A stretch of DNA of 64,000 nt. It comes from Bacteriovoracia bacterium (GTDB lineage: Bacteria > Bdellovibrionota > UBA1018 > JBFWNL01). Below are positions 1-64,000 of the stretch, piece by piece (the first letter of the stretch is position 1; each line of letters opens with the position of its first letter). The translations under genes were made by a program, and so were the position numbers. The notes under the pieces are model-generated. The model made no database searches, was not told the DNA's origin, and worked only from the letters and a program-made list of their open reading frames with translations. The DNA lies in NCBI GenBank assembly GCA_050251055.1, contig JBFWNL010000001.1, forward strand, positions 697,210-761,209, given 5' to 3'.

Positions 1-397
1 TCTGCGCTTGAGCGGCGATGGCGCGGCCATCGTCCTGAATGTGCTCGAGCATGTTGAAAGAAACGATGGTGTCTAGATTTTCGCTCGCAAACCGGGCGGG
101 GTCGTCCTGCAGGAGGTCGAAGCGGTCGGTGGAAATTTTCTTCTGCAGGTCGGGGGCGTGCCACGTCGCGAGGTCACGTTGGAGGATTTCTAAGAGGCTC
201 GCCTCGTACTCCGTAAGGATGAGGCGTTCGCGCACGGGCAAATGACGCGACATGTTGCCAATGCCGGCGCCCATTTCCAAAATACGCTGTCCCAAGTAGG
301 GCTGCACGGCCGAGGTCGCCCACTTTTGGTAGGCGTGGGCGCGGGAGAGGGATTGGAGCTCAAAGGGAACGGTGGCGGAGAGAGAATCGGCCGACAT
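1..397 (-). CDS. class I SAM-dependent methyltransferase (N-terminal 132 codons; 3' end runs off the left window edge)
   Basis: Not in the ORF track because it is open at the window edge. Manual reverse-complement translation from ATG (complement of 395-397) gives MSADSLSATVPFELQSLSRAHAYQKWATSAVQPYLGQRILEMGAGIGNMSRHL...SFNMLEHIQDDGRAIAAQAQ with no stop. LEMGAGIGN matches SAM-binding motif I. Confidence 0.75.
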   Translation of the reverse strand, partial: MSADSLSATVPFELQSLSRAHAYQKWATSAVQPYLGQRILEMGAGIGNMSRHLPVRERLILTEYEASLLEILQRDLATWHAPDLQKKISTDRFDLLQDDPARFASENLDTIVSFNMLEHIQDDGRAIAAQAQ

Positions 398-501
398 GGC
401 GGTGACCGTATGCGAGCGATGACGGGTTTTCAAGCGATTTAGCCTTGTCGATCCATCGTGGACCTTGTCCAAGGTCGCCAGGTCGGGTAAGGATCTCTAA
501 C

Positions 502-1266
502 GTGAGCGCCCAAAAACTGTCCATCGTCATTCCGGTCTATAACGAGGAAAAACACCTGCGCGAAGTCGTGCACTTCCTGATGGAGTCACCCTGTCCCATC
601 GAACGCGAGTGGATCTTCATCGACGACTGCTCCCGAGACGGCAGCCTGGCAATCTTGGAAGAGCTGTCCAAACAGTACAGCTTCCGCGTGATTCGCCAGA
701 ATCCCAATCAAGGCAAAGGCGCCGCGGTCATCCGGGGATTCCAGGAGGCCACCGGCGACATCATCATGATCCAGGACGCGGATTTCGAGTATGACCCCCG
801 CGACGTGCCCGCATTGCTGATCCCAATCCTCGAGAACAAAGCGGACGTGGTCTACGGCAGCCGCTTCAAGAAAAGCGCCTACCAAGTCCACCGCACCTAC
901 CACTACTTCGTGAACCGTTTTCTCACCGTGATGAGCAACCTGATGTCGGGCATCTACCTGACCGACATGGAAACCTGCTACAAGATCTTCCGCGCCGACA
1001 TCTTGAAGGCGATGAACCTGAAATCCCAGCGCTTCGGCATCGAAGTGGAGCTTACCGCTTACCTCGCGAAAGTGCGGCCAAGGATATACGAACTTCCCAT
1101 AAACTATTACCCGCGCACCCAACTACAGGGGAAGAAGATCAACTGGAAGGATGGCGTGGCGGCGCTTTGGCATCTGATGCGCTTCAATTGGTTCACCCCC
1201 GTCGATCGGGCTTATACCCGGTTGCCGGAGCATTACTTCCAACGAGCAATCAAGCAATTCACATGA
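502..1266 (+). CDS. glycosyltransferase family 2 (GT-A fold)
   Basis: ORF track 445..1266. Motifs LSIVIPVYNEE, IFIDDCSRDGS and IMIQDADFEYDP (GT2 N-terminal motif and DxD). The track start at 445 is TTG; an in-frame GTG at 502 preceded by aagga (489-493) is the more likely start. Confidence 0.85.
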   Translation: MSAQKLSIVIPVYNEEKHLREVVHFLMESPCPIEREWIFIDDCSRDGSLAILEELSKQYSFRVIRQNPNQGKGAAVIRGFQEATGDIIMIQDADFEYDPRDVPALLIPILENKADVVYGSRFKKSAYQVHRTYHYFVNRFLTVMSNLMSGIYLTDMETCYKIFRADILKAMNLKSQRFGIEVELTAYLAKVRPRIYELPINYYPRTQLQGKKINWKDGVAALWHLMRFNWFTPVDRAYTRLPEHYFQRAIKQFT

Positions 1267-2585
1267 ATGCGCCCAAGCGCCCGACGTTGGATTGGATCGT
1301 GGCGATCATCCTTGCCCTGGGAATCCTCCCCTCCTTCACAGCCGGAACTCGCGCGCTCGCCGAGCTTTCCCCCGTTTTCGGGATCGCCGGACCCTTAAAC
1401 GCAGTCAAACTCGGAATCCCGATATTGCTTTACTACGCTTGGACACGACGAAAGGAGATGCCGAAACATGCCCGCACCCTTGGAATCGCCGCCGTCTTGA
1501 TCGGCTCCGCTAGTACGCTCGTAGCGGCGATTCCTTGCGAGATGCCGACCGCTTTCCTACGAGATTGGGCCGCCACCCTCTTCGGAGGGCTGGCCGGATT
1601 CTGCCTTTGTTTACTACCCAAGCGGCCAGCGAGTTTCGTGCTCTACGCGATTGCCGCCTTGGTACTTGGCTCCGCGGCATTAGACTTGGTCTCACCATCG
1701 GCCGTGGACTGGCTGCTGCAAAATTTCTTCGATCCTAAGACGAACGCTCAATATGTTTCAGAGAGTAAGCACCGGTTGCTCGGCGGCATTTTCGGAAAAC
1801 AGTCTTTGGCCAAGCTGCTCGCTTGGGTACCTGCGCTGGTCGCCCTCGCCTGGGTCCGTACGCGCGCGGTCCGTACCTTTCCGCCCGGACCCGCATCCGC
1901 GATACTAGCACTTTCGTTCGCCTGTATATCGCTCAGTTTAGCGACCACTCAACGCGGGCCGTTTGTGGCGGGCATCGCAGGCCTTGCCATCGCTATTGTT
2001 CATTACCTACGCCATCACCGTGTGCCGAGCCTGAGCCGTAAGCGGTTATGGGCCGCCTTCGCGGGAGGCCTTGCCATCTGCGTCGCTGCTGCGTTCCTGA
2101 TCTTACCGACCGACATCCTTTCGGTACGCCTGAAGTCCCTCCTCTGGCTAAACCAGGGTGTGGAACCCAGCTCCCTGGGTTACACCGCCGACGGGAACCG
2201 AGACATGCGGATCCGCGCTACACTCTTTTCACTCGATAAGATTCGACAAAACCCGCTGGGCGACGCCTGTATTCCCTGGAACGACTTCAATGTGTATGCT
2301 CTCGAGTTTAGCCACGCCCACAGCTTGATCCTCGAGCAACTTCGCTCGCGCGGTTGGATCTGGGGAATCCTACATCTTCTCCTCTGGGTCCTCGCTTGGC
2401 TGCGGGCTTGGCGCGATCCAACCCTGGAGGCGACATTGATCCTTGCCGCCGTCACCACGACCTGGGTGTTAGGCCTCTTTGACCACCCCTGGTGGGTCAT
2501 CAATCAGGCGATGGTGCTGAGCTTCATCCTCTTCAGCGGCCTGGCCTGCGGAAAGCCGACCCCAGAGCCACGCAACCAGTCATAG
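1263..2585 (+). CDS. O-antigen ligase/polymerase family (Wzy_C-type) polytopic membrane protein
   Basis: ORF track 1167..2585. Likely start is ATG 1263 (MNAPKRPTLDWIVAIIL), overlapping the upstream TGA (ATGA). Many hydrophobic segments. FSHAHSLILEQLRSRGWIWG resembles the H..H..E..G..G loop typical of Wzy_C/WaaL/PglL proteins. Confidence 0.7.
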   Translation: MNAPKRPTLDWIVAIILALGILPSFTAGTRALAELSPVFGIAGPLNAVKLGIPILLYYAWTRRKEMPKHARTLGIAAVLIGSASTLVAAIPCEMPTAFLRDWAATLFGGLAGFCLCLLPKRPASFVLYAIAALVLGSAALDLVSPSAVDWLLQNFFDPKTNAQYVSESKHRLLGGIFGKQSLAKLLAWVPALVALAWVRTRAVRTFPPGPASAILALSFACISLSLATTQRGPFVAGIAGLAIAIVHYLRHHRVPSLSRKRLWAAFAGGLAICVAAAFLILPTDILSVRLKSLLWLNQGVEPSSLGYTADGNRDMRIRATLFSLDKIRQNPLGDACIPWNDFNVYALEFSHAHSLILEQLRSRGWIWGILHLLLWVLAWLRAWRDPTLEATLILAAVTTTWVLGLFDHPWWVINQAMVLSFILFSGLACGKPTPEPRNQS

Positions 2586-2654
2586 CGCCCTTCGGTTCGC
2601 ATCCGCTGCCTAAATTCCCTTGCCGTTCGGTCCCGAGCAGTTTATTCAAGCCCA

Positions 2655-3668
2655 ATGTCCAACACTAAACGCGCATTAATTACCGGAATTACTGGGCAAG
2701 ATGGCTCATACCTGACTGAACTACTCTTAGAAAAGGGGTACGAAGTTCACGGTCTCATCCGCCGCTCGAGCTCTTTTAATACGGGTCGTATCGACCACCT
2801 TTACCAAGATCCCCACATCCACGGTACCCGGCTCTTCCTCCATTACGGCGACCTTTCCGATTCCACCGGATTGAACCGCGTACTCCGGAAAATCAAACCG
2901 AACGAGATCTACAATCTCGGCGCCCAAAGCCATGTGAAAGTCAGCTTCGACGTTCCGGAATACACCGCCGACATCACTGGTACCGGTACGATCCGCCTGC
3001 TCGACGCGATCCTCGATACCGGCATCGACACCAAGTTCTACCAAGCCTCTAGCTCCGAAATGTTCGGCAAAGTGATGGAAGTCCCCCAGAAGGAAACCAC
3101 GCCCTTTTATCCGCGCAGTCCATACGGTTGTGCGAAGGTTTACTCTTATTGGATCACGGTGAACTACCGGGAAGCCTACAATATCCACGCTTCGAATGGG
3201 ATTCTGTTCAACCACGAGTCCCCGCGCCGCGGACAAACCTTCGTCACCCGTAAGATCACGCGCGCCTTGGGCGAGATTCTCGCGGGACGCCAAAAGGACC
3301 TCTACCTCGGCAATCTCGATGCCAAGCGCGACTGGGGTCACGCCAAGGACTACGTCGAAGCCATGTGGCTCATGCTCCAGGCTCCGCAGGGTGACGACTA
3401 CGTGGTCGCCACCGGCGAAACGCATTCCGTCCGCGAATTCCTGGAGCTTGCCTTCGGATTCGTAGGGCTGGATTGGAACAAGCACGTGAAAATCGATCCG
3501 AAGTATTTCCGCCCGACCGAAGTGGATCTCCTCATCGGAGACGCGACGAAAGCCAAGCAGAAGCTCGGCTGGAAACCGAAGATCTCCTTCCCCGAACTCG
3601 TGAAAGTGATGGTCGCCGAGGACGTTCGTAAAGCCGGGCTGGATCCACTCAAATACATGGTAAAATAG
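2655..3668 (+). CDS. gmd: GDP-mannose 4,6-dehydratase
   Basis: [62 protein letters not shown] (YxxxK) and NHESPRRG are classic Gmd signatures. Length 337 aa. Confidence 0.95.
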
Positions 3669-3674
3669 CGGCTC

Positions 3675-5108
3675 ATGCTCAAGAACCGCGCCGAGCAAAT
3701 CCATGTCCTGGTTCGCTCCATGGATGTCGTCCTTTGCGCGGCCGCTTTCGTCACCGCTTACTATTTGCGCGATGCCCGGATCTTCGACTTGGGGTTGGGT
3801 ACGCTTCCCGCTATCGAATCACTCACGTGGATGCTCGGGGCAAGCGTAGTCATCCATTTCATCCTTTACCCCGCTTTTGGGTTTTACCAATCGCTAAGGC
3901 TCAAGCGTATTTCCGATATCATCTTGATGGTGATGAAAGCGGCGCTCGCGGAAGTCGCGATTCTAGGGAGCCTCATTTTTATACTGCAGGCCAAGACCAC
4001 GTCGCGTTACTTTTTTGTGCTTTTTCTTGGACTCAACTATGCATTCATCCTAGTTGAACGCCTCTCCGCGCGCATCGCGCTCTCCTCGGTGCGCCGGCGC
4101 GGATACAACTATAGACGCGTGTTGATTGCCGGTACGGGTGTAAACGCCCGCCGCGTGATTGAGAGTCTGCATCGTAATCGGCACTGGGGTTATTTACCAA
4201 GCGGTCTACTACGTGAGCAAAGCTCACCGCTTCCGGAAGGACCGGGCTCTCTCGATGGCGTTCCGGTGGTAGGCACGGTCGCCGACTTGGAAAAACTCAT
4301 CCATGAAATCGCCGTAGACGAAGTATACTTTGCGCTCGACCGTATCGACTCCGACGAAGTGAGCCGACAGGTTACCCTCTGTGAAACGCTCGGCATCCCG
4401 GCCCGCTTCTCGCTTGCGCTTTTTGATCTTCCCGCCTCGAAAGTCACGTTTTCCACGCTGGATCACTTACCCATCGTGACTTTCTACCGTAACCTAATGA
4501 CCCCGTTCGAAGCGCTCATTAAGCGCTCCACAGATATCTTCATCTCGATCATTGGCCTCCTCATCACTGGCGCCGTCCTACCCTGGATCGCCTGGCGCAT
4601 CCGTCGCGAAAGCCCGGGATCGGTCATCTTCAAGCAGGTCCGGGTCGGCGAAAACGGCCGGCGATTCAAATGCTACAAATTCCGCACGATGTATTTGGAC
4701 GCCGAAGCACGCAAGCACGAACTCGCAGGGAAGAACCAAATGCAGGGTCCGATCTTTAAGATCGACAACGATCCGCGCATCACCCCGTTTGGGGCCTTTC
4801 TGCGTCGAACCTCGCTTGATGAGCTTCCTCAGTTCTTCAATATCCTGCGCGGGGATATGAGCGTGGTCGGCACGCGTCCGCCGACGCCCGATGAAGTAAG
4901 CCGCTATGAAACACACTTCCGCCGGCGCCTCAGTATCCGGCCAGGCCTTACCGGACTTTGGCAGGTCAGCGGAAGGAATCAAATCACGCGTTTTGAAGAT
5001 ATCTTAGCCTTGGATCTTCAGTATATCGATCGCTGGTCTATTTGGCTCGATTTTCAGATCATCGCGCGCACGATTTGGGTGACCCTCTTCGGTCGGGGAG
5101 CCTACTGA
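3675..5108 (+). CDS. polyprenyl-phosphate hexose-1-phosphate transferase (WbaP/WcaJ-type initiating sugar transferase)
   Basis: N-terminal TM segments followed by a Rossmann-like central region. The C-terminal bacterial sugar-transferase domain reads FKQVRVGENGRRFKCYKFRTM...DPRITPFGAFLRRTSLDELPQFFNILRGDMSVVGTRPP. Confidence 0.9.
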   Translation: MLKNRAEQIHVLVRSMDVVLCAAAFVTAYYLRDARIFDLGLGTLPAIESLTWMLGASVVIHFILYPAFGFYQSLRLKRISDIILMVMKAALAEVAILGSLIFILQAKTTSRYFFVLFLGLNYAFILVERLSARIALSSVRRRGYNYRRVLIAGTGVNARRVIESLHRNRHWGYLPSGLLREQSSPLPEGPGSLDGVPVVGTVADLEKLIHEIAVDEVYFALDRIDSDEVSRQVTLCETLGIPARFSLALFDLPASKVTFSTLDHLPIVTFYRNLMTPFEALIKRSTDIFISIIGLLITGAVLPWIAWRIRRESPGSVIFKQVRVGENGRRFKCYKFRTMYLDAEARKHELAGKNQMQGPIFKIDNDPRITPFGAFLRRTSLDELPQFFNILRGDMSVVGTRPPTPDEVSRYETHFRRRLSIRPGLTGLWQVSGRNQITRFEDILALDLQYIDRWSIWLDFQIIARTIWVTLFGRGAY

Positions 5109-5885
5109 ATGGGTGCCGAGACCATGGCCAACCATACGCGGGTGATCGGCGTACGGATCTCGCGCCGCAGCCTTAGCGAAACCCTAGAAGCCGTACTTCG
5201 CCGCGTTTCGGAAAAACGGGGTGGCTTTGCCTGCTTCGTGAACGTACATTTAGCAACAGAGTACCAAAGCAATCCCGCTCTCCGTTCAGCCCTCGATGAA
5301 GCGTGGTTGAATGCGGCCGACGGCGTACCCCTGAAATGGGTGTCGCGGCTCAAGGGGCAAGCCGTACGCAGTCGTGTCTGCGGTCCCGACTTTTTCCGTC
5401 TCTTTTTAGAGACTCAAAACGACTACGAAATGGCTTTTTTGGGCTCGACGCCGTCCGTGTTAAAGGCACTCGCGAGTCACTTCGGATTGTCTCACGTCCC
5501 TGCCTACAGTCCCCCAATCCGGGGCTTCTCGGTAGCCAACGCCAAAGAAGACTGGGAAGCATTGCTGGATCGATGCCCCGGCCGCCGCCCGCCCGCCGTG
5601 GTGTGGGTCGGCCTGGGCGCACCAAAGCAGGAACTCTGGATGCAGGCGGTGTCCCGTATCGCTCCCCAGACTCTTTTCTTCGGGGTCGGAGCCGCCTTTG
5701 ACTTCTTGTCCGGCAACAAACCACGCGCCCCGAAGTGGATGCAACGAGCCGGGCTGGAATGGCTCCATCGGCTGGGTAGCGAGCCCGGTCGCCTGTGGAG
5801 GCGCTACCTCACGACGAATACACGCTTTGTTTGGCTAGCGACCCGCGATATTCTGGGGTCATGGCCACCCGGCCGATCAGGATGA
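5109..5885 (+). CDS. WecB/TagA/CpsF family glycosyltransferase (GT26)
   Basis: VNVHLA...AADGVPLKWVSRL...GLGAPKQELWM...GVGAAFDFLSGNKPRAPKWMQRAGLEWLHRL..EPGRLWRRYL. The start immediately follows the upstream stop (TGAATG). Confidence 0.88.
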   Translation: MGAETMANHTRVIGVRISRRSLSETLEAVLRRVSEKRGGFACFVNVHLATEYQSNPALRSALDEAWLNAADGVPLKWVSRLKGQAVRSRVCGPDFFRLFLETQNDYEMAFLGSTPSVLKALASHFGLSHVPAYSPPIRGFSVANAKEDWEALLDRCPGRRPPAVVWVGLGAPKQELWMQAVSRIAPQTLFFGVGAAFDFLSGNKPRAPKWMQRAGLEWLHRLGSEPGRLWRRYLTTNTRFVWLATRDILGSWPPGRSG

Positions 5886-7078
5886 AGGTACTCGTCGCCC
5901 ACAACTCCTACCAAGTACCCGGCGGGGAAGATATTGCCGTCGAAAACGACCTCACGCTTTTGCGCTCCCAAGGTCATGAAGTGGATGCGTACTTTGTTTC
6001 GAATCTGTCGATCGGAACTCCCGGTAACAGCTCGGCAAGGGTCGCGCGGGAACTCACGCACTCCGCGCGGCAATACGCCCTAATTGTCGATCGTCTCGCG
6101 CAGTTTCGGCCCGATGTCGTCCATGTCCACAACACTTTTCCATTGATCACGCCTGCGATCTACCTAGCTTGCGCCGACGCGGGGATACCCGTTGTGCAAA
6201 CCCTGCACAACTATCGTCCGCTCTGCGCAAATGCACTCCTGCTACGTGATGGAAAACCCTGCGACCTTTGCGTAACCGCTTCCCCCTATATAGGAAGCTG
6301 GTTCGGCTGCTACCGAGGCTCGCGCTTAGCAACGCTTCCCGTCTCGCACCTGATTGCCCAGCAACGCCGCACGGACGGCTGGCGCCACATAAGGCGCTTC
6401 ATCGCTCCATCTACGTTCGTGAAGCAAAAATTCATCGCCGGGGGATTCCCTGCCCATAAGATTACCGTAAAGCCGCATTACGTTCCCGATCCGTTTCCCA
6501 ACTGGAGCTCGAGGCCAGACCCAGACTCTGCGGGACCGTCTTTCGTTTACGTAGGGCGGTTGAGCGCGGAGAAAGGCGTGACCCATTTGCTCGGTGCTTG
6601 GCGTGAACTTCCTCGGAATTTCCGTCTGAAAATGCTCGTTCGCCGACCCGCGAACCCGTCCGGTGAATTTACCGAATTCCTACGGGAGATCGAAGCGGCG
6701 CGCGGCGCGGGACTCGCCATTGAACTCGTCGAATCGGCGGATCGCACCGAACTCTTCCGGCAGATTCACGCGGCCGATTTTTCAATTCACCCGTCTCTTT
6801 GTTACGAAACATTTGGGCTGAGCGTGGCAGAATCTTTCGCTTCCGGCACGCCGACGATTGTTACCCGTCACGGCGCCTTGGCCGAGCTCGTGGCGGAGAA
6901 TCAAACGGGTTTCTTGGTGCCGCCCCACGATGCTCCCACCTTGGCAAAGACGCTGCAACGGGCGGCCCAGGCGGACCGGGCAAAAATGTCGGCGGAGTCG
7001 CGCGCGTACTTCGAGGCGCATTTCACGCCAAAGCACCAGATCCAGGCCTTACTGGAGATTTATCGTGCCCCCCTCTAA
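5882..7078 (+). CDS. glycosyltransferase family 4 (GT-B)
   Basis: ORF track 5795..7078. Likely start is ATG 5882 (MKVLVAHNSYQVPGGED), overlapping the upstream TGA. FVYVGRLSAEKG and the E-x7-E region CYETFGLSVAESFASGTP are present. Confidence 0.85.
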   Translation: MKVLVAHNSYQVPGGEDIAVENDLTLLRSQGHEVDAYFVSNLSIGTPGNSSARVARELTHSARQYALIVDRLAQFRPDVVHVHNTFPLITPAIYLACADAGIPVVQTLHNYRPLCANALLLRDGKPCDLCVTASPYIGSWFGCYRGSRLATLPVSHLIAQQRRTDGWRHIRRFIAPSTFVKQKFIAGGFPAHKITVKPHYVPDPFPNWSSRPDPDSAGPSFVYVGRLSAEKGVTHLLGAWRELPRNFRLKMLVRRPANPSGEFTEFLREIEAARGAGLAIELVESADRTELFRQIHAADFSIHPSLCYETFGLSVAESFASGTPTIVTRHGALAELVAENQTGFLVPPHDAPTLAKTLQRAAQADRAKMSAESRAYFEAHFTPKHQIQALLEIYRAPL

Positions 7079-8718
7079 CGGGGAGTTACCCGCCAGATCG
7101 ACCAAAGACCCCATTCCTCTTTCGTCAAATAGGCGGAAAGGTATGGTGTACAGGGACGGGGACTATCCCAACAACGCTCGCCCTCCTGGGGAATTTGCAC
7201 CAACAAGCCACTCGCGGTAGGCGCGGTCATCAAGGCGGGCGTCTCAAGTCTGGGATGGTTTTGGAATAAATCGGAGACATTTAGGTTCCGGGCGTTGTAC
7301 CCGACTAGGCCGACAAAGCAGGTGGCCGGTAGCGCGAGCGCCCAACGAAGACGGACTAGGTAAACGAGGGGCTCGCGTACCCAGAACGCCCAGCCCCAGA
7401 TGAAGACAAGAACACCCATCAAAACGAGCGGAGCTAGTCCAAACCGGACATCCGGGCCCTTCAGGAACCAAAAACCCAACCCGAAAACATTCGCTGCCAA
7501 CCCCCTGCCCAGTGCGCGGCTATCTAATCCACGGCTAGAACGCCTAAAAAACCGGGCGGCGCTGGCGAGCGCGAGGCCCGCGGCCAGATAGGCCGCTACC
7601 GCCCAGATGAGACGCTGTTCAAGAAATGTTCGCCACCACTTCGGCAGCCAGCCCCACCCGACCAACGCGTCGGAAATCGGCGCTCCTGGCGCCTTGGCCC
7701 AGGCTTCAATCACCCTCTGCATTTCGCTGACAGCATCGATGGGTACGCTCCATGAAAACGAGCTGATACAGCTCGCCGGGAGCGGATAGACAGCACAGCC
7801 CGATTGCAGAAAGCCTCGCAAACACCAAAATACCCCCGCGGCGATTAAGATCAGTAACCACTTCCGATGAGTGAGGGTGTCCCGAAGAGCTCCCGCGATC
7901 AGGGGGAAGAGGACGATCGGTAGCGCCGAGACCTTCACGAAAATCGCCAAAACGGCTAAACGAAGGCTGGCGAGTGCCAAACCTGGCCCACCGCTCTCCA
8001 GCGCACGTAACGCTTGGAGTACACAGTAAAAGGATGTCGCCACCGCGGGAAAATCATTCGATGGCCCTGCCAGTAGGCCGATCATCAATCCTCGGCTGAG
8101 GGAAAGCATCAGTAAAATAGAAAACGCATAAAGGCGAGAAACACCACGATGGGGATCGTTCCGCCCCCCCACTACACCTTCGAGCAAGCCTACCACCAAA
8201 CAAAACGCAATCAGCGCATTCGCGGAGAATACTGGGGCTAGTCCCAATCCAGGGAGACCAAGCGACGCCGCCCAGGGAAACCAAAGGGAGTTAAAACCGA
8301 AGCGCCCGTGCAAGTTAGCCAATCCCCAGGCAACGGGGCCGTCGCCGCTCCAAAGAACCGCCTGTAGATGGTACAACCCAGTGTCGTAAGAAACCGGCGA
8401 AGCGACCACCGACAACGACAAGGCGACAGCGATCAAAAGTCCAACGACGTAAGTGGCCAATCGGTTCGCGCCGATCCGGGTCCAAGCCCGATAGCGCACG
8501 CAAAAAAGCCATCCCGCGATGAGCATGATCATGCAGTAGAGCGGAGAAATCGCGGCGAAAAAATTCCAAACCGTGGCTGCAATAACTAATCCGAATATGC
8601 CGTCGAAAGCCGGACGAGCAACGCCGTCCCCCGCCAGAGTACCGGGTGCGCGCATTCGTCGCTCAAGCCAGATCCCCCAACCTACGAGGGCGGGAAACCA
8701 GGCCAGTAGAGTGATCAA
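7075..8718 (-). CDS. uncharacterised ~550-aa polytopic membrane protein, paralogue of 39304..40959 (candidate polymerase/GT-C-like)
   Basis: 547-aa ORF with many hydrophobic segments. It shares SYDTGLYHL, GC.VYP....C....WS, EM..I.AWA..P, W.WLP.WW and a C-terminal CW..P.PCTPY with the ORF at 39304..40959. Confidence 0.7.
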   Translation of the reverse strand: MITLLAWFPALVGWGIWLERRMRAPGTLAGDGVARPAFDGIFGLVIAATVWNFFAAISPLYCMIMLIAGWLFCVRYRAWTRIGANRLATYVVGLLIAVALSLSVVASPVSYDTGLYHLQAVLWSGDGPVAWGLANLHGRFGFNSLWFPWAASLGLPGLGLAPVFSANALIAFCLVVGLLEGVVGGRNDPHRGVSRLYAFSILLMLSLSRGLMIGLLAGPSNDFPAVATSFYCVLQALRALESGGPGLALASLRLAVLAIFVKVSALPIVLFPLIAGALRDTLTHRKWLLILIAAGVFWCLRGFLQSGCAVYPLPASCISSFSWSVPIDAVSEMQRVIEAWAKAPGAPISDALVGWGWLPKWWRTFLEQRLIWAVAAYLAAGLALASAARFFRRSSRGLDSRALGRGLAANVFGLGFWFLKGPDVRFGLAPLVLMGVLVFIWGWAFWVREPLVYLVRLRWALALPATCFVGLVGYNARNLNVSDLFQNHPRLETPALMTAPTASGLLVQIPQEGERCWDSPRPCTPYLSAYLTKEEWGLWSIWRVTPR

Positions 8719-8741
8719 GACGCTGAAGATAAGGCCCCCTC

Positions 8742-10772
8742 TTATTTATCTAGAAAGGCGACGAACGCCGGCGGCACCAACAGGGCACAATCGTGAGTCA
8801 ACTCCAACCCGCGATAAGTTACGACTTGCGATGCGTCGCGAGCCTGAACGAGATCTGGAAAACGTTTCGCGGAAGGACCGCAAGCGTCGCCAACCGCGAC
8901 TTCGTTCTCCCAGAACAGCACGACCTTGAGATCGGCCCGCATCCGCACCGCTAGTTTTTCGCCGCGAATTCCGTCGGCTCTCAAGGCATTCACATCGATG
9001 AAGTTCGCTTCTTTCAGGGACGGAGGCACCTTGCTCAGACGTCGCCCTAGCCGTTTGGCCAGCAACGGAAAGCCTTCCGCCAACACGCCGATGTTTCGGT
9101 GATCGACACTGACATTGCGTAGAAGAAACTGGGCATCCCGCCGGACCCGGTGGAAATCCCGTGCCTTGCGGGCGCCGATGTTCTTTAGGGCAGCGTTTTC
9201 ACCATAGAGGTTCTCCATGGCCTCCTTATAGACGCCCATCCAACCACCATAAACGTTGTCGAACCAGTAGTGATCCTGCCAGCCATAGTACTGAAGATAG
9301 TCGTCCGCCCGTCCGCGTGTCCCGCATGCGTGCGCCCCGACGATCAAGGACAGGACTGCCAACGCCCAGGAGAGACTCACCGGCCAGGTGAACTGCGTGG
9401 CCGCGGGTCGCCGCGCCGGCCAAGCTAGCGCGAGTAAGCAGAACCCAACCACGAGTGGAAAGGGCTCCAGCCAGACTAAATCTTGCATTCGGTCCGTGCG
9501 AGTTCCGAAAGCGGTGTTTAAAACGACCAATCCCTCGAGACCTAGCGCCAGCGCCACCCGTCCCCGTTCTCGCACTCGTCGCGAAGCCAGGAAAACAAAG
9601 AATGCGGCCAAGTTGGCGCCAAAAATCCACGGGTACAGCGCGACCTGATCTACGAGGGTGCTCCAGAATCCCTCCCACGTACGGATTTGAACCGACGCCG
9701 GGATCCGCACAAAGAGCATCTTGAAGTCATAAAGAAAGTATTTTGCCCCCATGCGCGGGGAAAGGTAGACAAAAAAGTGGAGCGCGAATGAAGCAAAAAC
9801 CCCGCTCATGACGAGGGTGATCGAGCGAACCATTCCTTCCCAAGGGCGATATGCGCGCCAACGTGGGCCAAGATAAACGGCAAGCGCTAAACCGACCAAG
9901 AGCAAGGCCATCGCTTTAGCGAAGAGATTTATCTTGAAGGACTCATGAAATGTCCCGAGATCAAACGGAATCGGGACCCGATAGGCGACGAACAAACAAA
10001 CCAAGAAGAATCCCAAATTCCCGGCAGCGAGCCAACGCCACATCTGGCGCCCGAACCGATGGCGTTCCGGGATTTGAACCAACTCCGCCATCGTAACCCG
10101 ATTAAACTGGGCGAACACGAAAAGCATCAAGGGTACGGCCGCCAAGATGAAGATGGGCTGGATTTTGGTCAAGAACGCCAGTCCCAACGCGACTCCGCCC
10201 AAAAAAACACCGCCCAATCGCCCAACGGGGCGCGCCGCGCGTACGGCGCAGGCCAGTGCGAACCAGCCAGCGGCGAGAAACAGCATCCCATAGATTTCGG
10301 AGCGGACCAACGTCGCGTGAAAGAGGCCGCCCTCGAGTAAGCCAAAGAGCAGGAGCAGCCACACCCGCGCCCCGCCGGTGAGTCGAAAGGCGCGGACGAC
10401 CGCGGCCCACATGAAAAACACCGTAGCGAGCGCAACTGCAGGCGAAAGCTTGCGGATAAAGTCGGTGTGCTCCGCCATCGCCGCCATGGGATTGAGAGCG
10501 ACCTTGAGATCGGGATAGTCAAATACGGAGAGTTCGCCCCAAAGCTGCACGAAACGCTGGGCCCACGCCACAAGGAAATATAGGCCAAAGCTTGGATGAT
10601 TTAAGTGCACCGGGGTCTGGCCACTTTGAATGATGAGAGTGTCGATGGAAACCGTGAGATCCATGTCCCACGCGAAATAATACGGATAACTCGCGTAAAG
10701 CCGAAAGTAGACGAAGTACAAGCTAACGGCGACCAGGCCGAGGACTACATTCTCCCAGGCGCGTTTGGTCAT
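8742..10772 (-). CDS. GT-C-fold (ArnT/PMT-like) membrane glycosyltransferase with C-terminal soluble domain
   Basis: 676-aa ORF. The polytopic N-terminal ~500 aa carry an acidic first-loop motif (FAWDMD) and NHPSFGLY (compare HPPL in ArnT/PMT). The hydrophilic C-terminal ~170 aa follow. The family call is motif-level only. Confidence 0.6.
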   Translation of the reverse strand: MTKRAWENVVLGLVAVSLYFVYFRLYASYPYYFAWDMDLTVSIDTLIIQSGQTPVHLNHPSFGLYFLVAWAQRFVQLWGELSVFDYPDLKVALNPMAAMAEHTDFIRKLSPAVALATVFFMWAAVVRAFRLTGGARVWLLLLFGLLEGGLFHATLVRSEIYGMLFLAAGWFALACAVRAARPVGRLGGVFLGGVALGLAFLTKIQPIFILAAVPLMLFVFAQFNRVTMAELVQIPERHRFGRQMWRWLAAGNLGFFLVCLFVAYRVPIPFDLGTFHESFKINLFAKAMALLLVGLALAVYLGPRWRAYRPWEGMVRSITLVMSGVFASFALHFFVYLSPRMGAKYFLYDFKMLFVRIPASVQIRTWEGFWSTLVDQVALYPWIFGANLAAFFVFLASRRVRERGRVALALGLEGLVVLNTAFGTRTDRMQDLVWLEPFPLVVGFCLLALAWPARRPAATQFTWPVSLSWALAVLSLIVGAHACGTRGRADDYLQYYGWQDHYWFDNVYGGWMGVYKEAMENLYGENAALKNIGARKARDFHRVRRDAQFLLRNVSVDHRNIGVLAEGFPLLAKRLGRRLSKVPPSLKEANFIDVNALRADGIRGEKLAVRMRADLKVVLFWENEVAVGDACGPSAKRFPDLVQARDASQVVTYRGLELTHDCALLVPPAFVAFLDK

Positions 10773-11569
10773 GCGGCGACGCCAGCGCTTGGTCGAAAAA
10801 ATTCGCGATAAACCGCGTAAATCATGCCAATGCAGAGCCCCAGTAAGGCACCCAAGCCGGCGAAATAGGGGTAGCGAGGGCTCACCGGTCGGTCGCTCAA
10901 CGAAGGCGGATCCACCACCTCGGACGCTTTCACTCCCACCCCATTCATCATCATTTCGGTCGAGAAGCGTGCACGCTCGAGCTTGGCGATCTCCGCCAGC
11001 AGTGTCCCTTTGTGCATTGCGATCGCGGCCCCGAGCGCGGCATCGCGTCCGGAGGCGCTATCCAATCGCTTGTCGAGATTCTCCACCAACGCGCGCTGTT
11101 TCGCGACGTCTTGACGAAGGGTATCGATATAGCTTTGATAAGCATTAGTGAATGCGTCGTACCGTTTTTGGTGGGCAGCCAACAATTTCTTCACGGCTTG
11201 TTCCACGGCATCCTTTGCCGCTTGCGGGTTGGCGGCCTTACCAATCAAGGTAATAAAGGAATCAGCGGAACGGGCGTCGAGCCTCACCCCTCCGCTACCT
11301 TCCGTCGAAGCTGTCCGCACGCGCTCGATAGCGAGGGCCATGGGTTCGATGGGATAAGGTACCATGCGTTCGGTCACCTGCTCCATTGCTCCGACCTTGC
11401 CGATTTCAATCACGGCTTTGCTGGCGTAAAGCGTCGGGCGGGTCAGCGCGGTCACGACCCCTACGACCGCGCCGACCGCGGCAAAAACCGCGATGGTTTT
11501 CCACTGCTTGCACAGTACGTTGCCCAACTCCATAAAGCCGATTTCTTGAGTAACTGCTCGCGTGTTCAT
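10769..11569 (-). CDS. Wzz-like polysaccharide co-polymerase / chain-length determinant (short, no kinase domain)
   Basis: N-terminal TM (WKTIAVFAAVGAVVGVVTAL), a coiled-coil-like periplasmic region, and a C-terminal TM after a Pro-rich segment (PRYPYFAGLGALLGLCIGMIYAV). 4-nt overlap with the downstream gene. Confidence 0.7.
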   Translation of the reverse strand: MNTRAVTQEIGFMELGNVLCKQWKTIAVFAAVGAVVGVVTALTRPTLYASKAVIEIGKVGAMEQVTERMVPYPIEPMALAIERVRTASTEGSGGVRLDARSADSFITLIGKAANPQAAKDAVEQAVKKLLAAHQKRYDAFTNAYQSYIDTLRQDVAKQRALVENLDKRLDSASGRDAALGAAIAMHKGTLLAEIAKLERARFSTEMMMNGVGVKASEVVDPPSLSDRPVSPRYPYFAGLGALLGLCIGMIYAVYREFFRPSAGVAA

Positions 11570-11605
11570 GTGATTCGAATTATATAACTCGTCGAAAAAA
11601 GTCCA

Positions 11606-12889
11606 CTAAACAGTGTGCCCCCTATAACTGAAAATCAAGCTAATCAGCAGGACCACCGGCAACATAAAAGAAGGATATTCGAGCCAGTTGTCCGAAAGGC
11701 ACAAGACGGGCACCAAGACCAGGAGACCAAACCCGACGAAGCGTAGTGCTTCGGATGCGACAACTTGAGAAAGCCGCATGCCTAGCGCCAGAGCCGCTAG
11801 GACCACTATTAACAGACCCACCAATCCCAACTCCATGACCCACGATTGCACAGATTGAAAGGGCTGCTGCAAGACCCCATCCTGATAGGGGATGCTGCGG
11901 CTGATACGGTTCCAAAGCGGGTAGATGTTCTCGTAAGTGGCCTCGCTCATCGACACCGGCAGGTCACCCGCCTGATCGGAAAGGTATTCGCCGGTAAGAA
12001 TCATCGCCGCCCGACTGGAATACTGCCCCAAACCCGCACCGAAGATCATCTGTGTACCGTGCTCCGACAGATAGTTCCAGCTACGTTGCACGGCTCGCGC
12101 CTTGCCGAGCCGCAGCTCTTCTCCCGACACTAACGCTCCGAACGTCACGCGCAGCGTTTTCTCCAGGTACTCGAGATTATCGCGCTGAGTGTATCCGAAA
12201 ACCAGGAAACCCAAGATCCCGGCCACCACCACCACCCCGCGCAGCCGCCACATGCGACCCAAGGGGGACCAAAGGACGATAACGCCCACCGCCGCGAAAA
12301 ACAGCACGCTGACGAAAATCGCCGAACCATAAATCGCGCCCAGGACCGATGCCACCACTCCCGGCAGCACGTAAAAAGCGCGAAAGCCAAAACCGTAGGC
12401 GCACATCAAGACAAAGGCTTGCAGCCAGAGCTTCACCACCAGCAGATGGGAGTGCGTAAGCAACGTTCCCACCACAGCGTCGCCATCACCGCCGTATCGG
12501 AAGATAAAAGTCCCCTGCATAAGGTAGAGCTGGGCTAAACCGAGCATGAATTCAAAAATCGACGTGAACGCGAGCGCGGCTACCATGACGTGGAACAATC
12601 GTTCCGGGTTTCGCCAGCGCCAACCCAATAGAGCGAGCGAACCATACGTGAGAAGTCCAAGCGCGAAGTTGAGCGGCAGGAAATCCTCGGCATGCCAAAG
12701 CGCCCCCAGTAGGATCAACGCAATAAAAGCGAAATTCACCAACCACCCGTAACGACCCCACCGCAACCGCCCGCTCAGTAGGCCATAGAAAAGCACGACG
12801 AGCGGCAAACCGTAAACCACGCCCTGAAGCGCGCCCTTCACTGGAAACCAGCTGACTAATATAAGCGATAAGAAAAGCAGGGTTTCCAT
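11606..12889 (-). CDS. O-antigen polymerase/ligase family (Wzy_C-type) membrane protein
   Basis: ORF track 11606..13264, but the first 125 codons overlap the upstream GT2 gene in another frame and are Arg/Gly-rich. The realistic start is ATG 12889 (METLLFLSLILV), which shares one nt with the upstream TGA. Polytopic; QSVQSWVMELGLVGLL resembles the Wzy_C E.G..G motif. Confidence 0.7.
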   Translation of the reverse strand: METLLFLSLILVSWFPVKGALQGVVYGLPLVVLFYGLLSGRLRWGRYGWLVNFAFIALILLGALWHAEDFLPLNFALGLLTYGSLALLGWRWRNPERLFHVMVAALAFTSIFEFMLGLAQLYLMQGTFIFRYGGDGDAVVGTLLTHSHLLVVKLWLQAFVLMCAYGFGFRAFYVLPGVVASVLGAIYGSAIFVSVLFFAAVGVIVLWSPLGRMWRLRGVVVVAGILGFLVFGYTQRDNLEYLEKTLRVTFGALVSGEELRLGKARAVQRSWNYLSEHGTQMIFGAGLGQYSSRAAMILTGEYLSDQAGDLPVSMSEATYENIYPLWNRISRSIPYQDGVLQQPFQSVQSWVMELGLVGLLIVVLAALALGMRLSQVVASEALRFVGFGLLVLVPVLCLSDNWLEYPSFMLPVVLLISLIFSYRGHTV

Positions 12890-13710
12890 CAGCCGCGCTT
12901 CCACCAAATCCAGATCGGCTGCAGTAGCCGGTTGAGCGGCGAAGCCTTCACGCGCTTGAGTAGGCGCAGCTCGGCGACTTTGGCCGCCCACTCCCCTTCG
13001 TTTCGCCAGCGCTGAACGGGGTTGAGTTTCGGCGCGAGTAACTCCCGCGAGATCTCGCGAAACTCCGCCATCGACTGTCCCCAACGGACATCGGAGACGC
13101 CGCCGGCGTCCACCCGCGCCAGGCACTCCGTGCGCATGCGCGCACGCGCGCCGCCCACGTACGCCCGTACCAAGTGCTCGTAATCGCCCGCGATCGGATA
13201 GCGATCGGAGTAAGCGCCCATGCGAGCGAACAACTCTCGTCGATAAATCACCGCCTGGTGGCATACCCGATTGTAGCCCAGCAGGTTACCCAGGAAGCTC
13301 CCGCGAGGGCGCGTGGCGTAGCGTAACCGCCCTCCCTGCCAGCGCTCGGCCGCGCCGATCACCAGGTCGAGCTTCGCGTCGCGCGCGAACTCCCCCAGGA
13401 AGTCGAGCGCTACCCGCGCGTCGGCCGCGCGGTCGCCCCCGTTCAAAAACCAAAGCTGGTCCCCTTCGGCCTCCGCGATGCCGTCGTTCATGGCGGTATA
13501 GACGCCGCGAGCCTCGCGCACCACGTGCTTAAGCGGCCAATTCTTCAACCCCGCGATCACCCCGGCGTTCACGGCGGGTGAACCGTCGACGATCACGTGC
13601 TGCCAACGTCGACCGCGTCCGGCGCACGTAGCCGCGAACGGCTCGAGCGACGCGCAGGTAGCGGCCAGGGCATTCGGATCATTATATGTGATAGTGATGA
13701 TCGAAAGCAT
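12889..13710 (-). CDS. glycosyltransferase family 2
   Basis: MLSIITITYNDPNALAATCASL...VIVDGSP...WFLNGGD: GT2 N-terminal signature with a DxD-equivalent. Confidence 0.8.
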   Translation of the reverse strand: MLSIITITYNDPNALAATCASLEPFAATCAGRGRRWQHVIVDGSPAVNAGVIAGLKNWPLKHVVREARGVYTAMNDGIAEAEGDQLWFLNGGDRAADARVALDFLGEFARDAKLDLVIGAAERWQGGRLRYATRPRGSFLGNLLGYNRVCHQAVIYRRELFARMGAYSDRYPIAGDYEHLVRAYVGGARARMRTECLARVDAGGVSDVRWGQSMAEFREISRELLAPKLNPVQRWRNEGEWAAKVAELRLLKRVKASPLNRLLQPIWIWWKRG

Positions 13711-13721
13711 TGCGCAAACCT

Positions 13722-14555
13722 TTAAGACGTCATCACCGTTTGCAAGCTACGCTTCAGCAAGCGAGCTGAATTCAAGAGCTTCGCCGAGGCCGAGGGCGAA
13801 TACTTCAAGATCAAAGTCAAATGACAGCGCAGGTTATTCGAGGAACGGATACTGAAGAGATCCTTGAACTTCGACCAAGCAGGACGGGGTGGCTGCCCAC
13901 CCAGGCCGGCGCGGTCTTTGTGATAGACAGCGGCCTGCCGGGACATCAGCAACCGGTAACCCGCGCGTTTAGCCCGAATAAAAAACTCCATATCCGCCGC
14001 GTAATGCGGGAGCGTCGTCTGATCGAATAACCCCAGGCGCCGAAAAAGCTCGATCGGAATCAGCGTGCCCCGACACGCGAGCGTGTCGACCTCGATCCAA
14101 GGCGGCGACTCCGCGTACGGGACCTTATTAAAAAGATACTTCTGCCAGTCGATGCGATAGCCGCTGTCTTCGACGTGGTTGCGCTCAAAAAAGTTCCGCG
14201 CCACCGAGCCCACGACCGCGCGATCCTGGGATACCGAAACGTCCATGAGCGTCTGCAGGAAGTCGGGACCGAACTCCGTGTCATCGTTCAAAGTCATTAC
14301 GTAATCACCGTCCTGCGCGCGCTCCAGGATGTGGCGCAGGCCGGCGTTCATGGATTTCGTCCACCACCAATCGCCGGGTCCGCGTAGGACTTGCACGTCC
14401 GGAAACTCGGCGCGAATCGCGTCCCCCGATCCATCGGTGGAACCATCATCGAAGATCACCACCCGAAACGCCGGGCCTTTGAGCGCGGAAATGCAGCGCA
14501 AGCACTCCAACGTCAGCGCTTTGCGGTTATAGATGGCGAATAGGATGTAAACCAT
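13722..14555 (-). CDS. glycosyltransferase family 2
   Basis: VYILFAIYNRKALTLECLRCI...VVIFDDGSTDGS...MTLNDDTEF (DxD). Confidence 0.82.
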   Translation of the reverse strand: MVYILFAIYNRKALTLECLRCISALKGPAFRVVIFDDGSTDGSGDAIRAEFPDVQVLRGPGDWWWTKSMNAGLRHILERAQDGDYVMTLNDDTEFGPDFLQTLMDVSVSQDRAVVGSVARNFFERNHVEDSGYRIDWQKYLFNKVPYAESPPWIEVDTLACRGTLIPIELFRRLGLFDQTTLPHYAADMEFFIRAKRAGYRLLMSRQAAVYHKDRAGLGGQPPRPAWSKFKDLFSIRSSNNLRCHLTLILKYSPSASAKLLNSARLLKRSLQTVMTS

Positions 14556-14576
14556 CGTGTTACTCTTAGGTCGCCC

Positions 14577-15443
14577 CTAGGTCTCGCTAATACGCAGGAG
14601 GTATTGACCATATTCGGTCTTCGCCATGCCTTCGCCGAGCGCCTTGAGCGCGCCGCGATCAATGAAGCCCATGCGGTAGGCGACTTCCTCGGGACAGCCG
14701 ATTTTCAACCCTTGGCGGGTTTCGACCGTATGGATGAACATGCCGGCCTGCAGGAGGGACTCGTAAGTTCCGGTATCCAGCCACGCCAATCCGCGGCCCA
14801 GGAGCTCCACCTTTAAATCCCCCCGCTCCATGTACAAGCGGTTGAGGTCGGTGATCTCGAGCTCGCCGCGCCCCGAAGGCCGCACGCGCTTGGCCATCTC
14901 GACCACGTCGCGATCGTAGAAATAGATTCCCGGCACGGCGTAGTTGGACTTCGGCTTCGCCGGTTTTTCTTCGAGCGAAAGCACCTTGCCGTCTTTGGCG
15001 AATTCCACGACGCCGTAGTTCTGCGGATCACGGGTCGGATAACCGAAGATGGTCGCACCTTTTTTCAGGGTCGCGGACCGCGCCAGGAGATCACTGAACC
15101 CGTGGCCATAGAAAAGATTGTCGCCCAAGACCAAACAAGCCGAATCACCGGCGAGGAATTCCTCCCCGAGCAAGAACGCCTCCGCCAGCCCACGTGGCGC
15201 GCTCTGGGTCGCGTACTCGATGCGAATGCCCCACTTCGAGCCGTCGCCCATCAGGCGCTGAAACGCCGGACCATCCTGCGGCGTCGTGATGACCAGGATT
15301 TCCTTCATGCCCGCGAGCATCAACGTCGTCAGCGGGTAGTACACCATCGGCTTGTCGTAAATCGGCAAGAGCTGTTTGCTCGTGCCCAAGGTGATGGGAT
15401 GCAGGCGGGTGCCGCTGCCTCCGGCCAAGATGATTCCCTTCAT
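14577..15443 (-). CDS. rfbA: glucose-1-phosphate thymidylyltransferase
   Basis: MKGIILAGGSGTRLHPITLGTSKQLLPIYDKPMVYYPLTTLMLAGMKEILVITTPQD...LEITDLN. The start is taken at the MKG ATG (track start 15464), giving an ATGA overlap with rfbB. Confidence 0.95.
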   Translation of the reverse strand: MKGIILAGGSGTRLHPITLGTSKQLLPIYDKPMVYYPLTTLMLAGMKEILVITTPQDGPAFQRLMGDGSKWGIRIEYATQSAPRGLAEAFLLGEEFLAGDSACLVLGDNLFYGHGFSDLLARSATLKKGATIFGYPTRDPQNYGVVEFAKDGKVLSLEEKPAKPKSNYAVPGIYFYDRDVVEMAKRVRPSGRGELEITDLNRLYMERGDLKVELLGRGLAWLDTGTYESLLQAGMFIHTVETRQGLKIGCPEEVAYRMGFIDRGALKALGEGMAKTEYGQYLLRISET

Positions 15444-16432
15444 GCCATTCGCTCCAAGTACCACTTCACGGTGGCGCGCAGTTGTCCTTCGAATTCACCT
15501 GCCGGACGCCAACCCAGCTCCTCGCGCACGCGCGTGGAATCGATCGCATAGCGGAAGTCGTGCCCCAGGCGATCGGTCACGAACTGGATCAGGTTCGCGT
15601 AGTCGCCTTGCGGGCCCTTTCCCACCAGCTCGTTCAACGACTGGCAGATGGTCTCCACCATCTTGATGTTTTCAAGCTCGTGTTCGGCGCCGATGTTGTA
15701 AACGCCGCCCGCCTGACCGCGCTTGAACACACGCGTGATCGCGTCGCAGTGATCGGTGACGTAGAGCCAATCGCGCTTGTTCTTACCGTTTCCGTAGACC
15801 GGGATCGGCTGACCTTTCAAGGCGGTGCGGATCACGGTCGGGATGAGCTTTTCGGCGTGCTGGTGCGGGCCGAAGTTGTTCGAGCAATGCGTGATCATCA
15901 CGCGCATGCCGTAAGTGACGTGATAGGCGCGCGCGAAGTGATCGGACGCGGCCTTCGACGCCGAGTAAGGCGAGTTCGGCGCGTACGGGGTTTTCTCCGT
16001 GAAGACCCCGGTCGGGCCCAGGCTGCCGTACACTTCGTCCGTGGAAACATGCACGAACGGTGGAGCCTTGAGGTCGCCGGTCAGCCAAAGCTGGCGGCAC
16101 TCTTCCAAGAGGTTGAACGTCCCCACGACGTTCGAGTTAACGAACGCCTGCGGGTCCTTGATCGAATTATCGACGTGGGACTCGGCCGCGAGATGGATCA
16201 CGCCTTCGGGGCGGAACGCCTGTACGGCTTCCTTCACCCGTGCCCGGTCCACCAGATCCACTTGCTGGAATTGGTAGGCGGGACTCCCCGCGACGCCTTT
16301 CAGGTAATCCAGATTGGAGGCATAACCCAGTTTATCGAGGTTCAGGATTTGGTCGCCCGGCGATTCCTTGATCCACTGCAAAATCAGGTGGGAACCAATG
16401 AATCCGGCGCCTCCAGTAACGAGAATTCGCAT
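15440..16432 (-). CDS. rfbB: dTDP-glucose 4,6-dehydratase
   Basis: MRILVTGGAGFIGSHL...VHVSTDEVYG...SPYSASKAASDH (YxxxK)...CSNNFGPHQHAEKLIP. Confidence 0.95.
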   Translation of the reverse strand: MRILVTGGAGFIGSHLILQWIKESPGDQILNLDKLGYASNLDYLKGVAGSPAYQFQQVDLVDRARVKEAVQAFRPEGVIHLAAESHVDNSIKDPQAFVNSNVVGTFNLLEECRQLWLTGDLKAPPFVHVSTDEVYGSLGPTGVFTEKTPYAPNSPYSASKAASDHFARAYHVTYGMRVMITHCSNNFGPHQHAEKLIPTVIRTALKGQPIPVYGNGKNKRDWLYVTDHCDAITRVFKRGQAGGVYNIGAEHELENIKMVETICQSLNELVGKGPQGDYANLIQFVTDRLGHDFRYAIDSTRVREELGWRPAGEFEGQLRATVKWYLERMA

Positions 16433-16446
16433 GAAAAGTTAAATAA

Positions 16447-16465
16447 CCGCCGGCACTTCCGGTGG
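16447..16465 (-). terminator. stem-loop followed by a U-rich tract immediately upstream of rfbB (possible partial terminator/attenuator or mRNA processing-stability element)
   Basis: On the minus strand, CCACCGG-AAGUG-CCGGCGG forms a 7-bp stem with one G-U pair, followed by UUAUUUAACUUUUC and then the rfbB AUG. It lies in the only sizeable (82-nt) gap of this part of the run. Confidence 0.3.
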
Positions 16466-16514
16466 CAAAGAAAAACCGCCTCGTAGGATCAGACACCCAA
16501 TATCACGCGATGCG

Positions 16515-17999
16515 TCACAGCCCGAATTCGTATACCGACACCTTCGGGGTGGAAAATACTTCTTTAAAGCCATGCTGGCCGGGGTCCGGCAGTTTCATTC
16601 CCGTCATTAAGACACAGGGACTCTTTTTCTTTAACTCCTCGGCCGTATAGCCATGGTCGTTAAATTGAACGAAGACTCGCCCCTCCCCGTTGTAAAACAA
16701 CGCCTCCGGATACAGCCGATTCAAGTGCCACGAAAAGCGGTTAGCCAGGATATCGCCCAACCGAAACGCGGCGGGCACCCCAGACCCCAGATAAGTCGTG
16801 CCTTGCCGGCACTCCGGGCGGTTTTGGAGATACTGCGTCAACTGCTCCTCCGCGCGTACGTACTCCCGCTTTTCCGAAACGCCACGATAGTGCCCGACCG
16901 CGCCCACCAACAAAGTGCCGGCGACAAGCCAAGGCAACGGACGCCGGCTCTGAGCCGCCTGAGTTAAGTGCCGAGCGCAGAGCCACGCCAAGATCACGAA
17001 CGAAGGCAGTAGATAGTGAGGCGCGGGATGCTTCAATACGACCAGAAACTGGAGAGTGCAGGCGATTACCGCTCCCACGAAGAACCGATCCCGCCGTCCA
17101 TGAGCAATAATGAAGAACCAGGCACCGCCCAAGAGGCAGTAGAATTCCGGAATTTTACCGGCCAAGGAAATGAAATGACTACCCAGGGCCTTGAAATCAA
17201 CGAAGCCCGCGTCGCCGCTACCGTACCTACCGGTGTGCGTCAGCAAGGATGAGAGCCAGAGCTGGAGCCGATCCAACTGCGACGAAATGGGCAAGAGCCA
17301 GCAAACCATGAAAACAACCAGAAACAACCAGAACCACAACGTCCGGCGTTGACGTCCGGAAAAGGTCGGCCAGACGAGCAGTGGCAGGAAAACGACCTTG
17401 CTGGATATCGCGGTCGCGCCCGCGAGCGCCGCGCGCCACCCCGGCTTGAATGGCAAACCGGGCGCAGGCTCCATGAAATACGCGAAGAGCAGGGTCGCCA
17501 ACACCAAAGTCTGCTCCGCGGTGAACTGATGGAGCAAATCCATCAGCGTCGGCGAAGATAACAGGCACAGCGCGAAGAAAAACGAAAAGGAATCCTGCGT
17601 CCGCCCGGAAGTCCGGCGATGGATCCAAAGCAATAAAAACGCGAAGGCAATCCGAAAGACCCAAGAGACCGTGGATAAATAAGCCTCCGGCGACTTCAGC
17701 ACCGCCGAGGTGATGTCCTCGCGTTCGCTACCCACTGCCCGGGCGATTCCGTAGTGCACCCCCATCGCGACCGCCCCCACGATCTGGGCCGGCGTACCGG
17801 GATGATCGACGTAACGGGCTTGATCCCGATTCAAAATCGTCAAGGAGCTGAGCAGATAGCCGTAATCGGGATCGGAATTCGCGCCGAGATAGACGGGGCC
17901 GCTCACCACGCGATAGCCGGAAACCACCACCATGATGGCCAGCCAGGCGCCGAAGAAGCGGGCGTTGGATGGGCTCAGGCCAAAACGCGAAAGCAACAA
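16515..17999 (-). CDS. GT-C-like polytopic membrane protein (ArnT/PMT-like, uncharacterised)
   Basis: 494-aa ORF with many TM segments. The first loop contains SDPDYGY and VDHPGTPAQ (acidic plus HP motif, as in GT-C enzymes). The C-terminal ~110 aa are hydrophilic. Confidence 0.55.
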   Translation of the reverse strand: MLLSRFGLSPSNARFFGAWLAIMVVVSGYRVVSGPVYLGANSDPDYGYLLSSLTILNRDQARYVDHPGTPAQIVGAVAMGVHYGIARAVGSEREDITSAVLKSPEAYLSTVSWVFRIAFAFLLLWIHRRTSGRTQDSFSFFFALCLLSSPTLMDLLHQFTAEQTLVLATLLFAYFMEPAPGLPFKPGWRAALAGATAISSKVVFLPLLVWPTFSGRQRRTLWFWLFLVVFMVCWLLPISSQLDRLQLWLSSLLTHTGRYGSGDAGFVDFKALGSHFISLAGKIPEFYCLLGGAWFFIIAHGRRDRFFVGAVIACTLQFLVVLKHPAPHYLLPSFVILAWLCARHLTQAAQSRRPLPWLVAGTLLVGAVGHYRGVSEKREYVRAEEQLTQYLQNRPECRQGTTYLGSGVPAAFRLGDILANRFSWHLNRLYPEALFYNGEGRVFVQFNDHGYTAEELKKKSPCVLMTGMKLPDPGQHGFKEVFSTPKVSVYEFGL

Positions 18000-18002
18000 C
18001 GC

Positions 18003-19100
18003 TCAGCCCATCCGGAACTGATTCGCCACCTGGATCACGCGATCCTGGATCTCGGTCGTCATTTCCGGATAGATCGGCAACCCGAGCGCACGCTCGCAGA
18101 TCCTCTCGACGTTCGGAAGCGCGCCCGGACGATGCCCCAGGAAGCGATTGGCTTCTTGCAGGTGCAAAGGCACCGGGTAGAAAACCGTGGTCTGAATCTG
18201 ATGGGCTTCAAAATGCGCGCGCAAGGCCGCGCGATCGACCTTCGTCCGCGGGACGAAGAGATGGAAGCAGGATTTCGCACCCGGCGTGATGACCTGGTAG
18301 TCGAACAAGCGGGGATCGAGCTCAGCTTGGTAGCGCTTCGCCATGCGAGCGCGGTTCTCATTCATCTCGTCGAGATGGCGCAGCTTCACGCGCAGGATCG
18401 CCGCCTGCATTTCGTCGAGGCGGCTATTGATGCCGGTAATATCGATGTGATCGCGATCCACCATGCCGTACATGCGCATGCGCTTGAGGCGCGCGGCCAT
18501 TTCGGCATCGGGAGTGACGATCATTCCGCCGTCGCCGTAAGCCCCCAAATTCTTCGTGGGATAGAAGCTGAACACGCCGAACTCGCCGATGGAACCGGCC
18601 GGCTTGCCGCCCAGGCTCGCGCCGTGCGCCTGCGAGGCGTCCTCAATGACCGGCAGCTTGCCGACGAGCTTGCGCAGGGCCAAGACGTCCACGAAGTTGC
18701 CAAAGATATGCACGGGCATGATCGCCTTCGTACGCGGGGTGATCGCGGCCGGAATTTTGGTGATGTCGATGAGATAAGTATTCGGATCCACGTCCACGAA
18801 AACAGGCTTCGCACCGGCATCGATGATGGCCGACACGGTCGGGATCGCGGTGTAAGCCGTGGTGATCACTTCGTCGCCCGCGCCGATGCCCAAGGCCATC
18901 AGACAGAGCGTGAGGGCATCCGTCGCGTTCGCGACCCCTACCCCGTGCCCGGCGTGCACGTAATCGGCGAATTCGCGCTCGAAGGCCGAGACTTCGGGGC
19001 CCAGGATGTAGTTCCCGGAGCACAGCACGCGATCGACGGCGGCATGAATTTCTTTATCGTAACGTTGGTACTGGGGAATCAGGTCGCAGCGTAGAATCAT
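18003..19100 (-). CDS. DegT/DnrJ/EryC1-family PLP sugar aminotransferase (FdtB/QdtB-like candidate)
   Basis: LIPQYQRYDKEIHAAVDRVLCSGNYILGPEVSAFEREFADY..GVANATDALTLCL. The Schiff-base lysine is present in FSFYPTKNLGAYGDGG. Confidence 0.88.
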   Translation of the reverse strand: MILRCDLIPQYQRYDKEIHAAVDRVLCSGNYILGPEVSAFEREFADYVHAGHGVGVANATDALTLCLMALGIGAGDEVITTAYTAIPTVSAIIDAGAKPVFVDVDPNTYLIDITKIPAAITPRTKAIMPVHIFGNFVDVLALRKLVGKLPVIEDASQAHGASLGGKPAGSIGEFGVFSFYPTKNLGAYGDGGMIVTPDAEMAARLKRMRMYGMVDRDHIDITGINSRLDEMQAAILRVKLRHLDEMNENRARMAKRYQAELDPRLFDYQVITPGAKSCFHLFVPRTKVDRAALRAHFEAHQIQTTVFYPVPLHLQEANRFLGHRPGALPNVERICERALGLPIYPEMTTEIQDRVIQVANQFRMG

Positions 19101-19122
19101 AAAGTTTTCTTTCCCAAGGGTG

Positions 19123-20241
19123 TTACCCCGACGACTTCGGAGAAACCAGATTTTTGCGGATAGCGCGCCACGTCTTGAGCACGGGGGCCGGCACGATCCG
19201 TTTCACCAACCGCGAAGAGACGGGCCAGGCGTGGGAAGCCAGCGTCTCTAGCCACGCCCGCTTCCACGTCCGCCCAATACTTTGACTTAATGAGTCAGGC
19301 AATCCCGCCGCGCGGGCCACCCGATCTAGGCGTAACGCTCGTAGCGCCAGGGGAAGCTTGGCCTCGAAGAAAGCCGGATCCCGCAAACTCACGTCGGCGA
19401 CCGAGCCCAAGGCGATCTTCATTAAGGAATGCATAATATCGGACGCGAGGGGTTGCACGCGCGGATGCCGAAGCGCCGGTACAGCTTTCCGCACCAGGTT
19501 CGTGCCCGCTTGGCGGCGAAGCTCCACATGCTGGTTGGCGAAGGAAAAAGACGTCGCGTGATCGCGGAACCAGGCCTGAGGTTTTTCGAAGTAAACGACC
19601 TCATCGACCGCGGTCGCGGCTTTCAAGAACAGCATGTACTCGCCGAAGAGCCCGCGACCCGCCGGGTGCTCGCTCACGTCTACGTAGCCGCCCAACTCGC
19701 GCAGCAGGTCGATCTCGTAAACCCCCATCGAACCGATCGCGGGAACACGATACGCCAGGGCGTCCGCCGCGAACCGCGCCGCGGGAATCCGGCGATATTC
19801 GCCGACTCCTTTCGTCGCGAGCGCTGGCGCGGGCCCGCCATGCCAAGCCTGGAAATTTCCGTATACGACCCGCGCGCCTTCGGAGATCGCACGGTGGGCG
19901 TTGGCCAAGAAAAAAGGCGCATAGAGATCGTCGTCGGCCAGCCAGGTGAAATACTTCCCCTGCGCGAGCTCGAGCAGGCGATTCATATTCCCCCACTCGC
20001 CCAAGTTCTTCGGATGATTAATGATCCGAAAACGGTCGTCGCCCACCAGATCCAGGGCTTCAGGGGTCAGCGTGCGCGTGACGAGGTCGTTGCCAATGAG
20101 GACTTCGAAGTCCGTGAAGTTCTGGGCGCGGATCGACGCGATGGTTTCTTTCAAGAGCGCGAGGCGGTCGTAAGTGGTGACGCCGACCGAAAAGAAGGGG
20201 CTCAAAGCTTGTAGTTCCACCGGGAGGCGATCTCGCCGCAA
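19123..20241 (-). CDS. glycosyltransferase family 2 with extended C-terminal region
   Basis: FSVGVTTYDRLALLKETIASIRAQNFTDFEVLIGND...FTWLADDDLY (DxD). The start is uncertain because the annotated ORF overlaps the upstream gene by 40 nt. Confidence 0.75.
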   Translation of the reverse strand: MRRDRLPVELQALSPFFSVGVTTYDRLALLKETIASIRAQNFTDFEVLIGNDLVTRTLTPEALDLVGDDRFRIINHPKNLGEWGNMNRLLELAQGKYFTWLADDDLYAPFFLANAHRAISEGARVVYGNFQAWHGGPAPALATKGVGEYRRIPAARFAADALAYRVPAIGSMGVYEIDLLRELGGYVDVSEHPAGRGLFGEYMLFLKAATAVDEVVYFEKPQAWFRDHATSFSFANQHVELRRQAGTNLVRKAVPALRHPRVQPLASDIMHSLMKIALGSVADVSLRDPAFFEAKLPLALRALRLDRVARAAGLPDSLSQSIGRTWKRAWLETLASHAWPVSSRLVKRIVPAPVLKTWRAIRKNLVSPKSSG

Positions 20242-21065
20242 ACTTCGCGGAAGACCTTCTGGTGCAAGGGACCGAAGTGGTTCTGGTAATCCCCGACCAC
20301 GCCCTTGCGAAACGCCACGTTGCCCTTTTCTTCGCTGCCTTTGCGCCGGCCCGTGAGGCTTTCAAACGAAAAAACTTCAATCGCTTCGTCGATCAAGGCG
20401 TCGGACGCCTCGAAGTCGAGGTATTTCAAAATAGATTTCAACGCGGCCTTCGGATCCGAATGCAATGACTCGTAAGTCACTTTGTACGTGATGGAGATCT
20501 GTTCCCAAGCCTCATAGAACCCGCGCCAGCGCTTCGCCGTCACGTAGGCGTACGCGAGCTTGGAGCGTAAGAGCGACATCTTCAACGCCCGCAGGGGGTT
20601 CAAGCGCTCGCGTAGGCTGGGTCCCGCCACCGCGCCCGGGGCGTCGCGGCCGATCAGCATCGTTTGCGCGCCGGTTTCCACGTCGGTGCCCGTTTCGTTG
20701 CGCACGATCGCGCGCGCCTGGCCCGACACGGCCACGTCGCGCGGATCGCGCGCGAGCAAGATCACCTTATCGGTCAGGCTGAAGTACGGATCGGGAAGCT
20801 CGTGGGTCTTGATCACCATCGAGTACTTCGTCTTCTCGCGTCCGGGCAGGTTGCCCTGCGTGAGCGCGAGCGCCTTCGCGTTGCTGGAAAAAATAATCCC
20901 GCGCAGGAAAGTATAAGGCTCGATGTAACGCGCGTTTAGGATGTAGCAAAGCATGTAGCTGAGCCATCCCTGTCCGGAGCGGCCAAAGTCGGCGATGAGG
21001 ATCACGCGGTCGGAACCGTTGAGGAAGGGATGCTTGACGTTGCCGGGCTTGTTCTCTCGAGTCAT
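20202..21065 (-). CDS. PAPS-dependent sulfotransferase
   Basis: 5'-phosphosulfate-binding-loop-like ADFGRSGQGWL (compare PKSGTTW), IKTHELP, and 3'-phosphate-binding-like LLARDPRDVAVS (compare RNPKDVxVS). 287 aa. Confidence 0.8.
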   Translation of the reverse strand: MTRENKPGNVKHPFLNGSDRVILIADFGRSGQGWLSYMLCYILNARYIEPYTFLRGIIFSSNAKALALTQGNLPGREKTKYSMVIKTHELPDPYFSLTDKVILLARDPRDVAVSGQARAIVRNETGTDVETGAQTMLIGRDAPGAVAGPSLRERLNPLRALKMSLLRSKLAYAYVTAKRWRGFYEAWEQISITYKVTYESLHSDPKAALKSILKYLDFEASDALIDEAIEVFSFESLTGRRKGSEEKGNVAFRKGVVGDYQNHFGPLHQKVFREVCGEIASRWNYKL

Positions 21066-21168
21066 AAAGTCTAATAAAAAATGGGTAAAATCAGGGGTTT
21101 ATGGCGCATCTTAGTGGGTTTTACCCAGTAAAAACAACACAAAAAAACTGGACTGGGCCAGAATCCGC

Positions 21169-21813
21169 ATGCTACCTCCTAAGCAATCCATGAAACCCGC
21201 GATGATGTCCCCTCTCAAGCTAAACCTCGGTTGCGCATCGCGCCCCCTACCGGGTTACATCAATATCGATCTCGACGACGTCGCGACGATGAAGCGCCGC
21301 TACCCCAACATCCAGATCCCCGATCTGCCCATTTACCAATACGACATCTTCAAGCTGCCTTACGCCGATGGTACCGTCGACGAGGCCCGCGCCGACGCGT
21401 TCATCGAGCATCTCTCCTTTCTGGAAGAATCCAAGTTCTTCTACGAAATGAAGCGCATCCTCAAGCCCGGCGGCAAACTCTGCTTCTGCGTGCCGGACTT
21501 CGAGAAGGCGGTCGAGCAATGGCTGAAAGCCAAAGACGACTGGAAGGACTTTTACCGGTGCGACGACGAGGCCATCGCCCAGGCGCATTGGTTCGGAAAC
21601 TATTCCTACACCACGGAAAACCGCTGGGGATACCTCACCGCTTCCATCTTTGGGCCGCAGAATTCCCCCGGTCAGTTCCATAAGAACGCGTACACCGCGC
21701 GGAAAATCCGGGCGATCATGAAGAAGCTCGAGTTTAAGGAACCCAGCATCACGCCATCGCGCTGGAAGGGCGATCGCGACCACATGCTCGACGTGGTGGC
21801 GGAAAAAGCCTAA
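21169..21813 (+). CDS. class I SAM-dependent methyltransferase
   Basis: LKLNLGCASRPLPGYINID...ADAFIEHLSFLEESKFFYEMKRILKPGGKLCFCVPD (Methyltransf_11-like). It is the only plus-strand gene inside the long minus-strand run. An alternative start is ATG 21190. Confidence 0.75.
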   Translation: MLPPKQSMKPAMMSPLKLNLGCASRPLPGYINIDLDDVATMKRRYPNIQIPDLPIYQYDIFKLPYADGTVDEARADAFIEHLSFLEESKFFYEMKRILKPGGKLCFCVPDFEKAVEQWLKAKDDWKDFYRCDDEAIAQAHWFGNYSYTTENRWGYLTASIFGPQNSPGQFHKNAYTARKIRAIMKKLEFKEPSITPSRWKGDRDHMLDVVAEKA

Positions 21814-21830
21814 GGCCGCCGCCGTATCAG

Positions 21831-22766
21831 TTAAGCGCGCAGTCCCCGCAACAAATCAACCGTATCGGAAATTCCGCGATGGATATCACCTTGGGCGCGG
21901 AAGCCCTTCGCTTGGAAGCGCGCGCACGAAACTTCGTACGAGAGCTGGTTCATGATCTGGGTCTCGACGAAGTTGATCGTCAGGTCCGGTACGAACCCGC
22001 GGATCACATCGGTGATCTGCCGCACGGTGTAGTTGCCCGTCAGAACGTTATAGATGCGGCGATCGAAGATCCGCTCGCGCAGGATGAGTTCGATCGCGTT
22101 CACGGCGTCGCCCACGTCCAGGTAAGGCCGCTTCTGGTCATACGCGGTTTTCCAAACCGTAAGTGGCTTACCCGTCACGGCCTGCCAGCAGAACTTATTG
22201 ACCGCAGTGTGGAAGCGAATACCCGGCGAGATCCCGAAAATCGTACCGAAGCGGCAGACGATGAAAGGCAGCTCGGCTTTCTTTCCCAGCTCCGCGAGTA
22301 GGCGCTCTTCTTTAAGCTTCGTCTCCGCGTAAGGGCTTTGGGGATTCAGGTCGGACTCGGGACAGTCTTCATCGACCAACTCCGCCGCCGAACCGTAAAC
22401 ACTGGTCGACGAAAGGTAGAGCAACGGCACGCGCTGGCGCACGCACTCGTCGGCCACGCGCTGGGTGCCATAAAAGTTATTGCGCTCGACCTCGGCCTGG
22501 TTTTCGAAGCTGCCCGCGGCATTCGTGATCGCCGCGAGATGCAGGACAAAGTCAGCGCCCTTCACGAGCGGGCCAAGATCGATCTTCGTGACGTCGCCTT
22601 CGGTAAACCGATAGCGGACGCCTTCCGGTAGGTTGAAAAGCGAGCAGTAGCGCTGCGCCGACATATCATCGATGAGCGTAAGCTCCATCCCGGGAAACCG
22701 GGCCGGTAGCTCGCGAATCACGCGGGAGCCAATGTGCCCCAAGGCTCCGGTAACCAGGATTTTCAC
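21831..22766 (-). CDS. NAD-dependent epimerase/dehydratase-family (extended SDR) sugar ketoreductase/epimerase
   Basis: MKILVTGALGHIGSRV (GxxGxxG)...YLSSTSVYG...SPYAETKLKEE (YxxxK). Confidence 0.8.
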   Translation of the reverse strand: MKILVTGALGHIGSRVIRELPARFPGMELTLIDDMSAQRYCSLFNLPEGVRYRFTEGDVTKIDLGPLVKGADFVLHLAAITNAAGSFENQAEVERNNFYGTQRVADECVRQRVPLLYLSSTSVYGSAAELVDEDCPESDLNPQSPYAETKLKEERLLAELGKKAELPFIVCRFGTIFGISPGIRFHTAVNKFCWQAVTGKPLTVWKTAYDQKRPYLDVGDAVNAIELILRERIFDRRIYNVLTGNYTVRQITDVIRGFVPDLTINFVETQIMNQLSYEVSCARFQAKGFRAQGDIHRGISDTVDLLRGLRA

Positions 22767-23203
22767 GAGCGCGCTCCCTTCGCCTGCCCGCGGCGCCAGG
22801 CCAAGAACCCGTCGTAGTCCCGCAGGTAGTCAGACTCGTCATAATACTTGTCCGTGAGGACCATCAGCATCGTCCCTTCGTCCAGATAGGTTTGCTCCCC
22901 CCACACGGACGGCGGCAGATAGGCGCCCTGATCGGGCGAATCAAGGCGCAACGTACGCTTCTCTTTTCCGTCGTCGAAAACCAGGTCGCAGCGGCCACGA
23001 ATGCAAATCAGAAACTGCTGGCATTCTTTGTGGGCGTGCTTGCCGCGCAGGGCGCCGCCCGGAGTACCGTAGACGTAGAAAATGCGCTTAATGTCGAACG
23101 GGACGTTCCGCAGCTCCTCAAGCGCCACCAGGTAGCCGTTGGCTTCGGTGCCTATGCGCTTGAAGCGCTCGTGCTTGACGTCTTTTACCGTTTTCAGACC
23201 CAC
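22763..23203 (-). CDS. WxcM/FdtA-like dTDP-4-keto-6-deoxyhexose 3,4-ketoisomerase (cupin)
   Basis: GYLVALEELRNVPFDIKRIFYVYG...LRGKHAHKECQQFLICIRGRCDLVFDDG...LDSPDQGAYLPPSVW...MVLTDKYYDESDYLRDYDGF matches the FdtA/QdtA pattern, including the HAH pair. 146 aa. Confidence 0.82.
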   Translation of the reverse strand: MGLKTVKDVKHERFKRIGTEANGYLVALEELRNVPFDIKRIFYVYGTPGGALRGKHAHKECQQFLICIRGRCDLVFDDGKEKRTLRLDSPDQGAYLPPSVWGEQTYLDEGTMLMVLTDKYYDESDYLRDYDGFLAWRRGQAKGARS

Positions 23204-23224
23204 GCCACCGTCCCTCTTTGGCCC

Positions 23225-24463
23225 CTAGGCCGTGATGACCTGTACCTTCGGGACATACACGATCCACTTGCCGCCACTTTCCCGAAAGTCCTGCTCCTTG
23301 GCCGTAATCTCCTTGAAGTGGTTCCAGCCAAAGAGCAGCCCGTAGTCGGGATACTGCTCGCGGAACTTCTCGGAAGCCAGGATCGGGATGTGCTTGCCCG
23401 GGCTGAACTTACCCTGCTTGATAGGGGTCGAATCGCCGATGAACTCGATTAGGTCGGGAGTCAAATTGCAGTAGTTGATCACGGTCGTGCTCTTGGAAGT
23501 CGCCGCGTAACCGACGACGCGTTTGCCCTGCTGCTTGAGATCAACCAGGAGCTGGCGGAGCTCGCGCTTCGACGTCTCGCAGTTCTCACGGAAGCGTTCG
23601 TAGGTCTCCGCCTTATCGAGGCCGAGCTTCTTCTCAAACTCGACCTGCTCGCGCACGCGCTCGGAAACCGCTTGCACGCCCTTGCGCTTGATCACGTAGC
23701 GCATCGAACCCCCATGGGTCGTCTGCGGCTCGACGTCCACGATCTCCATGCCGTACTGGCCGAACATGTGGCCGACGGAGGCGACGGAATACAGGAACAC
23801 GTGCTCGTCGTAAATCTGGTCATAGGAAGTCTTCTGGATGACGTCGCCCAGGTACGGGTCTTCGAACATCACGGTGCCGTCCGGCCTCAACAACACGTCA
23901 ATACCTTCAAGCACCGAATGAATATAGCCGATGTGGCACATCACGTTCGCCGCCAGGAAGGCGTCCGCTTGCCCATTTTGGCTCACGATCCAGCGCGCGG
24001 TCTCGGCGTCGAAGAAGCGGGAGACGGTGTTTATGCCGCGGCCGATGGCGACGTCGGCGACGTTCTTCGAGGGCTCGATGCCCAGGTGGCGGATCTTCTT
24101 CTCGGCGAAGTTCTTGAGCATCACGCCGTCGTTGCTGCCGATCTCGACCACGAAAGGATCCTTCGCCTCGAGGTAATCCTTCATTACGTGGTCGGCGAAC
24201 TCCTTGAAGTGGATCGCCATGTGCTGGGACGTTCCCGAAAAGAACGCATAGTTCTCGTTAAACATGCGTTCGCGGTCCGGTTGCTCCATCAGCTGCACCA
24301 TCTTGCAGTGTGAACAGAAACCCACCTGCATCTCGAAGAAGTACTCGCGAGAGAAATCTTCGGGCTTTAGGAACCCATTAGCGATCGGCTGCTGCCCATA
24401 AGAGATGAACGGACTCACCGGGGCTTTACAGACTAAACATGGTTTTTCTTGCTTCGGATTCAA
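23225..24463 (-). CDS. NDP-hexose C-methyltransferase (TylCIII/EvaC-type, Zn-ribbon + class I MTase + C-terminal domain)
   Basis: N-terminal Cys4 ribbon (CLVCKAPV...CSHCKMVQL), ERMFNENYAFFSGTSQ, and SAM motif VVEIGSNDG. The C-terminal domain has a typical length (412 aa). Confidence 0.8.
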   Translation of the reverse strand: MNPKQEKPCLVCKAPVSPFISYGQQPIANGFLKPEDFSREYFFEMQVGFCSHCKMVQLMEQPDRERMFNENYAFFSGTSQHMAIHFKEFADHVMKDYLEAKDPFVVEIGSNDGVMLKNFAEKKIRHLGIEPSKNVADVAIGRGINTVSRFFDAETARWIVSQNGQADAFLAANVMCHIGYIHSVLEGIDVLLRPDGTVMFEDPYLGDVIQKTSYDQIYDEHVFLYSVASVGHMFGQYGMEIVDVEPQTTHGGSMRYVIKRKGVQAVSERVREQVEFEKKLGLDKAETYERFRENCETSKRELRQLLVDLKQQGKRVVGYAATSKSTTVINYCNLTPDLIEFIGDSTPIKQGKFSPGKHIPILASEKFREQYPDYGLLFGWNHFKEITAKEQDFRESGGKWIVYVPKVQVITA

Positions 24464-24498
24464 TTTCCGTCTCCTTCAAATAAAAACTAAGCGCGACG

Positions 24499-26397
24499 TC
24501 AACTGCAGCTCCGGCTGCTGACCTTCGCTAAAATGCCTTCCAAAATTTCCAACGCCTCACGGAACCCTTGTCCGCGGTTCAGGTGCCCTTGCCAAATTTC
24601 CGGGATAAAACCGGTATCTAGGCGATTCATGATCGCGAACAACGACGCGAAGTCGAGATCGCCTTGGCCGATCTGCACACCCTCGCCGGTCGAACCTTTC
24701 GAATCGGAAACATGCAGATAGGCGATGTGATCCAAGATGCGTTTCGTGAAGTCTTGCATGGAAATGCCGGCGTGGTGGCAGTAAAGGCCGGCGTGGGAGG
24801 TGTCGAAGCAAATCCCCCAACCCATGTCCTTCGCGAACTGGGCGATCTCGCCCGCGTCCATGAACACGGTGTTGTACCACTGACCGCCGAAGTACCAAGG
24901 CAGGGGGGGCATGTTCTCGACCAGGAGTTGCGTGCCCTCCGAAGGCATGGCTTCTAGGTTCTTCTTCAGAAGCTTATACTGATCGGTCTTATTGGATTCG
25001 GTCGGTTGGGCAAAATGCCCGCCCGGATGCACGACCACGCGCGGACCGCGGGGATCTTTCATGCCCTTGAACTTGGGCGCGAGTTCACGCGCCAAATTCA
25101 ACGTCCGCTTGAGCATTTCGCGGCTGAGCTCGGTGATCGCGGCGTCGCTCGAGGTGAAGTCAATGAGCTGGTCCTTATAATACTCGGGCGCGTGCACGAC
25201 TAAGTCTTGTTCGAACGTTCCCGCCGGTAGCCTATAGTCTTCGAGGTCCCGCCAAGTCAGATGGATCTCCACCAAACCCGGCTTGACGTCCAAGAACTCC
25301 TGGAAGTCGTTCAGGCGCCCCACGATCCCCCACTTCTTGGGAATAGAATAGGTACGCGGCTTCGCGGCCGGTCCGTCGACGACATCCTGCCGGAAAATAT
25401 AATCGTCCGCCGATAGGGCGCGATTCAGGGTCTTACCCAGGAAGTAATCAAGATCCATGGGCGAAACGCCCTTGGCCGGCGTCTTCGATGACAGATCGCC
25501 CGCCGTCAGCCGGTGGCCGACGGGCAGGTCCTTCGCCGCGACGAGCGACTTCGCCAAGCTGATGCGGTTATTCTTCTCGCCCTGGTTGTAAACCTTCTCG
25601 GCTTTGCCCAGGGACTCTTCGGCGACACGGACAGCATCGACCATTTCCTTGAACTCGGTAAAATTGAGCGACGAACGATGATCGGGACCGGACTGGTTGC
25701 GGTCACGCGTGATGTGGCGCTCGATGATGTCGGCGCCCAGGCCCAGCGCGGCCACGGTGGGAACAAAGCCCTGCTCATGGCCGGAATAGCCCACCCGCAC
25801 GCCCGTGATCTGGCGAAGCACCGGGATGTAGCGCAGGTTCAGATCGCTGAAGGAAGCGGGATAAGTGCTGTTACAATGCAGGAGCGCGAAATCCGCGCCG
25901 CGCGACTTGAGATATCCGACGACCTGCTTGATCTCGGCTTCCTCGCTCATCCCGGTCGAGAGGATGATCGGGCGGTTGAACTCCGTGATCTTCTCGAGCA
26001 GCGGCCGGTTCGTGAAGTCGGGCGAACCCACCTTGAAGATCCCCATGCCGATGCCGTTCAGGAACTCGGCCGATTTGACGTCGAACGGCGTCGCAAAGAA
26101 ATCGATGTCAAAACCTTTCGCGTACGCGAAGAGCTCCTTCATTTGATCGTAGCTAAGATGCGCCTTACGCAGCTCCGCCAGCAGGTACTGCGTCCCCTGC
26201 TCCGCTTTGCGCGAATCGGCCAACACCTGCTTGGTATAGAGCGTGTCGAGATCCCGCAACTGGGTCTTCACGGCGTCGGCGCCAGCTTCCGCCGCACCCT
26301 TAATCAGCGCCTTGGCTTCATCCATGCTGCCGTTATGGTTAATTCCAACCTCGGCGATGATGTAGACGCCGCGCTTGGATTTATACCGGGTGCTCAT
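24499..26397 (-). CDS. NeuB-type ulosonic-acid (sialic-acid-like) synthase fused to SAF domain and a xylose-isomerase-like TIM-barrel (AP_endonuc_2-like) domain
   Basis: aa ~10-290: VYIIAEVGINHNGSMDEAKALIKGAAEAGADAVKTQ...ILSTGMS...LLHCNSTYP...GYSGHE (NeuB). aa ~295-355: SAF-like (LVAAKDLPVGHRLTAGDL). aa ~365-632: LVEIHLTW...VVHAPEY...VVHPGGH...LLVENMP...CFDTSHA...LHVSDSKG, typical of sugar-phosphate isomerase/epimerase TIM barrels. Confidence 0.8.
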   Translation of the reverse strand: MSTRYKSKRGVYIIAEVGINHNGSMDEAKALIKGAAEAGADAVKTQLRDLDTLYTKQVLADSRKAEQGTQYLLAELRKAHLSYDQMKELFAYAKGFDIDFFATPFDVKSAEFLNGIGMGIFKVGSPDFTNRPLLEKITEFNRPIILSTGMSEEAEIKQVVGYLKSRGADFALLHCNSTYPASFSDLNLRYIPVLRQITGVRVGYSGHEQGFVPTVAALGLGADIIERHITRDRNQSGPDHRSSLNFTEFKEMVDAVRVAEESLGKAEKVYNQGEKNNRISLAKSLVAAKDLPVGHRLTAGDLSSKTPAKGVSPMDLDYFLGKTLNRALSADDYIFRQDVVDGPAAKPRTYSIPKKWGIVGRLNDFQEFLDVKPGLVEIHLTWRDLEDYRLPAGTFEQDLVVHAPEYYKDQLIDFTSSDAAITELSREMLKRTLNLARELAPKFKGMKDPRGPRVVVHPGGHFAQPTESNKTDQYKLLKKNLEAMPSEGTQLLVENMPPLPWYFGGQWYNTVFMDAGEIAQFAKDMGWGICFDTSHAGLYCHHAGISMQDFTKRILDHIAYLHVSDSKGSTGEGVQIGQGDLDFASLFAIMNRLDTGFIPEIWQGHLNRGQGFREALEILEGILAKVSSRSCS

Positions 26398-27376
26398 GAG
26401 CGTAATCCTTTTCCAAGCCTTGCTGGAACTTCATTTCGAACTGGATCATGCGATCGAGCATCTGCTCCAGATCGACGGTCGGTTTCCAGCCCAGATCCTG
26501 GCGGATCTTCGCGCTCGAGCCGTACACGGCGAGCGGCTCGTGCAACCGGAAGTACCGGGGATCCGCCTGCACGTGTTTCTCGAAATCGAGCCCCAGGCGG
26601 CCGAACACGGAGCGCAGCACGTGCTCGAGCGAGTACGATTGACCAGTGCAGATCAGGTAATCTTCGGGCTTGGCGGCCTTGAGCATGCGCCAGCAGGCAT
26701 CCACGTAATCGGGCGCGTAACCAAAATCGCGAATCACGCTCGCATTACCGAACTGCAAGGTCTTTTCCTTGCCGAGCTTGATACGGACGGCGGCGCGGAC
26801 CGCCTTCTTCGCCGCGAAGTTCTCGTGACGCCGGGGCGACTCGTGATTGAAGAACACGCCATTCACGGCGAAAAGTCCGTAGTTGCGCCGGTACGACGTC
26901 ACCATATGGTGCGCGTAAGCCTTGGTGCAGCCGTACGGGTTATACGGCGCGAGCGGGGTCGCTTCCGTCAGCGGCGTATCGCCCGACGGATAGAAAATCT
27001 CGGAGCTCGACGCTTGGAAGTAGCGGATGGAGCGATCGACCTTCAGGATCGCCTCTAACAAATGCGTGGGAATCACGCCCGAAGCGCGGAAGGTCTCGTC
27101 CACCATCTCCCACGACTTGCTGACGTAGACCTGCCCGGCGAAATTATAAACCTCGGTAGGCTTCACGGCCGCCAGGATTTCGGCTAGGTGGTGCGTTTCG
27201 TAGGACGAGTCCACGAGCTCGATCTTGCCTTCGAGGTGAGCGATGTTCAGCGAGAACCGGCGCGCAGGATCGCGCGTGATGCCGACGACGCGATAGCCGT
27301 TCTTCAGCAGGAGCTCTGACAGGTACGACCCGTCTTGGCCCGAGATCCCCGTAATGAGCGCGACCGGCTTTGCCAT
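26381..27376 (-). CDS. Gmd-family NDP-sugar 4,6-dehydratase paralogue
   Basis: ORF track 26381..27391. Likely start is ATG 27376 (MAKPVALITGISGQDGSYLSELLLKNGYRVVGITRDP). QASSSEIF, NPYGCTKAY and FNHESPRR match the Gmd pattern. This is the second Gmd-like gene in the window. Confidence 0.8.
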   Translation of the reverse strand: MAKPVALITGISGQDGSYLSELLLKNGYRVVGITRDPARRFSLNIAHLEGKIELVDSSYETHHLAEILAAVKPTEVYNFAGQVYVSKSWEMVDETFRASGVIPTHLLEAILKVDRSIRYFQASSSEIFYPSGDTPLTEATPLAPYNPYGCTKAYAHHMVTSYRRNYGLFAVNGVFFNHESPRRHENFAAKKAVRAAVRIKLGKEKTLQFGNASVIRDFGYAPDYVDACWRMLKAAKPEDYLICTGQSYSLEHVLRSVFGRLGLDFEKHVQADPRYFRLHEPLAVYGSSAKIRQDLGWKPTVDLEQMLDRMIQFEMKFQQGLEKDYAHEHPV

Positions 27377-28062
27377 CACCAGGCCGTCCATCCGCCGTCG
27401 ACGGGATACACACCGCCGGTGCAGTAAGAGGAGTCTTCCGCGACGAGAAACCGAACCAGGCCGGTGATTTCGTCGGCTTCCGCCATGCGGCCCATGGGCG
27501 TGCGCTCCGAATAAGCGCGCATGAACTTGTCATCCTGCTGATGCCGGATCCCGCCCGGCACGACGCAGTTCACGCGGATCTTCGGCGCCCAGTGCGTGGA
27601 GAGGTGCCGCGTGAGCTGCACGACCGAGGCCTTGGAAATTCCGTAGCCCAGATGCTTCTCGCCATCGTCATAGAGCGTGGGAATCGGCGAAGTCACGCCG
27701 TAAACCGAGGAAAAATTCACGATCGACCCTTGCTTATTCACCCGGGCGAACTCGCGACAGACCGAAAAGAGCGTGATCACGTTCGTCTCGAAATACTCGC
27801 GCAAGCTATCCAGCGTGATGTCCATCAGGCGCGTAGCCGGGCGCTGTCCGCCCGCCGCCACGTGATCGACCATCGCAAACAAGTTCACGAGCCCATCGGC
27901 CGGGTTCGCCGCGAACCACTCGCGGACGAACTTCGGATCGCGCAGGTCGTGCCCGAGAGCGAGGTCGAGTGCCAACACTTCGAACTCCGTCGCCAGCTTC
28001 GGGGTCAGGGCGCGGCCCACGATCCCGCGGGAACCGGCGATGATGACGCGTTTTCTCTTCAT
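27376..28062 (-). CDS. short-chain dehydrogenase/reductase (classical SDR)
   Basis: VIIAGSRGIVGRAL, NFSSVYG, YGISKASVVQL (YxxxK), VNCVVPGGI. 228 aa. Confidence 0.8.
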   Translation of the reverse strand: MKRKRVIIAGSRGIVGRALTPKLATEFEVLALDLALGHDLRDPKFVREWFAANPADGLVNLFAMVDHVAAGGQRPATRLMDITLDSLREYFETNVITLFSVCREFARVNKQGSIVNFSSVYGVTSPIPTLYDDGEKHLGYGISKASVVQLTRHLSTHWAPKIRVNCVVPGGIRHQQDDKFMRAYSERTPMGRMAEADEITGLVRFLVAEDSSYCTGGVYPVDGGWTAW

Positions 28063-29279
28063 TTCCCTTTGAACTTCTTGATCGTCTTACGCAGCACTTC
28101 GGCCTTCGTTTCGGCCAGGCGTACATCGCGATAGTTGGTCTTGAACTGCATCAAGCGCTTCTGGATGCGTTCCGCGACCGGGCAAAGCCCCGGGGCGTAG
28201 GAAACATCCTGATAGATCTGTGGCATGCGCGAGACAAACTTGCGTTCGGCGATCAGCGGTTCCAAATAAGGCACCGACCAGGCACCGTAGATCCCATCGC
28301 CGCCTTCTTGAATGTAGGCTTTGCGGAAATCCTGCCAGCTCACACCGATCGCTTCTTCGCCGTGATAGACGACGCCGAGCGTGTAGTACGAGTTATGGAA
28401 GCCGTCCGGCGTCTTCTGCGGGACAAGGTAGTCGCATTCCGACATAACATCCATGAAGAGCTTCGCGGATTTGATCCGCAGGTCCACCAAGTATTCCACC
28501 TGTTCGAGTTGCGCCATCGCGACCGCCGCGCAGAATTCCGGCAGGCGGTAGTTCCAACCCAGCGAATCGTGACGTTTGTAATTCGGGTCTTGGAAGACGT
28601 CCTGGTTTAAGCGGGTGCGGCCTTCGGAAGCACGCAGGTTTTTAAACCCATGCCCGCCGATCTTGCGTACCTTCTCGGCCAGGGCTTCGCTGTCGGTGAT
28701 GAGCATGCCGCCCTCACCGCAGGAAAGATGCTTGGTGTTCTCGAAGCTGAAGCTCGCGAGATCGCCGAACGTGCCGGCCAGCTGGCCCTTGTAGGTACCG
28801 AGCACGCACTGGGCGTTGTCTTCGATCACGGGAATATTATGCTTGCGCGCGATCTTCATGATCGGGTCCATGTCGGCCGGCAATCCGTAGAGCGAGACCG
28901 GCATGATGGCCTTGGTCTTCTTCGTGATCTTGCGCTCGAGATCGGCCGGATCCATGTTGAAGGTTTCCGCATCCACGTCGCAGAACACCGGGACCGCATT
29001 CGCGTGGAACGTAGAAGTGGTGTCCATGATCACGGTCAACGCCGGCGATATGACTTCATCACCCGCTTGCACCCCTACTGCTTCGAGGGCCGCATGCAAG
29101 GTAGCCGTGCCGGAGTTAAACGCCACCGCGTATTTCGTGTTAAATTTTTCGGCGAAAGCCTTTTCCAAAGTCTGCACCCAAGTGCCGCTCGTGGCGGACC
29201 AGGATTCGGAGCCCAACACCTTCGTCAGGTATTCCAGCTCGTTGCCTAGGTACTTGGAGGGATTTTCAATTTTTTGCAT
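28059..29279 (-). CDS. DegT/DnrJ/EryC1-family PLP aminotransferase (SpsC/LegC-like)
   Basis: AVAFNSGTATLHAAL...VISPALT...IEDNAQ. The Schiff-base lysine is present in FSFENTKHLSCGEGG. 406 aa. Confidence 0.85.
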   Translation of the reverse strand: MQKIENPSKYLGNELEYLTKVLGSESWSATSGTWVQTLEKAFAEKFNTKYAVAFNSGTATLHAALEAVGVQAGDEVISPALTVIMDTTSTFHANAVPVFCDVDAETFNMDPADLERKITKKTKAIMPVSLYGLPADMDPIMKIARKHNIPVIEDNAQCVLGTYKGQLAGTFGDLASFSFENTKHLSCGEGGMLITDSEALAEKVRKIGGHGFKNLRASEGRTRLNQDVFQDPNYKRHDSLGWNYRLPEFCAAVAMAQLEQVEYLVDLRIKSAKLFMDVMSECDYLVPQKTPDGFHNSYYTLGVVYHGEEAIGVSWQDFRKAYIQEGGDGIYGAWSVPYLEPLIAERKFVSRMPQIYQDVSYAPGLCPVAERIQKRLMQFKTNYRDVRLAETKAEVLRKTIKKFKGK

Positions 29280-30042
29280 TCCAGTTCTCCTTCAGGACTA
29301 ACTTGGTCTTGGCGACTTGGTTGTTTTTCCATTGCTCATGGAGATGACGGTTCAAGCCGATCACTTCGGGATGCTGATCCAGGTAAGCCACGATGTCGCG
29401 CAACCCGAAAGCGGGCTTCTGCGGCTTCAGCGCCTTCACGACGGCGTCGAAGAAGCGGAAGTCGTCTTCGTAATCCAGGGTCATGCGGATATCGTCACGG
29501 CAGAACACCGGGTCGGGCTTCTGCAGCAGCTCGTTGCGGAAAAGACCGGTGTCCTTGAAGTACACCCACATCATTTCGGTTTCTTCCGTGGCCTTGATCT
29601 CGCAAACCTTCTGGAGGGCGGCGGCGGAAATTCCGTAAGTGAAAGCGCCGCAAATTACTTCCGGGCTCTCGATGAAGTCGGCACCGGTACGATCGTGCTG
29701 ATCAAACGCTTGATCCATGAGTTCGGGCTCGCAAAACAGATCATCGCCGTCGGCGGTTACGAAGAAGTCGACGCCGTTGGCTTTACAGGCCCCGTTCCAG
29801 CGCTCGAGCTTGTCCTTCACGCTGCCTCGAAAAACCCGCACGCCGTTCTTTTCGGCGAGCTGGCAAAGCACGTCGTCTTCCGGCAGCGTCGTCGTGCAAA
29901 GAACCACGAAATTCGCACGCTTGGAGCGTAAGGCCCGTTGCATCACGTATTCGATCGTGGTGAGGCCCATGATCGTCTTCAATGCCTTCTGAGCCAAGCG
30001 CGAAGACCCCGTTCTTACGGTAATAAATATGGCTTTGGTCAC
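29266..30042 (-). CDS. acylneuraminate/SpsF-type cytidylyltransferase (CTP_transf_3-like)
   Basis: AIFITVRTGSSRLAQKALKTI...VVLCTTTLPEDDVL...FVTADGDDLFCEP, typical of CMP-sugar-acid synthetase/SpsF proteins. 258 aa. Confidence 0.75.
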   Translation of the reverse strand: MTKAIFITVRTGSSRLAQKALKTIMGLTTIEYVMQRALRSKRANFVVLCTTTLPEDDVLCQLAEKNGVRVFRGSVKDKLERWNGACKANGVDFFVTADGDDLFCEPELMDQAFDQHDRTGADFIESPEVICGAFTYGISAAALQKVCEIKATEETEMMWVYFKDTGLFRNELLQKPDPVFCRDDIRMTLDYEDDFRFFDAVVKALKPQKPAFGLRDIVAYLDQHPEVIGLNRHLHEQWKNNQVAKTKLVLKENWNAKN

Positions 30043-30170
30043 GGTGAGGTTTTACTCATTTAGCCGAGGAAATGACAACCGTTTTGCATCATTTACAGGC
30101 ACCGATACTTGACTATTTCCATTTAGTAGTTGGCTTGTCCATCGCATTCAGCTAACCCTAAATCATCCCC

Positions 30171-31925
30171 ATGCCACGCATACACGAACTGACTCAGTTT
30201 TTAGGTAAAAAGACGCTTTGGCTCATGGTCATGGGCGTCTTCACCGGCATAACGCTATTTGGCATCGAAATTTTTTTCGCGCAAACGATCGACGTTTTCC
30301 TGCAGGCGATTGGCGGCACGCCGGTCGAGTCGATCGCCCGTTCTTTTCTCATCACCTGGCTCCCCTTAAACGGATTCACGAGCGTCTTGGTGTTACTCGG
30401 GACTTTGGGCGCGATCCGCGGCCTACTCCAATGCGCGCAAGTTTACTTTCCCAGCCTCACGGCCGAAGAGCAACGCTTCGTCCATCGCGGTCGCGTCTTA
30501 CACTGGGCCTTTCGCAGTCATTCCGCCAATAGCGGCGAGATCATGACTTTATTCAGCGATACGACTTCGGGCGCGGCGACCGCGATCTTGAGCGTACAAG
30601 CTTTGGCCGCCCTGATTCCCGTCGCCCTGCTGCTCTGGGTAGGCTTGCTTCAGATCGCGATGATGCCTACCCTGATCGTCACCGGCTGCTTGGCGCTACT
30701 CGCGTTGGGGCTGAAGGCGCTCGATTCCATCACCCAACGCGCGGGCGTGCAGGTTGCGCGCGAAGGCGCCGCGATCAACGCCAACGTCCTGGCTAATATT
30801 AAAAACCTGCTGCTAATGCAGATTTACGGGACCGAAGCCAAGGAAGCGAATCGCGTGGAGGCAAGCCTCGCGAACTACTATCGCCACAGTCATCTCCAGC
30901 TCGTGCTCATGAGCGCGAAGTACGCCATCCCGCAGATCTTCGGCGTCGTCCTCATCTGCATCATCACCGCGGCCGCGCTCCAAGGCCCGGATCGTCTACC
31001 GGCCGGCGTGCTGATCGCCTATTTTTACCTGTTCGTGCGTTTCGTGCAGAACGTTTCGGAAATCCTGCGGCAGCTCTCTTTCATCGAATACTACAAGCCG
31101 CACCTCGTCCGCATGTTCGGCTGGTGGAAACAGAATGGGCAAGCCGCCCAAGCCTTACGGTTGGCGGTCCCATCCGCGCAGGTCCCTCCCCTACTCACCG
31201 GCCCGGGCGGCACGGGTTGGCGCCTTAAAGAGGTCGAGTTCCGCTATCCCGACGCGGCGGCTCCCGTGCTCCAAAAACTTTCGGCGGAGATCGCCCCGGG
31301 CGAAACGTTCGTGATCGTGGGCCCTTCCGGATCCGGCAAGTCGACGCTCGTGTCTTTGCTTCTAGGTAACCTTCAACCCAGCTCGGGGGATGTGAAACTC
31401 GTCGTGAAAGACGAGAAAGGTACGGAAAACTTCCCGCTCGCCGAGGTGCGTGCTCGTTTCTTAAAAACCGTCGGTTACGTCGGTCCCGAGAGCTTCCTGC
31501 TCGCCGGCACAATCCTGGAAAACCTGACGTATGGTTTGGATCAGATGCCTAACCCCGCGCAGATTGAGCGCGCCCTGCAGACGGCGGAATGCCAATTCGT
31601 GTTCGAACTCCCCAAGGGCACGGCCCATCTGATTTCCGAGCAAGGCCAGGGGTTGTCCGCCGGCCAGAAGCAACGTCTCGCCCTGGCGCGCGCCCTCTTG
31701 CGTAATCCCACAACACTGATCTTGGACGAGGCGACGGCGAATCTCGATCTCGAGACAGAACAACGGCTCGTGAACACTTTAAAGAAGCTCAAGCACAAGA
31801 TGACCATCATCGGCGTCACGCATCGCCAAGCGCTGCTCGAAATCGCCGACCATACGTTGCGTCTGGAAGAATCTACTCAAACAGCGGGTGGCCCGCGGCC
31901 ACGAATTCCCGCAAAAACTCTTTAA
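30171..31925 (+). CDS. ABC exporter, fused TMD-NBD half transporter (MsbA/PglK-like)
   Basis: About 6 N-terminal TM segments. Walker A is GPSGSGKSTL, the signature motif is LSAGQKQRLALARAL, and Walker B is LILDEATANLD. The 3' end overlaps the convergent gene by 53 nt. Confidence 0.88.
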   Translation: MPRIHELTQFLGKKTLWLMVMGVFTGITLFGIEIFFAQTIDVFLQAIGGTPVESIARSFLITWLPLNGFTSVLVLLGTLGAIRGLLQCAQVYFPSLTAEEQRFVHRGRVLHWAFRSHSANSGEIMTLFSDTTSGAATAILSVQALAALIPVALLLWVGLLQIAMMPTLIVTGCLALLALGLKALDSITQRAGVQVAREGAAINANVLANIKNLLLMQIYGTEAKEANRVEASLANYYRHSHLQLVLMSAKYAIPQIFGVVLICIITAAALQGPDRLPAGVLIAYFYLFVRFVQNVSEILRQLSFIEYYKPHLVRMFGWWKQNGQAAQALRLAVPSAQVPPLLTGPGGTGWRLKEVEFRYPDAAAPVLQKLSAEIAPGETFVIVGPSGSGKSTLVSLLLGNLQPSSGDVKLVVKDEKGTENFPLAEVRARFLKTVGYVGPESFLLAGTILENLTYGLDQMPNPAQIERALQTAECQFVFELPKGTAHLISEQGQGLSAGQKQRLALARALLRNPTTLILDEATANLDLETEQRLVNTLKKLKHKMTIIGVTHRQALLEIADHTLRLEESTQTAGGPRPRIPAKTL

Positions 31926-34089
31926 TCGGCGGCGCGACCATGTGGGCCGGCACGCCCGCCGCGCTCAGGATCGCCTCGCGCACCTGGGTCGCGCTCAAAG
32001 ACTCACGGCGCGAAGCCGGGTGAGCGCAACTCTCGGTCACTTGCCCACAATCCGCGCAGTAGTAAGCGGCTTCAAATAGGATCGGCTGGATGCCGATGTC
32101 GCCTAGTTTACCGAAAATTTCCTGGGAAGCGTTGGCGGAATAATAATTCCCGACGCCCGTGTGATCGCGGCCCACCACGATGTGGCTGCAGCCGAAGTTC
32201 TTGCGGCAGATCGCGGTGAAGGCGGCTTCGTGCGGGCCCGCGTAGCGCGGATACGTATTGAATACTCCCAAGACCGCCGGATACGGGGCATAGAGATCTT
32301 CCTTCAAGGCGACGTCATACGCGCCCAAGATCGCCGGCGCCGTGAAGTCACCCGCTTTTTTTGGCCCGATCACGGGGCTGATGAAGAGCGCGTCCGCGTT
32401 CGCGCGCTTGAGCGCCTCACGCTGGATAAAGAGATGGCCCGCGTGCACGATGTTGCGGGTATGGAACGCCACGATCGTCCGCCAGCCCATCGTCGAAAAG
32501 AGCTTGCGCGACTGGCGCGGAGTCAGAAAATGCGGGGACGGCGCGGCGGAGCGCTCGAACGCCCGGAAAACCTCGCCGCTGATAATAAACTTACCCTTAT
32601 CCCGAAAAGCCGTGAACCCGGGATGCTTCTGATCGTGGGTACCGAACCAGCGCTCGCCGACGGAGACGAGGTCGATCTCCTCGACGGCCGCGACTTTAAG
32701 GTATCCACAGGCACGCGCTTCCCCGGGCGCCTGGAGCGCAACCCATTGGCCCGCTTTCACCGCCGGCTTATCCACCGACTGCAGGAGAATCGGCATCGTC
32801 CAGATCTCGCCGCTCGCGCAGCGGTTATCGTCGACGACACGCGCGAGCTCGGCCGCGCCCATGAAGTGCTTAATCGGCGAATAGACGCCTTCCACGATCT
32901 GCAGGACGTCGAGCGCCGTGCGCTCATCGATCGCGAGCTTTGGCCAGGTGGCGGCATTCGCCACGGTTTGACCGGGCGGTGTCGGTTGCTCGACCAGCGT
33001 TCCTCCGTGGGGCGCGATCAATCCGCCGTCGGAGCTACTTCGAATGAATTGGAGCGTGGTCTGATCGCTCCCCGCTTGGACTTGACCCGCGTAGCTGCCC
33101 ACTTCGCGGATCGTCTGGCGGATCATGCGTACCGATTCGACGGGGTACTTCCCGATCGCGGTTTCGGCGGCGAGCACCAAGCCCGAGGCGCCGTTTAAGA
33201 GCGTGTTGGTTACGTCGTTAATCTCGGCGCGGGTGGGCTGAAGATTGTTGAACATGCTTTCGAGGAGGTTCGTGGCCACATAAGTGGGCGTACCGGCCGC
33301 GGTCGCGCATTGAGTGATGTATTTTTGGGCAAGCCCGATCTTCCAGATGTCCACATCGCGCGAGAGGTCGCCGCGGTCGATGAGAATGGCGTCGCTGACG
33401 CCCAAGATCTCGGCCAAGTTGGCGAGCGCGGCCGTGCTTTCGACCTTTGAAATGATCGTGACGGGACAGCCGAAAAACTCGCGCAGCCACTTCACATCGG
33501 CGCCCCGAGAAGCGAACGAAAACGCCACGTGTTTTAGCCCGTGCTGCTTGGCAATGGCGAGCGCGGCCCGGTCTTTTTCGGTGAAGGGCGGCAGTTCGAC
33601 CAGACGGTCCAGGCTTACCCCTTTGTTGCTGCCCACTAACCCGCCCGCTAGCACGCGGCCGTGCGCTCCTTGAGCATCCACGGCCGTGACTTGAATCACC
33701 GCGGAGTTGAAATCCAGATGCAAGACATCTCCCGCATGCAGGAGCTGCGCGGGATCGATGGGATAAAGCGGGATCACGGAATCGGTGCCGGTTTCTTGCG
33801 CGCCGACGAACCGTACGCTCGCTCCCCGCCTAAGGGTGGTGGTCCCTTCTCCCATACGGCCGGTACGGATCTGTGCGCCTTCGGTATCCACACAAAGGGG
33901 CTTCTTCGTCCACTGCGAGACGTTGCGGATAATCTCCGGCAGTTTCTCGGCCGGGGTGTGAGACATATTGATGCGAAAGACATCCACCCCTTCGCGATCC
34001 ATCGCCTCGACTTTACGGCGATCCATGGACGCGGGTCCTAGGGTCACCAGCAATTGAATATCGGCGGGCTTTTCTACCGGAAGCTTCAT
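31873..34089 (-). CDS. pyruvate-kinase-like barrel domain fused to ATP sulfurylase (sulfate adenylyltransferase)
   Basis: N-terminal half: VDVFRINMSH, VDTEGAQIRTG, IISKVES, LIDRGDLS, QPTRAEINDV, AAETAIGKYP (PK A/B domains; no PK C domain). C-terminal half: PUA-like region, then AFHTRNIVHAGH, GPKKAGDF, VGRDHTGVGNYY (Sat). Single uninterrupted 738-codon ORF. Confidence 0.85.
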   Translation of the reverse strand: MKLPVEKPADIQLLVTLGPASMDRRKVEAMDREGVDVFRINMSHTPAEKLPEIIRNVSQWTKKPLCVDTEGAQIRTGRMGEGTTTLRRGASVRFVGAQETGTDSVIPLYPIDPAQLLHAGDVLHLDFNSAVIQVTAVDAQGAHGRVLAGGLVGSNKGVSLDRLVELPPFTEKDRAALAIAKQHGLKHVAFSFASRGADVKWLREFFGCPVTIISKVESTAALANLAEILGVSDAILIDRGDLSRDVDIWKIGLAQKYITQCATAAGTPTYVATNLLESMFNNLQPTRAEINDVTNTLLNGASGLVLAAETAIGKYPVESVRMIRQTIREVGSYAGQVQAGSDQTTLQFIRSSSDGGLIAPHGGTLVEQPTPPGQTVANAATWPKLAIDERTALDVLQIVEGVYSPIKHFMGAAELARVVDDNRCASGEIWTMPILLQSVDKPAVKAGQWVALQAPGEARACGYLKVAAVEEIDLVSVGERWFGTHDQKHPGFTAFRDKGKFIISGEVFRAFERSAAPSPHFLTPRQSRKLFSTMGWRTIVAFHTRNIVHAGHLFIQREALKRANADALFISPVIGPKKAGDFTAPAILGAYDVALKEDLYAPYPAVLGVFNTYPRYAGPHEAAFTAICRKNFGCSHIVVGRDHTGVGNYYSANASQEIFGKLGDIGIQPILFEAAYYCADCGQVTESCAHPASRRESLSATQVREAILSAAGVPAHMVAPPIKEFLREFVAAGHPLFE

Positions 34090-34619
34090 ACGAAGGCCTC
34101 TCCACCCGAGCCGGTCGGCACCCGGCTCAACACGTGTTTCACCAAGGCTTGGCCGATCTCTTCACGCGATGTCTTTTCGGTGTCAAAAGTAAACTCCGGA
34201 TTGGCCGGGACTTCAAAAGGGTCGTCGATACCGGTGAAATTCTTAATCTCCCCCGCCCGGGCGCGAAGATAAAGCCCTTTAGGGTCCCGCTGCTCACAAA
34301 CCTCCAATCGGGTGGCGAGATAAACTTCCGTGAAATCTTTGCACATGCCCCGCACGGCCGCACGCGCTTCGGCATACGGCGAAATAAACGAAGCGACCAC
34401 CACCACGCCGTGCTTCTCGAGCATGCTCGCCACGTACCCCGCGTACTTGATGTGCCGGTCGCGGTCAGTGCGCGTAAACGACGTTTCGGGAAACACCGCA
34501 CGAATGGCATCCCCGTCGAGGTGCTCCACGCGCAGTCCCTTGTCCTTCAGTTGACCCGTAACATAAGTCGCCAGGGTCGTTTTTCCGGAGCCTGAAAGCC
34601 CGGTTAGCCAAACTACCAT
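34086..34619 (-). CDS. cysC: adenylylsulfate (APS) kinase
   Basis: VVWLTGLSGSGKTTLA (P-loop), LDGDAIR, FISPY, RDPKGLYLRARAGEIKNFTGIDDPFE. ATGA overlap with the downstream PK-Sat gene. Confidence 0.92.
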   Translation of the reverse strand: MVVWLTGLSGSGKTTLATYVTGQLKDKGLRVEHLDGDAIRAVFPETSFTRTDRDRHIKYAGYVASMLEKHGVVVVASFISPYAEARAAVRGMCKDFTEVYLATRLEVCEQRDPKGLYLRARAGEIKNFTGIDDPFEVPANPEFTFDTEKTSREEIGQALVKHVLSRVPTGSGGEAFV

Positions 34620-34707
34620 TGTGGGCGGATATTAGTTTGGCGGCTTCGCCCTCGTCAAGCTTGGAAATCCTTGAGTTTTCCCAGGGTTTCCCAGATGATG
34701 ACGCTCC

Positions 34708-35235
34708 ATGAAGTTTATTGAGTCGCCACTCACGGGCGTGTGGACCATCGAAGCCGAGACCTTTCGGGACGAGCGCGGGTCGTTTTCCCAGGTCTTTCTG
34801 ACCGAGGAGTTCAGGCAACATAAACTCGAGACCGAGTTCGGCCAGTGGAGCCTTTCGGACAACGAGATCCGGGGAACGCTTCGCGGGATGCACTTCCAGA
34901 AACCTCCGTTCGCCCAGGGCAAGCTGATCCAATGCGTACGTGGGTCTATTTTTGATGTCGCGATCGACTTGCGCGAAGGTTCACCCACTTTCCGAAAGTG
35001 GTGGGGAACCGAAATCAGCGCGAAGAACAACCGCATGCTGCACATCGCGCCCGGCTTCGCCCATGGTTTCATCACGCTGGAAGATCACACCTGCGTCTAC
35101 TACCATCTGTCGAAGACCTACACGCCCGATAGCCAGAGCGGGATTCGCTGGGATGACCCGAAGATCGGCATCCATTGGCCGCTGAATCCCACGCGTGTTT
35201 CGGATCGCGATCGCGCGTACCCGTTGCTCAAGTAG
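34708..35235 (+). CDS. rfbC: dTDP-4-dehydrorhamnose 3,5-epimerase
   Basis: MKFIESPLTGVWTIEAETFRDERGSFSQVF...RGMHFQ...QGKLIQCVRGSIFDVAIDLR..SPTF..W...FAHGF...Y...Y.P..E.GIRWDDP. Confidence 0.9.
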   Translation: MKFIESPLTGVWTIEAETFRDERGSFSQVFLTEEFRQHKLETEFGQWSLSDNEIRGTLRGMHFQKPPFAQGKLIQCVRGSIFDVAIDLREGSPTFRKWWGTEISAKNNRMLHIAPGFAHGFITLEDHTCVYYHLSKTYTPDSQSGIRWDDPKIGIHWPLNPTRVSDRDRAYPLLK

Positions 35236-36445
35236 TTCCGAGTTGATCGATCAGATAGTCGGCGATCGCAAGCGACGCCGTTGCTCCAGGGCTTGGCGCA
35301 TTCAGTAGATGAAGCGCGCGCTCGGCTCTTTCGATACGAAAATCTTGAATCAACTGACCGCTCCCATCCATCGCTTGGGCGCGGATGCCGGAGTGCCCGG
35401 CTTCCAAATCTTCGGGTTGGATCTCCGGGACGAGTCGCTGCAACGCCCGACAAAACGCCGACCGACTGAGCGATTGCTTCAGCTCTGAAGCGATCATCGC
35501 GCGATGCCGACTGGCGAACCGGTATAACCCCGAAAAAAAAACCGCCTCTCCGAAATCCGCCAAATTGAAATCGCGCTTCCCGTAGCCTTCCCGCGCGAGC
35601 GACAAGATCGCGTTCGGCCCCGCATCGAGCGATCCGTCGATCCGACGGGTGAAATGCACGCCTAAAAAAGGAAACTTTGGATCTGGCAGTGGATAAAGGA
35701 GATGCCTCACCAGATGCTTACGCGATTCCTTCACGCGGAAATAATCACCGCGAAACGGGACGATTCGTACCGCGGGCTCCAAGCCCGCCGAACGGGCCAC
35801 CCGATCACATTGCAATCCCGCGCAGTTGATCAGATGCGAAGCGCGAAAATCCCCGCACGTGGTGGCGACTACGTGGCCGTGGCCGGCACCGGGCCGCTCC
35901 CGGTGGAAACCACGTGCTTCGGCGCCGACGATCACCTCGCCCCCGGCCTCGCCGATCTTCTGGGCCAAACGACTCGCGACTTCGCGATAGTCCACGATAC
36001 CCTCCTCGGGAACGTGCAGGGCACCCAGTCCCCGAGCGTGGGGTTCGATCTCTCCGATCTCCTCCGCCTGGAGCAGCCGCAAGCCGCGCAGCCCATTCTG
36101 CTGACCGCGCTCCATCGTCGCGGGCAGGCGGGCTAGCTCTTCGGAGGTCGTGGCTACCATCAGTTTTCCGCAGATTTCGTGGGGAATCGAATTTTCGCGA
36201 CAGAACTCGACCATCTGACGGACGCCATTGACGGCGAGCCGGGCCTTTAACGAACCGGGCACATAGGAAAGACCGGCATGGAGCACTCCGCTGTTATGCC
36301 CCGTCTGATGTTGGCCTACTTGAGGTTCTTTTTCGAGGACGCGCACGAAGGTGGCGGGATCACGCCGCTGCAGGCGATAGGCGGTGGCCAAGCCAATGAT
36401 GCCACCCCCTATAACTGCCACCGACCGACTCAAGCGCGTATCCAC
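35228..36445 (-). CDS. FAD-dependent oxidoreductase, L-2-hydroxyglutarate oxidase (LhgO)-like
   Basis: VAVIGGGIIGLATAYRL (dinucleotide fold), HQTGHNSGVLHAGLSYVPGSLKA, and C-terminal LLNAPSPGATASL, as in LhgO/YgaF-type flavoproteins. Confidence 0.75.
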   Translation of the reverse strand: MDTRLSRSVAVIGGGIIGLATAYRLQRRDPATFVRVLEKEPQVGQHQTGHNSGVLHAGLSYVPGSLKARLAVNGVRQMVEFCRENSIPHEICGKLMVATTSEELARLPATMERGQQNGLRGLRLLQAEEIGEIEPHARGLGALHVPEEGIVDYREVASRLAQKIGEAGGEVIVGAEARGFHRERPGAGHGHVVATTCGDFRASHLINCAGLQCDRVARSAGLEPAVRIVPFRGDYFRVKESRKHLVRHLLYPLPDPKFPFLGVHFTRRIDGSLDAGPNAILSLAREGYGKRDFNLADFGEAVFFSGLYRFASRHRAMIASELKQSLSRSAFCRALQRLVPEIQPEDLEAGHSGIRAQAMDGSGQLIQDFRIERAERALHLLNAPSPGATASLAIADYLIDQLGTT

Positions 36446-37359
36446 TCTTTGATTCGGAATAGGACGTCATGCATTGACCACCCCAGCACGGGGGTAAGGC
36501 CAGCGTCGAAAGTTAGTCGATACCTACGCACCTGAGCGAGAGCGCGCCCCAATGCTTCCAGGTAAGGGGGATAAATAAACTGTTTCGCGCCACCAGGTAA
36601 TCGGTACCCCTCCGCCTTCACGAAGCTTCCATCTTTGCGCCAACGAAGTGCGTGAAAATGACAGAATACCACGGCCGTGCCGTCGACGCAGGGCCCTTCG
36701 GTTATATCATAGTTAAAGAAATTCCAAGGCGCTACCCCCCCCCCTAAATGTTGCAAAACGTGCACACCGGGAAAACGCGTCTTCCAGTCGTCTAGGTATT
36801 TCTGGTCGCCAAACTTGCCATCCTCCGCACGGGCAAAACACCACTCAAGACACCGTGCTTTCCACCAGTCTAGTGCGGCTAGACCTCGATCGTCATGACG
36901 AAAACCCATGAACTGCACGCAGTAAACACCGCTGGTCAATGAATGATCGTACTTAGGAGTATAACGATGTTCGGTTAAGAGAACCGAGGAGCCCGACTTA
37001 GCGAACTCAACCAATAATGGCTCCACCGAAGAAAAGAAAAAGAGATCGGCGTCCAGATAAATCACGGAACCAAGACTCAGCTTACGTAGACAGTGGTCAA
37101 TAATCGACGGCGTGCAAGTCCAGCAATACTCCGCCACATTCCGGCCCGACTTCACGCTCAAAAGCTCCGGCGTTTCAAACTCGTTCGCACCCACCGGGGT
37201 CACGCCGGGCAGCGGATAATGGCTCAAATATTGAAACGATTCGTCATCCAGGCAAAACGCCCAAACGCGGCTTTCGGGAGAATACCGATGCAAGGACTCC
37301 ATCATCGCGATCGCGCGCGTGAGGTAAACGGAATTAAACAGCGTACAGAAGTTTTTCAC
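36430..37359 (-). CDS. putative GT-A-fold nucleotide-sugar glycosyltransferase (GT8-like, DxD)
   Basis: ORF track 36430..37479. Likely GTG start at 37359 (VKNFCTLFNSVYL), forming a GTGA overlap with the upstream stop. IYLDADLFFF is DxD-like. The family call is weak. Confidence 0.5.
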   Translation of the reverse strand: MKNFCTLFNSVYLTRAIAMMESLHRYSPESRVWAFCLDDESFQYLSHYPLPGVTPVGANEFETPELLSVKSGRNVAEYCWTCTPSIIDHCLRKLSLGSVIYLDADLFFFSSVEPLLVEFAKSGSSVLLTEHRYTPKYDHSLTSGVYCVQFMGFRHDDRGLAALDWWKARCLEWCFARAEDGKFGDQKYLDDWKTRFPGVHVLQHLGGGVAPWNFFNYDITEGPCVDGTAVVFCHFHALRWRKDGSFVKAEGYRLPGGAKQFIYPPYLEALGRALAQVRRYRLTFDAGLTPVLGWSMHDVLFRIKEWIRA

Positions 37360-38018
37360 GCGCCCATTTCCAAGTGATAAATCGACGTAATCGCAAGCAA
37401 CCCCGGGAACTTCTGCACGAGCCCCTGTTTCCACCCCGTACGCGAACTGCCGAGATGACGGCGATCCAAGATACGCCAACCCTGGGCAGCGACGTAGTCC
37501 TCAAAGTCGCGAACGCCGAGCTGATGGATATGACCGGTGGAATGCCAATCGTAGCCAAAAAGCAAGGGATGCGGCATGCGCCCGTGACAGAGCAGGTCCC
37601 ACCGATTGGACCAGTGGCCGAAATTTGGGAAGGAAATGATCTGGCGGCGCGCGACGCGCTTCATTTCGGACATGAGCACTTCCGGGAACATCACCATCTG
37701 CACGGTGACGTTGCAGACCGCGTAGTCGAAAGAACCGGACGTGACATCCTTTAGGGGCTGATCGATCGACCCCTGGTTGACCTGCAGTCCTTTGCGGCGC
37801 GCCGACTCCACGCCGGAAGCCGAGAGCTCGATTCCCTGCCCCGCACACTGCTTCCCGTCGCGCAGCTTCGCCAAGAGCGCGCCGTCACCACAACCCAAGT
37901 CCAATACGCGGGCGCGCGGAGGAACCCAATCGGAGATGACCGGGTACTCGGCCCGGTCGTCGTGCGAGTCAGGTGCGTAAAAATAGTTCCGATTGTCGGT
38001 GGAATTCATCGGTGCCAA
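37356..38018 (-). CDS. MetW-like class I SAM-dependent methyltransferase
   Basis: ISDWVPPRARVLDLGCGDGALLAKL...GIELS...GSFDYAVCNVTVQMV..PEVLMSEMKRVARRQIISFPNFGHW closely follows the MetW pattern. Confidence 0.8.
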   Translation of the reverse strand: MAPMNSTDNRNYFYAPDSHDDRAEYPVISDWVPPRARVLDLGCGDGALLAKLRDGKQCAGQGIELSASGVESARRKGLQVNQGSIDQPLKDVTSGSFDYAVCNVTVQMVMFPEVLMSEMKRVARRQIISFPNFGHWSNRWDLLCHGRMPHPLLFGYDWHSTGHIHQLGVRDFEDYVAAQGWRILDRRHLGSSRTGWKQGLVQKFPGLLAITSIYHLEMGA

Positions 38019-38089
38019 CCAGCCCTAGATACCCAAAAAGCCTTGGGAAAACAATTGACTTCACGCGGCCATGATGATGCTTTTCATTC

Positions 38090-39316
38090 GTGAAGCTCTT
38101 GCGCCTTTCCGCCTCCTATCCTCGCTATTTGGCTAATTTCTACGCCAAGCACGCCGGCCTAGCGGACGCCCCTTATGACACACAAAGTCTTGAACTCGCG
38201 AAAGACGCGTTCGGCTGGGCAGACTTTTGGACGAACAGCCTGCCCAAGCACGGGTACGAAGTTTTGGAAATCGTGGCCAACGCCCAGTTCGCACAAAGGG
38301 CCTGGGCACGCGAATACGTGCCTCGGTTAGCGGACGCATCGACGCTTACCATAGCGACTGAACAGGTAAAACAGGTTCGACCCGACATACTTTGGATCTG
38401 CGACGTCGAGTTTTTCGGTACCGATTGGGTGCGCGAGATCCGCGCGGCCTGTCCATCCATTCAACTCGCCATCGCCTGGATGGGAACGCCCGCATACGAG
38501 GGAATTGCCGGGCTCGATGCGTTCGATGGGATTCTCTCGTGCGTGCCCGAGATCGTGACCGACCTCCGGAAGCGGGGACACCGCTCCGATCATCTTCACC
38601 ATGCTTTCGACGCCCGTATCTACGACCGCACCCACGCGAACGCGGAAGGCAGCCTGCCGCTCACGTTCGTCGGCCAAGTCCATCGTGAAAAGGGCTTTCA
38701 CCTGCGGCGCGAAGAACTCCTGCTCAAACTCGTGAATCAAGTCCCGCTGCAGCTCTATAGTCCGTCTTCCCAAGTGAACCTGAAAGACATTGCCAAGGCC
38801 TACGTGAAGCAAGCCGCCTACGCCAGCGCCCAAGCACTGCAAAGCCTCGGCGTCTCCAAAGATCGCGTCGCCCTCCTGCCAGGCTTGAAGAACATCGCGC
38901 ACCGGTCGTCCAAGCCTCTCGTCCCCGTAGACCTTCGTCTGTTGAGATTCCTGCGCCCGGGTGTATTCGGGCTCGAGATGTTCCAGATTTTGCGGAACTC
39001 GCTCGTCTCGTTGAACGTGCACATCGACGCTTCGCCGCGCTCCGCTTCCAATATGCGGCTTTTCGAAGCCACCGGCATGGGCTCGTGCCTACTGACAGAG
39101 TGGCGAGAAAACCTAGGTGAGCTATTCACGTTAGATACGGAAGTCGTGACTTACCGTTCGCCCGAAGAATGCCGCGAAAAAGCGCGCTGGCTCATAGACC
39201 ATCCGCAGGATGCGACTCGCATCGGCGAAGCCGGGCGTAAGCGCACGCTCACCGCGCACCAGTTCCAGCATCGCGCCCCGCGTCTGGATCAAATTCTGAA
39301 ACAATGGCTCCCTTAG
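38090..39316 (+). CDS. GT-B glycosyltransferase (CgeB/DUF3880 + Glyco_trans_1_2-like)
   Basis: GTG start. C-terminal NMRLFEATGMGSCLLTEW...VVTYRSPEECREKARWLIDHPQDATRIGEAGRKR is typical of Glyco_trans_1_2 domains. Confidence 0.65.
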   Translation: MKLLRLSASYPRYLANFYAKHAGLADAPYDTQSLELAKDAFGWADFWTNSLPKHGYEVLEIVANAQFAQRAWAREYVPRLADASTLTIATEQVKQVRPDILWICDVEFFGTDWVREIRAACPSIQLAIAWMGTPAYEGIAGLDAFDGILSCVPEIVTDLRKRGHRSDHLHHAFDARIYDRTHANAEGSLPLTFVGQVHREKGFHLRREELLLKLVNQVPLQLYSPSSQVNLKDIAKAYVKQAAYASAQALQSLGVSKDRVALLPGLKNIAHRSSKPLVPVDLRLLRFLRPGVFGLEMFQILRNSLVSLNVHIDASPRSASNMRLFEATGMGSCLLTEWRENLGELFTLDTEVVTYRSPEECREKARWLIDHPQDATRIGEAGRKRTLTAHQFQHRAPRLDQILKQWLP

Positions 39317-40959
39317 GCACCTTTCTACTCATGACGATCGTCACCGCAGGATTCGCCTTCTCCTTTTGGGGCTGGGGAGCCGGGGCCGCACGCGGGTTGA
39401 AGCTCCCTTCGTATGTGGAGGGCCTGCTCGGGATTTTTGTCGTCGGATTTATCACCTTGTTTTTGAATTTTTTTATCCCGATCTCGCCCTTCATCTCGTC
39501 AGCAATCACCGCCGTGGGGGCGGGCTCTGGAATCTTGGTGCTGAAAAAGTCCGGTCCAAAGGCGCGCTCTGGATACGGGACGGAGTTCGCGTACGTTGGA
39601 TTTTTCTTGCTCGTTTTCTTGGCTTGGTCGCAGGCTTCAGCCGTCGTGTACGACACCGGGCTCTACCATTTGCCGATCTTGAAGTGGAAGCAGGACTTCG
39701 CGACCCCGCTCGGCGTCGTACATCTGCATAGCCGGCTTGCCACCAACTCGGTCTGGTTCGCGGCCGCGGCTTCCACCTTGCTTCCCGACCTGGGTGTGGA
39801 TCCGGCGTTCTGCCTCAACATCCTCTTCGCCGCGTTCACCGCGCGCCTTCTGTTGCTCGCGTCCCCGAACGACGGGACCATTATCAGCTTTTGGCTAGGT
39901 GGACTAATGCTCCTCTGTCTCGTCCTCTTCAATGGCCCGCTCGCTTTCGTAGGCTCCGTCTCCAACGACTTACCCACGAATTTACTTCCGTTGATCTGCG
40001 TCTTTTTAGCTGTGCGCAGCTGGGAACAACGGCGCTATGATCCCGCACTTCCGCTCTTTGCGGTTTTAAGCACCACGATCAAGGCCTCCGGAGCCTTGAA
40101 CGTTTTGATTTGCCTCCCCCCACTCGTTTTGCTCGGCATGAATGCGGTGAAAGCCACCCTCGCTTCCCAAATCTGGCGAACCCTCGCGTTCCTGGGCGGC
40201 TGCTTGATCCTGTGGTGCACATACGGAATCCTCACTTCGGGCTGCCTCGTCTATCCGTTCTCGGGCACTTGTCTCTACGCCCTACCCTGGAGCGCCACGC
40301 CCGCCGACGTCGCCGGCGAAATGGGGGCGATCAAAGCCTGGGCCCGCTCGCCGTTTGGTCACCCCGACGTCGTGCTAAAAGACTGGGCTTGGCTGCCCGC
40401 TTGGTGGGCGAGCTTCAATGATCTTCCTTTGATTCGAGCTACAGCTATCTTGGGGGTAGTAGGCGCCTTGGGCATACTGGCGAAGAGCCTGCTTCGTAAG
40501 GCGCCCTTCCCGCGATTGATTTTGGGATTGGGTGTGGCGCTCGTGGTGCCGCTCGCCGCCTGGTTCATCTCGGCGCCCGACCCACGCTTTGCCTTTGGGT
40601 ATTTCCTAGCGCTCGGCTGCTTGCCGGCCGCCTGGGTTTTCGCGAAAACCGCGGGCAAGCGGCTCGCCTACTATGCTCCGCTCGGGATCCTCGCGATCTG
40701 TGCCCTGACCGGCCTCACCAAGTTGAATCGCGCATGGCCGACCCAACTCAAAAGCGCGACTTTGCCCCTAGCCGCCCACGACGGCACTCAGGGCAAAGTC
40801 TCCCTCATGAAAGCCGGGGGAATCGAGCTCAAACAACCTGTAGGAACCGATCAATGCTGGATGCAAACGCCCCCGTGCACGCCCTACGTACGCAAGGGGT
40901 GGACCGGGGTGATGCACGGGTATCACATGATTTTCACCCGCGTCGAACCCGCGATCTGA
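39304..40959 (+). CDS. uncharacterised ~550-aa polytopic membrane protein, paralogue of 7075..8718
   Basis: 551-aa ORF. VYDTGLYHL, GCLVYPFSGTCLYALPWS, EMGAIKAWARSP, WAWLPAWW and C-terminal QCWMQTPPCTPY are all shared with the ORF at 7075..8718. 13-nt overlap with the upstream gene. Confidence 0.7.
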   Translation: MAPLGTFLLMTIVTAGFAFSFWGWGAGAARGLKLPSYVEGLLGIFVVGFITLFLNFFIPISPFISSAITAVGAGSGILVLKKSGPKARSGYGTEFAYVGFFLLVFLAWSQASAVVYDTGLYHLPILKWKQDFATPLGVVHLHSRLATNSVWFAAAASTLLPDLGVDPAFCLNILFAAFTARLLLLASPNDGTIISFWLGGLMLLCLVLFNGPLAFVGSVSNDLPTNLLPLICVFLAVRSWEQRRYDPALPLFAVLSTTIKASGALNVLICLPPLVLLGMNAVKATLASQIWRTLAFLGGCLILWCTYGILTSGCLVYPFSGTCLYALPWSATPADVAGEMGAIKAWARSPFGHPDVVLKDWAWLPAWWASFNDLPLIRATAILGVVGALGILAKSLLRKAPFPRLILGLGVALVVPLAAWFISAPDPRFAFGYFLALGCLPAAWVFAKTAGKRLAYYAPLGILAICALTGLTKLNRAWPTQLKSATLPLAAHDGTQGKVSLMKAGGIELKQPVGTDQCWMQTPPCTPYVRKGWTGVMHGYHMIFTRVEPAI

Positions 40960-40979
40960 TCTTCGTTCTATGGTTCCGG

Positions 40980-41927
40980 TTAATGTTTCGGCAAAATCGC
41001 GGCGTACTCGGCCCAAAATTCGGCGGGGAAAGCTCGCCGCAAATTTTCCGTTCCCGCCGACGGGGGAGCGGGATTCGCCGCCGCGGAGTTTCCCCAAGTG
41101 ACCGGACAGGGCGGCAGAGCCATCGCGCGCACGAGGAGCATCTCGTTCACGAACTCCACCCACTCCCGAACGCTGCAGACCACCCCGGTCGGGCGGACCA
41201 CCTGCGTACCACCCCGGTCAAAATCACGCGCGGCCTGAATGTATCCGCGAGCAAGGTCCGCCACCGATAGATTGTGCATCGTCGCCTGCGGTGCTTCGAC
41301 TTTCAAAACCGCATCCGCCGCGGAGCTGGCTTGGGCGATGCGGATCATTTGCGGAATCAGACGATCATCATTCTCGAGCGGGCCCACCGGATTCGGAATG
41401 ATCACTTTCGAGAGGGTGAGTTCGGGAGCACTCAGTTTTTGCAGCTCGTGCCAAACCCGCTGCTTGCTCAGCGCATAAGGCGTGGGAGTACCGGTCGCCC
41501 CCGACTCCTCCGGTTCAATCGCCGTGCCCGAGTAGATGATCCCTTTAGCCGGGACCGCCTTCAACGCCCGCACCAAGCCACCCAAGGGGGGGATCCCGAC
41601 CGCATCCGCCCGGGCGACGTCATAGTCAGGCCGCCGGAACTTCTCCATGAAGTGGTGGTGATGAATCCAAATCGCCGGTTGGTTTTCCTGCACCCAACGG
41701 GCGAAATCGCCCCGCTCGGCCACTAGTCCGTAGTGGACCGTCCCGTACCGAGAGAATACGTCGAGCCGCGCCTGCTTCAGACCCAGGTAAGCCGCTTTAG
41801 GTTCCGAACAAAGACCCGCTACCTCGTACCCTTCCTCCTTCAAAGCACGTGCGATCCACACCGCTGAAAAGGAGGAAGCGGCGGTGATCGCAACGAGCTT
41901 GGAGCGTGGATTCGACCGGGTCGTCAT
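40980..41927 (-). CDS. extended-SDR-like (NAD-dependent epimerase/dehydratase fold) protein with degenerate glycine motif
   Basis: ORF track 40980..42017; likely start is ATG 41927 (MTTRSNPRSKLVAITAASSFSAVWIARAL). YALSK (YxxxK) and YSGT are present, but GxxGxxG is replaced by AASSFSA. Confidence 0.55.
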   Translation of the reverse strand: MTTRSNPRSKLVAITAASSFSAVWIARALKEEGYEVAGLCSEPKAAYLGLKQARLDVFSRYGTVHYGLVAERGDFARWVQENQPAIWIHHHHFMEKFRRPDYDVARADAVGIPPLGGLVRALKAVPAKGIIYSGTAIEPEESGATGTPTPYALSKQRVWHELQKLSAPELTLSKVIIPNPVGPLENDDRLIPQMIRIAQASSAADAVLKVEAPQATMHNLSVADLARGYIQAARDFDRGGTQVVRPTGVVCSVREWVEFVNEMLLVRAMALPPCPVTWGNSAAANPAPPSAGTENLRRAFPAEFWAEYAAILPKH

Positions 41928-42046
41928 GACTAAGTTAGTCGCATCTTTTGCTTGCAGTTTCAATCGGTTCGACAGCGGAGGTGGCGCCACGCAGCAACTC
42001 GGATTGCATCGCGACAAGAGTCTTGAGGGGGCGCCCCCAAGAAGGT

Positions 42047-42673
42047 ATGACCGTTTTTATGGAGCCACTCTCGAACTGCATGACCCCGGAGGTCATCGCC
42101 AAGATCAACCATTTCATCGACGAGAACTTCCCTTATCAGGACGCCAAGTTCGTGTTCCAGGACCCAAAATTCCGCGATTTTTTCGTGGCGAATATCTCGC
42201 CCGAAATCCGCGCTTACATTAAACCCGAGAGTTACATCGTTCTTCGCATGATCAAGCCCCGGGGCGGGGTCCATGCGTACGATTTCCATTTCGACAACTA
42301 CGCTCAGACTATCCTCGTGCCGCTCATGACGCCCGATGCGCATCAAAACGGGGACCTCTTGCTTCGGCACCATACACGCGGAGCCCCACGCTTTATTCTG
42401 ATGCATATCTGGCAGAAGTTTCTTTTCCAAAACACCCTGGCCCTGAAGCTCTGGTCCTGGCTCGCCACGAAGGAACGTTTCTTTCGCCGGGTCCGGGTAA
42501 AGCCGGGAAGCGCGCTCGTATTCGACGGCTCCCGATCGCTCCACGGAAACATGCCAGTGCAGGCGGGAGAGCGGCGATCGGTGCTGATCCATAACCAGAA
42601 ATTGTTCAGCGGGTCGAAAGCCGTGGAATGGATCGAAGGCTATAGCCAGTATCGCAAACAGAAGGCCCAATAA
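42047..42673 (+). CDS. putative Fe(II)/2-oxoglutarate-dependent oxygenase-like protein
   Basis: ORF track 41948..42673; likely start is ATG 42047 (MTVFMEP). HxD (FHFDNY), a distal His (SRSLHGN) and R-x-S nine residues later (GERRSVLIH) fit the HxD...H...RxS facial-triad/2OG pattern. No other recognisable family signature. Confidence 0.45.
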   Translation: MTVFMEPLSNCMTPEVIAKINHFIDENFPYQDAKFVFQDPKFRDFFVANISPEIRAYIKPESYIVLRMIKPRGGVHAYDFHFDNYAQTILVPLMTPDAHQNGDLLLRHHTRGAPRFILMHIWQKFLFQNTLALKLWSWLATKERFFRRVRVKPGSALVFDGSRSLHGNMPVQAGERRSVLIHNQKLFSGSKAVEWIEGYSQYRKQKAQ

Positions 42674-42679
42674 CCCGCT

Positions 42680-43678
42680 ATGTCCGAGCAACTTACTTGT
42701 TTTCCATCCACTCAGCAGGTAAAGAAAGGCATGTCTTTGCCCCTGGAATCCCAGGCAGATTACAGTGACGTCGCGGTCCTGCTTCCCTGCTACAATGAGG
42801 AAATCACCATCGCCAAGGTCGTCGCCGATTTCCGCACACACCTTCCGGGCGCCAAGATCTACGTCTTTGACAATAATTCCAACGACCGTACCTCCGAGCG
42901 CGCGCGCGGAGCCGGCGCGACCGTCGTCCCTTCTCCGAAGCAGGGCAAGGGATGCGTCGTACGTCACATGTTCGATACGGTGGAAGCGACGATCTACCTC
43001 ATGGCCGACGGCGATGACACTTATCCAGCTAAGTCGGCCCCCCAGCTGATCCAGGAATGCCGCGGCGGCGTGGATATGGTGGTGGGCATTCGCATGGAGT
43101 CGTACGACCAGTCCGCCTCCCGTCGTTTCCACAAATTCGGAAATCACTTAGTGGCGCGCCTGATCTCTTTGTCCTTCTCGACGAAAGTCACGGACGTGCT
43201 GTCGGGCTTCCGTGCGTTCTCGCGGTCATTCGTGAAGTCCGTACCGCTCGTGTCGGTGGGATTCACGATCGAAACCGAGATGACGATGCAAGCGGTGGCG
43301 AAGGGATTTTCGCTTCGGGAAATTCCCATCGAATACGGCGCCCGTCCCGAAGGCAGCTTTTCTAAACTTCGTACTTACAGCGACGGCACAATCGTGCTCG
43401 CCACCATCGTCGATATTTTCAAGAACTATAAACCACTCACCTTCTTCGGGGGACTCTGCGTCCTGCTCGGCGTGATTTCTGCGATCGTTGGCTCAGCCCC
43501 GGTTATGGACTTCTTCACCACGGGGGTAGTGGTGCACGTTCCACGCGCAGTGCTCGCCGCCGCGCTGGCTATCATGGCCATGCTCTCGCTGGGCATCGGC
43601 CTTATCTTGGACTCTACCTGCAAATACCACCACGAGACGTTTACGCTCTGGCGTCGCGTCCTCACCCAAAGCAAATGA
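42680..43678 (+). CDS. GT2 polyprenyl-phosphate glycosyltransferase (GtrB/ArnC/DPM1-like, two C-terminal TM helices)
   Basis: VAVLLPCYNEEITIAKVVADF...IYVFDNNSNDRT...LMADGDDTYP (DxD). The C terminus has two hydrophobic helices (LTFFGGLCVLLGVISAIVG and VLAAALAIMAMLSLGIGLIL). Confidence 0.82.
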   Translation: MSEQLTCFPSTQQVKKGMSLPLESQADYSDVAVLLPCYNEEITIAKVVADFRTHLPGAKIYVFDNNSNDRTSERARGAGATVVPSPKQGKGCVVRHMFDTVEATIYLMADGDDTYPAKSAPQLIQECRGGVDMVVGIRMESYDQSASRRFHKFGNHLVARLISLSFSTKVTDVLSGFRAFSRSFVKSVPLVSVGFTIETEMTMQAVAKGFSLREIPIEYGARPEGSFSKLRTYSDGTIVLATIVDIFKNYKPLTFFGGLCVLLGVISAIVGSAPVMDFFTTGVVVHVPRAVLAAALAIMAMLSLGIGLILDSTCKYHHETFTLWRRVLTQSK

Positions 43679-44361
43679 AACCAGAAGCATACACGGGCGT
43701 AGAAAACCTAGAAACAATGTCACTGGCGGTGAACTATAACCAGTTTCTCGTTTCCGAAATCCTTCGCCACGGCCACTCGGCAACCACGTCCTTGGACTTC
43801 GGCGCCGGCACGGGCACCTTTTCTGGGGCCTTAAGTCGCCACGGCCTGAAAGTGACCTGTTTGGAGCCAGATGAAGAGCTGAGCCGCCGCCTGCGTGCCC
43901 AGGGCATGGCCGTCTGCTCGCGAGTCGAGGATCTCCCCGCCGGACATTTCGACTTCGTTTACTCATTGAACGTGCTGGAGCACATCGAGCACGATCTCGA
44001 GGCGCTCCGCCAGCTCAAGAGCCGCCTCAAGCCGGGCGGTACGTTCTACTTCTACGTACCGGCCTTCAACGTGCTTTTCTCGAGCATGGACCGCAAAGTG
44101 GGCCACTTCCGCCGCTACACCAAAAGTGGCCTCATTCGCGTGGCCACCGAAGCGGGGCTTAAGGTGGAACGCGCGGGTTACGTGGACTCCGTCGGCTTTT
44201 TGGTCGCGTTGCTTTTCCGCTTCATCGGCAATGACGACGGCGAAATCAATCCTGGCATGCTGAAAATCTACGACCGCTTCGTGTTTCCCGTCAGCCGGGT
44301 GCTCGACTTCTTGTGCCGGCCGTTCTTCGGCAAGAATGTATATATTTCTGGAAAAATCTAA
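43675..44361 (+). CDS. class I SAM-dependent methyltransferase
   Basis: SLDFGAGTGTFSGAL (motif I), FDFVYSLNVLEHIEHD, LKPGGTFYFYVPA. ATGA overlap with the upstream GT2 gene. Confidence 0.82.
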   Translation: MKPEAYTGVENLETMSLAVNYNQFLVSEILRHGHSATTSLDFGAGTGTFSGALSRHGLKVTCLEPDEELSRRLRAQGMAVCSRVEDLPAGHFDFVYSLNVLEHIEHDLEALRQLKSRLKPGGTFYFYVPAFNVLFSSMDRKVGHFRRYTKSGLIRVATEAGLKVERAGYVDSVGFLVALLFRFIGNDDGEINPGMLKIYDRFVFPVSRVLDFLCRPFFGKNVYISGKI

Positions 44362-44370
44362 AGGCCGCGT

Positions 44371-45903
44371 CTAAAGGTCAGGCTTCAACCGGACTTCGAG
44401 CCCGCAATGGCGCACCGGAACCATACCGTTCGTCGGCGGCTGGTCGGAGATCGCGAATTCTCCGTTTAACTGCGTAATGTATTGGACTTTGCCAGGTTCC
44501 GCCGCTGGCCACCCACAACGTTTCAATTCGCGGCCGAGATCGACCACGATGTTCATCGGCTGCTCCCAACCGTATTCGCGACCGGTGAAGACGTACGGAC
44601 GCAGCTCCCCGCTCCAAGGCAGGCACGCCTTCCCGGCCGGGCTGGCCGTCGCTTCATACTTCATCACGAATTCTCCGGCGTACTCGTGCGTCCGATGCAA
44701 GATGCGGCCGCAGTACGCGAGGAGACCAACGATCGCCAAAGCCTGCGCCCCGCGCAGGAGCAGCGGATGGGAAACGCGTGCGCGGACCAGTTCGACCACT
44801 CCGTACAGGCCGAGGAGCACGAAGAACGCGCGCACGAAGACGAGATAAAGGAACATGCGCTGGATGAAATGGTATTTATACAGAATCACCGCCACGGCAG
44901 TGGCGGCAAAAACTCCGATAAAGAACCAAGAAAGCGCGCCCAAGGCGAAGAGCTGGCGTTCCCTAGCGTTCCAGCTCGAACGCCGGCGAAAAAGCACGCA
45001 CACATACGCCATGCCCGCCACCAAGAGGAGGTTGAAAGGCATTGCAAACAATCCGTCTTGCCAGAGCAGGCTGCGCACGGAGTGGATTTGATCCCAGTTC
45101 AGCGGGCCGGCCGCCGAACCGGCGCAGAAACCCGCGTGGCGCGAATAAAAGAGGCCGATGGCGGCAAAAATGGCGCCAGAGATTCCGAAGTATCGGAAGG
45201 CTTTGCGTCCGCCGGAGCCATCCATCACGAGTGAAAGCATTCCGAGTACGAAACAGCACACTCCTACCTGCATCCAGCCGGGGTTGGACGTGAAAGTCAG
45301 CAGAAAGCTTGCACCCGCAAACCAGAGCTTATCTCCACGAGTGATCTCGCCCCAGGACTTCCGGCTAAGACGCACCGTCAGCGCAACTACGAGCATGAAG
45401 AACCCCATCCACAGGGAGTAAGGACGGGTCTCGGTCGTGTAAAAGTGAAAGATCATTCGCTGCCCTACCAGCGCGAGCGCGAATAGCCCGTAAGACCAGC
45501 CTAGCAAAGTTGCGCCGACATAGACCACAGAGGCCATTGCCACGAAGCCCGCCGCGAGCGGTTCTATGCGGTAAGTGAGCAGAATCGAGTCGTCGAAGTC
45601 GCGGGTGCCATGCGAGACCGCGCGCTGGATGATGTGATGGAGCGGCGGAACGTTGCACGCGTTGGGGGCGCCACGGACAAAAAATTTGGAATACGGGTAC
45701 GCGCAGGTATCGTAAATTTCGAAACCCTCGTCCTGCCAAAAGGGCTTGTGCTGCGCGATTCGGGCTTCCTGATAGCTGAGTACGGTCAACATGATCAGAG
45801 TGAGGACGCAGAAGACTGCCGATCGTCGGGACAACCTGAGCTTCGAAATCATAGATATCCGATCTTTACTAGAAAAACTCAGGCGTGGGTACTGGTTGCT
45901 CAA
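44371..45903 (-). CDS. GT-C-fold (ArnT/PMT_2-like) membrane glycosyltransferase
   Basis: 510-aa polytopic ORF. The first loop carries FWQDEGFEIYD (acidic DE motif) and NVPPLHH (compare HPPL). Convergent with the GtrB-like/MTase pair. Confidence 0.6.
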   Translation of the reverse strand: MSNQYPRLSFSSKDRISMISKLRLSRRSAVFCVLTLIMLTVLSYQEARIAQHKPFWQDEGFEIYDTCAYPYSKFFVRGAPNACNVPPLHHIIQRAVSHGTRDFDDSILLTYRIEPLAAGFVAMASVVYVGATLLGWSYGLFALALVGQRMIFHFYTTETRPYSLWMGFFMLVVALTVRLSRKSWGEITRGDKLWFAGASFLLTFTSNPGWMQVGVCCFVLGMLSLVMDGSGGRKAFRYFGISGAIFAAIGLFYSRHAGFCAGSAAGPLNWDQIHSVRSLLWQDGLFAMPFNLLLVAGMAYVCVLFRRRSSWNARERQLFALGALSWFFIGVFAATAVAVILYKYHFIQRMFLYLVFVRAFFVLLGLYGVVELVRARVSHPLLLRGAQALAIVGLLAYCGRILHRTHEYAGEFVMKYEATASPAGKACLPWSGELRPYVFTGREYGWEQPMNIVVDLGRELKRCGWPAAEPGKVQYITQLNGEFAISDQPPTNGMVPVRHCGLEVRLKPDL

Positions 45904-46085
45904 ATCTGCGTAAAATTACCTTAAGCGCGCAACTCAGCGCGGCATGCCGTACCAATCCTTTGAAAACCCTTTCGAAAAACACCTAACAAGCTGCAATCAT
46001 GGTCTGGTGCACCGCTTGATTGGGCACCGGCCAGGCTATAGGATGCGAACGACGGTTTCGTGCTAGGTCTATTGGAGAACACCCA

Positions 46086-49000
46086 CTAGCTTAACGGAGT
46101 AACCCTAAAATCGATTTGCGGTCTAGGGTGCCGATGAAGTGCCCGTAAGAAAGCCGTTGCCTTTTCAATATCGGTAATCAACGCGCAACCGAATTGAACC
46201 GCCGTCCGGCGCACCAGAACGTCCCGGCGGATTTCCGAAGGATCGAAGTTCTTCGGCACATTGATAACCAGATCTACTTGCTTCTTCTGGATGATCTGCC
46301 CGGCGTCGATTTCCCCCGGGCGGCCCTCCCCTGGCCAGGGAACGCTCATCACCTCATAACCTTCACCCTTAAGATGCCGGGCGGTGCCCGGGGTAGCGTA
46401 GATTTTGACGTCCAGTTTCCTGAGAATCTCCATCACCGACAGGAACTTCCGCTTCTCCTCCGCCGTACCCGAGCTCACCAGCACTCCTACTTTGGGCCTC
46501 CGGATGCCGGTCGCCTGCAATGCCAATAAGAGCGCTTCATCCAAATCAGCGCCTACGCAACCCACCTCGCCAGTAGAAGTCATTTCGACGCCCAGAACGG
46601 GATCGGCTCCGGCTAAACGATTGAAGCTGAACATCGCAGCCTTCACCCCAATCCGTTCGGACTTCGTGGGCGGCACGGCTGGGGACCTTCCGATCAGGAC
46701 ATCGGTCGCGTACTGCGCTAACGGAATTTGCGTCACCTTGGAAACGAACGGAAAGGACCGCGAAGCGCGGGCATTGCATTCAATGACCAAAAGTTCGCCG
46801 GCTTTGTGCATGAACTGGATATTAAACGGCCCGTTCAGCCGAAGCTGCGCGCAAATACGCTCGCCCGCGTCTAAAATCCGCACACGCGTCGCTGGGTCTA
46901 TCTTCTGCGGAGGCAGAACCAGGGTCGCGTCGCCCGAGTGAATACCTGCGTTCTCGATATGTTCACTGACCACGGCGGCGATCATGCGTCCGCTCTGTGC
47001 GACGCCATCTAACTCGAGCTCGATGGCGTCGGTAATGAATTCGGACACCACCACGGGATGCTCGGCGGAAACATCCGCAGCAAGCGAAAGCGCCCGCTCC
47101 AACGACGGCCAGTCGTAGACCACGTTCATCGCGGCGCCGGAAAGCACGAAGCTCGGACGCACGATGACGGGGAAACCGGCCTTATCGATAAATGGCTTGA
47201 TGTCGTTCAGCTGGGCCGCCGAGATCCAACGAGGCTGACGAACTTCGGCCTTATCCAGGATATCGGAAAAGATCTGACGGTCCTCCGCCCGGCGAATGGT
47301 CTCAGAGTCGTGACCCAGTATGCGAATCCCCGCAGCCGTCAACGAAGCAGCCAGGCGGTTCGGCAGCTGGCCGCCCATGGAAACCACCACTCCAGTCGGG
47401 GTTTCCAGATCAGCGACATCCAGCACGCGCTCGAAGCTCACCTCGTCGAAGTAGAGGCGGTCAGAGCTGTTGTGGTCCGTCGAGACGGTTTCCGGGTTAC
47501 AATTGAGAACCACACTGCGCCAGCCCTCCGCGCGAAGTCTCTGTGAGCACTCCACCGCACACCAGTCGAACTCCACGCTGGTGCCGATACGATAGGTACC
47601 GCTGCCGAGTACCAACGCGGTCTCAGACTTGCCGTCGGACGCCACCAGGTCATTGAATTGTCCCCCGTACGTCAGATAAAGGTAGTTCGACGTCGAAGGA
47701 TACTCGGCCGCGGTGGTATCGATTTTCTTCACGACCGGCGCGACACCCAAAGCTTTGCGGCGCCGGCGCAAAATCAAGGATGCCTCCCGGATCTCGGTTT
47801 CGGTTGGCATGTCCGGGCCGGTGCGGAGATAAATCCCGGCTATCTGCTCGTCGCTGAAACCCGCAGATTTCCAGCAGCGCCATTGGTCGGGTGTGACCCC
47901 GACGAAATCCAGAGCGAGGTCACCCGTCACCCGCAATGCTTGGAGATCCCGTTCGATCGCCACGATTTTTTCCAGCGAAGCCAGGAACCATTTGTCGATT
48001 CGAGTGAGCTCGAATATCTCTTCGCGCGGATACCCGGCCCTGAAGGCTTGCATCAGCTCCAGCAGACGATTGTCCGTCGCGATCTTCAGGCTCGCGAAAA
48101 GCTCTCCGCGCTCCTTAAATTTCTGCGGCAAACTGAGGCCTTCGGGGCGCTCGGTGACCATGCGAAAGGCTTTCTGCAAGGTCTCCGGAAACGACCGACC
48201 GATGGCCATGACTTCGCCGACGGATTTCATCGCGGAACCGATCGTGCGGTCGGCGCCCCTAAACTTCACTAGGTCCCACCGGGGGATCTTGACGGCAATG
48301 TAATCCAGCGCGGGCTCGTAGAATGCCTTAGTCACGCCCGTGACCGGATTGGTCAACTCGAGTAAGGTATGGCCCAACACGACTTTTGCCGCGATCGCGG
48401 CGATGGGATAGCCGGTCGCCTTGCTCGCGAGCGCGCTCGAACGGGACAGCCGTGCGTTCACTTCGATGACGAAAAATTCCGACGAATCGGGGCTGAGCGC
48501 GTATTGAACGTTGCACTCACCCAGGATCTCGAGGTGCTCGGCGATACGGAAGGCCGCGTTCCGCAGGCGTTGATACTCCTCATCGTCGAGGGTCTGACTT
48601 GGGGCCACGACGATGGAGTCGCCGGTGTGGATCCCCATCGGGTCGAAGTTCTCCATGTTGCAGATCGCGATCGTGTTACCGGCTGTGTCGCGCATGATCT
48701 CGTATTCGATTTCCTTCCACCCACGCAGCGATTTCTCGATCAAGACCTGGGGCGAGGACGCGAGCGCGCTCTCCACGAGGCGGCGAAGCTGCGTTTCGTC
48801 TTCCGCAAACCCGCTGCCTAACCCACCCAAGGCGAAGGCCGCTCGGCAAATCACCGGAAACCCGATGGCGCGTCCGGCGTCCAGTGCCTGATCGACCTCG
48901 GTGACGACCGCGCTGGGTGGCACCGGGATCTCGATCTCGCGCATGGCTTTCGCGAAGAGATCCCGGTCCTCCGTGATGCGTAGGGACCCGAGATCCGTGC

Positions 49001-49367
49001 CCAGATTGCGCAAGTTATAGCGAGAAAACATCCCTTGTTCTTCCATCTTAATGGCGCAATTAAGGGCCGTCTGGCCGCCAAAACCGGCGACGACAGCGTC
49101 CGGTTTCTCGGCCTGGATCACCTTCTCGACCCATTCCGGTTCAACGGGGTAAAGATAGACTTTGGTATGAGGGCGCTGGTTCGTCTGCACCGTGGCGATA
49201 TTCGGGTTCACGATCACCACGTCGATGCTCTCTTCGTGAAATGACTTCAGTGCTTGCGTGCCGGAGTAATCAAACTCCCCGGCTTGCCCGATGGAAAGCC
49301 CGCCGGAGCCTAAGAGCAGGACCTTAGGCCTTCGTCCGAGCTCAAGGAGCCAAGGATGCGCGGGCAT
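46086..49367 (-). CDS. carB: carbamoyl-phosphate synthase large subunit
   Basis: KVLLLGSGGLSIGQAGEFDYSGTQA. Duplicated ATP-grasp halves (second half: LVLGSGTYRIGTSVEFDWC). C-terminal MGS-like domain. The start is taken at ATG 49367 (track start 49400). Confidence 0.96.
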   Translation of the reverse strand: MPAHPWLLELGRRPKVLLLGSGGLSIGQAGEFDYSGTQALKSFHEESIDVVIVNPNIATVQTNQRPHTKVYLYPVEPEWVEKVIQAEKPDAVVAGFGGQTALNCAIKMEEQGMFSRYNLRNLGTDLGSLRITEDRDLFAKAMREIEIPVPPSAVVTEVDQALDAGRAIGFPVICRAAFALGGLGSGFAEDETQLRRLVESALASSPQVLIEKSLRGWKEIEYEIMRDTAGNTIAICNMENFDPMGIHTGDSIVVAPSQTLDDEEYQRLRNAAFRIAEHLEILGECNVQYALSPDSSEFFVIEVNARLSRSSALASKATGYPIAAIAAKVVLGHTLLELTNPVTGVTKAFYEPALDYIAVKIPRWDLVKFRGADRTIGSAMKSVGEVMAIGRSFPETLQKAFRMVTERPEGLSLPQKFKERGELFASLKIATDNRLLELMQAFRAGYPREEIFELTRIDKWFLASLEKIVAIERDLQALRVTGDLALDFVGVTPDQWRCWKSAGFSDEQIAGIYLRTGPDMPTETEIREASLILRRRRKALGVAPVVKKIDTTAAEYPSTSNYLYLTYGGQFNDLVASDGKSETALVLGSGTYRIGTSVEFDWCAVECSQRLRAEGWRSVVLNCNPETVSTDHNSSDRLYFDEVSFERVLDVADLETPTGVVVSMGGQLPNRLAASLTAAGIRILGHDSETIRRAEDRQIFSDILDKAEVRQPRWISAAQLNDIKPFIDKAGFPVIVRPSFVLSGAAMNVVYDWPSLERALSLAADVSAEHPVVVSEFITDAIELELDGVAQSGRMIAAVVSEHIENAGIHSGDATLVLPPQKIDPATRVRILDAGERICAQLRLNGPFNIQFMHKAGELLVIECNARASRSFPFVSKVTQIPLAQYATDVLIGRSPAVPPTKSERIGVKAAMFSFNRLAGADPVLGVEMTSTGEVGCVGADLDEALLLALQATGIRRPKVGVLVSSGTAEEKRKFLSVMEILRKLDVKIYATPGTARHLKGEGYEVMSVPWPGEGRPGEIDAGQIIQKKQVDLVINVPKNFDPSEIRRDVLVRRTAVQFGCALITDIEKATAFLRALHRHPRPQIDFRVTPLS

Positions 49368-50475
49368 GCGTCCTCGCTTCTTCAACAAAATCCCGGACAA
49401 TCCACTCCGTGTCGCGAGGGCCGCCGGCCGCCTCCGGATGGAACTGCACCGACCGGAACGGCTTGGTGCGATGCTTAATGCCTTCGATGGTCCCGTCGTT
49501 TACGTTCTCAAACCAGGTTTCCCATTCGGAGGTCGCAGAAGTGTGCTCGATAACAAAGCCATGATTCTGGCTGGTCATGAACCCACGGTCCGTGCCGGTA
49601 AGCCGCACGGGCTGGTTGTGGCTGCGATGCCCATAAGGCATACGAACCGCACGTCCGCCGGACGCGAGCGCCATGATTTGATGGCCTAGGCAAATCCCGA
49701 GTACGGGACGTGTCCCGCTCAGCAAAACCCGAACCCGAGCGACGAGATCGCCCGTTTTCACCGGATCCCCGGGCCCGTTGCTCAGTATCCAAGCATCGCA
49801 GTCGACCGTACTGAAGTCGGTGTCCCACGGTAGCAGCTCGATTTCGCAGTCGGCCTGGCTCAAGAGCTGGCGGACGATGTTCCACTTCACGCCACAGTCT
49901 ATTACCGCGAGCTTCAAGTTCCCGCTGCCTAAACGTACGCGATCTTTTCGCGACACGGAAGGGAGCAGATTGGTGCCCGTCGGATTGTAAAAACCGTCGC
50001 GGGAATAAAAAGCCGTCGCTTCGGTAGCGCCTTCCGGCTCGATCCGCGCCAACACGGTCCCTTGGCCGCGGATGATATGAACAAGCTGGCGCGTATCTAC
50101 GCCCACAATCCCGGGACAATTCTGGGACCGGAGCCATTCGTCCAGCGACTCCAAGCTGCGCCAATGAAAGGCGTCCGTGCAGTCGCCATGCACGACGACC
50201 GCGGACGCGTGGATGCGCTCGCTCTCGAATGCCCGTGATCCGGTTAAGCCGGTATTTTCGGGGACCCCGTAGTTACCGATCATCGGATAGGCAAATACGA
50301 GTACCTGGCCGTAATAAGAAGGGTCGGTGAGGGTTTCCGCATAACCCACCATGCCGGTCGTAAAAACAAGCTCCCCGCTGGAACGCAAAGGCGCACCGAT
50401 ACTCCAGCCCTCAAAGGAGTCCCCCGTGGCCAAAGTCAGTCGGCAGGGGCTACGTTTTAGCGAATCTCGTTGCAT
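49342..50475 (-). CDS. carA: carbamoyl-phosphate synthase small (glutaminase) subunit
   Basis: LTLATGDSFEGWSIGA...GELVFTTGMVGYAETLTDPSY.GQ...GICLGHQ (catalytic Cys)...HGF...QFHPEA. Confidence 0.95.
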   Translation of the reverse strand: MQRDSLKRSPCRLTLATGDSFEGWSIGAPLRSSGELVFTTGMVGYAETLTDPSYYGQVLVFAYPMIGNYGVPENTGLTGSRAFESERIHASAVVVHGDCTDAFHWRSLESLDEWLRSQNCPGIVGVDTRQLVHIIRGQGTVLARIEPEGATEATAFYSRDGFYNPTGTNLLPSVSRKDRVRLGSGNLKLAVIDCGVKWNIVRQLLSQADCEIELLPWDTDFSTVDCDAWILSNGPGDPVKTGDLVARVRVLLSGTRPVLGICLGHQIMALASGGRAVRMPYGHRSHNQPVRLTGTDRGFMTSQNHGFVIEHTSATSEWETWFENVNDGTIEGIKHRTKPFRSVQFHPEAAGGPRDTEWIVRDFVEEARTHARASLAP

Positions 50476-50546
50476 TAAGGTCTCGGAAAAATCTCGAATT
50501 TTTTGTGACCCCCATAACTATCTTCGGTCGTGGTGGAGCACAAGCG

Positions 50547-50574
50547 TTATTGATTATGACACTCCGCGTATAAT
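50547..50574 (+). promoter_or_regulatory. candidate sigma70-like promoter for the SxtJ-like/carbamoyltransferase operon in the carA-divergent intergenic region
   Basis: A perfect TATAAT at 50569-50574, with TTATTG (50547-50552) 16 nt upstream. It sits about 60 nt upstream of ATG 50634. The promoter consensus of the host organism is unknown. Confidence 0.25.
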
Positions 50575-50633
50575 ACACGATCGGGCGCGCTTTTTTGTGG
50601 TCGTGGCCCGGGAGACTCTTTATATATAAGCCC

Positions 50634-50813
50634 ATGGTTATGGACGTATTTACCGGGATTTTCTTCTACCTCGTTGTCACGCCCCTAGCCCTGCTTATAA
50701 AGCTCTTTCGCCGGGATCCCTTGAAGTTGAAGTTCGACCCGACGGCGGCCAGCTATTGGATCGAGAGGAAGAGCGGAGAACCGAACCCGGAGTCGATGGG
50801 TAAGCAGTTCTAA
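50634..50813 (+). CDS. small single-TM protein resembling the C-terminal part of SxtJ-family proteins that accompany carbamoyltransferases
   Basis: ORF track 50595..50813; likely start is ATG 50634 (MVMDVFTGIFFYLVVTPLALLIKLFRRDPLKLKFDPTAASYWIERKS). Its stop lies 2 nt before the carbamoyltransferase ATG. The SxtJ resemblance (TP..l...l.g.DpL.l.....SYW..R) is from memory. Confidence 0.5.
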   Translation: MVMDVFTGIFFYLVVTPLALLIKLFRRDPLKLKFDPTAASYWIERKSGEPNPESMGKQF

Positions 50814-50815
50814 CG

Positions 50816-52651
50816 ATGAAAATTATCGGAATCTCTGCCTTTTATCACGATAGTGCAGCGGCCCTGATCAAGGACGGCGAGATCATCGCGGCCGCCCAGG
50901 AAGAGCGCTTCACGCGCAAGAAACACGACGCGGGTTTCCCAAGCCACGCCCTCGAGTATTGCCTTGCCGAAGGCAAGCTACGACTGGAAGAAATCGACTA
51001 CGTGGCTTTCTACGACAAACCGCTCCTCAAGTTCGGCCGCCTCTTTCAGACGTACTTGGCCTTCGCGCCTCGCGGTTACGTTTCGTTCCGCAAAGCCATG
51101 CCGCTCTGGATGGGCGAGAAGGTCTTTCAGAAGAAGATGATCCAGGACGAGTTCGCGCGCCGGGCGCCTAAGCTGGACGTCGAAAAGAAACTCCTGTTTT
51201 CCGAGCATCACCTCAGCCACGCCGCGAGCGCCTATTACCCGTCTCCCTTCGACGACGCAATCATCCTAACGATGGACGGCGTGGGGGAATGGGCCACGAC
51301 CTCGTTAGGCCGCGGCACCGGAAATAAGATCGAGATCTCCAAGGAGATCCATTTCCCACATTCACTGGGCCTGCTCTATTCGGCGTTCACTTATTACACC
51401 GGCTTCAAAGTGAACTCTGGCGAGTACAAAGTCATGGGGCTCGCGCCTTACGGCGAGCCTAAGTACGCTCAGAAGATCTTCGATCACCTGATGGATCTGA
51501 AGTCGGACGGCTCGTTCCGGTTGAACCAGGAGTATTTCGACTATTGCACCGGCCTACGCATGACGAACGAAAAGTTCGAACAACTCTTCGGCTTGCCCAC
51601 CCGTAAGTCGGAAGACCGGCTGAACCAGGAACACATGGATCTAGCGGCCTCCGTTCAACACGTGACGGAAGAAGTGGTCTTGCGCCTCACCCGCACGGCG
51701 GCCAAGGAAACCGGCGTCGCGAACCTGTGCTTGGCCGGCGGCGTGGCGCTGAACTGCGTGGCCAACGGAAAAGTCCTGCGCGACGGAAAGTTCAAAAATG
51801 TTTGGATTCAACCCGCGGCCGGTGACGCCGGCGGAGCGCTGGGTGCCGCGCTCGCCGCCCATCACCTGTACTTGAAACAGCCCCGCAAGAGCGATGGCCC
51901 CCTGGACCGGATGCGCGGATCTTACCTCGGACCGGAGTTCGCTCAAGCCGATATCGAACGGCGACTCAAAGAAGTGGGCGCGAAGTTCAAGGTCCTGAAT
52001 GAATCGGAAATCATCGAAGCCTCGGCCCAGGCTTTGGCGGATGAAAAAGCCATCGGTTGGTTCCAAGGACGCATGGAGTTCGGCCCGCGCGCGCTGGGCG
52101 GACGCTCGATCATCGCGGATGCCCGCTCGCCGAAGATGCAATCGGTCTTGAACCTGAAAGTGAAATACCGCGAGTCGTTCCGCCCGTTCGCGCCGTCCGT
52201 CTTGCGCGAAGACGTGGCCGATTGGTTCGAGATGGATTGCGACAGCCCGTACATGCTGCTCGTCGCCGACGTGAAAAAAGCGCGCCGCCGGGCCATGACG
52301 GAGGCGGAGCAGAAGCTCTTCGGCATAGCCAAGCTCAACGTGCCCCGCTCCGATGTTCCGGCCGTGACCCACGTGGACTATTCGGCGCGCGTGCAGACGG
52401 TGCACAAACAGACGAATGGCCGTTACCACGCCCTGATTTCATCGTTTAAAAAGAAAACGGGCTGCCCGGTGATCGTGAACACGAGCTTCAACGTTCGCGG
52501 CGAACCCATCGTTTGCACCCCGGAGGACGCCTTCCGCTGCTTCATGGGCAGCGAAATCGATACCCTCGTGGTGGGCAACTGCTTCCTTTCGAAAGAAGAC
52601 CAAGACCCCGCATTGAAGTTGAACTACAAGGACGCCTTCGAGCTCGATTAG
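50816..52651 (+). CDS. NodU/CmcH/TobZ-family carbamoyltransferase
   Basis: MKIIGISAFYHDSAAALIKDGEIIAAAQEERFTRKKHDAGFP...LTMDGVGEW...CLAGGVALNCVANG...NTSFNVRGEPIV. 611 aa. Confidence 0.92.
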   Translation: MKIIGISAFYHDSAAALIKDGEIIAAAQEERFTRKKHDAGFPSHALEYCLAEGKLRLEEIDYVAFYDKPLLKFGRLFQTYLAFAPRGYVSFRKAMPLWMGEKVFQKKMIQDEFARRAPKLDVEKKLLFSEHHLSHAASAYYPSPFDDAIILTMDGVGEWATTSLGRGTGNKIEISKEIHFPHSLGLLYSAFTYYTGFKVNSGEYKVMGLAPYGEPKYAQKIFDHLMDLKSDGSFRLNQEYFDYCTGLRMTNEKFEQLFGLPTRKSEDRLNQEHMDLAASVQHVTEEVVLRLTRTAAKETGVANLCLAGGVALNCVANGKVLRDGKFKNVWIQPAAGDAGGALGAALAAHHLYLKQPRKSDGPLDRMRGSYLGPEFAQADIERRLKEVGAKFKVLNESEIIEASAQALADEKAIGWFQGRMEFGPRALGGRSIIADARSPKMQSVLNLKVKYRESFRPFAPSVLREDVADWFEMDCDSPYMLLVADVKKARRRAMTEAEQKLFGIAKLNVPRSDVPAVTHVDYSARVQTVHKQTNGRYHALISSFKKKTGCPVIVNTSFNVRGEPIVCTPEDAFRCFMGSEIDTLVVGNCFLSKEDQDPALKLNYKDAFELD

Positions 52652-52672
52652 TCCTGAATTGGGAGAGTATGC

Positions 52673-53665
52673 ATGCTTGGAATGAATGAAACGCGAAATA
52701 TCCTGATCGTAGGTAACGGCCCGATGGCCCAGGAGTATGCGAAGGTATTCCGGGACGGCCTGAAATACACGTTCGATGTCGCGGGCCGCAACCGCGAAAA
52801 CGTCCAGAAGTTCGCGAAAGCGGAGCGCGCCGGCCAAGCCTTCCTCATCGAAGAGCTTTCGCCGCAAATTCTCGCCAAGTACGATTTCGCGGTTTCCACC
52901 ACGTCCCCGGACAGCCTCGAATACGTGACCGAGAAGCTGATCAAAAACGGGATTAAAGCGATCCTGGTGGAAAAACCGGCCGCCCTGAGCCCGGCCGGCT
53001 CGGCCAGCTTGGCCCGGATGATGAAGGAAAAGTTCGTATTCGCGCGCGTGGCCTACAACCGCCGCTACTACCGTTCGGTACAGAAGCTGAAGCATATTTT
53101 GCGCGAAGAAACCCCGATGTGCGCGCACTTCGACTTCACGGAGCTGTCCCGCCAGATCAAAGTGGGGCGTACGCAGGCAACCACCGAGCGCTGGGCGATC
53201 GCGAACTCCTGCCACATCATCGACACCGTGACTTTCCTGCTGGGTCAGTTCCAGATCGAGCATCTCCACGTCTCCGGTCAGAACGAGCTCGACTGGCATC
53301 CGGCCAGCTCGAATTTCGTCGGGTCCGGAAAATGCGGCACAACCCCGGTCTCTTACTCAACGAGCTGGCTCTGCCCGGGCCGCTGGAGCATCGAAATCAT
53401 GACCAAGCAAGGCCGCTACAAGCTTTCGCCCATCGAGCGCCTACAGGTCATGCGCCACGATTCGTTCGAGTGGAAGGAAGTCGACGCCGGCTACGACATC
53501 GACATTCAATACAAGCCGGGCCTGATGGAAGTCGTCCGGTCGTTCGATCAGGCGCGACTGAAAAACGACCCCACGGGCGGTTCCGAAGTCTGTGAGCTTC
53601 CAGACCTCTCGCAGAACGCGAAAATCGCGGAACTCGTCTCGAAGATCGTGGGCTACCCAGTATGA
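52673..53665 (+). CDS. Gfo/Idh/MocA-family oxidoreductase
   Basis: ILIVGNGPMAQEYAKVF (Rossmann) and AILVEKPAAL (EKP motif). Confidence 0.75.
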   Translation: MLGMNETRNILIVGNGPMAQEYAKVFRDGLKYTFDVAGRNRENVQKFAKAERAGQAFLIEELSPQILAKYDFAVSTTSPDSLEYVTEKLIKNGIKAILVEKPAALSPAGSASLARMMKEKFVFARVAYNRRYYRSVQKLKHILREETPMCAHFDFTELSRQIKVGRTQATTERWAIANSCHIIDTVTFLLGQFQIEHLHVSGQNELDWHPASSNFVGSGKCGTTPVSYSTSWLCPGRWSIEIMTKQGRYKLSPIERLQVMRHDSFEWKEVDAGYDIDIQYKPGLMEVVRSFDQARLKNDPTGGSEVCELPDLSQNAKIAELVSKIVGYPV

Positions 53666-54642
53666 AGACCGTCGCCATCATCGGCTGCGGGAACATCGGT
53701 TATCGGCACTTTCAGGCGACCTGCAACACCCCCGCCGTCGGCCAAGTCGTCGTGGTGGAACCCGATCAAGCCCGGCTGGAGACGGCGGTCAAGGACGTGG
53801 AGAAGCACTCGCCCTCCCTTCGCATCTCGGCTTTCCCGTCGATCGAAAAAGCGGTCGCGGAAGTGAAAGCGGTGGACTGCGTGATCAGCGCGCTCACCAC
53901 CGACATCCAGACGCGGCTCATGCCCCAAATCCTCGCCTTTGATTGCCGGCATTACCTGTTTGAGAAGCCATTCGCGCAGAGCAAGGCCTTGATGAACGAA
54001 CTCTGTGGACAGGTCGCCAAGAAAACTGAGCTCTCGAACGCCTACGTGAATTGCTCTCGGAACCTCTGGGACGGCTATCAGCGCATACGGAACTGGATCG
54101 GGACCGACCGGTCCAGAACCTCATTTCACATGGACGTCATCGGGAACCTTTGGGGACTCGGCTGCAATACCGTGCACTTCCTGGAATACTTTCGGTACAT
54201 GACGGGCGCGCAGACCTTGAAGTCGGTTTCCACGCAACTCCTGAGTTCCCCTTACGGGAACAAGCGGGGCGCTCAGTACGAAGAGTTCGTCGGCACCGCC
54301 GCCTTCGCGAACGAGCTCGGGGACACGATTCAGATCACTTCGGGCGCGGCGATCGATAAACCCACCGGGATCTTCGTCACCTTCAAGGAGAAGGCGAACG
54401 ACCTGCTACGCTTCGCGCTCGACGAAGACAAGGGCATGCTGTTCGACTTCACGGAAGGCAAGCGCACCGCTTTCGATCCGCTCTACGTAAGCAAGAGCAC
54501 ACGGCTCTTCCTGGAGAAACTCTTTCAGAATCCGTCCACGGCGATGGCGATTCCGAACTTGAACCAGGCGAAGCTCGTGCACTTCGCCTTCTTCGATGCG
54601 CTACACGCGGCGACCAAACGTGATCACTTCGCGATCACCTGA
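53662..54642 (+). CDS. Gfo/Idh/MocA-family oxidoreductase
   Basis: MKTVAIIGCGNIGYRHF and HYLFEKPFAQ (EKP motif). ATGA overlap with the upstream paralogous-fold gene. Confidence 0.72.
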   Translation: MKTVAIIGCGNIGYRHFQATCNTPAVGQVVVVEPDQARLETAVKDVEKHSPSLRISAFPSIEKAVAEVKAVDCVISALTTDIQTRLMPQILAFDCRHYLFEKPFAQSKALMNELCGQVAKKTELSNAYVNCSRNLWDGYQRIRNWIGTDRSRTSFHMDVIGNLWGLGCNTVHFLEYFRYMTGAQTLKSVSTQLLSSPYGNKRGAQYEEFVGTAAFANELGDTIQITSGAAIDKPTGIFVTFKEKANDLLRFALDEDKGMLFDFTEGKRTAFDPLYVSKSTRLFLEKLFQNPSTAMAIPNLNQAKLVHFAFFDALHAATKRDHFAIT

Positions 54643-54654
54643 GTGAGGCCTAGG

Positions 54655-55506
54655 ATGTCCGGTTACCAATGCCGCTTCTGTGAATCCAACCTGCAACTCA
54701 CCGGCGACTTTTGCGGAGATCGACCCGAGATCGCCATCGGGAAGTGCGCGGCCTGCGGGCTCGTGCAAACGGTGACCGATACGCACATCTCCGTGCAGGA
54801 CTACGCTTCGGACACCCATTTCCCGCCGGATATGACCGCGATCCGCGGGCGCGAACTGCGATGGAATCAAAAGCGCGTGAAGCTATTGAAACAGCACCTG
54901 CCCGGGATTGAATCGCGAAAGATTCTCGACTTCGGCTGTGGCACCGGGGGATTCCTGGAGCAGGCGGAGCAGGCTCGCTTTAACGTGATTGGGTTCGACG
55001 TTTCGGCGCGAGTGGCCCGCGAGCACGGCCAGCGGGGCTGGAAATGCGTGAGCGACTTCGCGGAGATCGATGGCGACGTGGATGTGGTCGCGCTTTTTCA
55101 CGTTCTGGAACATCTCCCTATGCCTTGGGAAAATCTGGCCGCCCTAAGGAAATCTTTCCCGAACGCCAAGACGTACGTGCTCGAAGTGCCCAACACGGAA
55201 GAGGCGCTTAACTCCGTGTTCGGGAACGCGGCTTACCGTCGGAATCATTTCTGCCACGACCACCTTTACTATTTTTCGGAAAAGACCTTCAAGGCGACGA
55301 TCGAACGGGCCGGCTTGCGCATCCAGTTCTTCACCCAAACCCAACGCTACACTCTCGCCAACAACTTGGGTTGGCTGGCCAATAACAAGGGCGGGGCCCA
55401 GAACGTTTGGACGATGTTCAATGGTGACGCGCTAAACGACGCGTACGAGAAGGTCTTGGCCGAACATGGGGTGGGCGACTCGCTTTTCGCGATCTGCTCC
55501 GTCTAG
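54655..55506 (+). CDS. class I SAM-dependent methyltransferase with N-terminal Cys4 ribbon
   Basis: ORF track 54643..55506; likely start is ATG 54655 (MSGYQCRFCESNL...GKCAACGLVQ). Motif I is ILDFGCGTGGFL; also VVALFHVLEHL. Confidence 0.8.
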   Translation: MSGYQCRFCESNLQLTGDFCGDRPEIAIGKCAACGLVQTVTDTHISVQDYASDTHFPPDMTAIRGRELRWNQKRVKLLKQHLPGIESRKILDFGCGTGGFLEQAEQARFNVIGFDVSARVAREHGQRGWKCVSDFAEIDGDVDVVALFHVLEHLPMPWENLAALRKSFPNAKTYVLEVPNTEEALNSVFGNAAYRRNHFCHDHLYYFSEKTFKATIERAGLRIQFFTQTQRYTLANNLGWLANNKGGAQNVWTMFNGDALNDAYEKVLAEHGVGDSLFAICSV

Positions 55507-56615
55507 TTTTTCCGTCGATAATTCTCGAAAAGCGCGTCCCCGAAATTCTCCGCAAGCCGCTTCATCCCGGCGGGTGAGAAGTGGATTGAATCGACGAAAT
55601 ATTCCTTGTCCATCGTGAAGGACCGCGCCTGGTCCACGAAATCCACGCCCAATTCTTCAGCGATCTCCTGCCGATGCCGGTTCTGGATGCGAACGCCTTC
55701 ACCGAACTTATCGGCGACCGGATTTTTCTGGTAATTATAGTGGACGAACGATCCAATCAGCACTTCGATTCCGTAATGCCGGGCCAGCACGACGATGTGC
55801 TTCAAGATGTCCTTCTCGACGCCTAGATCCTGGAACTCGCGATCGTAGTCGGGTTCGGTGGCCGTGATCATACGCAGGACGTCGTTGCGCACGTTTCCGG
55901 TACCAAAAATCCGATCCTTCGTGCTCTCGTACGCGTGTAAAAAAGGGATCTTCGGCAAACGGGCGCTCAATCGGATTTTGGCCAGGACTTCCCCCAGGTT
56001 TTTCCGACTGTGGGAATAATCCGTGTGAAAGGACGGCGTAAGATACAGATGGAGATCATTGAAGCCATGGTAAAGCACGATGTAGTCCGGCTTGAGCGGC
56101 AGGACGTTCAAAGTGAAGTTAATAAAAATATCCGGACTGGTCCAGCCGCCGATCCCGCAATTGAGGACCTCTATTTCGCGGTCAATCCCCGCCGCTTTGA
56201 ACTTGGCCTGGAGATGCGCCTCTAGGAGCGCAGGGTACGTGTAGTCGCGTTCGTCGTCTGCGATATTGTTGGCGGTCGTGGATGCCCCAATGCAGGCAAC
56301 GCGCAACGTACGGGGATCTTTCTGGGGCGAAAAATCCTTTCCGAAGTGGCCTAGATTGTTCAGACGCAGGGGTTGCTTGAAGGAGCTGAACCGATGGTAA
56401 TGAAGCTCGTAAGGTAGCTTCTGATTACGATCGATGACGGTGTTTCGCTTATACGCGAAGCTCAAATAAGGGTGGCTGACCACGTACATCTTCTTCCACG
56501 GCAGCTTGAACGAGACGTGGTAGTCGTGACCGTGTTTGCGTCGATAATTAAGTCGAAAGATGATTTCGATGAGGACAATGGCGACCAATCCGGCCGCTAG
56601 GAAAGAAAGCATCAC
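55503..56615 (-). CDS. SGNH/GDSL-type hydrolase (esterase / acyl-modifying) with N-terminal TM anchor
   Basis: N-terminal TM (MLSFLAAGLVAIVLIEIIF). RVACIGASTT (block I Ser), CGIGGWTS (block II Gly), VLYHGFNDL (block III Asn), DSIHFSPAG (block V D..H). GTG at 56615 or ATG at 56612. Confidence 0.75.
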   Translation of the reverse strand: MMLSFLAAGLVAIVLIEIIFRLNYRRKHGHDYHVSFKLPWKKMYVVSHPYLSFAYKRNTVIDRNQKLPYELHYHRFSSFKQPLRLNNLGHFGKDFSPQKDPRTLRVACIGASTTANNIADDERDYTYPALLEAHLQAKFKAAGIDREIEVLNCGIGGWTSPDIFINFTLNVLPLKPDYIVLYHGFNDLHLYLTPSFHTDYSHSRKNLGEVLAKIRLSARLPKIPFLHAYESTKDRIFGTGNVRNDVLRMITATEPDYDREFQDLGVEKDILKHIVVLARHYGIEVLIGSFVHYNYQKNPVADKFGEGVRIQNRHRQEIAEELGVDFVDQARSFTMDKEYFVDSIHFSPAGMKRLAENFGDALFENYRRKN

Positions 56616-56618
56616 CCA

Positions 56619-56735
56619 TTACCACATGGGATAGATGGTTTCTTTAGGGAGCTTGCCGTCTTTTTTCTGGGCCTTGCGCGGTCCCCAAAACTTCAGCGCC
56701 GAAACCAAGCGCAATATCAGATCTAAAAGCTTCAT
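56619..56735 (-). CDS. possible 38-codon small ORF upstream of the SGNH gene (hypothetical)
   Basis: ATG 56735 gives MKLLDLILRLVSALKFWGPRKAQKKDGKLPKETIYPMW, with TAA at 56619-56621, 3 nt before the SGNH start. It fills the only gap between two minus-strand genes. No homology recognised. Confidence 0.2.
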   Translation of the reverse strand: MKLLDLILRLVSALKFWGPRKAQKKDGKLPKETIYPMW

Positions 56736-56760
56736 GCGCCCGACTATAATCCAAAAAGCT

Positions 56761-58680
56761 TTAGATTTCTTCTCTTTTTGTGGGGCCTTTTCCCCTGGAA
56801 TGCAGGGCTTCATCGATGGCCTGGGCGATCCGTCGGGCGCTTTGTCCATCTAACGCATGCCGGGCCTTAATGATGGCTGCCCGCTGCTTTTCGATCATTT
56901 GTTTCCGGAAAGCTTCGTCGCCGATCAGGGAGGTCAATCCCTTCTCCAACTCGTCGTAGGTATGGACGTTCAAAATGGCACCGTGGAAGAACTCGGCCGC
57001 CTTCTCATGAGGCTCGTTGGACGAAACAATGACTTTATCTTTGCCGAACAGGACCGCTTCGAAAGTGACGGAAGAAAACCGGTCGACGATGCAGGCATCC
57101 GCGTAGTTCAGGATATGGGGCGTCGTTTTGGAGCCACCCAAGACCTTGAATTGAACTTCCGGCCCGATCTCACGCACAAGATTTTCAATGAACGCCACGT
57201 TCGTTTCGTTGGGATGAAGTTTTACGATAATGAACGCATCGAGCTTCCGCGCGAGCCGGCAGAGCTGGGTCAAAAATTCGCGGTGCTCATTGCGGTCGGG
57301 CCCTTCGCGATCGGTCAGAAAGCCAGCGATGACGAACTTCCGGGTAGGCCGGGAGATTCCCAACGCCGCGGCGGAATCCTGCCGGGAGTGGGACGCCTTG
57401 AACTGGGTGATCTTGTCGAAGCGGGCCATGCCGGTGATGATCATTTTTTTCGGGTCCACGCCGGAGAGGGCCCAACGATCCCGAACGGCCTCGCCGTTCA
57501 TCAAAAAGAGATCCACTTTGGAATAACTGGCAAAAGCAAAGTACCGCACGTCGGCGTGATGAAACTGCACCATCAAGGGCCTTTCAATAGCGACCTCCTG
57601 GTGAAAGAGACAATTCAGCTCATTCCCCTCGGTTCCGGCCTTAATGGCTACGGGCCGATACTTTTTCAGGAGTTTCTGGATCGCGTACCACCGGGTGAGC
57701 CGGCGGAAGCAAGTCCAGGAAAAGAGGAGATCCAGTTGGGGATCGATCAGGGGAATGATTCCCGCGCCCTGCGCTCGCAGCTTGCCTTGCGCCTCTCGGT
57801 AATACGCAGGCTTCAATTTCCACCAGTTCCGATAGGTTCGCAGCGTTAAGGAAAGCGCTTGGGCGATATCCGCGAGGGATACATGGTAATCAATGCTTTC
57901 TATCGGGTGAGGGGCTTTCGCCATTTCCCGGTAGTTCTCGTCGATGCCCAGGCACACCCCGACGGGGAGATAACCCAGGCTGGCCACCTCGTTCATAACC
58001 GGAAGCAAGGTCTCCGAGAAGACATCCGTTCGCGAATCCGTCACAAAGAAGAGCGCCGGCTTTTCCGAAGGCAGGGTCCGAACCGGAACGCTTTTCAATC
58101 GAAGCGCATCCACGGTTCTTCTCGCGGCGGACCGGAACAGTCGCGACCGCGGATACTGAAACCGGGTTTGCGTCGTACTCCCCTGAAAGAAAGTCTCAAA
58201 AGCCTGCTCGGCCACGTTTCGTTCCCCACTACGGATCAGGGTCGCGATCCTTGAACCTCCGGGGACCGTAAGAGAGCCGAAGAACCGGTAGTATCGGACC
58301 GCGTCGTAAATCATATCGGTCAGTTCAGATGGATACGGCTCCACAAACAACGCGTTCCTTAGCGCCGGATCTTGCCCCGCAGCCAGTCTACGGCAAAGCT
58401 GGCTTAGCTCGTCCATGATCGCCTTGGTTCCTTGAACTTCCGGCGAATCTTGGGAAGGGTATTCGTCGGCGAAGGCCAGGGGCGCGGCGACCGAATTTTC
58501 CAGAATGAAGATTTGACCAAAGAGCTGACGAATCTCATCCGAGAGGGGTAGGCTCTTCCGCACGATCAATTCAGATTTTTGCCCTAGAGAGTGGGGGTTG
58601 GCTTGGATGAACTTCCGAATCGGGCCGGGGGATGCGCCAAAATAGGCGAAGAGCTGGGTGGCGCCAGAATCCATTTCCAA
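56761..58680 (-). CDS. large GT-B-like transferase (TagF/CDP-glycerol glycerophosphotransferase- or Capsule_synth-like, HP motif)
   Basis: The C-terminal ~220 aa read FVIAGFL...FIIVKLHPNE...ILNYADACIVDRFSSVTFEAVLFGKDKVIV. This resembles the K.HP and TDYSS(v/i).f(d/e) motifs of TagF-like and KpsS/KpsC-like enzymes. The N-terminal ~400 aa are unassigned. Confidence 0.5.
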   Translation of the reverse strand: MEMDSGATQLFAYFGASPGPIRKFIQANPHSLGQKSELIVRKSLPLSDEIRQLFGQIFILENSVAAPLAFADEYPSQDSPEVQGTKAIMDELSQLCRRLAAGQDPALRNALFVEPYPSELTDMIYDAVRYYRFFGSLTVPGGSRIATLIRSGERNVAEQAFETFFQGSTTQTRFQYPRSRLFRSAARRTVDALRLKSVPVRTLPSEKPALFFVTDSRTDVFSETLLPVMNEVASLGYLPVGVCLGIDENYREMAKAPHPIESIDYHVSLADIAQALSLTLRTYRNWWKLKPAYYREAQGKLRAQGAGIIPLIDPQLDLLFSWTCFRRLTRWYAIQKLLKKYRPVAIKAGTEGNELNCLFHQEVAIERPLMVQFHHADVRYFAFASYSKVDLFLMNGEAVRDRWALSGVDPKKMIITGMARFDKITQFKASHSRQDSAAALGISRPTRKFVIAGFLTDREGPDRNEHREFLTQLCRLARKLDAFIIVKLHPNETNVAFIENLVREIGPEVQFKVLGGSKTTPHILNYADACIVDRFSSVTFEAVLFGKDKVIVSSNEPHEKAAEFFHGAILNVHTYDELEKGLTSLIGDEAFRKQMIEKQRAAIIKARHALDGQSARRIAQAIDEALHSRGKGPTKREEI

Positions 58681-58796
58681 TCAATAACATCAAATACTTA
58701 GTGCGTCATTTCTGAAGTTCGAGAGCCGCCTTCACTTTTAAGCCAGGACTACCGAACCAATTGAAATTGTAAGCAAAAGATGCGACTAACTTATCC

Positions 58797-59747
58797 ATGA
58801 CGACATCGCTGCATAAGGATGCCCCTGTCTTCGTGGCCGGACATCGAGGCCTGGTCGGATCTGCCGTAGTCCGTCGCCTGCAAGCGGCCGGCTATTCAAA
58901 TCTCTTACTTAGATCCCGCGCCGAACTCGACCTTTTAGACCAGGCGGCGGTGCATGCGTTCTTCAAAGAACAGCGCCCCACCTACGTCGTGCTCGCAGCC
59001 GCAAAAGTGGGCGGCATCCACGCGAACAATACTTTTCCCGCCGACTTCCTCTACGAAAATCTCGTCACGGCCGGTAACGTAATCCACGCCGCCGCCGAAG
59101 CGGGCACCGAGAAACTCCTTTTCTTGGGTAGCTCCTGCATCTACCCGAAGCTCGCGACGCAGCCTCTGCGCGAAGACAGCTTGCTCACCGGCCCGCTGGA
59201 GCCAACCAACGAAGGCTACGCGCTTGCCAAAATCGTGGGTCTCAAGCTCTGCCAGATGTACCAGCGGCAATACAAAAAGCGTTTTATCTCTTGCATGCCG
59301 ACGAATCTGTACGGACCAAACGACAACTTCCACCCGGATCACTCGCACGTCATTCCGGGGATGCTCCGCCGCTTCCACGAAGCGAAGATCCAGAAGCGTC
59401 CGGAAGTCGTGATCTGGGGAACGGGTACGCCGAAGCGTGAATTCCTCTACGTCGACGACTTGGCCGAAGCGATCCAGCTCCTGCTCGAAACCTACGAAGG
59501 CACGGATACGATCAACGTCGGCACCGGCGAAGACGGCACCATTCGCGAGCTCGCTGAAACCGTCGCGCGCGTCGTGGGTTACGAAGGCAAGATCGTGACC
59601 GACCCGTCGAAGCCCGACGGGACGCCCCGCAAAGTGCTCGATGTTTCTAGAATCAATGGACTGGGCTGGAAAGCGCGCCACGATCTCGCGACCGGCCTAC
59701 GGCTCACTTACGAATGGGCACTCTCCCAAGGCATGTTTCAAACATAA
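58797..59747 (+). CDS. fcl: GDP-L-fucose synthase (GDP-4-keto-6-deoxymannose 3,5-epimerase/4-reductase)
   Basis: [18 protein letters not shown]...[24 protein letters not shown]...[16 protein letters not shown]...LEPTNE.YA.AKI.G.KLC..Y.RQY...[18 protein letters not shown]...PDGTPRK.LDVSR is near-identical in pattern to WcaG/Fcl. Confidence 0.93.
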
Positions 59748-59759
59748 GGAGACACAAAA

Positions 59760-61100
59760 TTGAATAGCACCGAAATCGGCTCGATCGTCCTTACCCTAAG
59801 CGTACTGATCGCCAGCGTGCACGTCCTTGGCTACGTTTTCGAAAAATTCCGGCAACCTCGCCTCATCGGTGAAATCGTCGCTGGCATCCTGTTCGGACCT
59901 TTCGTGTTGAGCCACCTCGCCCCCGGCATTGCGCAGCGGCTTTTCGGCGGTGGCATCCCGGGGCCCAACAAGATCGATATCGTCTTGGGCTTTATGTACT
60001 GGATCGGTCTCTTCCTACTCATGTTCATTTCCGGCAGCGAAACACGCCGCCTGATGGCGCGCGAAAACCATCGGCAGACCGCGTGGCTTTTAGGCGTCGG
60101 CACCCCCCTCCCCTTCTGTTTGGTCTTGGGTCTAGGCGCTTTCCTGCCCCTGGAAACGATCACCGGTACGGCGGGTCAGCAAACTTCCGCTTTGCTGGTG
60201 CTGGCCATCGCCGTGGCCGTGACTTCGATTCCAGTCATTTCCCGCATCTTTTACGACCTAGGCATTCTGCATACGCGCTTCGCGAGCCTCATCTTAGGCT
60301 CGGCGGTACTGGAAGACATCGCGCTCTGGGGCGTCCTAGCCGTGGCGACCAGCATCGCCGCCACCGCGACGCTCGCGCAAGAGACCGTCGTGAAGGATAT
60401 CACCGCCCACGTCGGCGCGGCCTTCCTTTATATGGGAATCGGTTTAACCTTGGCCCCGTGGCTCTTGCGCAAACTACACCCGCAGCGTTTGAACCTACTA
60501 GTTAAAGCGTCGCCCGTGGGTTACGTGTTTTTCATTCTATTCTTGTATGCCGCGCTCGCGGCCCTCATGGACGTGAACCTCGTATTCGCGGCATTCCTGG
60601 CTGGGTTCGGCCTGGTGGGTGGCGTCGGCGGACACGAGCGGAAGCGCTTCTCCGAGCAGTTGGATTCCATCGCAAACGTTGCACGGGCCGTCTTCATCCC
60701 GGTTTATTTCTTTATCGTGGGTTACAAGCTAGTCTTGGGCAAAGGCTTCTCGCTGCCGATGCTGGCTACCTTCCTGGTGGCCTCATCACTCATCTCGTTG
60801 ATTTGCACGGGCCTGGCCGCGCACCTCGCGGGCTTCCGCAAGCTCGACATCGTGAACCTGGCCGTGACGACCAACGCACGCGGTGGTCCCGGGATCGTGC
60901 TCGCCAGCGTGGCTTACGATGCGGGCATTATCAATGCGCCCTTTTACACGACGCTCGTGTTGAGCGCGGTGCTGACTTCGCAAGCAGCGGGAGTTTGGCT
61001 GCGGTATGTGCTGACGCGCGGCTGGCCGCTGCTTTCATCGCATCCAGATGAGACTTGGGATGTCACCCATCCGGCGCGGGCGATTGGGCAGAAAGCATAG
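59760..61100 (+). CDS. cation:proton antiporter (CPA2/Kef-NapA-like Na+/H+ exchanger family)
   Basis: TTG start. 12-13 TM segments. FEKFRQPRLIGEIVAGILFGP and FISGSE are typical of the Na_H_Exchanger family. Confidence 0.8.
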   Translation: MNSTEIGSIVLTLSVLIASVHVLGYVFEKFRQPRLIGEIVAGILFGPFVLSHLAPGIAQRLFGGGIPGPNKIDIVLGFMYWIGLFLLMFISGSETRRLMARENHRQTAWLLGVGTPLPFCLVLGLGAFLPLETITGTAGQQTSALLVLAIAVAVTSIPVISRIFYDLGILHTRFASLILGSAVLEDIALWGVLAVATSIAATATLAQETVVKDITAHVGAAFLYMGIGLTLAPWLLRKLHPQRLNLLVKASPVGYVFFILFLYAALAALMDVNLVFAAFLAGFGLVGGVGGHERKRFSEQLDSIANVARAVFIPVYFFIVGYKLVLGKGFSLPMLATFLVASSLISLICTGLAAHLAGFRKLDIVNLAVTTNARGGPGIVLASVAYDAGIINAPFYTTLVLSAVLTSQAAGVWLRYVLTRGWPLLSSHPDETWDVTHPARAIGQKA

Positions 61101-61250
61101 ATAGGTGAGCCGCTGGCTTTTTATAAAAAAGGTCGACGGCTTCCCAAAGCCCCTTGATTCAATGAGCACTTACAGACTGGTAGGCATGACAACTCGTGGT
61201 CTTCAAACCGTCCACGCTTCCGAAAACAGCCTTTGTTTTTAGATTGATTC

Positions 61251-61997
61251 TCAGGCCATCGAAGAAACAGAGGTGTGCTTGCGCTTGTCTTTCTTATTTG
61301 CCTTGCCCTTGCGCACCTCACCCCAGTAAAGCTTCAGAAACGCGATGCCGGTTTGCAGGCTTGGCGAGCCTTCGCGGTTATCGATGCGCGAAGCTTCATA
61401 CGTAGGGAACTCCACAATCTTGAGGCCTAACTTGAAAGCCCGAATAGAGCTTTGATACTCGATCGTGTACCCTGGGCCATCGAGCTCAAGCTGCGCCCAG
61501 GCTTTCTTTGTAATGGCGCGGAAGCCATTAATCGTGTCGGTAACATACCCCCCGCGCAGCGTAGGGCCCAGGTTCCAGGTCACGTTCGCCATGAGCGTGA
61601 AGGCGTTGTTCGCCCACTTACGCAGCGGAAAAAGCAGCTCGTCTTCCTCGTTATGCGCGCCCTTCACCATGCGGGTGCCGATCACGATATCGCCGCCACC
61701 TTCCAGATGCGGACGGAACTTCGGGATGTCGGCGGCGTCTTCGTTGCCGTCGGGGCTGTAGAAAATCAAGGCGTCGCCGGTGGCGCGGCGGAACGCCTCG
61801 CGAAAGGCTTCGCCGCGGCCGCGCACGGTCTGTGGATAAACGGTGACGCCATTTTCACGTAAGAATTCGATCGTACCGTCGGTGCTGCCCCCATCGATGG
61901 CAAAAACCTCATCCACCGCGTTACGCGGAATCTTCGCGAAAACCTCGCGCAGGCCGACGATTTCATTCAAAGTCAAGATAACGAGGGAAATTTTCAT
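61251..61997 (-). CDS. glycosyltransferase family 2 (soluble, DPM1-like)
   Basis: MKISLVILTLNEIVGL...VFAIDGGSTDGT...LIFYSPDGNEDAADIP...VIGTRM. Paralogous to the C-terminal domain of the upstream fusion gene. ATGA overlap. Confidence 0.82.
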   Translation of the reverse strand: MKISLVILTLNEIVGLREVFAKIPRNAVDEVFAIDGGSTDGTIEFLRENGVTVYPQTVRGRGEAFREAFRRATGDALIFYSPDGNEDAADIPKFRPHLEGGGDIVIGTRMVKGAHNEEDELLFPLRKWANNAFTLMANVTWNLGPTLRGGYVTDTINGFRAITKKAWAQLELDGPGYTIEYQSSIRAFKLGLKIVEFPTYEASRIDNREGSPSLQTGIAFLKLYWGEVRKGKANKKDKRKHTSVSSMA

Positions 61998-63925
61998 TTA
62001 TGGGGTCCCGTCGCGCCGGGGAGCTGTTTATTACCACCGGTCGGCAAGGCGCGGTTACGGCCGCCGGAGTGCTGAAATAGAATACGCGCGAAAGAAAGCG
62101 CGCTGAGTACGCGGTTGCGACGACGGCGTGCCTGGATGGCTTTGCGCTCGAGCGTGGGGCATTCACTGAACTGATTGCCGTTCTGCAACGCCTTCACCGT
62201 CATCTCGAACATGGCGTTCTCGCCGCCCTCATGGAGATTAAGCTTCGAAATCGCCGTCTTCTTGAACCCCCGGAAGAGATTGTTGCAGTCGCTGACATTG
62301 GCGTTGAAAAGCACGCTCAGCAGGAACGAGAAAAAACGATTCCCCACCGAACGATAGAGCGCGTTTTTCTCGGACTCACGCGCGCCGCCCGGCATGAAAC
62401 GGCTGGCGATCACGAGCGCATGACCTTGCTTCAAGCGAATAAGCAAACGCGGAATATCCTCGGGACTGTCGGCGCCGTCGCCACCAAACACGACGACATT
62501 CTCGCACTCGGTCGTCGCGACCGCACGGCGCAAGAGCTCGCCCTTGCCTTCGCTGCGGCCCGGAGTACCGCGTACGACGCGAAAACCGCGTTTAGCAAAA
62601 GCCGTACAGGCTTCCTCATCGGCGCGGTCGTTGCCGCCTTCGACGAAAACCAAATCCTGGAAGCTCGCCACCGGCAACGCGTCCAGCATCATCTGCGCCG
62701 CGCGGCCATCACCCTTGGACATAACAATCAAGGCCGCCTTCTCCTGCGCCACCGATTCCTGGGCGAAGTAAGAGTGAAACACGTCTACGATGTATTCCCG
62801 CTCGATCTCGGTGATGTTCTGATGGCAGCCGAAGTAAAAACCGCTCTCGTTCACCCACTTGGCGACCGGGAAATCTTCCTCACGCACGCCGAGCAGCTCC
62901 TTATAAAAAGGCTGGTTGATCAGCGGGAGCATGTCGCGCGTTTCAATTCCATGCGACTCGAGGTAACTCACCAAGCCGCGCTTCTGATCCTTCCGCACCA
63001 CTATCGGGAACATCATGAATGCATGGCCCGCGCCCTCGCGTAGAGCCGGCAGCTGGATGTGCTTTTCGAGCGGCCTGAGCTTCTGCAAGAAATACTGGGC
63101 ATTATCCCAGCGTTTGCGCATCATCTGCTCGTGATCTTCGAATTCAGCCAGCCCCAACGCGCCTTCCATTTCGGTGACGCGATAGCTGTAGCCCATCTGC
63201 ACAAAAGAGAAGCGGCGCTGGATGATGAGCTCCATCTCTTCTTTCGATTTGTTCTTGTCGTCGTCGATGCTGATGTAAATCGAATCGCGGCCGTGATTCA
63301 TTAAAGAGCGCAGCTGCACGGCCAAGTCCGGATCGTTCGTGGTGCAAAGCCCGCCCACCCCCGTCGTCAGAATATGCGCAACGTAAGTGGAGAAGCAACC
63401 GACGTCGCTCATTGCTCCGACCGACTTGCCGTTGAGCTTCGTAAACATCGTCTCGCACGAATCTTCGATCATGCGCAGGTTATGCTTCTTGGCGATGGCG
63501 CCGATGCGCTCCATATCGCAGGGATGCCCGAAGAGGTGAACGGGAATAATGCAACGGGTGCGCGGCGTGATCGCGGCTTCGATCAAGTCGGGATTCAATT
63601 CGTAGTAGACGGGATCCACATCTACGAAGACAGGCTTCATCCCATTTTGCAACACGACATTGGAGGTCGCGATGAAGGTGACGGCCGGGACGATAACCTC
63701 GTCGCCGTCCTTCCAGCCGTAGCGATTCTTCAGAGCGGCGAGCGCGATCTGCAGGCTGCTCGTGCCGCTGTTCGTCATAACCGCAAATCGGCAGTCATGC
63801 GCTGCCGCAAAAAGGCGTTCAAATTTCTGGGTGAAATAACCGTAAGAGAGGCGCTCGGAGTTGAGGACCTCATTCACGTATTTACGTGATTTTTCAGTGA
63901 TTTTGAAGGTTCCGACGCCAATCAT
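61994..63925 (-). CDS. DegT-fold PLP/PMP enzyme with His replacing the Schiff-base Lys (ColD/E1-type sugar 3-dehydratase-like) fused to a GT2-like domain
   Basis: ORF track 61994..63967; likely start is ATG 63925 (MIGVGTFKI). N-terminal ~400 aa: AVMTNSGTSSLQIAL, IEDSCETM, and CFSTYVAHILTTGVGG with His (codon 63374-63376) where the other two DegT proteins in this window have Lys. C-terminal ~250 aa: VVFGGDGADSPEDIP...VIASRF...NLFRGF, a GT2 fold similar to 61251..61997. Confidence 0.75.
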   Translation of the reverse strand: MIGVGTFKITEKSRKYVNEVLNSERLSYGYFTQKFERLFAAAHDCRFAVMTNSGTSSLQIALAALKNRYGWKDGDEVIVPAVTFIATSNVVLQNGMKPVFVDVDPVYYELNPDLIEAAITPRTRCIIPVHLFGHPCDMERIGAIAKKHNLRMIEDSCETMFTKLNGKSVGAMSDVGCFSTYVAHILTTGVGGLCTTNDPDLAVQLRSLMNHGRDSIYISIDDDKNKSKEEMELIIQRRFSFVQMGYSYRVTEMEGALGLAEFEDHEQMMRKRWDNAQYFLQKLRPLEKHIQLPALREGAGHAFMMFPIVVRKDQKRGLVSYLESHGIETRDMLPLINQPFYKELLGVREEDFPVAKWVNESGFYFGCHQNITEIEREYIVDVFHSYFAQESVAQEKAALIVMSKGDGRAAQMMLDALPVASFQDLVFVEGGNDRADEEACTAFAKRGFRVVRGTPGRSEGKGELLRRAVATTECENVVVFGGDGADSPEDIPRLLIRLKQGHALVIASRFMPGGARESEKNALYRSVGNRFFSFLLSVLFNANVSDCNNLFRGFKKTAISKLNLHEGGENAMFEMTVKALQNGNQFSECPTLERKAIQARRRRNRVLSALSFARILFQHSGGRNRALPTGGNKQLPGATGPHK

Positions 63926-64000
63926 AGGGGCCCCACAGCTATACCCCCAACGGGAGGCCTTCGACAAGGCTATTCCGAGACACCCGTAGACCTGTCCCTT

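Follow-up and report, generated by a model that had tools for sequence, protein, structure and literature searches.

A NeuB-SAF-TIM fusion at the heart of a five-gene operon, putatively for a CMP-activated nonulosonic acid made by a route unlike Neu, Leg or Pse

The window analysed here, a 64-kb stretch of DNA, carries at 24499-30042 five minus-strand ORFs which a first-pass annotation had described as a set of overlapping genes for a CMP-activated ulosonic acid. All five were confirmed at these coordinates. Read along the minus strand, they encode a cytidylyltransferase of the “CT2” type (CT; 29266-30042, 258 aa from a GTG start, PF02348), a DegT-family PLP aminotransferase (AT; 28059-29279, 406 aa, PF01041), a classical SDR of the PtmA/PRK09186 type (27376-28062, 228 aa, adh_short_C2), a Gmd-like extended SDR (26381-27391, 336 aa, PF16363) and a fusion of NeuB, SAF and AP_endonuc_2 domains, the last being a TIM barrel (NeuB-SAF-TIM; 24499-26397, 632 aa). 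Successive ORFs overlap by 14, 4, 16 and 17 nt; an alternative ATG for the Gmd-like gene, giving 331 aa, shrinks the third overlap to 1 nt (TGATG). Pfam matches are far over cut-offs throughout (CTP_transf_3, 59 bits; DegT_DnrJ_EryC1, 275; adh_short_C2, 102; GDP_Man_Dehyd, 306; and, in the fusion, NeuB, 258, SAF, 37, and AP_endonuc_2, 85), and the original gene calls hold.

The same gene order, from CT to fusion, was found again in L097, an unrelated metagenome contig, with amino-acid identities to the window of 55% (CT), 70% (AT), 56% (SDR), 55% (Gmd-like) and 60% (fusion). Upstream of the block, L097 has a canonical Gmd gene (72%) and a weak ABC-exporter match; downstream of it, no other window gene was found. 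Since the order recurs, the five-gene arrangement is not due to chance, and the overlaps together with conservation of the block as a unit indicate that the five genes form one operon. In the window, 128 bp (30043-30170) separate the operon from a divergent ABC exporter gene on the plus strand (30171-31925), and this intergenic region is the probable promoter; on its minus strand, one weak sigma-70-like match (30141-30112) scores no better than shuffled sequence. The operon is set in a sulfated and methylated polysaccharide locus, and the C-methyltransferase, FdtA and reductase genes just downstream make up a separate module.

The fusion is the hallmark gene of the system and the conserved centre of a family with a wide spread. 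Related loci number at least 577 among GTDB species-level genomes; the hundreds of bacterial species that have them include members of SAR11, the cyanobacteria and the CPR. The TIM domain is matched by 653 clusters at 50% identity. NeuB is fused upstream of the TIM domain in all 80 fetched loci; a split version, with NeuB-SAF followed by a separate adjoining TIM gene, occurs in L176 and L177, so that the TIM part always adjoins NeuB, whether joined to it in one protein or encoded by the following gene. In approximately 69 of 82 loci, the fusion has a cytidylyltransferase alongside, which in L041 is itself part of a triple fusion of 932 aa, with CT2 at the N-terminus of NeuB-SAF-TIM. On our best reading, the fusion and the cytidylyltransferase constitute the core of the pathway. 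We found no published work on the NeuB-SAF-TIM fusion in the literature. The first-pass annotation had missed the spread of the family, the endonuclease IV likeness of the TIM domain and the module structure described below.

Within the fusion, the NeuB (PEP-aldose condensing) domain spans residues 31-268 (25594-26307, minus strand; PF03102, 258 bits). A grouping with DAHP-type synthases, raised by the first-pass annotation as the alternative to a NeuB-type one, is not what we observe: with TIGR03569 the score is 311 bits and with the PseI model 252, both under equivalog cut-offs, while DAHP synthase models reach only E ~1e-5. The best PDB matches are PseI, SpsE and NmNeuB, and the metal-binding motifs GYSGHE and IERHIT are kept across the fusion family. 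In the SAF (antifreeze-like) domain (residues 283-339; 25381-25551, minus strand; PF08666, 37 bits), the substrate-loop motif is altered, reading K(S/T)P(G/A)(K/R)G family-wide versus IRPGYG in the one canonical NeuB compared.

The TIM-barrel domain (residues 345-632; 24502-25365, minus strand) is a predicted bi-metal phosphoesterase. Among solved structures, its sequence matches MJ1311 best (6e-14) and endonuclease IV (Endo IV) next, and its best NCBIfam models are nfo/deoxyribonuclease IV. Foldseek with the AF2 model of the domain (pLDDT 93) returns MJ1311, UlaE and Endo IV at TM 0.6-0.7, and also, in the same range, L-ribulose 3-epimerase, D-allulose 3-epimerases and YcjR. In the alignment, residues H457, E494, D532, H535 and H562 fall opposite H109, E145, D179, H182 and H216 of E. 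coli Nfo, and H402 and E600 are matched to Nfo H69 and E261 by shared motif. Thus, seven of the nine Endo IV metal ligand positions are kept, and are invariant in the window’s class, D229 and H231 of Nfo being deleted. A subclade of 18 of 78 sequences, mostly cyanobacterial, has H457 replaced by N or S together with E494 by Q, all else being kept. The domain shares with MJ1311 (PDB 3wqo) and Nfo the fold and the motifs HxP, HPG(G/S)H, xEN, DT(S/C)H, H-x-x-D and E but, unlike them, has a long family-specific loop (ENMPPxPWYFGGQW) and is always coupled to NeuB. The likeness is to endonuclease IV and MJ1311 rather than to sugar isomerases, which makes the domain a likely stand-in for the hydrolase that the operon lacks.

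The Gmd-like protein matches PF16363 with 306 bits and TIGR01472 with 273 bits, under the cut-off of 415. Its best PDB matches are GDP-mannose 4,6-dehydratases (1e-72) and it keeps the motifs S-x-E, YxxxK and NHESPRR; in Verrucomicrobia orthologues, the catalytic Glu is a Gln. As the first-pass annotation had proposed, it is a second Gmd paralogue: a canonical Gmd is encoded at 2655-3668 of the window (PF16363, 495 bits), with which the operon copy shares only 39% identity. In L004, L007, L011, L012, L017, L018, L019, L021-23 and L097, an orthologue immediately precedes the fusion gene, in the first six without any AT, and this direct coupling is seen in 11 of 17 members of the window’s subclade. 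Elsewhere (L044, L054, L055 and L078), a canonical or third-type Gmd is directly beside the fusion. Because canonical Gmd and Gmd-like genes occur together in four loci (the window, L011, L017 and L097), the Gmd-like enzyme may be more than a functional duplicate of Gmd. The Gmd-like gene is a separate and optional module.

The other three genes make up a portable tailoring module. The CT match to PF02348 (59 bits) covers residues 5-150, and both it and the nucleotide-binding motif RxGSxRLxxK begin at residue 5, which argues that the GTG start is right. Matches to the KdsB and PseF models are weak and the sole PDB match is 6oew, a “cytidylyltransferase”; we predict that CT is a CMP-nonulosonate synthetase. 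CT orthologues of 41-56% identity adjoin AT in nine loci (L036, L044, L048, L050, L067, L074, L078, L097 and L101). AT stays under the cut-offs of the LegC and PseC models (212 versus 420 and 204 versus 423.5 bits, respectively); its best PDB match is the GDP-perosamine synthase of Caulobacter (4e-57, residues 11-263), and it also matches the Kdo8N transaminase KdnA (PDB 5k8b; 9e-48, residues 36-390). Its PLP lysine, K183, is invariant among the aligned sequences. The SDR, best matched in NCBIfam by PRK09186 and also by FlagModPtmA, carries the motifs AGSRGIVG, NFSS and YGISK and a C-terminal DGGWTAW. Its family occurs in 39 of 82 fusion loci. It is found in all 11 loci with a full-length close relative of the window’s AT and in 5 of the 6 in which a class III aminotransferase replaces DegT at the same position. 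An aminotransferase is present in 14 of 19 CT2 loci, and the association of AT, SDR and CT2 holds with or without Gmd: in eight loci (L036, L048, L067, L074, L085, L095, L096 and L101), AT orthologues accompany CT2 and SDR beside NeuB with no Gmd within 10 kb. AT orthologues are also found beside short NeuB genes devoid of both TIM and SAF.

A Pfam scan of the likely genes of the window, chosen among ORFs of at least 140 aa, revealed neither an acetyltransferase of the hexapeptide or GNAT type nor an Epimerase_2/NeuC-type gene, and tblastn with E. coli WecB and RffC found no match in the 64-kb window or in 87 related loci. The reported lack of an N-acetyltransferase and of a NeuC/LegG-type enzyme is borne out within this scope. 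HAD phosphatases, too, are scarce, being present in only 5 of 82 fusion loci. The broader suggestion, of a variant route leading to a nonulosonic acid or a related keto-deoxy acid, is likewise supported.

On our best reading of these results, the operon makes a nonulosonic acid (NulO) in CMP-activated form, and does so otherwise than in the Neu, Leg and Pse pathways; the route, part of which we infer, would be as follows. The Gmd-like enzyme would act at C4/C6 of GDP-D-mannose to yield a GDP-4-keto-6-deoxy or GDP-6-deoxy hexose. The TIM domain, as a metal-dependent phosphoesterase, would then free a manno-configured aldose from the nucleotide, taking over the role of NeuC, LegG or PseG; the sugar being already manno-configured in this proposal, 2-epimerisation would not be needed. 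From this aldose and PEP, the NeuB domain would form a 9-deoxy nonulosonic acid of the Kdn type. The PtmA-like SDR and AT may install one amino group, a keto group being made or used and then transaminated, as has precedents in KdnB/KdnA of Kdo8N synthesis and in perosamine synthase. Finally, CT2 would produce the CMP-sugar for incorporation into the surrounding polysaccharide. The link to GDP-mannose is suggested by the dehydratase motifs, the upstream coupling of the Gmd-like gene to the fusion and the neighbouring Gmd genes. A sialic-acid-like product is our best reading of two kinds of neighbours, a GT38 polysialyltransferase-like gene directly after the fusion in cyanobacteria and YhcH family genes in CPR fusion loci. 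To the route as a whole, we assign a probability of about 0.4.

Several observations sit uneasily with it. UlaE, L-ribulose 3-epimerase and YcjR score about as well as Endo IV in Foldseek, two Endo IV ligands are missing, and a single, fixed bi-metal hydrolase mechanism is hard to reconcile with the subclade changed at H457 and E494. What the SDR would do is ambiguous where a Gmd-type keto donor is already present. The co-occurrence of canonical Gmd with the Gmd-like enzyme, the Glu to Gln change in Verrucomicrobia and the AT orthologues beside NeuB genes without TIM and SAF also count against it. Some fusion loci contain an APH-type kinase and a KdsC-like HAD phosphatase, or heptose-like GmhA, GHMP-kinase and NTP-transferase genes, pointing to phosphorylated or heptose precursors in at least part of the family.

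The last point bears on a Kdn-9-phosphate-type scheme, where NeuB would condense PEP with a phosphorylated aldose, e.g. mannose-6-phosphate, and the TIM domain would remove the terminal phosphate, a task that falls to HAD phosphatases in the animal, Bacteroides and Kdo routes; SDR, AT and the Gmd-like enzyme would either modify the free or CMP-linked acid afterwards or make a different sugar. Such synthase-then-phosphatase logic is established for NANS/NANP, Kdn9P synthase and its phosphatase, and KdsA/KdsC, and Endo IV, whose ligand pattern the TIM domain recalls, also has 3’-phosphatase activity. Minimal loci consisting of CT and fusion only, with or without a polysialyltransferase-like gene, would suit a common metabolite as precursor, L077 and L086 have the fusion among the heptose-like genes with no GmhB-type phosphatase, and KdnA, which AT resembles, acts on a free ulosonic acid. 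We nevertheless hold this scheme to be unlikely here: the 6-deoxy product of the translationally coupled Gmd-like enzyme, which keeps GDP-hexose dehydratase motifs, cannot bear a 6-phosphate, and yet the TIM residues are invariant in that subclade. Moreover, five loci have a separate HAD phosphatase of the KdsC-like kind and still keep an intact TIM domain. Rather doubtful is a TIM domain with the usual chemistry of the AP_endonuc_2 superfamily, an epimerase or isomerase that prepares the aldose for NeuB, for example by 2-epimerising the free aldose or epimerising a 4-keto-6-deoxy sugar, or that rearranges the product. The Foldseek matches to UlaE, the 3-epimerases and YcjR and the presence of the canonical E-D-H-E quartet (E494, D532, H562, E600) would agree with this, as would a dehydrogenase partner (SDR or Gmd-like), recalling the pairing of the dehydrogenase YcjS with the epimerase YcjR. 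However, the best sequence models are nfo and MJ1311, the extra Endo IV-type H402 and H457 (HPGGH motif) are invariant in the window’s class, the class II subclade has Gln in place of one of the two would-be catalytic Glu residues, which would leave a two-base epimerase inactive, and release of the GDP-linked sugar is left unaccounted for.

We also considered whether two unrelated pathways are neighbours here, one (Gmd-like enzyme and AT) supplying GDP-perosamine or a related GDP-amino sugar for a different polysaccharide residue, the other (fusion and CT) an unmodified Kdn-like CMP-sugar, with the SDR in either. GDP-perosamine synthases are the best solved relatives of AT, the Gmd-like protein has the look of a functional GDP-mannose dehydratase, and glycan loci often interleave pathways, the module just downstream being such a case. 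That all five genes overlap, that AT travels with CT2 and SDR beside NeuB in the eight loci with no Gmd within 10 kb, that class III aminotransferases take DegT’s place, and that the Gmd-like gene lies upstream of the fusion without AT in six loci together make this improbable. Least credible, to the point of being very hard to sustain, is an ordinary legionaminic or pseudaminic pathway with its acetyltransferase and hydrolase genes elsewhere in the genome. NeuB-, DegT-, CT- and PtmA-like proteins are all known in Leg clusters (PMC4481668). However, every equivalog model fails, not only LegC and PseC but also LegB (57 versus a cut-off of 475), NeuB/LegI (311 versus 400), PseI (252 versus 340) and PseF (21 versus 206); the dehydratase is of the Gmd family and not of the LegB, PglF or PseB type; no NeuC-like gene was found in the window or the 87 related loci; and L009/L010 and L033 have a separate canonical NeuB cluster (Pse-like in L009/L010) beside the fusion system.

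The route that we favour can be placed among known systems. The first-pass annotation was reminded of the GDP-linked CMP-legionaminic route of C. jejuni (LegB, LegC, LegH, LegG, LegI, LegF, PtmA/E/F), and the likeness stands in part: the two share a synthase of the NeuB type, a DegT aminotransferase, a CTP_transf_3 protein and a PtmA-like classical SDR, and probably also the use of GDP-linked precursors. The operon differs in its Gmd-family dehydratase, in having neither the LegH acetyltransferase nor the LegG hydrolysing 2-epimerase, in the fusion of its synthase to an Endo IV-like TIM domain and in falling under the cut-offs of all Leg equivalog models. Its precursor is probably manno-configured, with one amino group and not 2,4-diacetamido, which would explain why no 2-epimerase is required; here the analogy gives way. 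Kdn and Neu5Ac-9-phosphate routes, as in Bacteroides thetaiotaomicron (Kdn9P synthase, HAD phosphatase and CMP-Kdn synthetase) and vertebrates (NANS/NANP), share with the proposed route a NeuB-type synthase followed by a phosphoester hydrolase and a cytidylyltransferase, as well as a non-acetylated mannose-type precursor, and their minimal gene set resembles the cyanobacterial loci with only CT and fusion. The hydrolase partner is however predicted to be a fused TIM-barrel metalloenzyme and not a HAD phosphatase, and the coupled 6-deoxygenating Gmd-like enzyme is unfit for a 6-phospho substrate. In Shewanella Kdo8N synthesis, the alcohol dehydrogenase KdnB and the aminotransferase KdnA replace a hydroxyl of the ulosonic acid by an amino group ahead of CMP activation. 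The operon has a similar pair of dehydrogenase and DegT-family aminotransferase, but with a classical SDR in place of the iron-dependent enzyme, and with a NeuB-type synthase implying nine carbons, not eight. Finally, GDP-perosamine synthesis (Gmd and Per/RfbE) also employs a Gmd-family dehydratase and then a DegT aminotransferase; in the operon, the Gmd is a divergent paralogue, and AT travels with NeuB, CT2 and SDR even without Gmd.

Five open reading frames (ORFs) on the minus strand occupy positions 24499-30042, with boundaries that agree with those drawn in the first-pass annotation. From the 5' end, they encode a CTP_transf_3 cytidylyltransferase of 258 residues (CT, 29266-30042; Pfam 59.4 bits against a gathering cut-off of 22.6), a DegT aminotransferase of 406 residues (AT, 28059-29279; 275 bits), a classical SDR of 228 residues (27376-28062; 102 bits), an extended SDR of the Gmd family of 336 residues (Gmd-like, 26381-27391; PF16363, 306 bits) and a 632-residue NeuB-SAF-AP_endonuc_2 fusion (FUS, 24499-26397; 258, 37 and 85 bits for the three domains). 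Successive genes overlap by 14, 4, 16 and 17 nucleotides, the 16 becoming 1 if the Gmd-like gene starts at TGATG. The GTG start of CT is taken as the correct one because the nucleotide-binding motif VRTGSSRLAQK lies 5' of the alternative ATG. A promoter and terminator scan of 21000-30400 returned matches no more frequent than in shuffled sequence and is therefore uninformative on operon boundaries.

In a Pfam scan of the window ORFs, the operon is seen to be embedded in a very large surface-glycan locus, with many GT2, GT4 and WecG glycosyltransferases, one initiating sugar transferase, several methyltransferases and an ABC exporter transcribed divergently relative to the operon. Directly downstream on the same strand (21831-24463) are a Methyltransf_13/14 C-methyltransferase (23225-24463), an FdtA-like 3,4-ketoisomerase (22763-23203) and an extended SDR (21831-22766). 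Extension of the operon by these three genes was rejected, as they are absent from L097, a metagenome contig discussed below, and from nearly all fusion loci. They form a separate module: they fit a dTDP-sugar pathway with the RmlA, RmlB, RmlC and second DegT proteins of the window (among 14577-16432 and 18003-19100, minus strand, and 34708-35235, plus strand), and together look like a pathway to a C-methyl branched-chain, possibly 3-amino, dTDP-6-deoxyhexose, which is not conserved with the five-gene block. Elsewhere in the locus, a 738-residue protein (31873-34089) carries a pyruvate-kinase barrel (PF00224, residues 12-320) followed by PUA_2 and ATP-sulfurylase domains, a fusion that looks unusual; the APS kinase gene that follows (34086-34619) and a sulfotransferase gene nearby (20202-21065), all three on the minus strand, suggest that PAPS is supplied specifically for a sulfated glycan. 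The carbamoyl-phosphate synthase genes carA and carB adjoin genes for a NodU/CmcH-type carbamoyltransferase and two GFO/IDH/MocA oxidoreductases (46086-50475, minus strand; 50816-52651 and 52673-54642, plus strand), suggesting a carbamoylated sugar. A 657-residue protein (61994-63967, minus strand), the third DegT paralogue of the window, has its PF01041 domain at residues 23-396 and about 260 residues beyond it. A polymerase, flippase or nonulosonic acid (NulO) transferase could be among a paralogous pair of LIC_10190-family membrane proteins (NF047510, 194 and 162 bits; 7075-8718, minus strand, and 39304-40959, plus strand) and the long ORFs without any family match (8742-10772, 11606-13264, 16515-17999, 44371-45903 and 1167-2585).

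The operon proteins were compared with those of known NulO pathways. The synthase domain of FUS matches the NeuB family (PF03102) at 257.7 bits against a cut-off of 22.1, its PDB matches are PseI, SpsE and NmNeuB, and 71-78 of 78 family members share its two metal-binding His motifs, GYSGHE and IERHIT. Its initial assignment to the NeuB type rather than to the Kdo8P/DAHP type held: NeuB_NnaB gives 311 bits, DAHP synthase models give 20-25 bits (E = 9e-6 to 4e-4) and PDB matches to DAHPS have E = 1e-5 or weaker. The N-acetylneuraminate/legionaminate synthase equivalog (TIGR03569) scores 311.1 bits, below its cut-off of 399.65. The same is true of the LegB-type dehydratase (TIGR04180, 57.1 bits against 475, the protein belonging to the Gmd family), the LegC aminotransferase (TIGR04181, 212 against 420), PseC (203.7 against 423.5), PseI (251.7 against 340.25) and PseF (20.8 against 205.7), and among NCBIfam models CT reaches neither the KdsB nor the PseF equivalog cut-off. 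Polysacc_synt_2, the PseB type, is never the best family among the operon proteins or other scanned window ORFs, and occurs only as a weak secondary match on the extended SDRs at 15440-16432 and 21831-22766. This gene scan covered likely genes chosen among window ORFs of at least 140 residues. Within that scope, the two absences originally noted were borne out: no Hexapep or GNAT domain that would mark a LegH/PglD-type N-acetyltransferase was detected, tblastn of the window with E. coli RffC returning nothing, and no Epimerase_2 domain of a NeuC/LegG-type 2-epimerase was found. A tblastn search with E. coli WecB at E <= 1e-3 gave no match, either in the window or across 87 related loci. No HAD-type (KdsC-like) phosphatase was found among the scanned window ORFs, and only 5 of the 82 related loci have a KdsC-like HAD gene. 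An NCBIfam scan of ten window ORFs without Pfam match yielded no sialyltransferase-like or PseG-like protein.

We then considered the AP_endonuc_2 domain of FUS (residues 345-632, hereafter TIM). The closest FUS homologues, at 66% identity, are from Oligoflexia and Bdellovibrio-like bacteria, and a protein search recovered full-length NeuB-SAF-TIM proteins from Oligoflexia, Verrucomicrobia, CPR phyla and marine metagenomes, some with an additional N-terminal CBS pair. When one genome per GTDB species was scanned, the TIM domain was found encoded at at least 577 loci, including those of Pelagibacteraceae, Nostocales and other cyanobacteria, Leptospira ognonensis, Nitrospinota, Planctomycetota and many Patescibacteria; NeuB is fused just upstream of TIM at each of the 80 loci retrieved. 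Cultured carriers of the fusion include Dulcicalothrix desertica PCC 7102, Nodularia, Dolichospermum and L. ognonensis. A phmmer search, exhaustive over 1.84 billion cluster representatives, returned 653 matching clusters at E <= 1e-3, some of them stand-alone proteins of about 275 residues. Two of the stand-alone genes were looked up, in L176 and L177; each directly follows a separate NeuB-SAF gene, which it overlaps by 4 nt in L176. Fusion in 80 of 80 loci, or adjacency in these two, argues that NeuB and the TIM protein are enzymes that always work together, usually fused.

For 82 loci, every ORF lying up to 7 kb from the fusion was clustered. A cytidylyltransferase is present in about 69 of these loci: the NeuA-like type (CT1) in 51 and the window type (CT2) in 18, to which a fused copy adds a nineteenth CT2 locus. 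That copy belongs to a 932-residue triple fusion of Paceibacterota (L041, 8039-10837, plus strand), in which CT2 sits at the N-terminus of NeuB-SAF-TIM and is thus tied directly to the product of the latter. PtmA-like SDRs and extended SDRs are each found in 39 loci, SAM methyltransferases in 27, aldo-keto reductases (AKR) in 18, DegT proteins in 17 (full-length orthologues of the window AT in 11) and class III aminotransferases in 6. Four architectures were distinguished: CT1-FUS in Wzm-Wzt loci of cyanobacteria; cyclase-FUS-MT-SDR-AKR-YhcH-CT1 in Saccharibacteria and Andersenbacteria; GmdLike-FUS-CT1-DHDPS in Verrucomicrobia; and the window type, CT2-AT-SDR-FUS with FUS immediately preceded or followed by a Gmd-type gene, hosted by Paceibacteria, Kaiserbacteria, a gammaproteobacterium and SAR11. 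When AT was used to seed a scan of metagenomes, L097 was recovered, which has the exact gene order of the window (55, 70, 56, 55 and 60% identity), a canonical Gmd gene (72% identity) 8 kb upstream of the block and no further window gene downstream of it. The five-gene block is therefore an evolutionary unit.

Within this block, CT2, AT and SDR behave as a portable tailoring module. An aminotransferase is present in 14 of the 19 CT2 loci, and the SDR accompanies all 11 full-length close relatives of the window AT as well as 5 of the 6 class III aminotransferases. The module is found with or without a Gmd-type gene, and a class III aminotransferase can replace the DegT protein. AT orthologues also adjoin short NeuB genes devoid of SAF and TIM (L095, L096, L099, L101 and L124), where the partners include radical-SAM/SPASM, GFO/IDH/MocA, AKR, RmlD-like and PseB-like proteins. 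In three of the cyanobacterial loci (L063, L075 and L080, the Wzm/Wzt loci of Rivularia, Nodularia and Trichormus), a GT38 alpha-2,8-polysialyltransferase-like gene (PF07388, 101 bits) lies directly 3' of CT1-FUS, which hints at a poly-nonulosonate capsule in heterocystous cyanobacteria. At four others (L077, L086, L026 and L018), FUS lies among genes for a GmhA-like SIS isomerase, a CBS-GHMP kinase and an NTP-transferase, a GDP-heptose-like set without GmhB; there the precursor could be a heptose, leading to a 10-carbon ulosonic acid. Some other loci have an APH-type kinase and a KdsC-like HAD phosphatase. Precursor supply thus varies across the fusion family.

The Gmd-like gene forms a second module, independent of the first: 11 of 17 members of the window's FUS subclade have it immediately 5' of FUS, mostly without AT or SDR. 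The initial description of it as a second Gmd paralogue is correct, since a canonical Gmd is encoded at 2655-3668 (PF16363, 495 bits) and is 39% identical to the operon copy; the latter scores 272.8 bits with the Gmd equivalog (TIGR01472, cut-off 415) and keeps the dehydratase motifs S-x-E (SSSE), YxxxK (PYGCTK) and NHESPRR. Four loci (the window, L011, L017 and L097) have both types, and because of this the role of the Gmd-like enzyme may differ slightly from that of Gmd. In the Verrucomicrobiales loci L004 and L017, which have a DHDPS/NanA-family aldolase gene after CT1, the catalytic Glu of S-x-E is replaced by Gln (STSQ and SSSQ), suggesting a different chemistry in this clade, i.e. oxidation or 4-epimerisation without dehydration. 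Given the four co-occurrences and the Glu-to-Gln change, we doubt that the Gmd-like gene is a redundant copy of Gmd. Canonical or third-type Gmd genes directly adjoin FUS in L044, L054, L055 and L078, and such Gmd-type links at fusion loci point to GDP-mannose-derived precursors.

The AlphaFold model of TIM, computed from 31 sequences, has a pLDDT of 93. With a family profile, the best solved relative is MJ1311 (3wqo, E = 6e-14), followed by endonuclease IV (Endo IV) structures, and the best NCBIfam models are those of nfo/deoxyribonuclease IV (TIGR00587, 29.7 bits, below its cut-off of 129.65). Foldseek matches MJ1311, UlaE, Endo IV and ketose 3-epimerases at TM 0.6-0.7; since Endo IV and the epimerases score alike, the fold alone is not decisive. 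In a profile alignment, H457 (in the HPGGH motif), E494, D532, H535 and H562 fall on the ligands H109, E145, D179, H182 and H216 of E. coli Nfo, while H402 and E600 fit Nfo H69 and E261 by common motif (HAPxYY..LID against HDSYLIN, and PEIW against LETI). Seven of the nine ligands of the Endo IV trinuclear zinc site are present, and a full site of this kind was rejected because the remaining two, D229 and H231, fall in a deletion of TIM. The MJ1311 structure described by Uechi and colleagues in 2014 reportedly has all nine ligands but no DNA groove. The 78 fusions fall in two classes. Class I, which includes the window protein, keeps H457 and E494; in class II (18 of 78, mostly cyanobacterial), these are changed together, to N or S and to Q, respectively. 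Class II retains every other invariant residue (D364, E377, H379, H402, E405, D532, H535, H562, D565, E572, E600 and H605) and is therefore still under selection, with a metal site that is probably altered.

To our knowledge, every characterised NeuB-type synthase has a hydrolase partner. NeuC, LegG or PseG act before the synthase, freeing the aldose from UDP or GDP, while in the animal Neu5Ac, Bacteroides Kdn and Kdo routes a HAD phosphatase acts after it and takes off the terminal phosphate. Because a NeuC-like gene is lacking, HAD genes are rare and an Endo IV-like metalloenzyme is always attached, the simplest reading is that TIM would be the hydrolase partner of NeuB. We favour a position before NeuB in the window, where TIM would free the aldose from its nucleotide, because the Gmd-type enzyme is translationally coupled to FUS and a 6-deoxy sugar cannot carry a 6-phosphate. 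A second reason is that a GDP-mannose-derived sugar is already manno, as used by NeuB enzymes, so that no 2-epimerase would be needed. SDR and AT would install one amino group. AT resembles both GDP-perosamine synthase (4e-57) and KdnA (9e-48, nearly full-length coverage), an enzyme that transaminates the free ulosonic acid. We incline to the view that the ulosonic acid itself is oxidised and transaminated, since AT and SDR occur without Gmd and a class III enzyme can substitute; transamination of GDP-4-keto-6-deoxy-mannose to GDP-perosamine is a possible alternative in the window operon. The scheme would lead to a CMP-linked Kdn-type nonulosonic acid that is 9-deoxy and mono-amino, made without a dedicated N-acetyltransferase. 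That the operon encodes a variant, uncharacterised CMP-NulO system with the NeuB-TIM pair at its centre has, in our estimate, a probability of about 0.85; for the scheme to hold in its entirety, the chances are somewhat below even. It is possible, if doubtful, that TIM is a new kind of GDP-sugar phosphoesterase forming with NeuB a fourth, GDP-mannose-fed NulO route to undescribed sugars. Such a route might yield, for example, a mono-amino 9-deoxy Kdn, the "5-hydroxy analogue of legionaminic acid", and its carriers would be SAR11, heterocystous cyanobacteria, Verrucomicrobia, Bdellovibrio-like bacteria, Leptospira and many CPR bacteria.

TIM could instead be the terminal phosphatase of a Kdn-9-P-type route, a position which the Gmd-type enzyme of the window would not suit; we consider this unlikely. 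A role as epimerase or isomerase draws on the fold and on the four-ligand E-D-H-E site of sugar epimerases, present in TIM as E494, D532, H562 and E600. TIM differs from these enzymes in keeping seven Endo IV ligands, and its sole epimerase model match is at 19.4 bits; the Endo IV-type histidines and the E-to-Q subclade downgrade a plain ketose 3-epimerase, leaving this reading improbable. The window operon might also juxtapose two pathways, to GDP-perosamine and to a CMP-Kdn-like sugar. That AT is simply a GDP-perosamine synthase fed by the Gmd-like enzyme is weakened by the occurrence of AT, SDR and CT2 without Gmd and by the class III aminotransferases found in its place, and we give the two-pathway reading little credence. 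Finally, the pathway could be an ordinary Leg or Pse one whose missing genes lie elsewhere, but every equivalog model is below its cut-off, and in some loci the fusion system adjoins a separate canonical NeuB cluster (Pse-like in L009 and L010), making this very improbable.

We found no paper describing a NeuB-TIM fusion. A large NeuB phylogeny does not mention it (PMC8208679), and a 2026 preprint on environmental bacteria reports CMP-activated ulosonic acids that had not been described, indicating that such sugars exist, with no link drawn to the fusion gene family. Demonstration of TIM activity would shift the finding towards a new enzyme function and, should TIM perform the releasing or dephosphorylating step, this function would have arisen on an old DNA-repair scaffold. 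TIM would then mark an unrecognised family of surface sugars, occurring in the very abundant SAR11 as well as among bloom-forming cyanobacteria and host-dependent CPR bacteria, and overlooked by genome surveys keyed on NeuC, PseG or LegG. Sialic-acid-like sugars influence the encounters of cells with phages, predators and immune systems, and concrete enzymes and cultured strains are now at hand for testing. The three bacterial routes known to us (Neu, Leg and Pse) all require a nucleotide-releasing enzyme of NeuC, LegG or PseG type. In the system described here, the logic of CMP-nonulosonate biosynthesis is the known one; what would differ is the hydrolase partner and the precursor supply.

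Follow-up and report, generated by a model that had tools for sequence, protein, structure and literature searches.

Escherichia coli and many other bacteria activate sulfate with CysDN, a GTPase-coupled ATP sulfurylase made up of a PAPS-reductase-like ATP pyrophosphatase (CysD) and an EF-Tu-like GTPase (CysN), with coupling that is conformational. The homo-oligomeric ATP sulfurylases (Sat) of Thermus thermophilus (1V47) and Methanothermococcus thermolithotrophicus (8A8D) are composed of a PUA-like and a catalytic domain, and sulfate-activation enzymes are fused or tightly coupled in Aquifex aeolicus (2GKS), in metazoan PAPS synthases and in the fungal enzyme 1I2D. Helper enzymes can also be joined to ATP sulfurylase (ATPS), as in the natural ATPS-pyrophosphatase fusions of stramenopiles and haptophytes, which have been read as pulling an unfavourable equilibrium; a survey of such fusions listed APS kinase (APSK), APR and pyrophosphatase (PPase) as ATPS partners, with pyruvate kinase (PK) not among them (PMC2275785). 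ADP and APS form a dead-end complex (E-ADP-APS) with APS kinase, and the sulfurylase binds ADP in the manner of APS (PMC3734648), and in an in vitro PAPSS1 cascade PAPS was practically absent without a PK/PEP regeneration system (PMC9885120).

Here, we describe an ATP sulfurylase fused to a PK-like domain in a Bacteriovoracia bacterium, encoded within the window (the whole 64,000-nucleotide stretch of DNA that was analysed). The fusion is a real, widespread bacterial enzyme that is apparently undescribed: no description of a PK-ATP sulfurylase architecture was found in the literature, in curated families (NCBIfam) or in the PDB. The fusion of helper enzymes to sulfate-activation enzymes was already known; what appears to be new is the PK-like partner.

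Results

The fusion gene begins with an ATG and runs for 738 codons without interruption (Table 1). The plus-strand frame over 31873-34089 is full of stops; the gene reads from 34089 to 31873 on the minus strand, which makes the gene order cysC and then the fusion, with cysC upstream and its TGA stop overlapping the ATG of the fusion as ATGA. An earlier note on this DNA had proposed a single uninterrupted 738-codon ORF carrying both domains and translationally coupled to an APS kinase gene. It left the strand unstated, but the ORF and its Pfam matches agree with the first proposal, the ATGA overlap and the identification of CysC by PF01583 and TIGR00455 agree with the second, and every motif that it quoted (FRINMSHT, DTEGAQIRTG, IISKVES, DRGDLS, PTRAEINDV, ETAIGKYP, HTRNIVHAGH, GPKKAGDF and VGRDHTGVGNYY) is found in the translation.

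Table 1. Features of the fusion locus and its neighbourhood (positions are those of the window).
Feature	Position	Strand	Evidence and remarks
Sulfotransferase (Sulfotransfer_1)	20202..21065	minus	PF00685, 2.1e-17
Sugar-nucleotide genes of the island	21831..30042	minus	CMP-type cytidylyltransferase, DegT aminotransferase, SDR, 4,6-dehydratase, NeuB fusion, C-methyltransferase, FdtA-like isomerase, epimerase
ABC exporter	30171..31925	plus	Convergent with the fusion; 3' ends overlap by 53 nt
PK-like / PUA / ATP sulfurylase fusion	31873..34089	minus	Single 738-aa ORF; AF2 pLDDT 93.2, pTM 0.87
ATP sulfurylase catalytic domain, aa 522-728	31906..32526	minus	PF01747, 1.3e-61
PUA-like domain (PUA_2), aa 358-507	32569..33018	minus	PF14306, 1.2e-27
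PK-like barrel, A + B domains, aa 12-320	33130..34056	minus	PF00224, 200 bits, 6.6e-59
cysC, 177-aa APS kinase	34086..34619	minus	PF01583, 4.9e-51; TIGR00455, 187 bits (cutoff 138.7)
Sigma-70-like match just upstream of cysC	34629..34658	minus	Weak; 1 site vs. 0.7 expected, not above chance

A missed stop or frameshift that joins two genes could in principle create such an ORF. An independently assembled run (SRR27751815), however, contained an identical protein of 738 aa in the same gene neighbourhood, and all 80 related genome loci examined encode a full-length fusion in one unbroken ORF (655-773 aa in 79, 920 aa in 1), so the fusion is no assembly artefact. In addition, the architecture is found throughout a set of relatives that falls into more than 120 clusters when proteins are grouped at 90% identity, and the AF2 model keeps its confidence across the linker. 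With nothing found in its favour, the two-gene explanation is refuted and has practically no chance of being correct. Relatives were detected in at least 566 GTDB species genomes of many phyla; the architecture is thus not rare, and the impression in the earlier note that it is undescribed holds for the literature, curated families and the PDB.

The genomic setting of the fusion genes is glycan sulfation, represented by APS kinase, sulfotransferases, CysQ and NeuB/CMP-sugar genes. Among the 80 loci, 32-37 had an adjacent APS kinase, 46 had sulfotransferases and 9 had CysQ-like genes, and about half had no APS kinase within 10 kb; when the count was restricted to the 53 loci flanked by 5 kb or more on either side, 40 had at least one of the three. 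The sugar-nucleotide families of the window island recur around the fusion in other genomes, and homologues of the ABC exporter lie beside it in 11 of the 80 loci. The sole recognisable sulfotransferase of the window matches, at 2.7e-75, a sulfotransferase that lies two genes away from the fusion in locus L014, and is the likely consumer of PAPS from the cysC/PK-sat pair.

Following the PK-like part, the earlier note had placed a PUA-like domain and a catalytic ATP sulfurylase module, an assignment confirmed by PF14306 and PF01747. The nearest PDB matches to this module were 8A8D (2.4e-67) and 1V47 (1.4e-65), with a Foldseek TM-score of 0.93 (normalised to the target). It shares with both enzymes the RN, HxxH and GRDH motifs (H543-T-R-N..H549..H552 and G-R641-D-H643-T-G, accompanied by GPKK..DF) and a C-terminal Cys/His cluster (C678, C681, C688, H690), but neither has an N-terminal PK-like domain. 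Scores were below the trusted cutoffs of TIGR00339 sopT (247.2 vs. 322.95) and NF003166 (318.1 vs. 387). By homology and context, the module is predicted to be an ATP sulfurylase of the Thermus/Methanothermococcus type that forms APS from ATP and sulfate. No Pfam or NCBIfam match to CysD (PAPS_reduct-like) or CysN (EF-Tu-like GTPase) domains was obtained on the fusion.

A divergent QTRNPxHRAH motif had led to the idea that the module adenylylates a substrate other than sulfate. The leading residue, Gln in 1V47 and 8A8D, is indeed His in 120 of 120 relatives, and in the APS complex of yeast ATP sulfurylase this Gln contacts the sulfate group; A550 and L553 of the window protein are also unusual. 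However, the differences at P and R are not family traits, since the family consensus is HTRNV-x-HRGHE, which keeps the R; the Ala of the window protein is an outlier, so that only the Q-to-H part of the claimed divergence is family-wide. Moreover, R545, N546, H549, H552, R641, D642 and H643 are invariant in the 120 relatives, the nearest structures are bona fide ATP sulfurylases, and the neighbouring genes code for an APS kinase that passes its equivalog cutoff and for sulfotransferases and CysQ, all of which make a non-sulfate substrate highly improbable.

The N-terminal domain matched PF00224 (cutoff 30 bits) over profile positions 5-328 of 328, and PKs were recovered both among PDB sequences (~1e-46) and by Foldseek. 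It has the A + B fold of canonical PKs such as PykF and PKM (35-38% identity to the query domain for canonical-length matches), and the strands of the B-domain lid are present in the AF2 model. In contrast to canonical PKs, which carry a C-terminal allosteric/tetramerisation domain, the fusion had no Pfam match to PK_C, the alpha/beta regulatory domain, and its A domain runs on into PUA_2. Mapping onto solved PKs identified the ligands of PEP, Mg, K and nucleotide as R39, N41, S43, H44, D68, R75, K156, K215, E217, D241 and E309. These residues, which correspond to R73, N75, S77, H78, D113, R120, K207, K270, E272, D296 and E364 of human PKM, are invariant or almost so in 120 relatives (invariant or present in 119 for R39, N41, S43, D68, R75, K156, K215, E217, D241 and E309), so that all of these ligands are common to the two groups. 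The earlier claims that the regulatory domain is absent and that the likely catalytic and metal residues are present thus stood up to the Pfam search and to the alignments, respectively.

Essentially all members differ from canonical PKs at six positions where the latter hardly ever vary (E118 to Q, A293 to D, G298 to S, S362 to A, G363 to A and K367 to I/V), giving the family-specific residues Q73, D238, S243, A307, A308 and I/V312. The position of the proposed proton-relay Thr328 (T286) is also variable, being T in 85, N in 26 and S in 8 of the 120 relatives. The fusion scored 242.6 bits against the TIGR01064 pyruv_kin cutoff of 306.4 and was below cutoff for all PRK pyruvate kinase models, and unlike canonical PKs its genes sit in sulfation cassettes rather than glycolytic contexts. 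Because the Thr328 position varies and near-invariant PK positions are changed family-wide, the substrate of the PK-like domain, or its chemistry on the pyruvate side, may differ from that of canonical PK.

These residues and the score below the TIGR01064 equivalog cutoff are consistent with a domain that is active but catalyses another phosphoryl transfer in the sulfation pathway, either from PEP to PAP or another nucleotide, or from ATP to a small acid; for example, an adenine nucleotide might be recycled from PAP, the sulfotransferase by-product. Marine cassettes consisting of sulfotransferase, TauE, PK-like and cysC genes, without a sulfurylase, point the same way, in that the PK-like enzyme there might do more than recycle ADP. 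We nevertheless consider a different transfer unlikely, if far from negligible, as the ligands of PEP-phosphate, Mg, K and nucleotide phosphate are all kept and we know of no precedent for such a reaction in a PK-like domain. The CysQ-like PAP phosphatases found in some of the cassettes (9 of 80) argue for degradation, not recycling, as the fate of PAP.

The PK-like subfamily also occurs in other forms. Triple PK-PUA-Sat-APSK fusions were found as Pfam architectures (P0002, P0024, P0109) and as sequences (P0206, P0222, P0228), and their added C-terminal APS kinase recalls the bifunctional Sat/APS kinases, none of which (2GKS, PAPS synthases, 1I2D) has a PK-like domain. The window protein had no PF01583 match on the same chain and scored 171.6 vs. 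669 with NF004040 (bifunctional Sat/APS kinase); here, APS kinase comes from a gene of its own that is translationally coupled to the fusion. Standalone PK-like genes have APS kinase directly downstream and no sulfurylase within 8 kb, an order seen in 25 of the 38 metagenome loci whose downstream sequence was long enough. In some variants, every PK residue is kept while the fused Sat part is a degenerate remnant without any of its motifs. The triple fusions and the standalone adjacency tie the PK-like domain to the pathway, specifically to APS kinase.

These forms bear on whether the PK-like domain serves chiefly as a scaffold or sensor, acting in oligomerisation or PEP-sensing regulation. Enzyme-derived regulatory domains are known in ATP sulfurylases: the C-terminal APS-kinase-like domain of the fungal enzyme is regulatory, not catalytic, and fungal 1I2D was among the structure matches. 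The pTM of the AF2 model also suggests that the two modules pack against each other in a fixed way. Such a role is nonetheless quite improbable, given that the standalone forms and the 120 relatives alike keep the catalytic Lys unchanged, together with the metal and phosphate ligands, and that the PK half is conserved as much as the Sat half (mean pairwise identity 54% and 52%; the halves co-diverge with r = 0.88). Persistence of the PK-like domain on its own and where Sat has decayed is the opposite of what a Sat accessory would show.

Discussion

On balance, we think that cysC/PK-sat is probably a dedicated PAPS supply unit of a large cell-surface glycan island, with a PEP-driven step from ADP to ATP. 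The ATP sulfurylase module would form APS from ATP and sulfate, CysC would convert APS to PAPS (3'-phosphoadenosine 5'-phosphosulfate), and the island sulfotransferase would consume it. As an active phosphotransferase, the PK-like domain would use PEP to turn the ADP released by APS kinase into ATP on site, holding ADP low and lending the free energy of PEP to sulfate activation, which is unfavourable by itself, and the usual allosteric control would have gone with the C-terminal PK domain. Recycling of ADP through PEP, already suggested in the earlier note, is the best-supported mechanism although still one that we infer, and it is strengthened because the PK-like subfamily adjoins APS kinase even where the sulfurylase is missing. 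Set against it are the family-wide residue changes, the sub-cutoff PK and Sat scores and the roughly half of loci that have no APS kinase within 10 kb; moreover, a housekeeping PK would normally recycle ADP, and the advantage of a dedicated copy is an assumption.

The proposed unit resembles several coupled systems. CysDN likewise spends a second high-energy compound on sulfate activation, with folds unrelated to those of the fusion. As in the ATPS-pyrophosphatase fusions, a helper enzyme is joined to ATPS, but that helper is eukaryotic and removes PPi, whereas the bacterial PK-like helper is proposed to remove ADP and regenerate ATP with PEP (PMC2275785). The laboratory PAPS cascade combines the same activities (ATP sulfurylase, APS kinase and PK/PEP) as an engineered mix of separate enzymes, in contrast to the natural fusion found here (PMC9885120).

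A bolder possibility, which we regard as doubtful, is that the PK-like domain is a PEP-powered, obligate part of glycan-sulfation cassettes in more than 12 phyla, including CPR, and that its altered active site reflects a new reaction such as PAP re-phosphorylation. In this reading, the domain would be a third, widespread drive for bacterial sulfate activation, beside PPi hydrolysis and the CysN GTPase. If the domain catalyses a new reaction such as PEP-dependent PAP re-phosphorylation, sulfate would be activated catalytically, and the marine cassettes that lack a sulfurylase would be explained.

Gene structure and distribution of the fusion

The PK-sat protein was encoded, as the earlier note had claimed, by one unbroken ORF; this lies on the minus strand, and every motif quoted in that note was found in its product; a plus-strand reading of the same interval was rejected, as its translation was riddled with stops. 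Pfam gave no match to the PK C-terminal domain, which had been reported absent, and the ATGA overlap with the adjoining APS kinase gene, cysC, was also borne out. Since the TGA of cysC overlaps the ATG of the fusion and both genes lie on the minus strand, the order is cysC, then PK-sat. The CysC score exceeded the cutoff (138.7) of TIGR00455, an equivalog-domain model. A convergent ABC exporter gene overlapped the 3' end of the fusion by 53 nt. A promoter and terminator scan gave nothing exceeding chance, and no second pyk, sat or cysC was found in the 64-kb window.

Features of the window (positions in nucleotides unless stated as residues)
Feature	Position	Strand	Details
PK-sat fusion ORF	31873-34089	-	738 codons, ATG start, uninterrupted
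PK barrel	residues 12-320 of fusion	-	Pfam 6.6e-59, whole A+B profile covered
PUA_2 domain	residues 358-507 of fusion	-	Pfam
ATP-sulfurylase catalytic domain	residues 522-728 of fusion	-	Pfam
A550 of fusion	32434-32442		flanks HxxH
L553 of fusion	32425-32433		flanks HxxH
cysC, APS kinase	34086-34619	-	177 codons; PF01583 4.9e-51; TIGR00455 187 bits
Sulfotransfer_1 gene	20202-21065		sole recognisable sulfotransferase in window
NeuB-type nonulosonic acid synthase fusion	24499-26397	-	632 aa; with SAF and xylose-isomerase-like TIM barrel (AP_endonuc_2)
carB, carA and NodU/CmcH-type carbamoyltransferase	46086-52651		adjoining genes
Na_H_Exchanger-family transporter	59760-61100	+
DegT-type aminotransferase with family-2 glycosyltransferase region	61994-63967	-	657 aa
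ORF region without Pfam match	7075-13264	-
ORF region without Pfam match	15482-17999
ORF region without Pfam match	36430-37479	-
ORF region without Pfam match	39304-40959	+
ORF region without Pfam match	41960-43147	-
ORF region without Pfam match	44371-45903	-
Priming sugar transferase, Wzy-like protein, several glycosyltransferases			window island
GDP-mannose dehydratase-type enzymes, DegT aminotransferases			window island
NeuB-type synthase, CMP-type cytidylyltransferase			window island
C- and other methyltransferases, carAB and carbamoyltransferase, ABC exporter			window island

The PK + PUA_2 + ATP-sulfurylase architecture occurred in >120 clusters at 42-52% identity in a collection of 5.8 billion proteins, a few with a C-terminal APS kinase added, and when each GTDB species was represented by a single genome, at least 566 stretches encoding a relative were located. 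The best 80 of these loci, nearly throughout from metagenome-assembled genomes, were all full-length single-ORF fusions (79 of 655-773 aa and one of 920 aa), with none of the splitting by a stop or frameshift that the earlier note had considered. Their hosts were Patescibacteria/CPR, Bacteroidota, Ignavibacteria, Verrucomicrobiota, Planctomycetota, Omnitrophota, Chloroflexota, Actinomycetota, Alpha- and Deltaproteobacteria, Marinimicrobia, Elusimicrobia, Calditrichota and one DPANN archaeon. The identical protein (738/738 residues) with the same neighbours was also present in an independent assembly of run SRR27751815. An assembly or frameshift artefact was rejected as almost certainly wrong, given this independent copy, the single ORFs in relatives and the recurrent architecture. 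Source names of the relatives were only 'pyruvate kinase', 'sulfate adenylyltransferase' or 'hypothetical'.

Sulfurylase half and predicted structure

Among 120 aligned relatives, mean pairwise identity was nearly equal in the PK half (54%) and the Sat half (52%), and the pairwise divergences of the two halves were correlated (r=0.88), which would be the pattern expected of one old fusion evolving as a unit. R545, N546, H549, H552 and G-R641-D-H643 of the sulfurylase half were invariant. Of the divergences noted earlier in the sulfurylase motif, the replacement of the leading Gln of classical QxRN by His held family-wide (120/120 sequences); the other two were not family traits, the consensus being HTRNV-x-HRGHE. 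The window protein is an outlier at A550 and L553 (HAGHL vs. consensus HRGHE), positions that directly flank the sulfurylase HxxH motif and are Arg/Lys in 101/120 and Glu in 118/120 relatives, respectively.

The closest solved structures were the ATP sulfurylases of M. thermolithotrophicus (8a8d, 2.4e-67) and T. thermophilus (1v47, 1.4e-65), and no chain spanning both halves was found in the PDB. An AlphaFold2 model built from the family alignment was confident throughout (pLDDT 93.2, pTM 0.87), and its halves superposed on 8a8d/1v47-type sulfurylases (TM-score normalised to target 0.93) and on PKs.

Genomic context of the fusion

The entire 64-kb window is a polysaccharide island. Its sulfotransferase, besides which no other was found in the window, matched (2.7e-75) one that a CPR locus encodes two genes away from its fusion. 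When the neighbours in the 80 genome loci were clustered and the clusters named by Pfam, APS kinase directly adjoined the fusion in 32-37 loci, mostly following it and in five preceding it, which is also the window's arrangement; sulfotransferases were present in 46/80 and CysQ-like PAP phosphatases in 9/80. NeuB, UDP-GlcNAc 2-epimerase, cytidylyltransferase, DegT, glycosyltransferases, Wzx/Wzy and ABC exporters also recurred. Because 40 of the 53 loci whose flanks each extend 5 kb or more carry a sulfotransferase, APS kinase or CysQ, sulfate, APS and PAPS are taken to be the substrates. The idea of a non-sulfate substrate, raised earlier from the divergent sulfurylase motif, is at odds with this neighbourhood across the fusion loci and is very unlikely. 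Homology and context together indicate that the cysC/PK-sat pair makes PAPS for glycan sulfation. The Campylobacter MeOPN-type pathway, which has a CysC-like kinase, was set aside, as the sulfurylase motifs are intact but for the leading Gln and sulfotransferases and CysQ are present; it is also disfavoured by the CysC score above the APS kinase equivalog cutoff.

Several other features of these loci were observed. The adjoining carAB and carbamoyltransferase genes, together with several methyltransferases elsewhere in the island, suggest that its glycan is carbamoylated and methylated besides being sulfated. The island also encodes the NeuB-type and DegT-type fusions listed in the table and ten sizeable ORFs without a Pfam match, four of which are consecutive (547, 676, 266 and 552 aa). 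The Na_H_Exchanger family, represented in the window's island, is also encoded within a few genes of the fusion in a relative's locus (L028, 12248-13615) and in three other fusion loci. TauE-family permeases likewise recur, and a transporter of either family might have a part in supplying sulfate. In two loci (L082:109-978, L090:273-1871) the PK-like gene is abutted or overlapped by a gene of the PF00884 'sulfatase'/alkaline-phosphatase superfamily, which also takes the +1 position beside the fusion in 7 genome loci (e.g. L027:12707-14365). In these fusion loci it matches Phosphodiest as well; its product is a candidate sulfatase or phospho-group transferase.

Conservation of the PK-like half

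Residues of the PK-like half were placed via alignments to solved PKs. Equivalents of R73, N75, S77, H78, D113, R120, K207, K270, E272, D296 and E364 (human PKM numbering) were invariant or found in 119/120 relatives. This set comprises the PEP-phosphate, K+, Mg2+ and nucleotide-phosphate ligands and the catalytic Lys; among these, the loss of essential residues that the earlier note had allowed for was not seen. Fixed family differences from canonical PKs were E118->Q, K115->E, P117->A, A293->D, G298->S, S362->A, G363->A and K367->I/V. At the position of T328, the Thr of PK that is usually considered in connection with the proton relay, 85 of the 120 relatives have T, 26 have N and 8 have S. 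NCBIfam scores of the fusion fell below the trusted cutoffs of the pyruvate kinase and sulfate adenylyltransferase equivalog models; NCBIfam held no dedicated model for the fusion, and all its PK and Sat models scored below cutoff.

Strictly defined, canonical pyruvate kinase does not include the PK-like domain, because the C domain is absent, near-invariant residues are altered and the equivalog score is sub-cutoff; it most likely works like pyruvate kinase. We infer an active PEP-dependent phosphotransferase that would convert ADP from APS kinase to ATP, and the missing C-terminal domain would free the module of the usual allosteric control. The main rival explanation is a different phosphoryl acceptor or donor in the same pathway, of which the fixed changes in the active site and the variability of T286 (the T328 equivalent) would be the mark; we regard this explanation as possible, though rather unlikely.

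PK-like proteins beyond the fusion

The PK-like part alone was used as a query against 1.84 billion representative proteins. Besides the ~720-aa fusions, four other forms carried the same signature (D-x-EGAQ-x-RTG, IDRGDLSRE, LVLAAETAIG): triple PK-PUA-Sat-APSK fusions (about 900-930 aa), standalone PK-like proteins (324-358 aa), PK-like proteins followed by what is left, in shortened form, of the sulfurylase catalytic domain (488-527 aa) and one PK-like + CBS protein. In the remnant form, the alignment showed the PUA domain and every sulfurylase motif to be lost, with the PK residues still invariant.

Standalone genes had APS kinase immediately downstream on all three long contigs, within glycan clusters, and no sulfurylase was detectable within 8 kb on these contigs. 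When metagenomes were scanned with the standalone proteins as seeds, 55 more standalone loci emerged; downstream sequence reached 600 bp or more in 38 of them, and in 25 of these 38 a same-strand APS kinase directly adjoined the gene. The recurrent order was sulfotransferase, TauE-family permease, PK-like, cysC. As APS kinase lies beside the PK-like gene even without a sulfurylase, the constant partner is therefore the PAPS pathway, notably APS kinase, and not the sulfurylase as such. A purely structural or regulatory PK-like domain, such as a scaffold or sensor, fits poorly with the invariant catalytic residues and with the survival of this domain alone, and we consider it improbable.

Further observations concern individual proteins and loci. 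The remnant (~150 aa) was seen in P0131, P0132, P0133, P0135 and P0160, and one remnant-form gene (L085:8001-9512) lies near a Sulfotransfer_3 gene and radical-SAM/B12 genes. Read by eye, P0143 has a PK-like domain followed by an apparent CBS pair, and P0239 (1051 aa) has two tandem canonical PK domains followed by an apparent adenylate-kinase-like domain, and would be another PK joined to a nucleotide-handling enzyme. The cassette of sulfotransferase, TauE/SafE-family permease, standalone PK-like protein and APS kinase was seen on marine metagenome contigs L108, L110, L132, L136 and L140, with no ATP sulfurylase within 8 kb. A ~650-740-aa family recurred beside PK-like and APS kinase genes (L084:6028-8004, L050:12166-14382, L061:12693-14840, L024:13091-15178, L062:7953-9995), and the L050 member carries an APS kinase domain at its N terminus. 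The family had no Pfam, PDB or useful NCBIfam match, its sole hit being a weak one to NCBIfam 'PFTS motif polysaccharide biosynthesis protein'; its members may use PAPS and have so far escaped recognition as such enzymes.

Discussion

Sulfate activation is thermodynamically uphill and is known to be driven by PPi hydrolysis, by APS phosphorylation or by the CysN GTPase. In CysDN, whose folds are unrelated to those of PK-sat, activation is coupled to the hydrolysis of GTP. We moderately favour PEP-driven ADP recycling in the PAPS-making pair, and published enzymology supplies a rationale (PMC9885120; PMC2275785): in a PAPSS1 cascade in vitro the PAPS peak was practically missing once PK/PEP regeneration was left out (PMC9885120), and natural ATPS-pyrophosphatase fusions have been interpreted as pulling the unfavourable equilibrium (PMC2275785). 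ATP sulfurylase is known in fusion with APS kinase, with APS reductase and with inorganic pyrophosphatase; the survey cataloguing these fusions never mentions pyruvate kinase (PMC2275785).

In the full-text literature outside subscription papers, no description of a PK-sulfurylase fusion or of a PK-like gene in sulfation cassettes was found, and PK turned up only as a coupling enzyme. Of the earlier proviso that the architecture might prove common and already characterised, the first part held and the second found no counterpart. The PAPS-synthesis module appears to have a previously undescribed, widely conserved PK-like component, although absence from the literature is not proof.

In current annotation these genes are wrongly labelled glycolytic pyruvate kinase or plain sulfate adenylyltransferase, which can distort metabolic reconstructions, for example where the glycolytic enzyme is attributed to minimal genomes. 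For enzymatic sulfation, a self-regenerating PAPS synthase would be of direct use. The sequence signature flags a large set of uncharacterised sulfated-surface-glycan cassettes, in mostly uncultured lineages (CPR, Omnitrophota, Planctomycetota, Marinimicrobia and marine metagenomes). If true, a natural and widespread PEP-using partner would parallel the additions that chemists make when synthesising PAPS in vitro and would be a new coupling strategy for sulfate activation.

Follow-up and report, generated by a model that had tools for sequence, protein, structure and literature searches.

What does a DegT-fold enzyme do when histidine replaces its Schiff-base lysine and the same polypeptide continues into a glycosyltransferase-like domain? 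This question is raised by a minus-strand gene at positions 61994..63925 of the window, as we call the whole 64,000-nucleotide stretch of Bacteriovoracia bacterium DNA analyzed here. Our answer, to which we give slightly better than even chances, is that the gene encodes a sugar 3-dehydratase of a new clade, together with a pseudo-glycosyltransferase that would tether it to a sugar transferase acting on a lipid phosphate.

Architecture of the fusion gene

Counted from a TTG, the open reading frame spans 657 codons (61994..63967, minus strand in the ORF list). The ATG at 63925, which an earlier sequence-only reading of this DNA had taken as the start, agrees with the starts of homologues and with the gene as called independently on this DNA (Logan contig L084), giving a protein of 643 residues. 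Pfam assigns residues 9-382 to DegT_DnrJ_EryC1 (E 2e-93) and residues 425-561 to Glycos_transf_2, the latter with 23.6 bits against a gathering cut-off of 23.3. We accepted this weak second call because BLASTP matched the region to the product of the neighboring gene, its family profile matched proteins of known structure in the PDB and its AlphaFold model has the expected fold (see below). The protein is thereby divided into an N-terminal DegT/AAT-fold domain (residues 1-391, 62753..63925, minus strand), a putative ColD-type, PMP-dependent 3-dehydratase of an NDP-4-keto-6-deoxyhexose, and a C-terminal GT-A/GT2-like domain (residues 395-643, 61994..62743, minus strand). In the AlphaFold model of the fusion (pTM 0.61) the two are joined by a short, structured linker of about five residues in continuous frame; the relative orientation of the domains and the histidine loop (residues 182-190) are modeled with low confidence.

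Could a chimeric assembly or a frameshift error in sequencing have joined the two domains? The database entry of the window itself (P0003) is a truncated fragment of 439 residues, and a few homologous loci, such as L038, look split. Against this stand the unbroken frame with its structured linker, 113 independent full-length homologues of 600-670 residues from many samples and phyla, 38 genomic loci in which the fusion is a single ORF and the independent L084 assembly, which gives the identical 643-residue gene. An artifact is next to inconceivable and was rejected as already refuted by these comparative data. The fusion of DegT and GT2-like domains in one polypeptide, as first claimed from the sequence, is genuine. 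Its Pfam domain architecture recurs in more than 110 clusters of full-length homologues, which are 46-69% identical to the fusion protein, come from many phyla and are all metagenome-derived. The arrangement is uncharacterized yet widespread among uncultured bacteria, and a literature search found no publication on a DegT dehydratase combined with a GT2-like domain.

The histidine-type DegT domain

Residue 184 of the fusion protein is encoded by a CAT codon read from 63376 to 63374 (feature 63374..63376, minus strand; context ...CFSTYVAHILTTGVGG). HMMER and BLAST alignments place His184 opposite Lys186 of GDP-perosamine synthase (Per), His220 of E1 and His188 of E. coli O111 ColD. This is the comparison with ColD, E1 and an aminotransferase that the sequence-only reading had recommended as a check, and it confirms the replacement of lysine by histidine at the Schiff-base position. 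The other two DegT ORFs of the window, as had also been noted, encode the PLP lysine there (18003-19100, FSFYPTKNLGAYGDGG; 28059-29279, FSFENTKHLSCGEGG). His184 is invariant in the 114 full-length homologues and in all 83 genomic loci. No homologue has a lysine within 12 residues of it (positions 172-196), which disposes of the concern, raised together with the original proposal, that a lysine from a neighboring position might occupy the active site. The accepted mark of E1, ColD, and SpnQ is a change of lysine to histidine at this site (review PMC8987622; preprint 10.1101/2021.09.04.459008).

ColD (WbdK; PDB 2GMS, 3B8X), the GDP-4-keto-6-deoxy-D-mannose 3-dehydratase of the E. coli O55/O111 colitose pathway, shares with the N-terminal domain the DegT/AAT fold and, in addition to the histidine, the residues that bind the cofactor. 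The S53-G54-T55 loop, D155, E158, and S179 are invariant in the DegT domain; S53/G54 align with S55-G56 of ColD, D155 with D159, E158 with E162, and S179 with S183. Two sequence blocks that had been likened to ColD do correspond, EDSCETM to ColD EDNCESM and GFYFGCHQ to ColD GFFVGNHQ (consensus EDxCExM and GFxxGxHQ). Both proteins also have an insertion after the G(R/W) loop; in the fusion clade this consists of about 20 residues following GRD and is common to E1 and ColD, whereas Per lacks it.

E1 (DdhC/AscC/RfbH; PDB 3BCX), the CDP-6-deoxy-L-threo-D-glycero-4-hexulose 3-dehydrase, resembles the domain in this long insertion and in Tyr217 and Ala219, the equivalents of Y181 and A183, and the RfbH model scores near the top of the NCBIfam search with the fusion (224 bits, below the 423-bit cut-off). 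However, three of the four [2Fe-2S] cysteines of E1 are missing: C251, C253, and C261 align with S215, Y217, and N225, and C157 (E1 C193) is the sole remainder. As the iron-sulfur cysteines are missing, the domain should have no FeS cluster and be of the ColD type. Also unlike E1, the fusion is found in the context of GDP-sugar rather than CDP-sugar genes, and the neighborhood of the fusion clade contains no conserved E3-type reductase.

The likeness to ColD does not extend to orthology. ColD ranked below Per and E1 in searches by both sequence and fold: phmmer against the PDB gave E values of 2.9e-54 for Per (Per/RfbE; PDB 3BN1, 3DR4), 4e-50 for E1, and 4.8e-42 for ColD, and the Foldseek TM scores to the three enzymes ranged from 0.82 to 0.90, the value of 0.90 being obtained with 3dr4 and 3bn1. 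The domain is 30% identical to E. coli O111 ColD (E 3e-52) and 32% identical to Per, and the residue before the catalytic histidine is Ala183 where ColD has Ser187. On these grounds the assignment as a ColD orthologue was rejected. The fusion clade, unlike ColD, also has its own motif, NHGRDSIYxSIDDD. Given the 30% identity to ColD and the slightly better score of Per, which is an aminotransferase with a catalytic lysine, the histidine may have been acquired independently, in which case the chemistry would not necessarily be identical.

The invariant histidine, the intact cofactor residues, and the missing E1 iron-sulfur cysteines support the original proposal of a PMP-dependent sugar 3-dehydratase, and we conclude that the N-terminal domain is a probable ColD-type enzyme of a new, uncharacterized clade. 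A histidine-type DegT domain might instead catalyze some other PMP/PLP reaction, for instance a transamination that needs no internal aldimine, or an epimerization/isomerization at C3/C4, or serve as a noncatalytic domain that binds sugar nucleotides. Its sequence and fold are marginally nearer to the aminotransferase Per than to ColD or E1, and alanine replaces ColD Ser187 as methionine replaces E1 Phe345. Moreover, SpnQ transaminates under some conditions (PMC8987622) and the remaining 'dehydratase-determining' sites show some variation among dehydratases (10.1101/2021.09.04.459008). We nevertheless hold a role other than 3-dehydration to be decidedly improbable, given the invariant cofactor residues, the insertion common to E1 and ColD and the proteins encoded alongside the stand-alone orthologues, described below, a Gmd and an Fcl/ColC-like reductase, which fit the colitose pathway and require no acyl- or formyl-transferase. 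To our knowledge, every characterized sugar-nucleotide DegT enzyme with histidine at the Schiff-base position is a 3-dehydratase.

Gene neighborhoods and the predicted substrate

The 83 genomic loci that we compared comprise 38 with the fused gene and 45 with a stand-alone DegT gene; small GT2 and Fcl-like SDR genes were counted as neighbors when they lay within 2.5 kb. The stand-alone orthologues have identities of 55-63%. At 103 positions both groups have the same residue, conserved to at least 90%, and comparison of the fused with the stand-alone DegT domains gave no group-specific conserved differences. A genuine Gmd (499 and 511 bits; cut-off 415) adjoins the stand-alone orthologue in 14 of the 45 loci. 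The Fcl-like SDRs beside stand-alone orthologues score 277-389 bits on the Fcl model, on which authentic ColC scores 311 bits; an SDR of this type is a neighbor in 10 of the stand-alone and 23 of the fused loci. With their gmd and Fcl-like genes the operons of the stand-alone orthologues resemble colB-colD-colC, and these are the operon partners of ColD itself. As these orthologues lie beside true Gmd proteins and Fcl/ColC-like reductases, the neighborhoods point to GDP-4-keto-6-deoxymannose as the substrate, which would also be that of Per. The best structural match of the DegT domain is likewise a GDP-sugar enzyme. The proposal of a GDP-3,6-dideoxyhexose branch thus gains support from the operons of the stand-alone orthologues.

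The sequence-only reading had rested this proposal on the presence of gmd and an Fcl-type reductase in the locus. Both are indeed in the window. The true gmd gene (2655..3668, plus strand; TIGR01472 564 bits, cut-off 415), the likely supplier of substrate, is about 58 kb from the fusion, the gmd genes of the window being 35-59 kb away. The Fcl/ColC-like SDR, a candidate 5-epimerase/4-reductase of 316 residues, is encoded on the strand opposite to the fusion and behind an antiporter gene (58797..59747, plus strand). It is 65% identical to the SDR encoded directly beside the fusion in locus L001 and 39% identical to E. coli O111 ColC. As its score of 484 bits on the GDP-L-fucose synthase model is near the cut-off of 500, it could simply make GDP-fucose.

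The GT2-like domain and the adjacent small GT2

Overlapping the fusion gene by ATGA is a second minus-strand gene (61251..61997), which encodes a stand-alone GT2 of 248 residues (Pfam GT2 E 3e-14), the probable catalytic partner; through the overlap it is translationally coupled to the fusion. Its best NCBIfam matches are the AglJ and Dol-P-hexose transferase models. The family signature is VDGGSTDG, SPDGNED, and ExPTxE, and among 36 members D35, S38, D40, S81-P-D83-G-N85-E86, and R109 are invariant. The nucleotide motif, the metal ligands (with N85, an Asn in place of Gln) and the equivalent of R117 of the P. furiosus Dol-P-Man synthase (PfDPMS) are all present. In these 36 proteins Ser81 is invariant where the polyprenyl-phosphate glycosyltransferases have the first Asp of DXD, so that SPDGNE stands against DADLQ(H/D/N) in DPM1, GtrB, and ArnC. 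The first Asp of DADLQ is the proposed catalytic base of the polyprenyl-phosphate glycosyltransferases and, as it is missing, the small GT2 qualifies only in part as a member of that class. Also unlike those enzymes, the small GT2 has no transmembrane segments.

The small GT2 is a neighbor of the fused gene in 31 of 38 loci and of the stand-alone gene in 5 of 45 (p = 6e-11), and the gene order fusion, Fcl-like SDR, small GT2 recurs in 16 loci. GT2s of the same signature are fused to PMT_2 GT-C domains (P0133, P0160, P0168) and to Gmd (P0163), and GT-C genes (PMT_2 or YfhO) adjoin the cassette in L003, L006, L033, and L071; within the window no GT-C gene was identified near the fusion gene. These GT-C associations and fusions among its relatives suggest a further likeness to the polyprenyl-phosphate GT2s. 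The nearest pathway parallel is ArnB-ArnC-ArnT: the cassette recalls ArnB/ArnA/ArnC in combining an enzyme of the DegT family with an SDR and a GT2, the difference being that the DegT partner here would be a histidine-type dehydratase, not an aminotransferase.

The C-terminal domain of the fusion was rightly taken to be a paralogue of the adjacent gene product: BLASTP aligned it to the small GT2 with 23% identity over 231 residues (E 2e-17). Its family profile matched, in the PDB, PfDPMS (2.3e-9), GtrB (7.6e-4), and ArnC (1.8e-3), the GT-A-fold proteins of known structure most closely related to the domain and to the small GT2 alike, and AlphaFold gives it a beta/alpha GT-A-like fold with pLDDT of about 80-93. 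A basic stretch and an amphipathic helix (residues ~605-620 of the model) form the C-terminal end of the domain; unlike DPM1, GtrB, and ArnC, the domain has no transmembrane anchor, no hydrophobic 19-mer being above threshold. The reported alteration of its nucleotide-binding motif also held for the family as a whole, in which the DxxSxD stretch is variable, whereas DGGSTDG is invariant in the small GT2s. The equivalents of the small-GT2 invariants S38, D40, S81, N85, and E86 are not conserved, the first Asp of DADLQ is replaced by G, P, T, A, or S, and the metal ligand equivalent to Gln93 by R, S, or A. Other positions are kept. D483, the equivalent of the metal-binding D91 of PfDPMS (second Asp of DADLQ), is 91% conserved, R509 (PfDPMS R117) is invariant, and S526 (S135) is 95% conserved; D490 is conserved at 92%, and G528, R530, D546, E588, and E593 are invariant. 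An acidic residue (D or E) occupies position 429 in 89 of 114 sequences, and some distant members of the family keep a canonical VDNGSSDGT or VDDGSKDGT.

Two roles had been suggested for the second domain, a glycosyltransferase coupled to donor synthesis or a degenerate binding module. The loss of motifs favors the degenerate module over an ordinary active glycosyltransferase, although the retention of D483, D490, and D546 and the VDNGSSDGT of distant members would allow residual or altered catalysis. A truly bifunctional protein, in which the C-terminal domain is an active noncanonical glycosyltransferase for the new deoxysugar or a related sugar and the small GT2 carries out a second, separate transfer, would account for the clear purifying selection on the conserved positions listed above, the retained metal-binding Asp, the acidic residue 429, the canonical motifs of distant members, and a Pfam GT2 score just over the cut-off. 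It accords poorly with the loss of the five small-GT2 invariants, the Gln93-equivalent ligand, and the first Asp of DADLQ, and with the intact paralogue that is nearly always alongside, the usual pattern of a pseudo-enzyme partner. We consider bifunctionality unlikely, yet by no means negligible.

For the tethered dehydratase that we slightly favor, we infer the following route. The N-terminal domain would follow the PMP-dependent mechanism of ColD without an iron-sulfur cluster, the PMP being regenerated by transamination. Its substrate would be GDP-4-keto-6-deoxy-D-mannose, the product of Gmd. His184 would abstract the C4' proton of the PMP-sugar ketimine with expulsion of the 3-OH to give GDP-4-keto-3,6-dideoxymannose, which the Fcl/ColC-like reductase (here the 58797-59747 product) would convert to a colitose-like GDP-3,6-dideoxy-L-hexose. 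The C-terminal domain, a duplicate of the small GT2 encoded alongside, is most likely a noncatalytic partner or scaffold. On the donor side it lacks the nucleotide motif and the Asn/Glu after the metal-binding Asp; it keeps the residues for the lipid-phosphate acceptor, and at the membrane surface it would bring the dimeric dehydratase into contact with the small GT2. Transfer of the deoxysugar from GDP to polyprenyl phosphate by the small GT2 would follow, and a GT-C enzyme would use the product outside the cytoplasm. In the known systems colitose is added by cytoplasmic Leloir transferases; unlike ColD, the dehydratase here shares its polypeptide with a GT2-like domain and is linked to a small GT2.

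Might the dehydratase act on a lipid-linked rather than a nucleotide-linked sugar? The small GT2 would load a 4-keto-6-deoxyhexose onto polyprenyl phosphate and the C-terminal domain would present it to the DegT domain for 3-deoxygenation. Such a role would suit a domain that has kept R509 and S526 for the acceptor phosphate and lost its donor residues, that lies about five residues from the DegT domain and that ends in a basic, amphipathic helix, and it would parallel the on-lipid tailoring of the Arn and decaprenyl-phospho-arabinose pathways. However, the fused and stand-alone DegT domains have no group-specific conserved differences, and the stand-alone forms occur in simple gmd/fcl-like operons, most of which have no small GT2, which argues for a GDP-sugar substrate in both forms. 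We also know of no DegT-fold enzyme that acts on a polyprenyl-phosphate sugar, and consider a lipid-linked substrate improbable. If the tethered dehydratase is the true reading, a rare 3,6-dideoxy sugar may pass from the dehydratase to a membrane lipid carrier.

A histidine-type DegT enzyme with a second domain

The fusion protein is encoded on the minus strand, where an open reading frame of 657 codons, counted from a TTG at 63967, runs to 61994. Because all homologues begin with MIGVGTF and the gene call in a second, independent assembly covering this DNA (L084) gives a protein of 643 residues, the start is the ATG at 63925, as the sequence-only reading had placed it, and the TTG was ruled out. 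Pfam assigned residues 9-382 to DegT_DnrJ_EryC1 (E 2e-93) and residues 425-561 to Glycos_transf_2, the latter a borderline match (23.6 bits versus a cut-off of 23.3). An AlphaFold prediction made with 29 homologues (mean pLDDT 83, pTM 0.61) gave two well-folded domains joined by a linker of about five residues. How the domains lie relative to each other was predicted with low confidence, as were the histidine-containing loop (182-190) and residues 213-220.

The DegT domain had been read as carrying histidine at the Schiff-base position, and alignments with three characterised enzymes bear this out. The codon at 63376-63374 is CAT, within the peptide GCFSTYVAHILTTGVGG. By phmmer against the PDB, ...STYVAHILTTGVGG of the fusion pairs with ...SFFGNKIITTGEGG of GDP-perosamine synthase (Per), in which the lysine at that site is Lys186 (the deposited Per mutant is K186A), and the same segment pairs with ...SFYPAHHITMGEGG of E1, in which the histidine is His220. 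The ColD and ColC reference sequences were those of the colitose O-antigen genes in E. coli O111:H8; BLASTP matched the fusion to this ColD over 370 residues at 30% identity (E 3e-52) and set His184 of the fusion on ColD His188. His184 occurs without exception in the 114 full-length proteins compared and at the 83 genomic loci examined. Replacement of His184 in the active site by an adjacent lysine, the alternative that the sequence-only reading had itself raised, was rejected, as every homologue sequence checked lacks lysine at positions 172-196. The two other DegT open reading frames of the window (18003-19100 and 28059-29279) have lysine at the corresponding site, and the ColD-like blocks named in the sequence-only reading were correct, EDSCETM matching EDNCESM and GFYFGCHQ matching GFFVGNHQ.

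Residue roles follow a review and a preprint together with direct alignments. The residues that bind the cofactor, S53-G54-T55, D155, E158 and S179, are invariant and align with those of ColD. Three of the four iron-sulfur cysteines of E1 fall on S215, Y217 and N225 of the fusion, and an E1-type iron-sulfur mechanism was rejected because the cysteines are absent. Given these replacements the DegT domain, if a dehydratase, would be of the cluster-free ColD type, in which the enamine is hydrolysed and glutamate then serves to restore PMP (PMC8987622). An insertion of about 20 residues after the GRD loop is present in this clade, E1 and ColD but not in Per. Per is nevertheless the best match both by sequence and by fold, and identity was 32% with Per, 30% with ColD and 29% with E1. 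Judged from these pairwise values the clade seems roughly equidistant from the three enzymes. The DegT domain is not a ColD orthologue, and the putative dehydratase part is best described as a new clade of a known kind of enzyme. To our knowledge ColD, E1 and SpnQ are the only 3-dehydratases that have been studied.

In place of the E1 iron-sulfur loop, residues 210-226 (window positions ~63248-63298) have the clade-specific sequence NHGRDSIYxSIDDD(K). Within its acidic run D221 and D222 are invariant and D223 is at least 90% conserved; AlphaFold confidence is low there.

The fused domain and its paralogue in the next gene

The paralogy proposed between the C-terminal domain (residues 395-643) and the 248-residue GT2 encoded by the next gene (61251-61997, minus strand) holds, with 23% identity over 231 residues (E 2e-17), and a profile of the domain found the small GT2 proteins far above generic GT2 proteins. 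Among solved structures, the nearest relatives all belong to the polyprenyl-phosphate glycosyltransferases, namely P. furiosus Dol-P-Man synthase (PfDPMS), GtrB and ArnC, and the best NCBIfam matches were the AglJ and Dol-P-hexose transferase models.

In the small GT2 family (36 sequences) VDGGSxDG, S81-P-D83-G-N85-E86-D87..D90 and the C-terminal ExPTxE are invariant. Upon alignment with 89-DADLQH-94 of PfDPMS, D83 falls on the metal-binding D91, N85 on the metal ligand Q93 and E86 on the sugar-contacting H94, and S81 replaces D89, for which the ArnC study proposed a catalytic general-base role in this glycosyltransferase class. From these residues the small GT2 looks competent but atypical. 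The fused domain has kept D483 (equivalent to D91) and the acceptor-phosphate residues R509 (R117) and S526 (S135), and G528-N529-R530, D546, E588 and E593 are invariant. The equivalents of S38, D40, N85 and E86 of the small GT2 are variable, and the altered nucleotide-binding motif that had been pointed out in the fused domain is confirmed. No transmembrane helix was found in the domain, at the end of which a basic stretch leads into an amphipathic helix (residues 605-620).

The fusion stop codon overlaps the ATG of the small GT2 gene (ATGA), which suggests that the two are translationally coupled. An intact small GT2 gene lies within 2.5 kb at 31 of 38 loci encoding the fused form versus 5 of 45 encoding a stand-alone form without the C-terminal domain (Fisher p = 5.6e-11). 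Among the seven fused loci without a nearby copy, two are at contig ends and two have a farther or more divergent copy. The commonest order was fusion, Fcl-like SDR, small GT2 (16 loci), and clustering of all neighbouring open reading frames gave no conserved neighbours beyond these two. To judge by residue conservation, the donor side of the fused domain is eroded and the acceptor side preserved, nearly always with an intact paralogue nearby, which would mark it as a pseudo-enzyme partner. Enzymes of the DegT family are obligate dimers. GtrB and ArnC form tetramers (ArnC study), and by analogy a 2:2 assembly of the fusion with the small GT2 might be envisaged, although this is speculative.

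Distribution, gene context and probable substrate

A protein search gave 113 clusters of 600-670 residues having 46-69% identity over 92-100% of the query, with hosts in the Planctomycetota, Oligoflexia/Bdellovibrionota, Deltaproteobacteria, Acidobacteria, Chloroflexota and others. When one genome per GTDB species was scanned with a motif, relatives turned up in 326 species-level genomes, which span many bacterial phyla as well as CPR bacteria and DPANN archaea. All 80 loci retrieved came from metagenome-assembled genomes. The 83 loci in total comprised 38 fused and 45 stand-alone forms, and the fusion is real, being found in 113 full-length clusters as well as at these 38 loci. The overall observation of a histidine-type DegT enzyme joined to a GT2-like domain is confirmed, and the interpretation put on it is supported as far as sequence analysis can go. 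The stand-alone form (~390-440 residues, 55-63% identity, a few of the 45 truncated at contig ends) occurs in Woesearchaeota, Nanoarchaeota, Methanosarcinales, CPR bacteria, Gemmataceae and Gammaproteobacteria. The fused and stand-alone catalytic domains have the same residue at 103 positions that are at least 90% conserved, and no group-specific conserved difference was found between them; in this comparison the two are indistinguishable.

Gmd directly adjoins the stand-alone gene at 14 of 45 loci, and the two adjoining Gmd proteins checked scored 499 and 511 bits against an NCBIfam equivalog cut-off of 415. An Fcl-like SDR adjoins it at 10 of 45 loci. The orders gmd, fcl-like, DegT(His) at L070 and gmd, DegT(His), fcl-like at L064 resemble the colB/colD/colC arrangement. 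On the fucose-synthase model, which has a cut-off of 500 bits, the adjoining Fcl-like proteins reached 277-389 bits and authentic ColC 311 bits. This gene context is good evidence for GDP-4-keto-6-deoxymannose as the putative substrate and for a colitose-like GDP-3,6-dideoxyhexose as the putative end product.

Stand-alone histidine-type genes in gmd/fcl-like operons are found among loci L039-L083 (e.g., L070 7999-11173, L063 8930-11176 and L064 2-2644), in metagenome-assembled genomes of Woesearchaeota, Nanoarchaeota, Bilamarchaeaceae, Saccharibacteria, Peribacteria and Paceibacterota. These operons imply 3,6-dideoxyhexose synthesis in DPANN and CPR lineages. In the E. coli O111:H8 locus (NZ_CP077447.1, L085 8983-12175) the gene order is a truncated colanic-acid gmd, then the transposase genes of IS3, IS30 and IS2 and, close downstream, galF and the colitose O-antigen cluster.

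In the window the Fcl-like SDR (58797-59747) is on the other strand 1.5 kb off, behind a Na+/H+ exchanger gene. It scored 484 bits on the fucose-synthase model and is 65% identical to the SDR that abuts the fusion at locus L001 and 39% identical to ColC. The true gmd of the window is 58 kb from the fusion. A second Gmd-like SDR (26381-27391, minus strand) falls short of the gmd equivalog cut-off, with 273 bits against 415, and is probably a different 4,6-dehydratase. The L084 assembly, which extends beyond the window end, shows that the fusion and small GT2 genes stand together as a unit of two at the margin of the glycan cluster, with genes for an unrelated secreted protein, an ankyrin-repeat protein and MgtE upstream.

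Elsewhere in the window, the pair carA and carB (46086-50475, minus strand) lies within the glycan cluster beside a NodU/CmcH-type carbamoyltransferase gene (50816-52651), which suggests a carbamoylated sugar; at L001 a carbamoyltransferase gene is ~8 kb from the cassette of fusion, Fcl-like SDR and small GT2. A single 738-residue open reading frame (31873-34089, minus strand), located in a region of glycan and sulfation genes, has the unusual combination of pyruvate-kinase barrel, PUA_2 and ATP-sulfurylase domains. Another of 632 residues (24499-26397, minus strand) joins NeuB (sialic/nonulosonic acid synthase), SAF and a xylose-isomerase-like TIM barrel (AP_endonuc_2).

A possible lipid-linked donor

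Proteins bearing the small GT2 signature (VDGGSTDG / S(P)DGNE / ExPTxE) also occur as natural fusions. Three proteins of 760-1172 residues (P0133, P0160 and P0168) join it to a PMT_2 GT-C domain, P0133 having an F5/8 type C domain in addition, and P0163 (608 residues, one representative) joins it to GDP-mannose 4,6-dehydratase (Gmd). GT-C genes above Pfam thresholds adjoin the cassette at L003, L006 and L033 (PMT_2) and at L071 (YfhO). Both the fusions and these neighbours fit a model in which the small GT2 would load the GDP-derived deoxysugar onto polyprenyl phosphate and a GT-C enzyme would use up the lipid-linked deoxysugar across the membrane.

No GT-C enzyme could be named in the window, which contains six large polytopic open reading frames with 6-12 predicted spans and no Pfam match (7075-8718, 8742-10772, 11606-13264, 16515-17999, 39304-40959 and 44371-45903), the nearest 16 kb off. 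They might be flippases, polymerases or GT-C enzymes serving the cluster. Polytopic membrane proteins within 5 kb, roughly counted, did not set the two forms apart (18 of 38 fused versus 22 of 45 stand-alone loci).

We tentatively propose, as a possibility rather than a probability, that the cassette makes a polyprenyl-phosphate-linked 3,6-dideoxyhexose (e.g., lipid-linked colitose) as an extracytoplasmic GT-C donor, that the pseudo-glycosyltransferase couples nucleotide-sugar tailoring to lipid loading, and that the unfused clade provides the 3,6-dideoxyhexoses of DPANN and CPR organisms. We know of no lipid-carried dideoxysugar donor of this type described so far. A search for publications on a DegT-GT2 fusion, lipid-linked colitose and related topics found none that were relevant, which is weak evidence given that most subscription journals lay outside the search. 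The fusion to a degenerate GT2, together with the conserved SPDGNE-type GT2 of the cassette, is a new variant with no characterised member.

The 3,6-dideoxyhexoses are rare, strongly antigenic sugars found mainly in the O-antigens of a few Gram-negative pathogens. The present analysis defines a separate clade of histidine-type DegT enzymes, a large sub-branch of which carries a degenerate glycosyltransferase as a fused domain. Should the proposed coupling hold, it would be the first route that puts a dideoxysugar on a lipid-phosphate carrier and would show a pseudo-glycosyltransferase serving as a scaffold. The blanket annotation of these proteins as DegT/DnrJ/EryC1/StrS family aminotransferases would then also be corrected.
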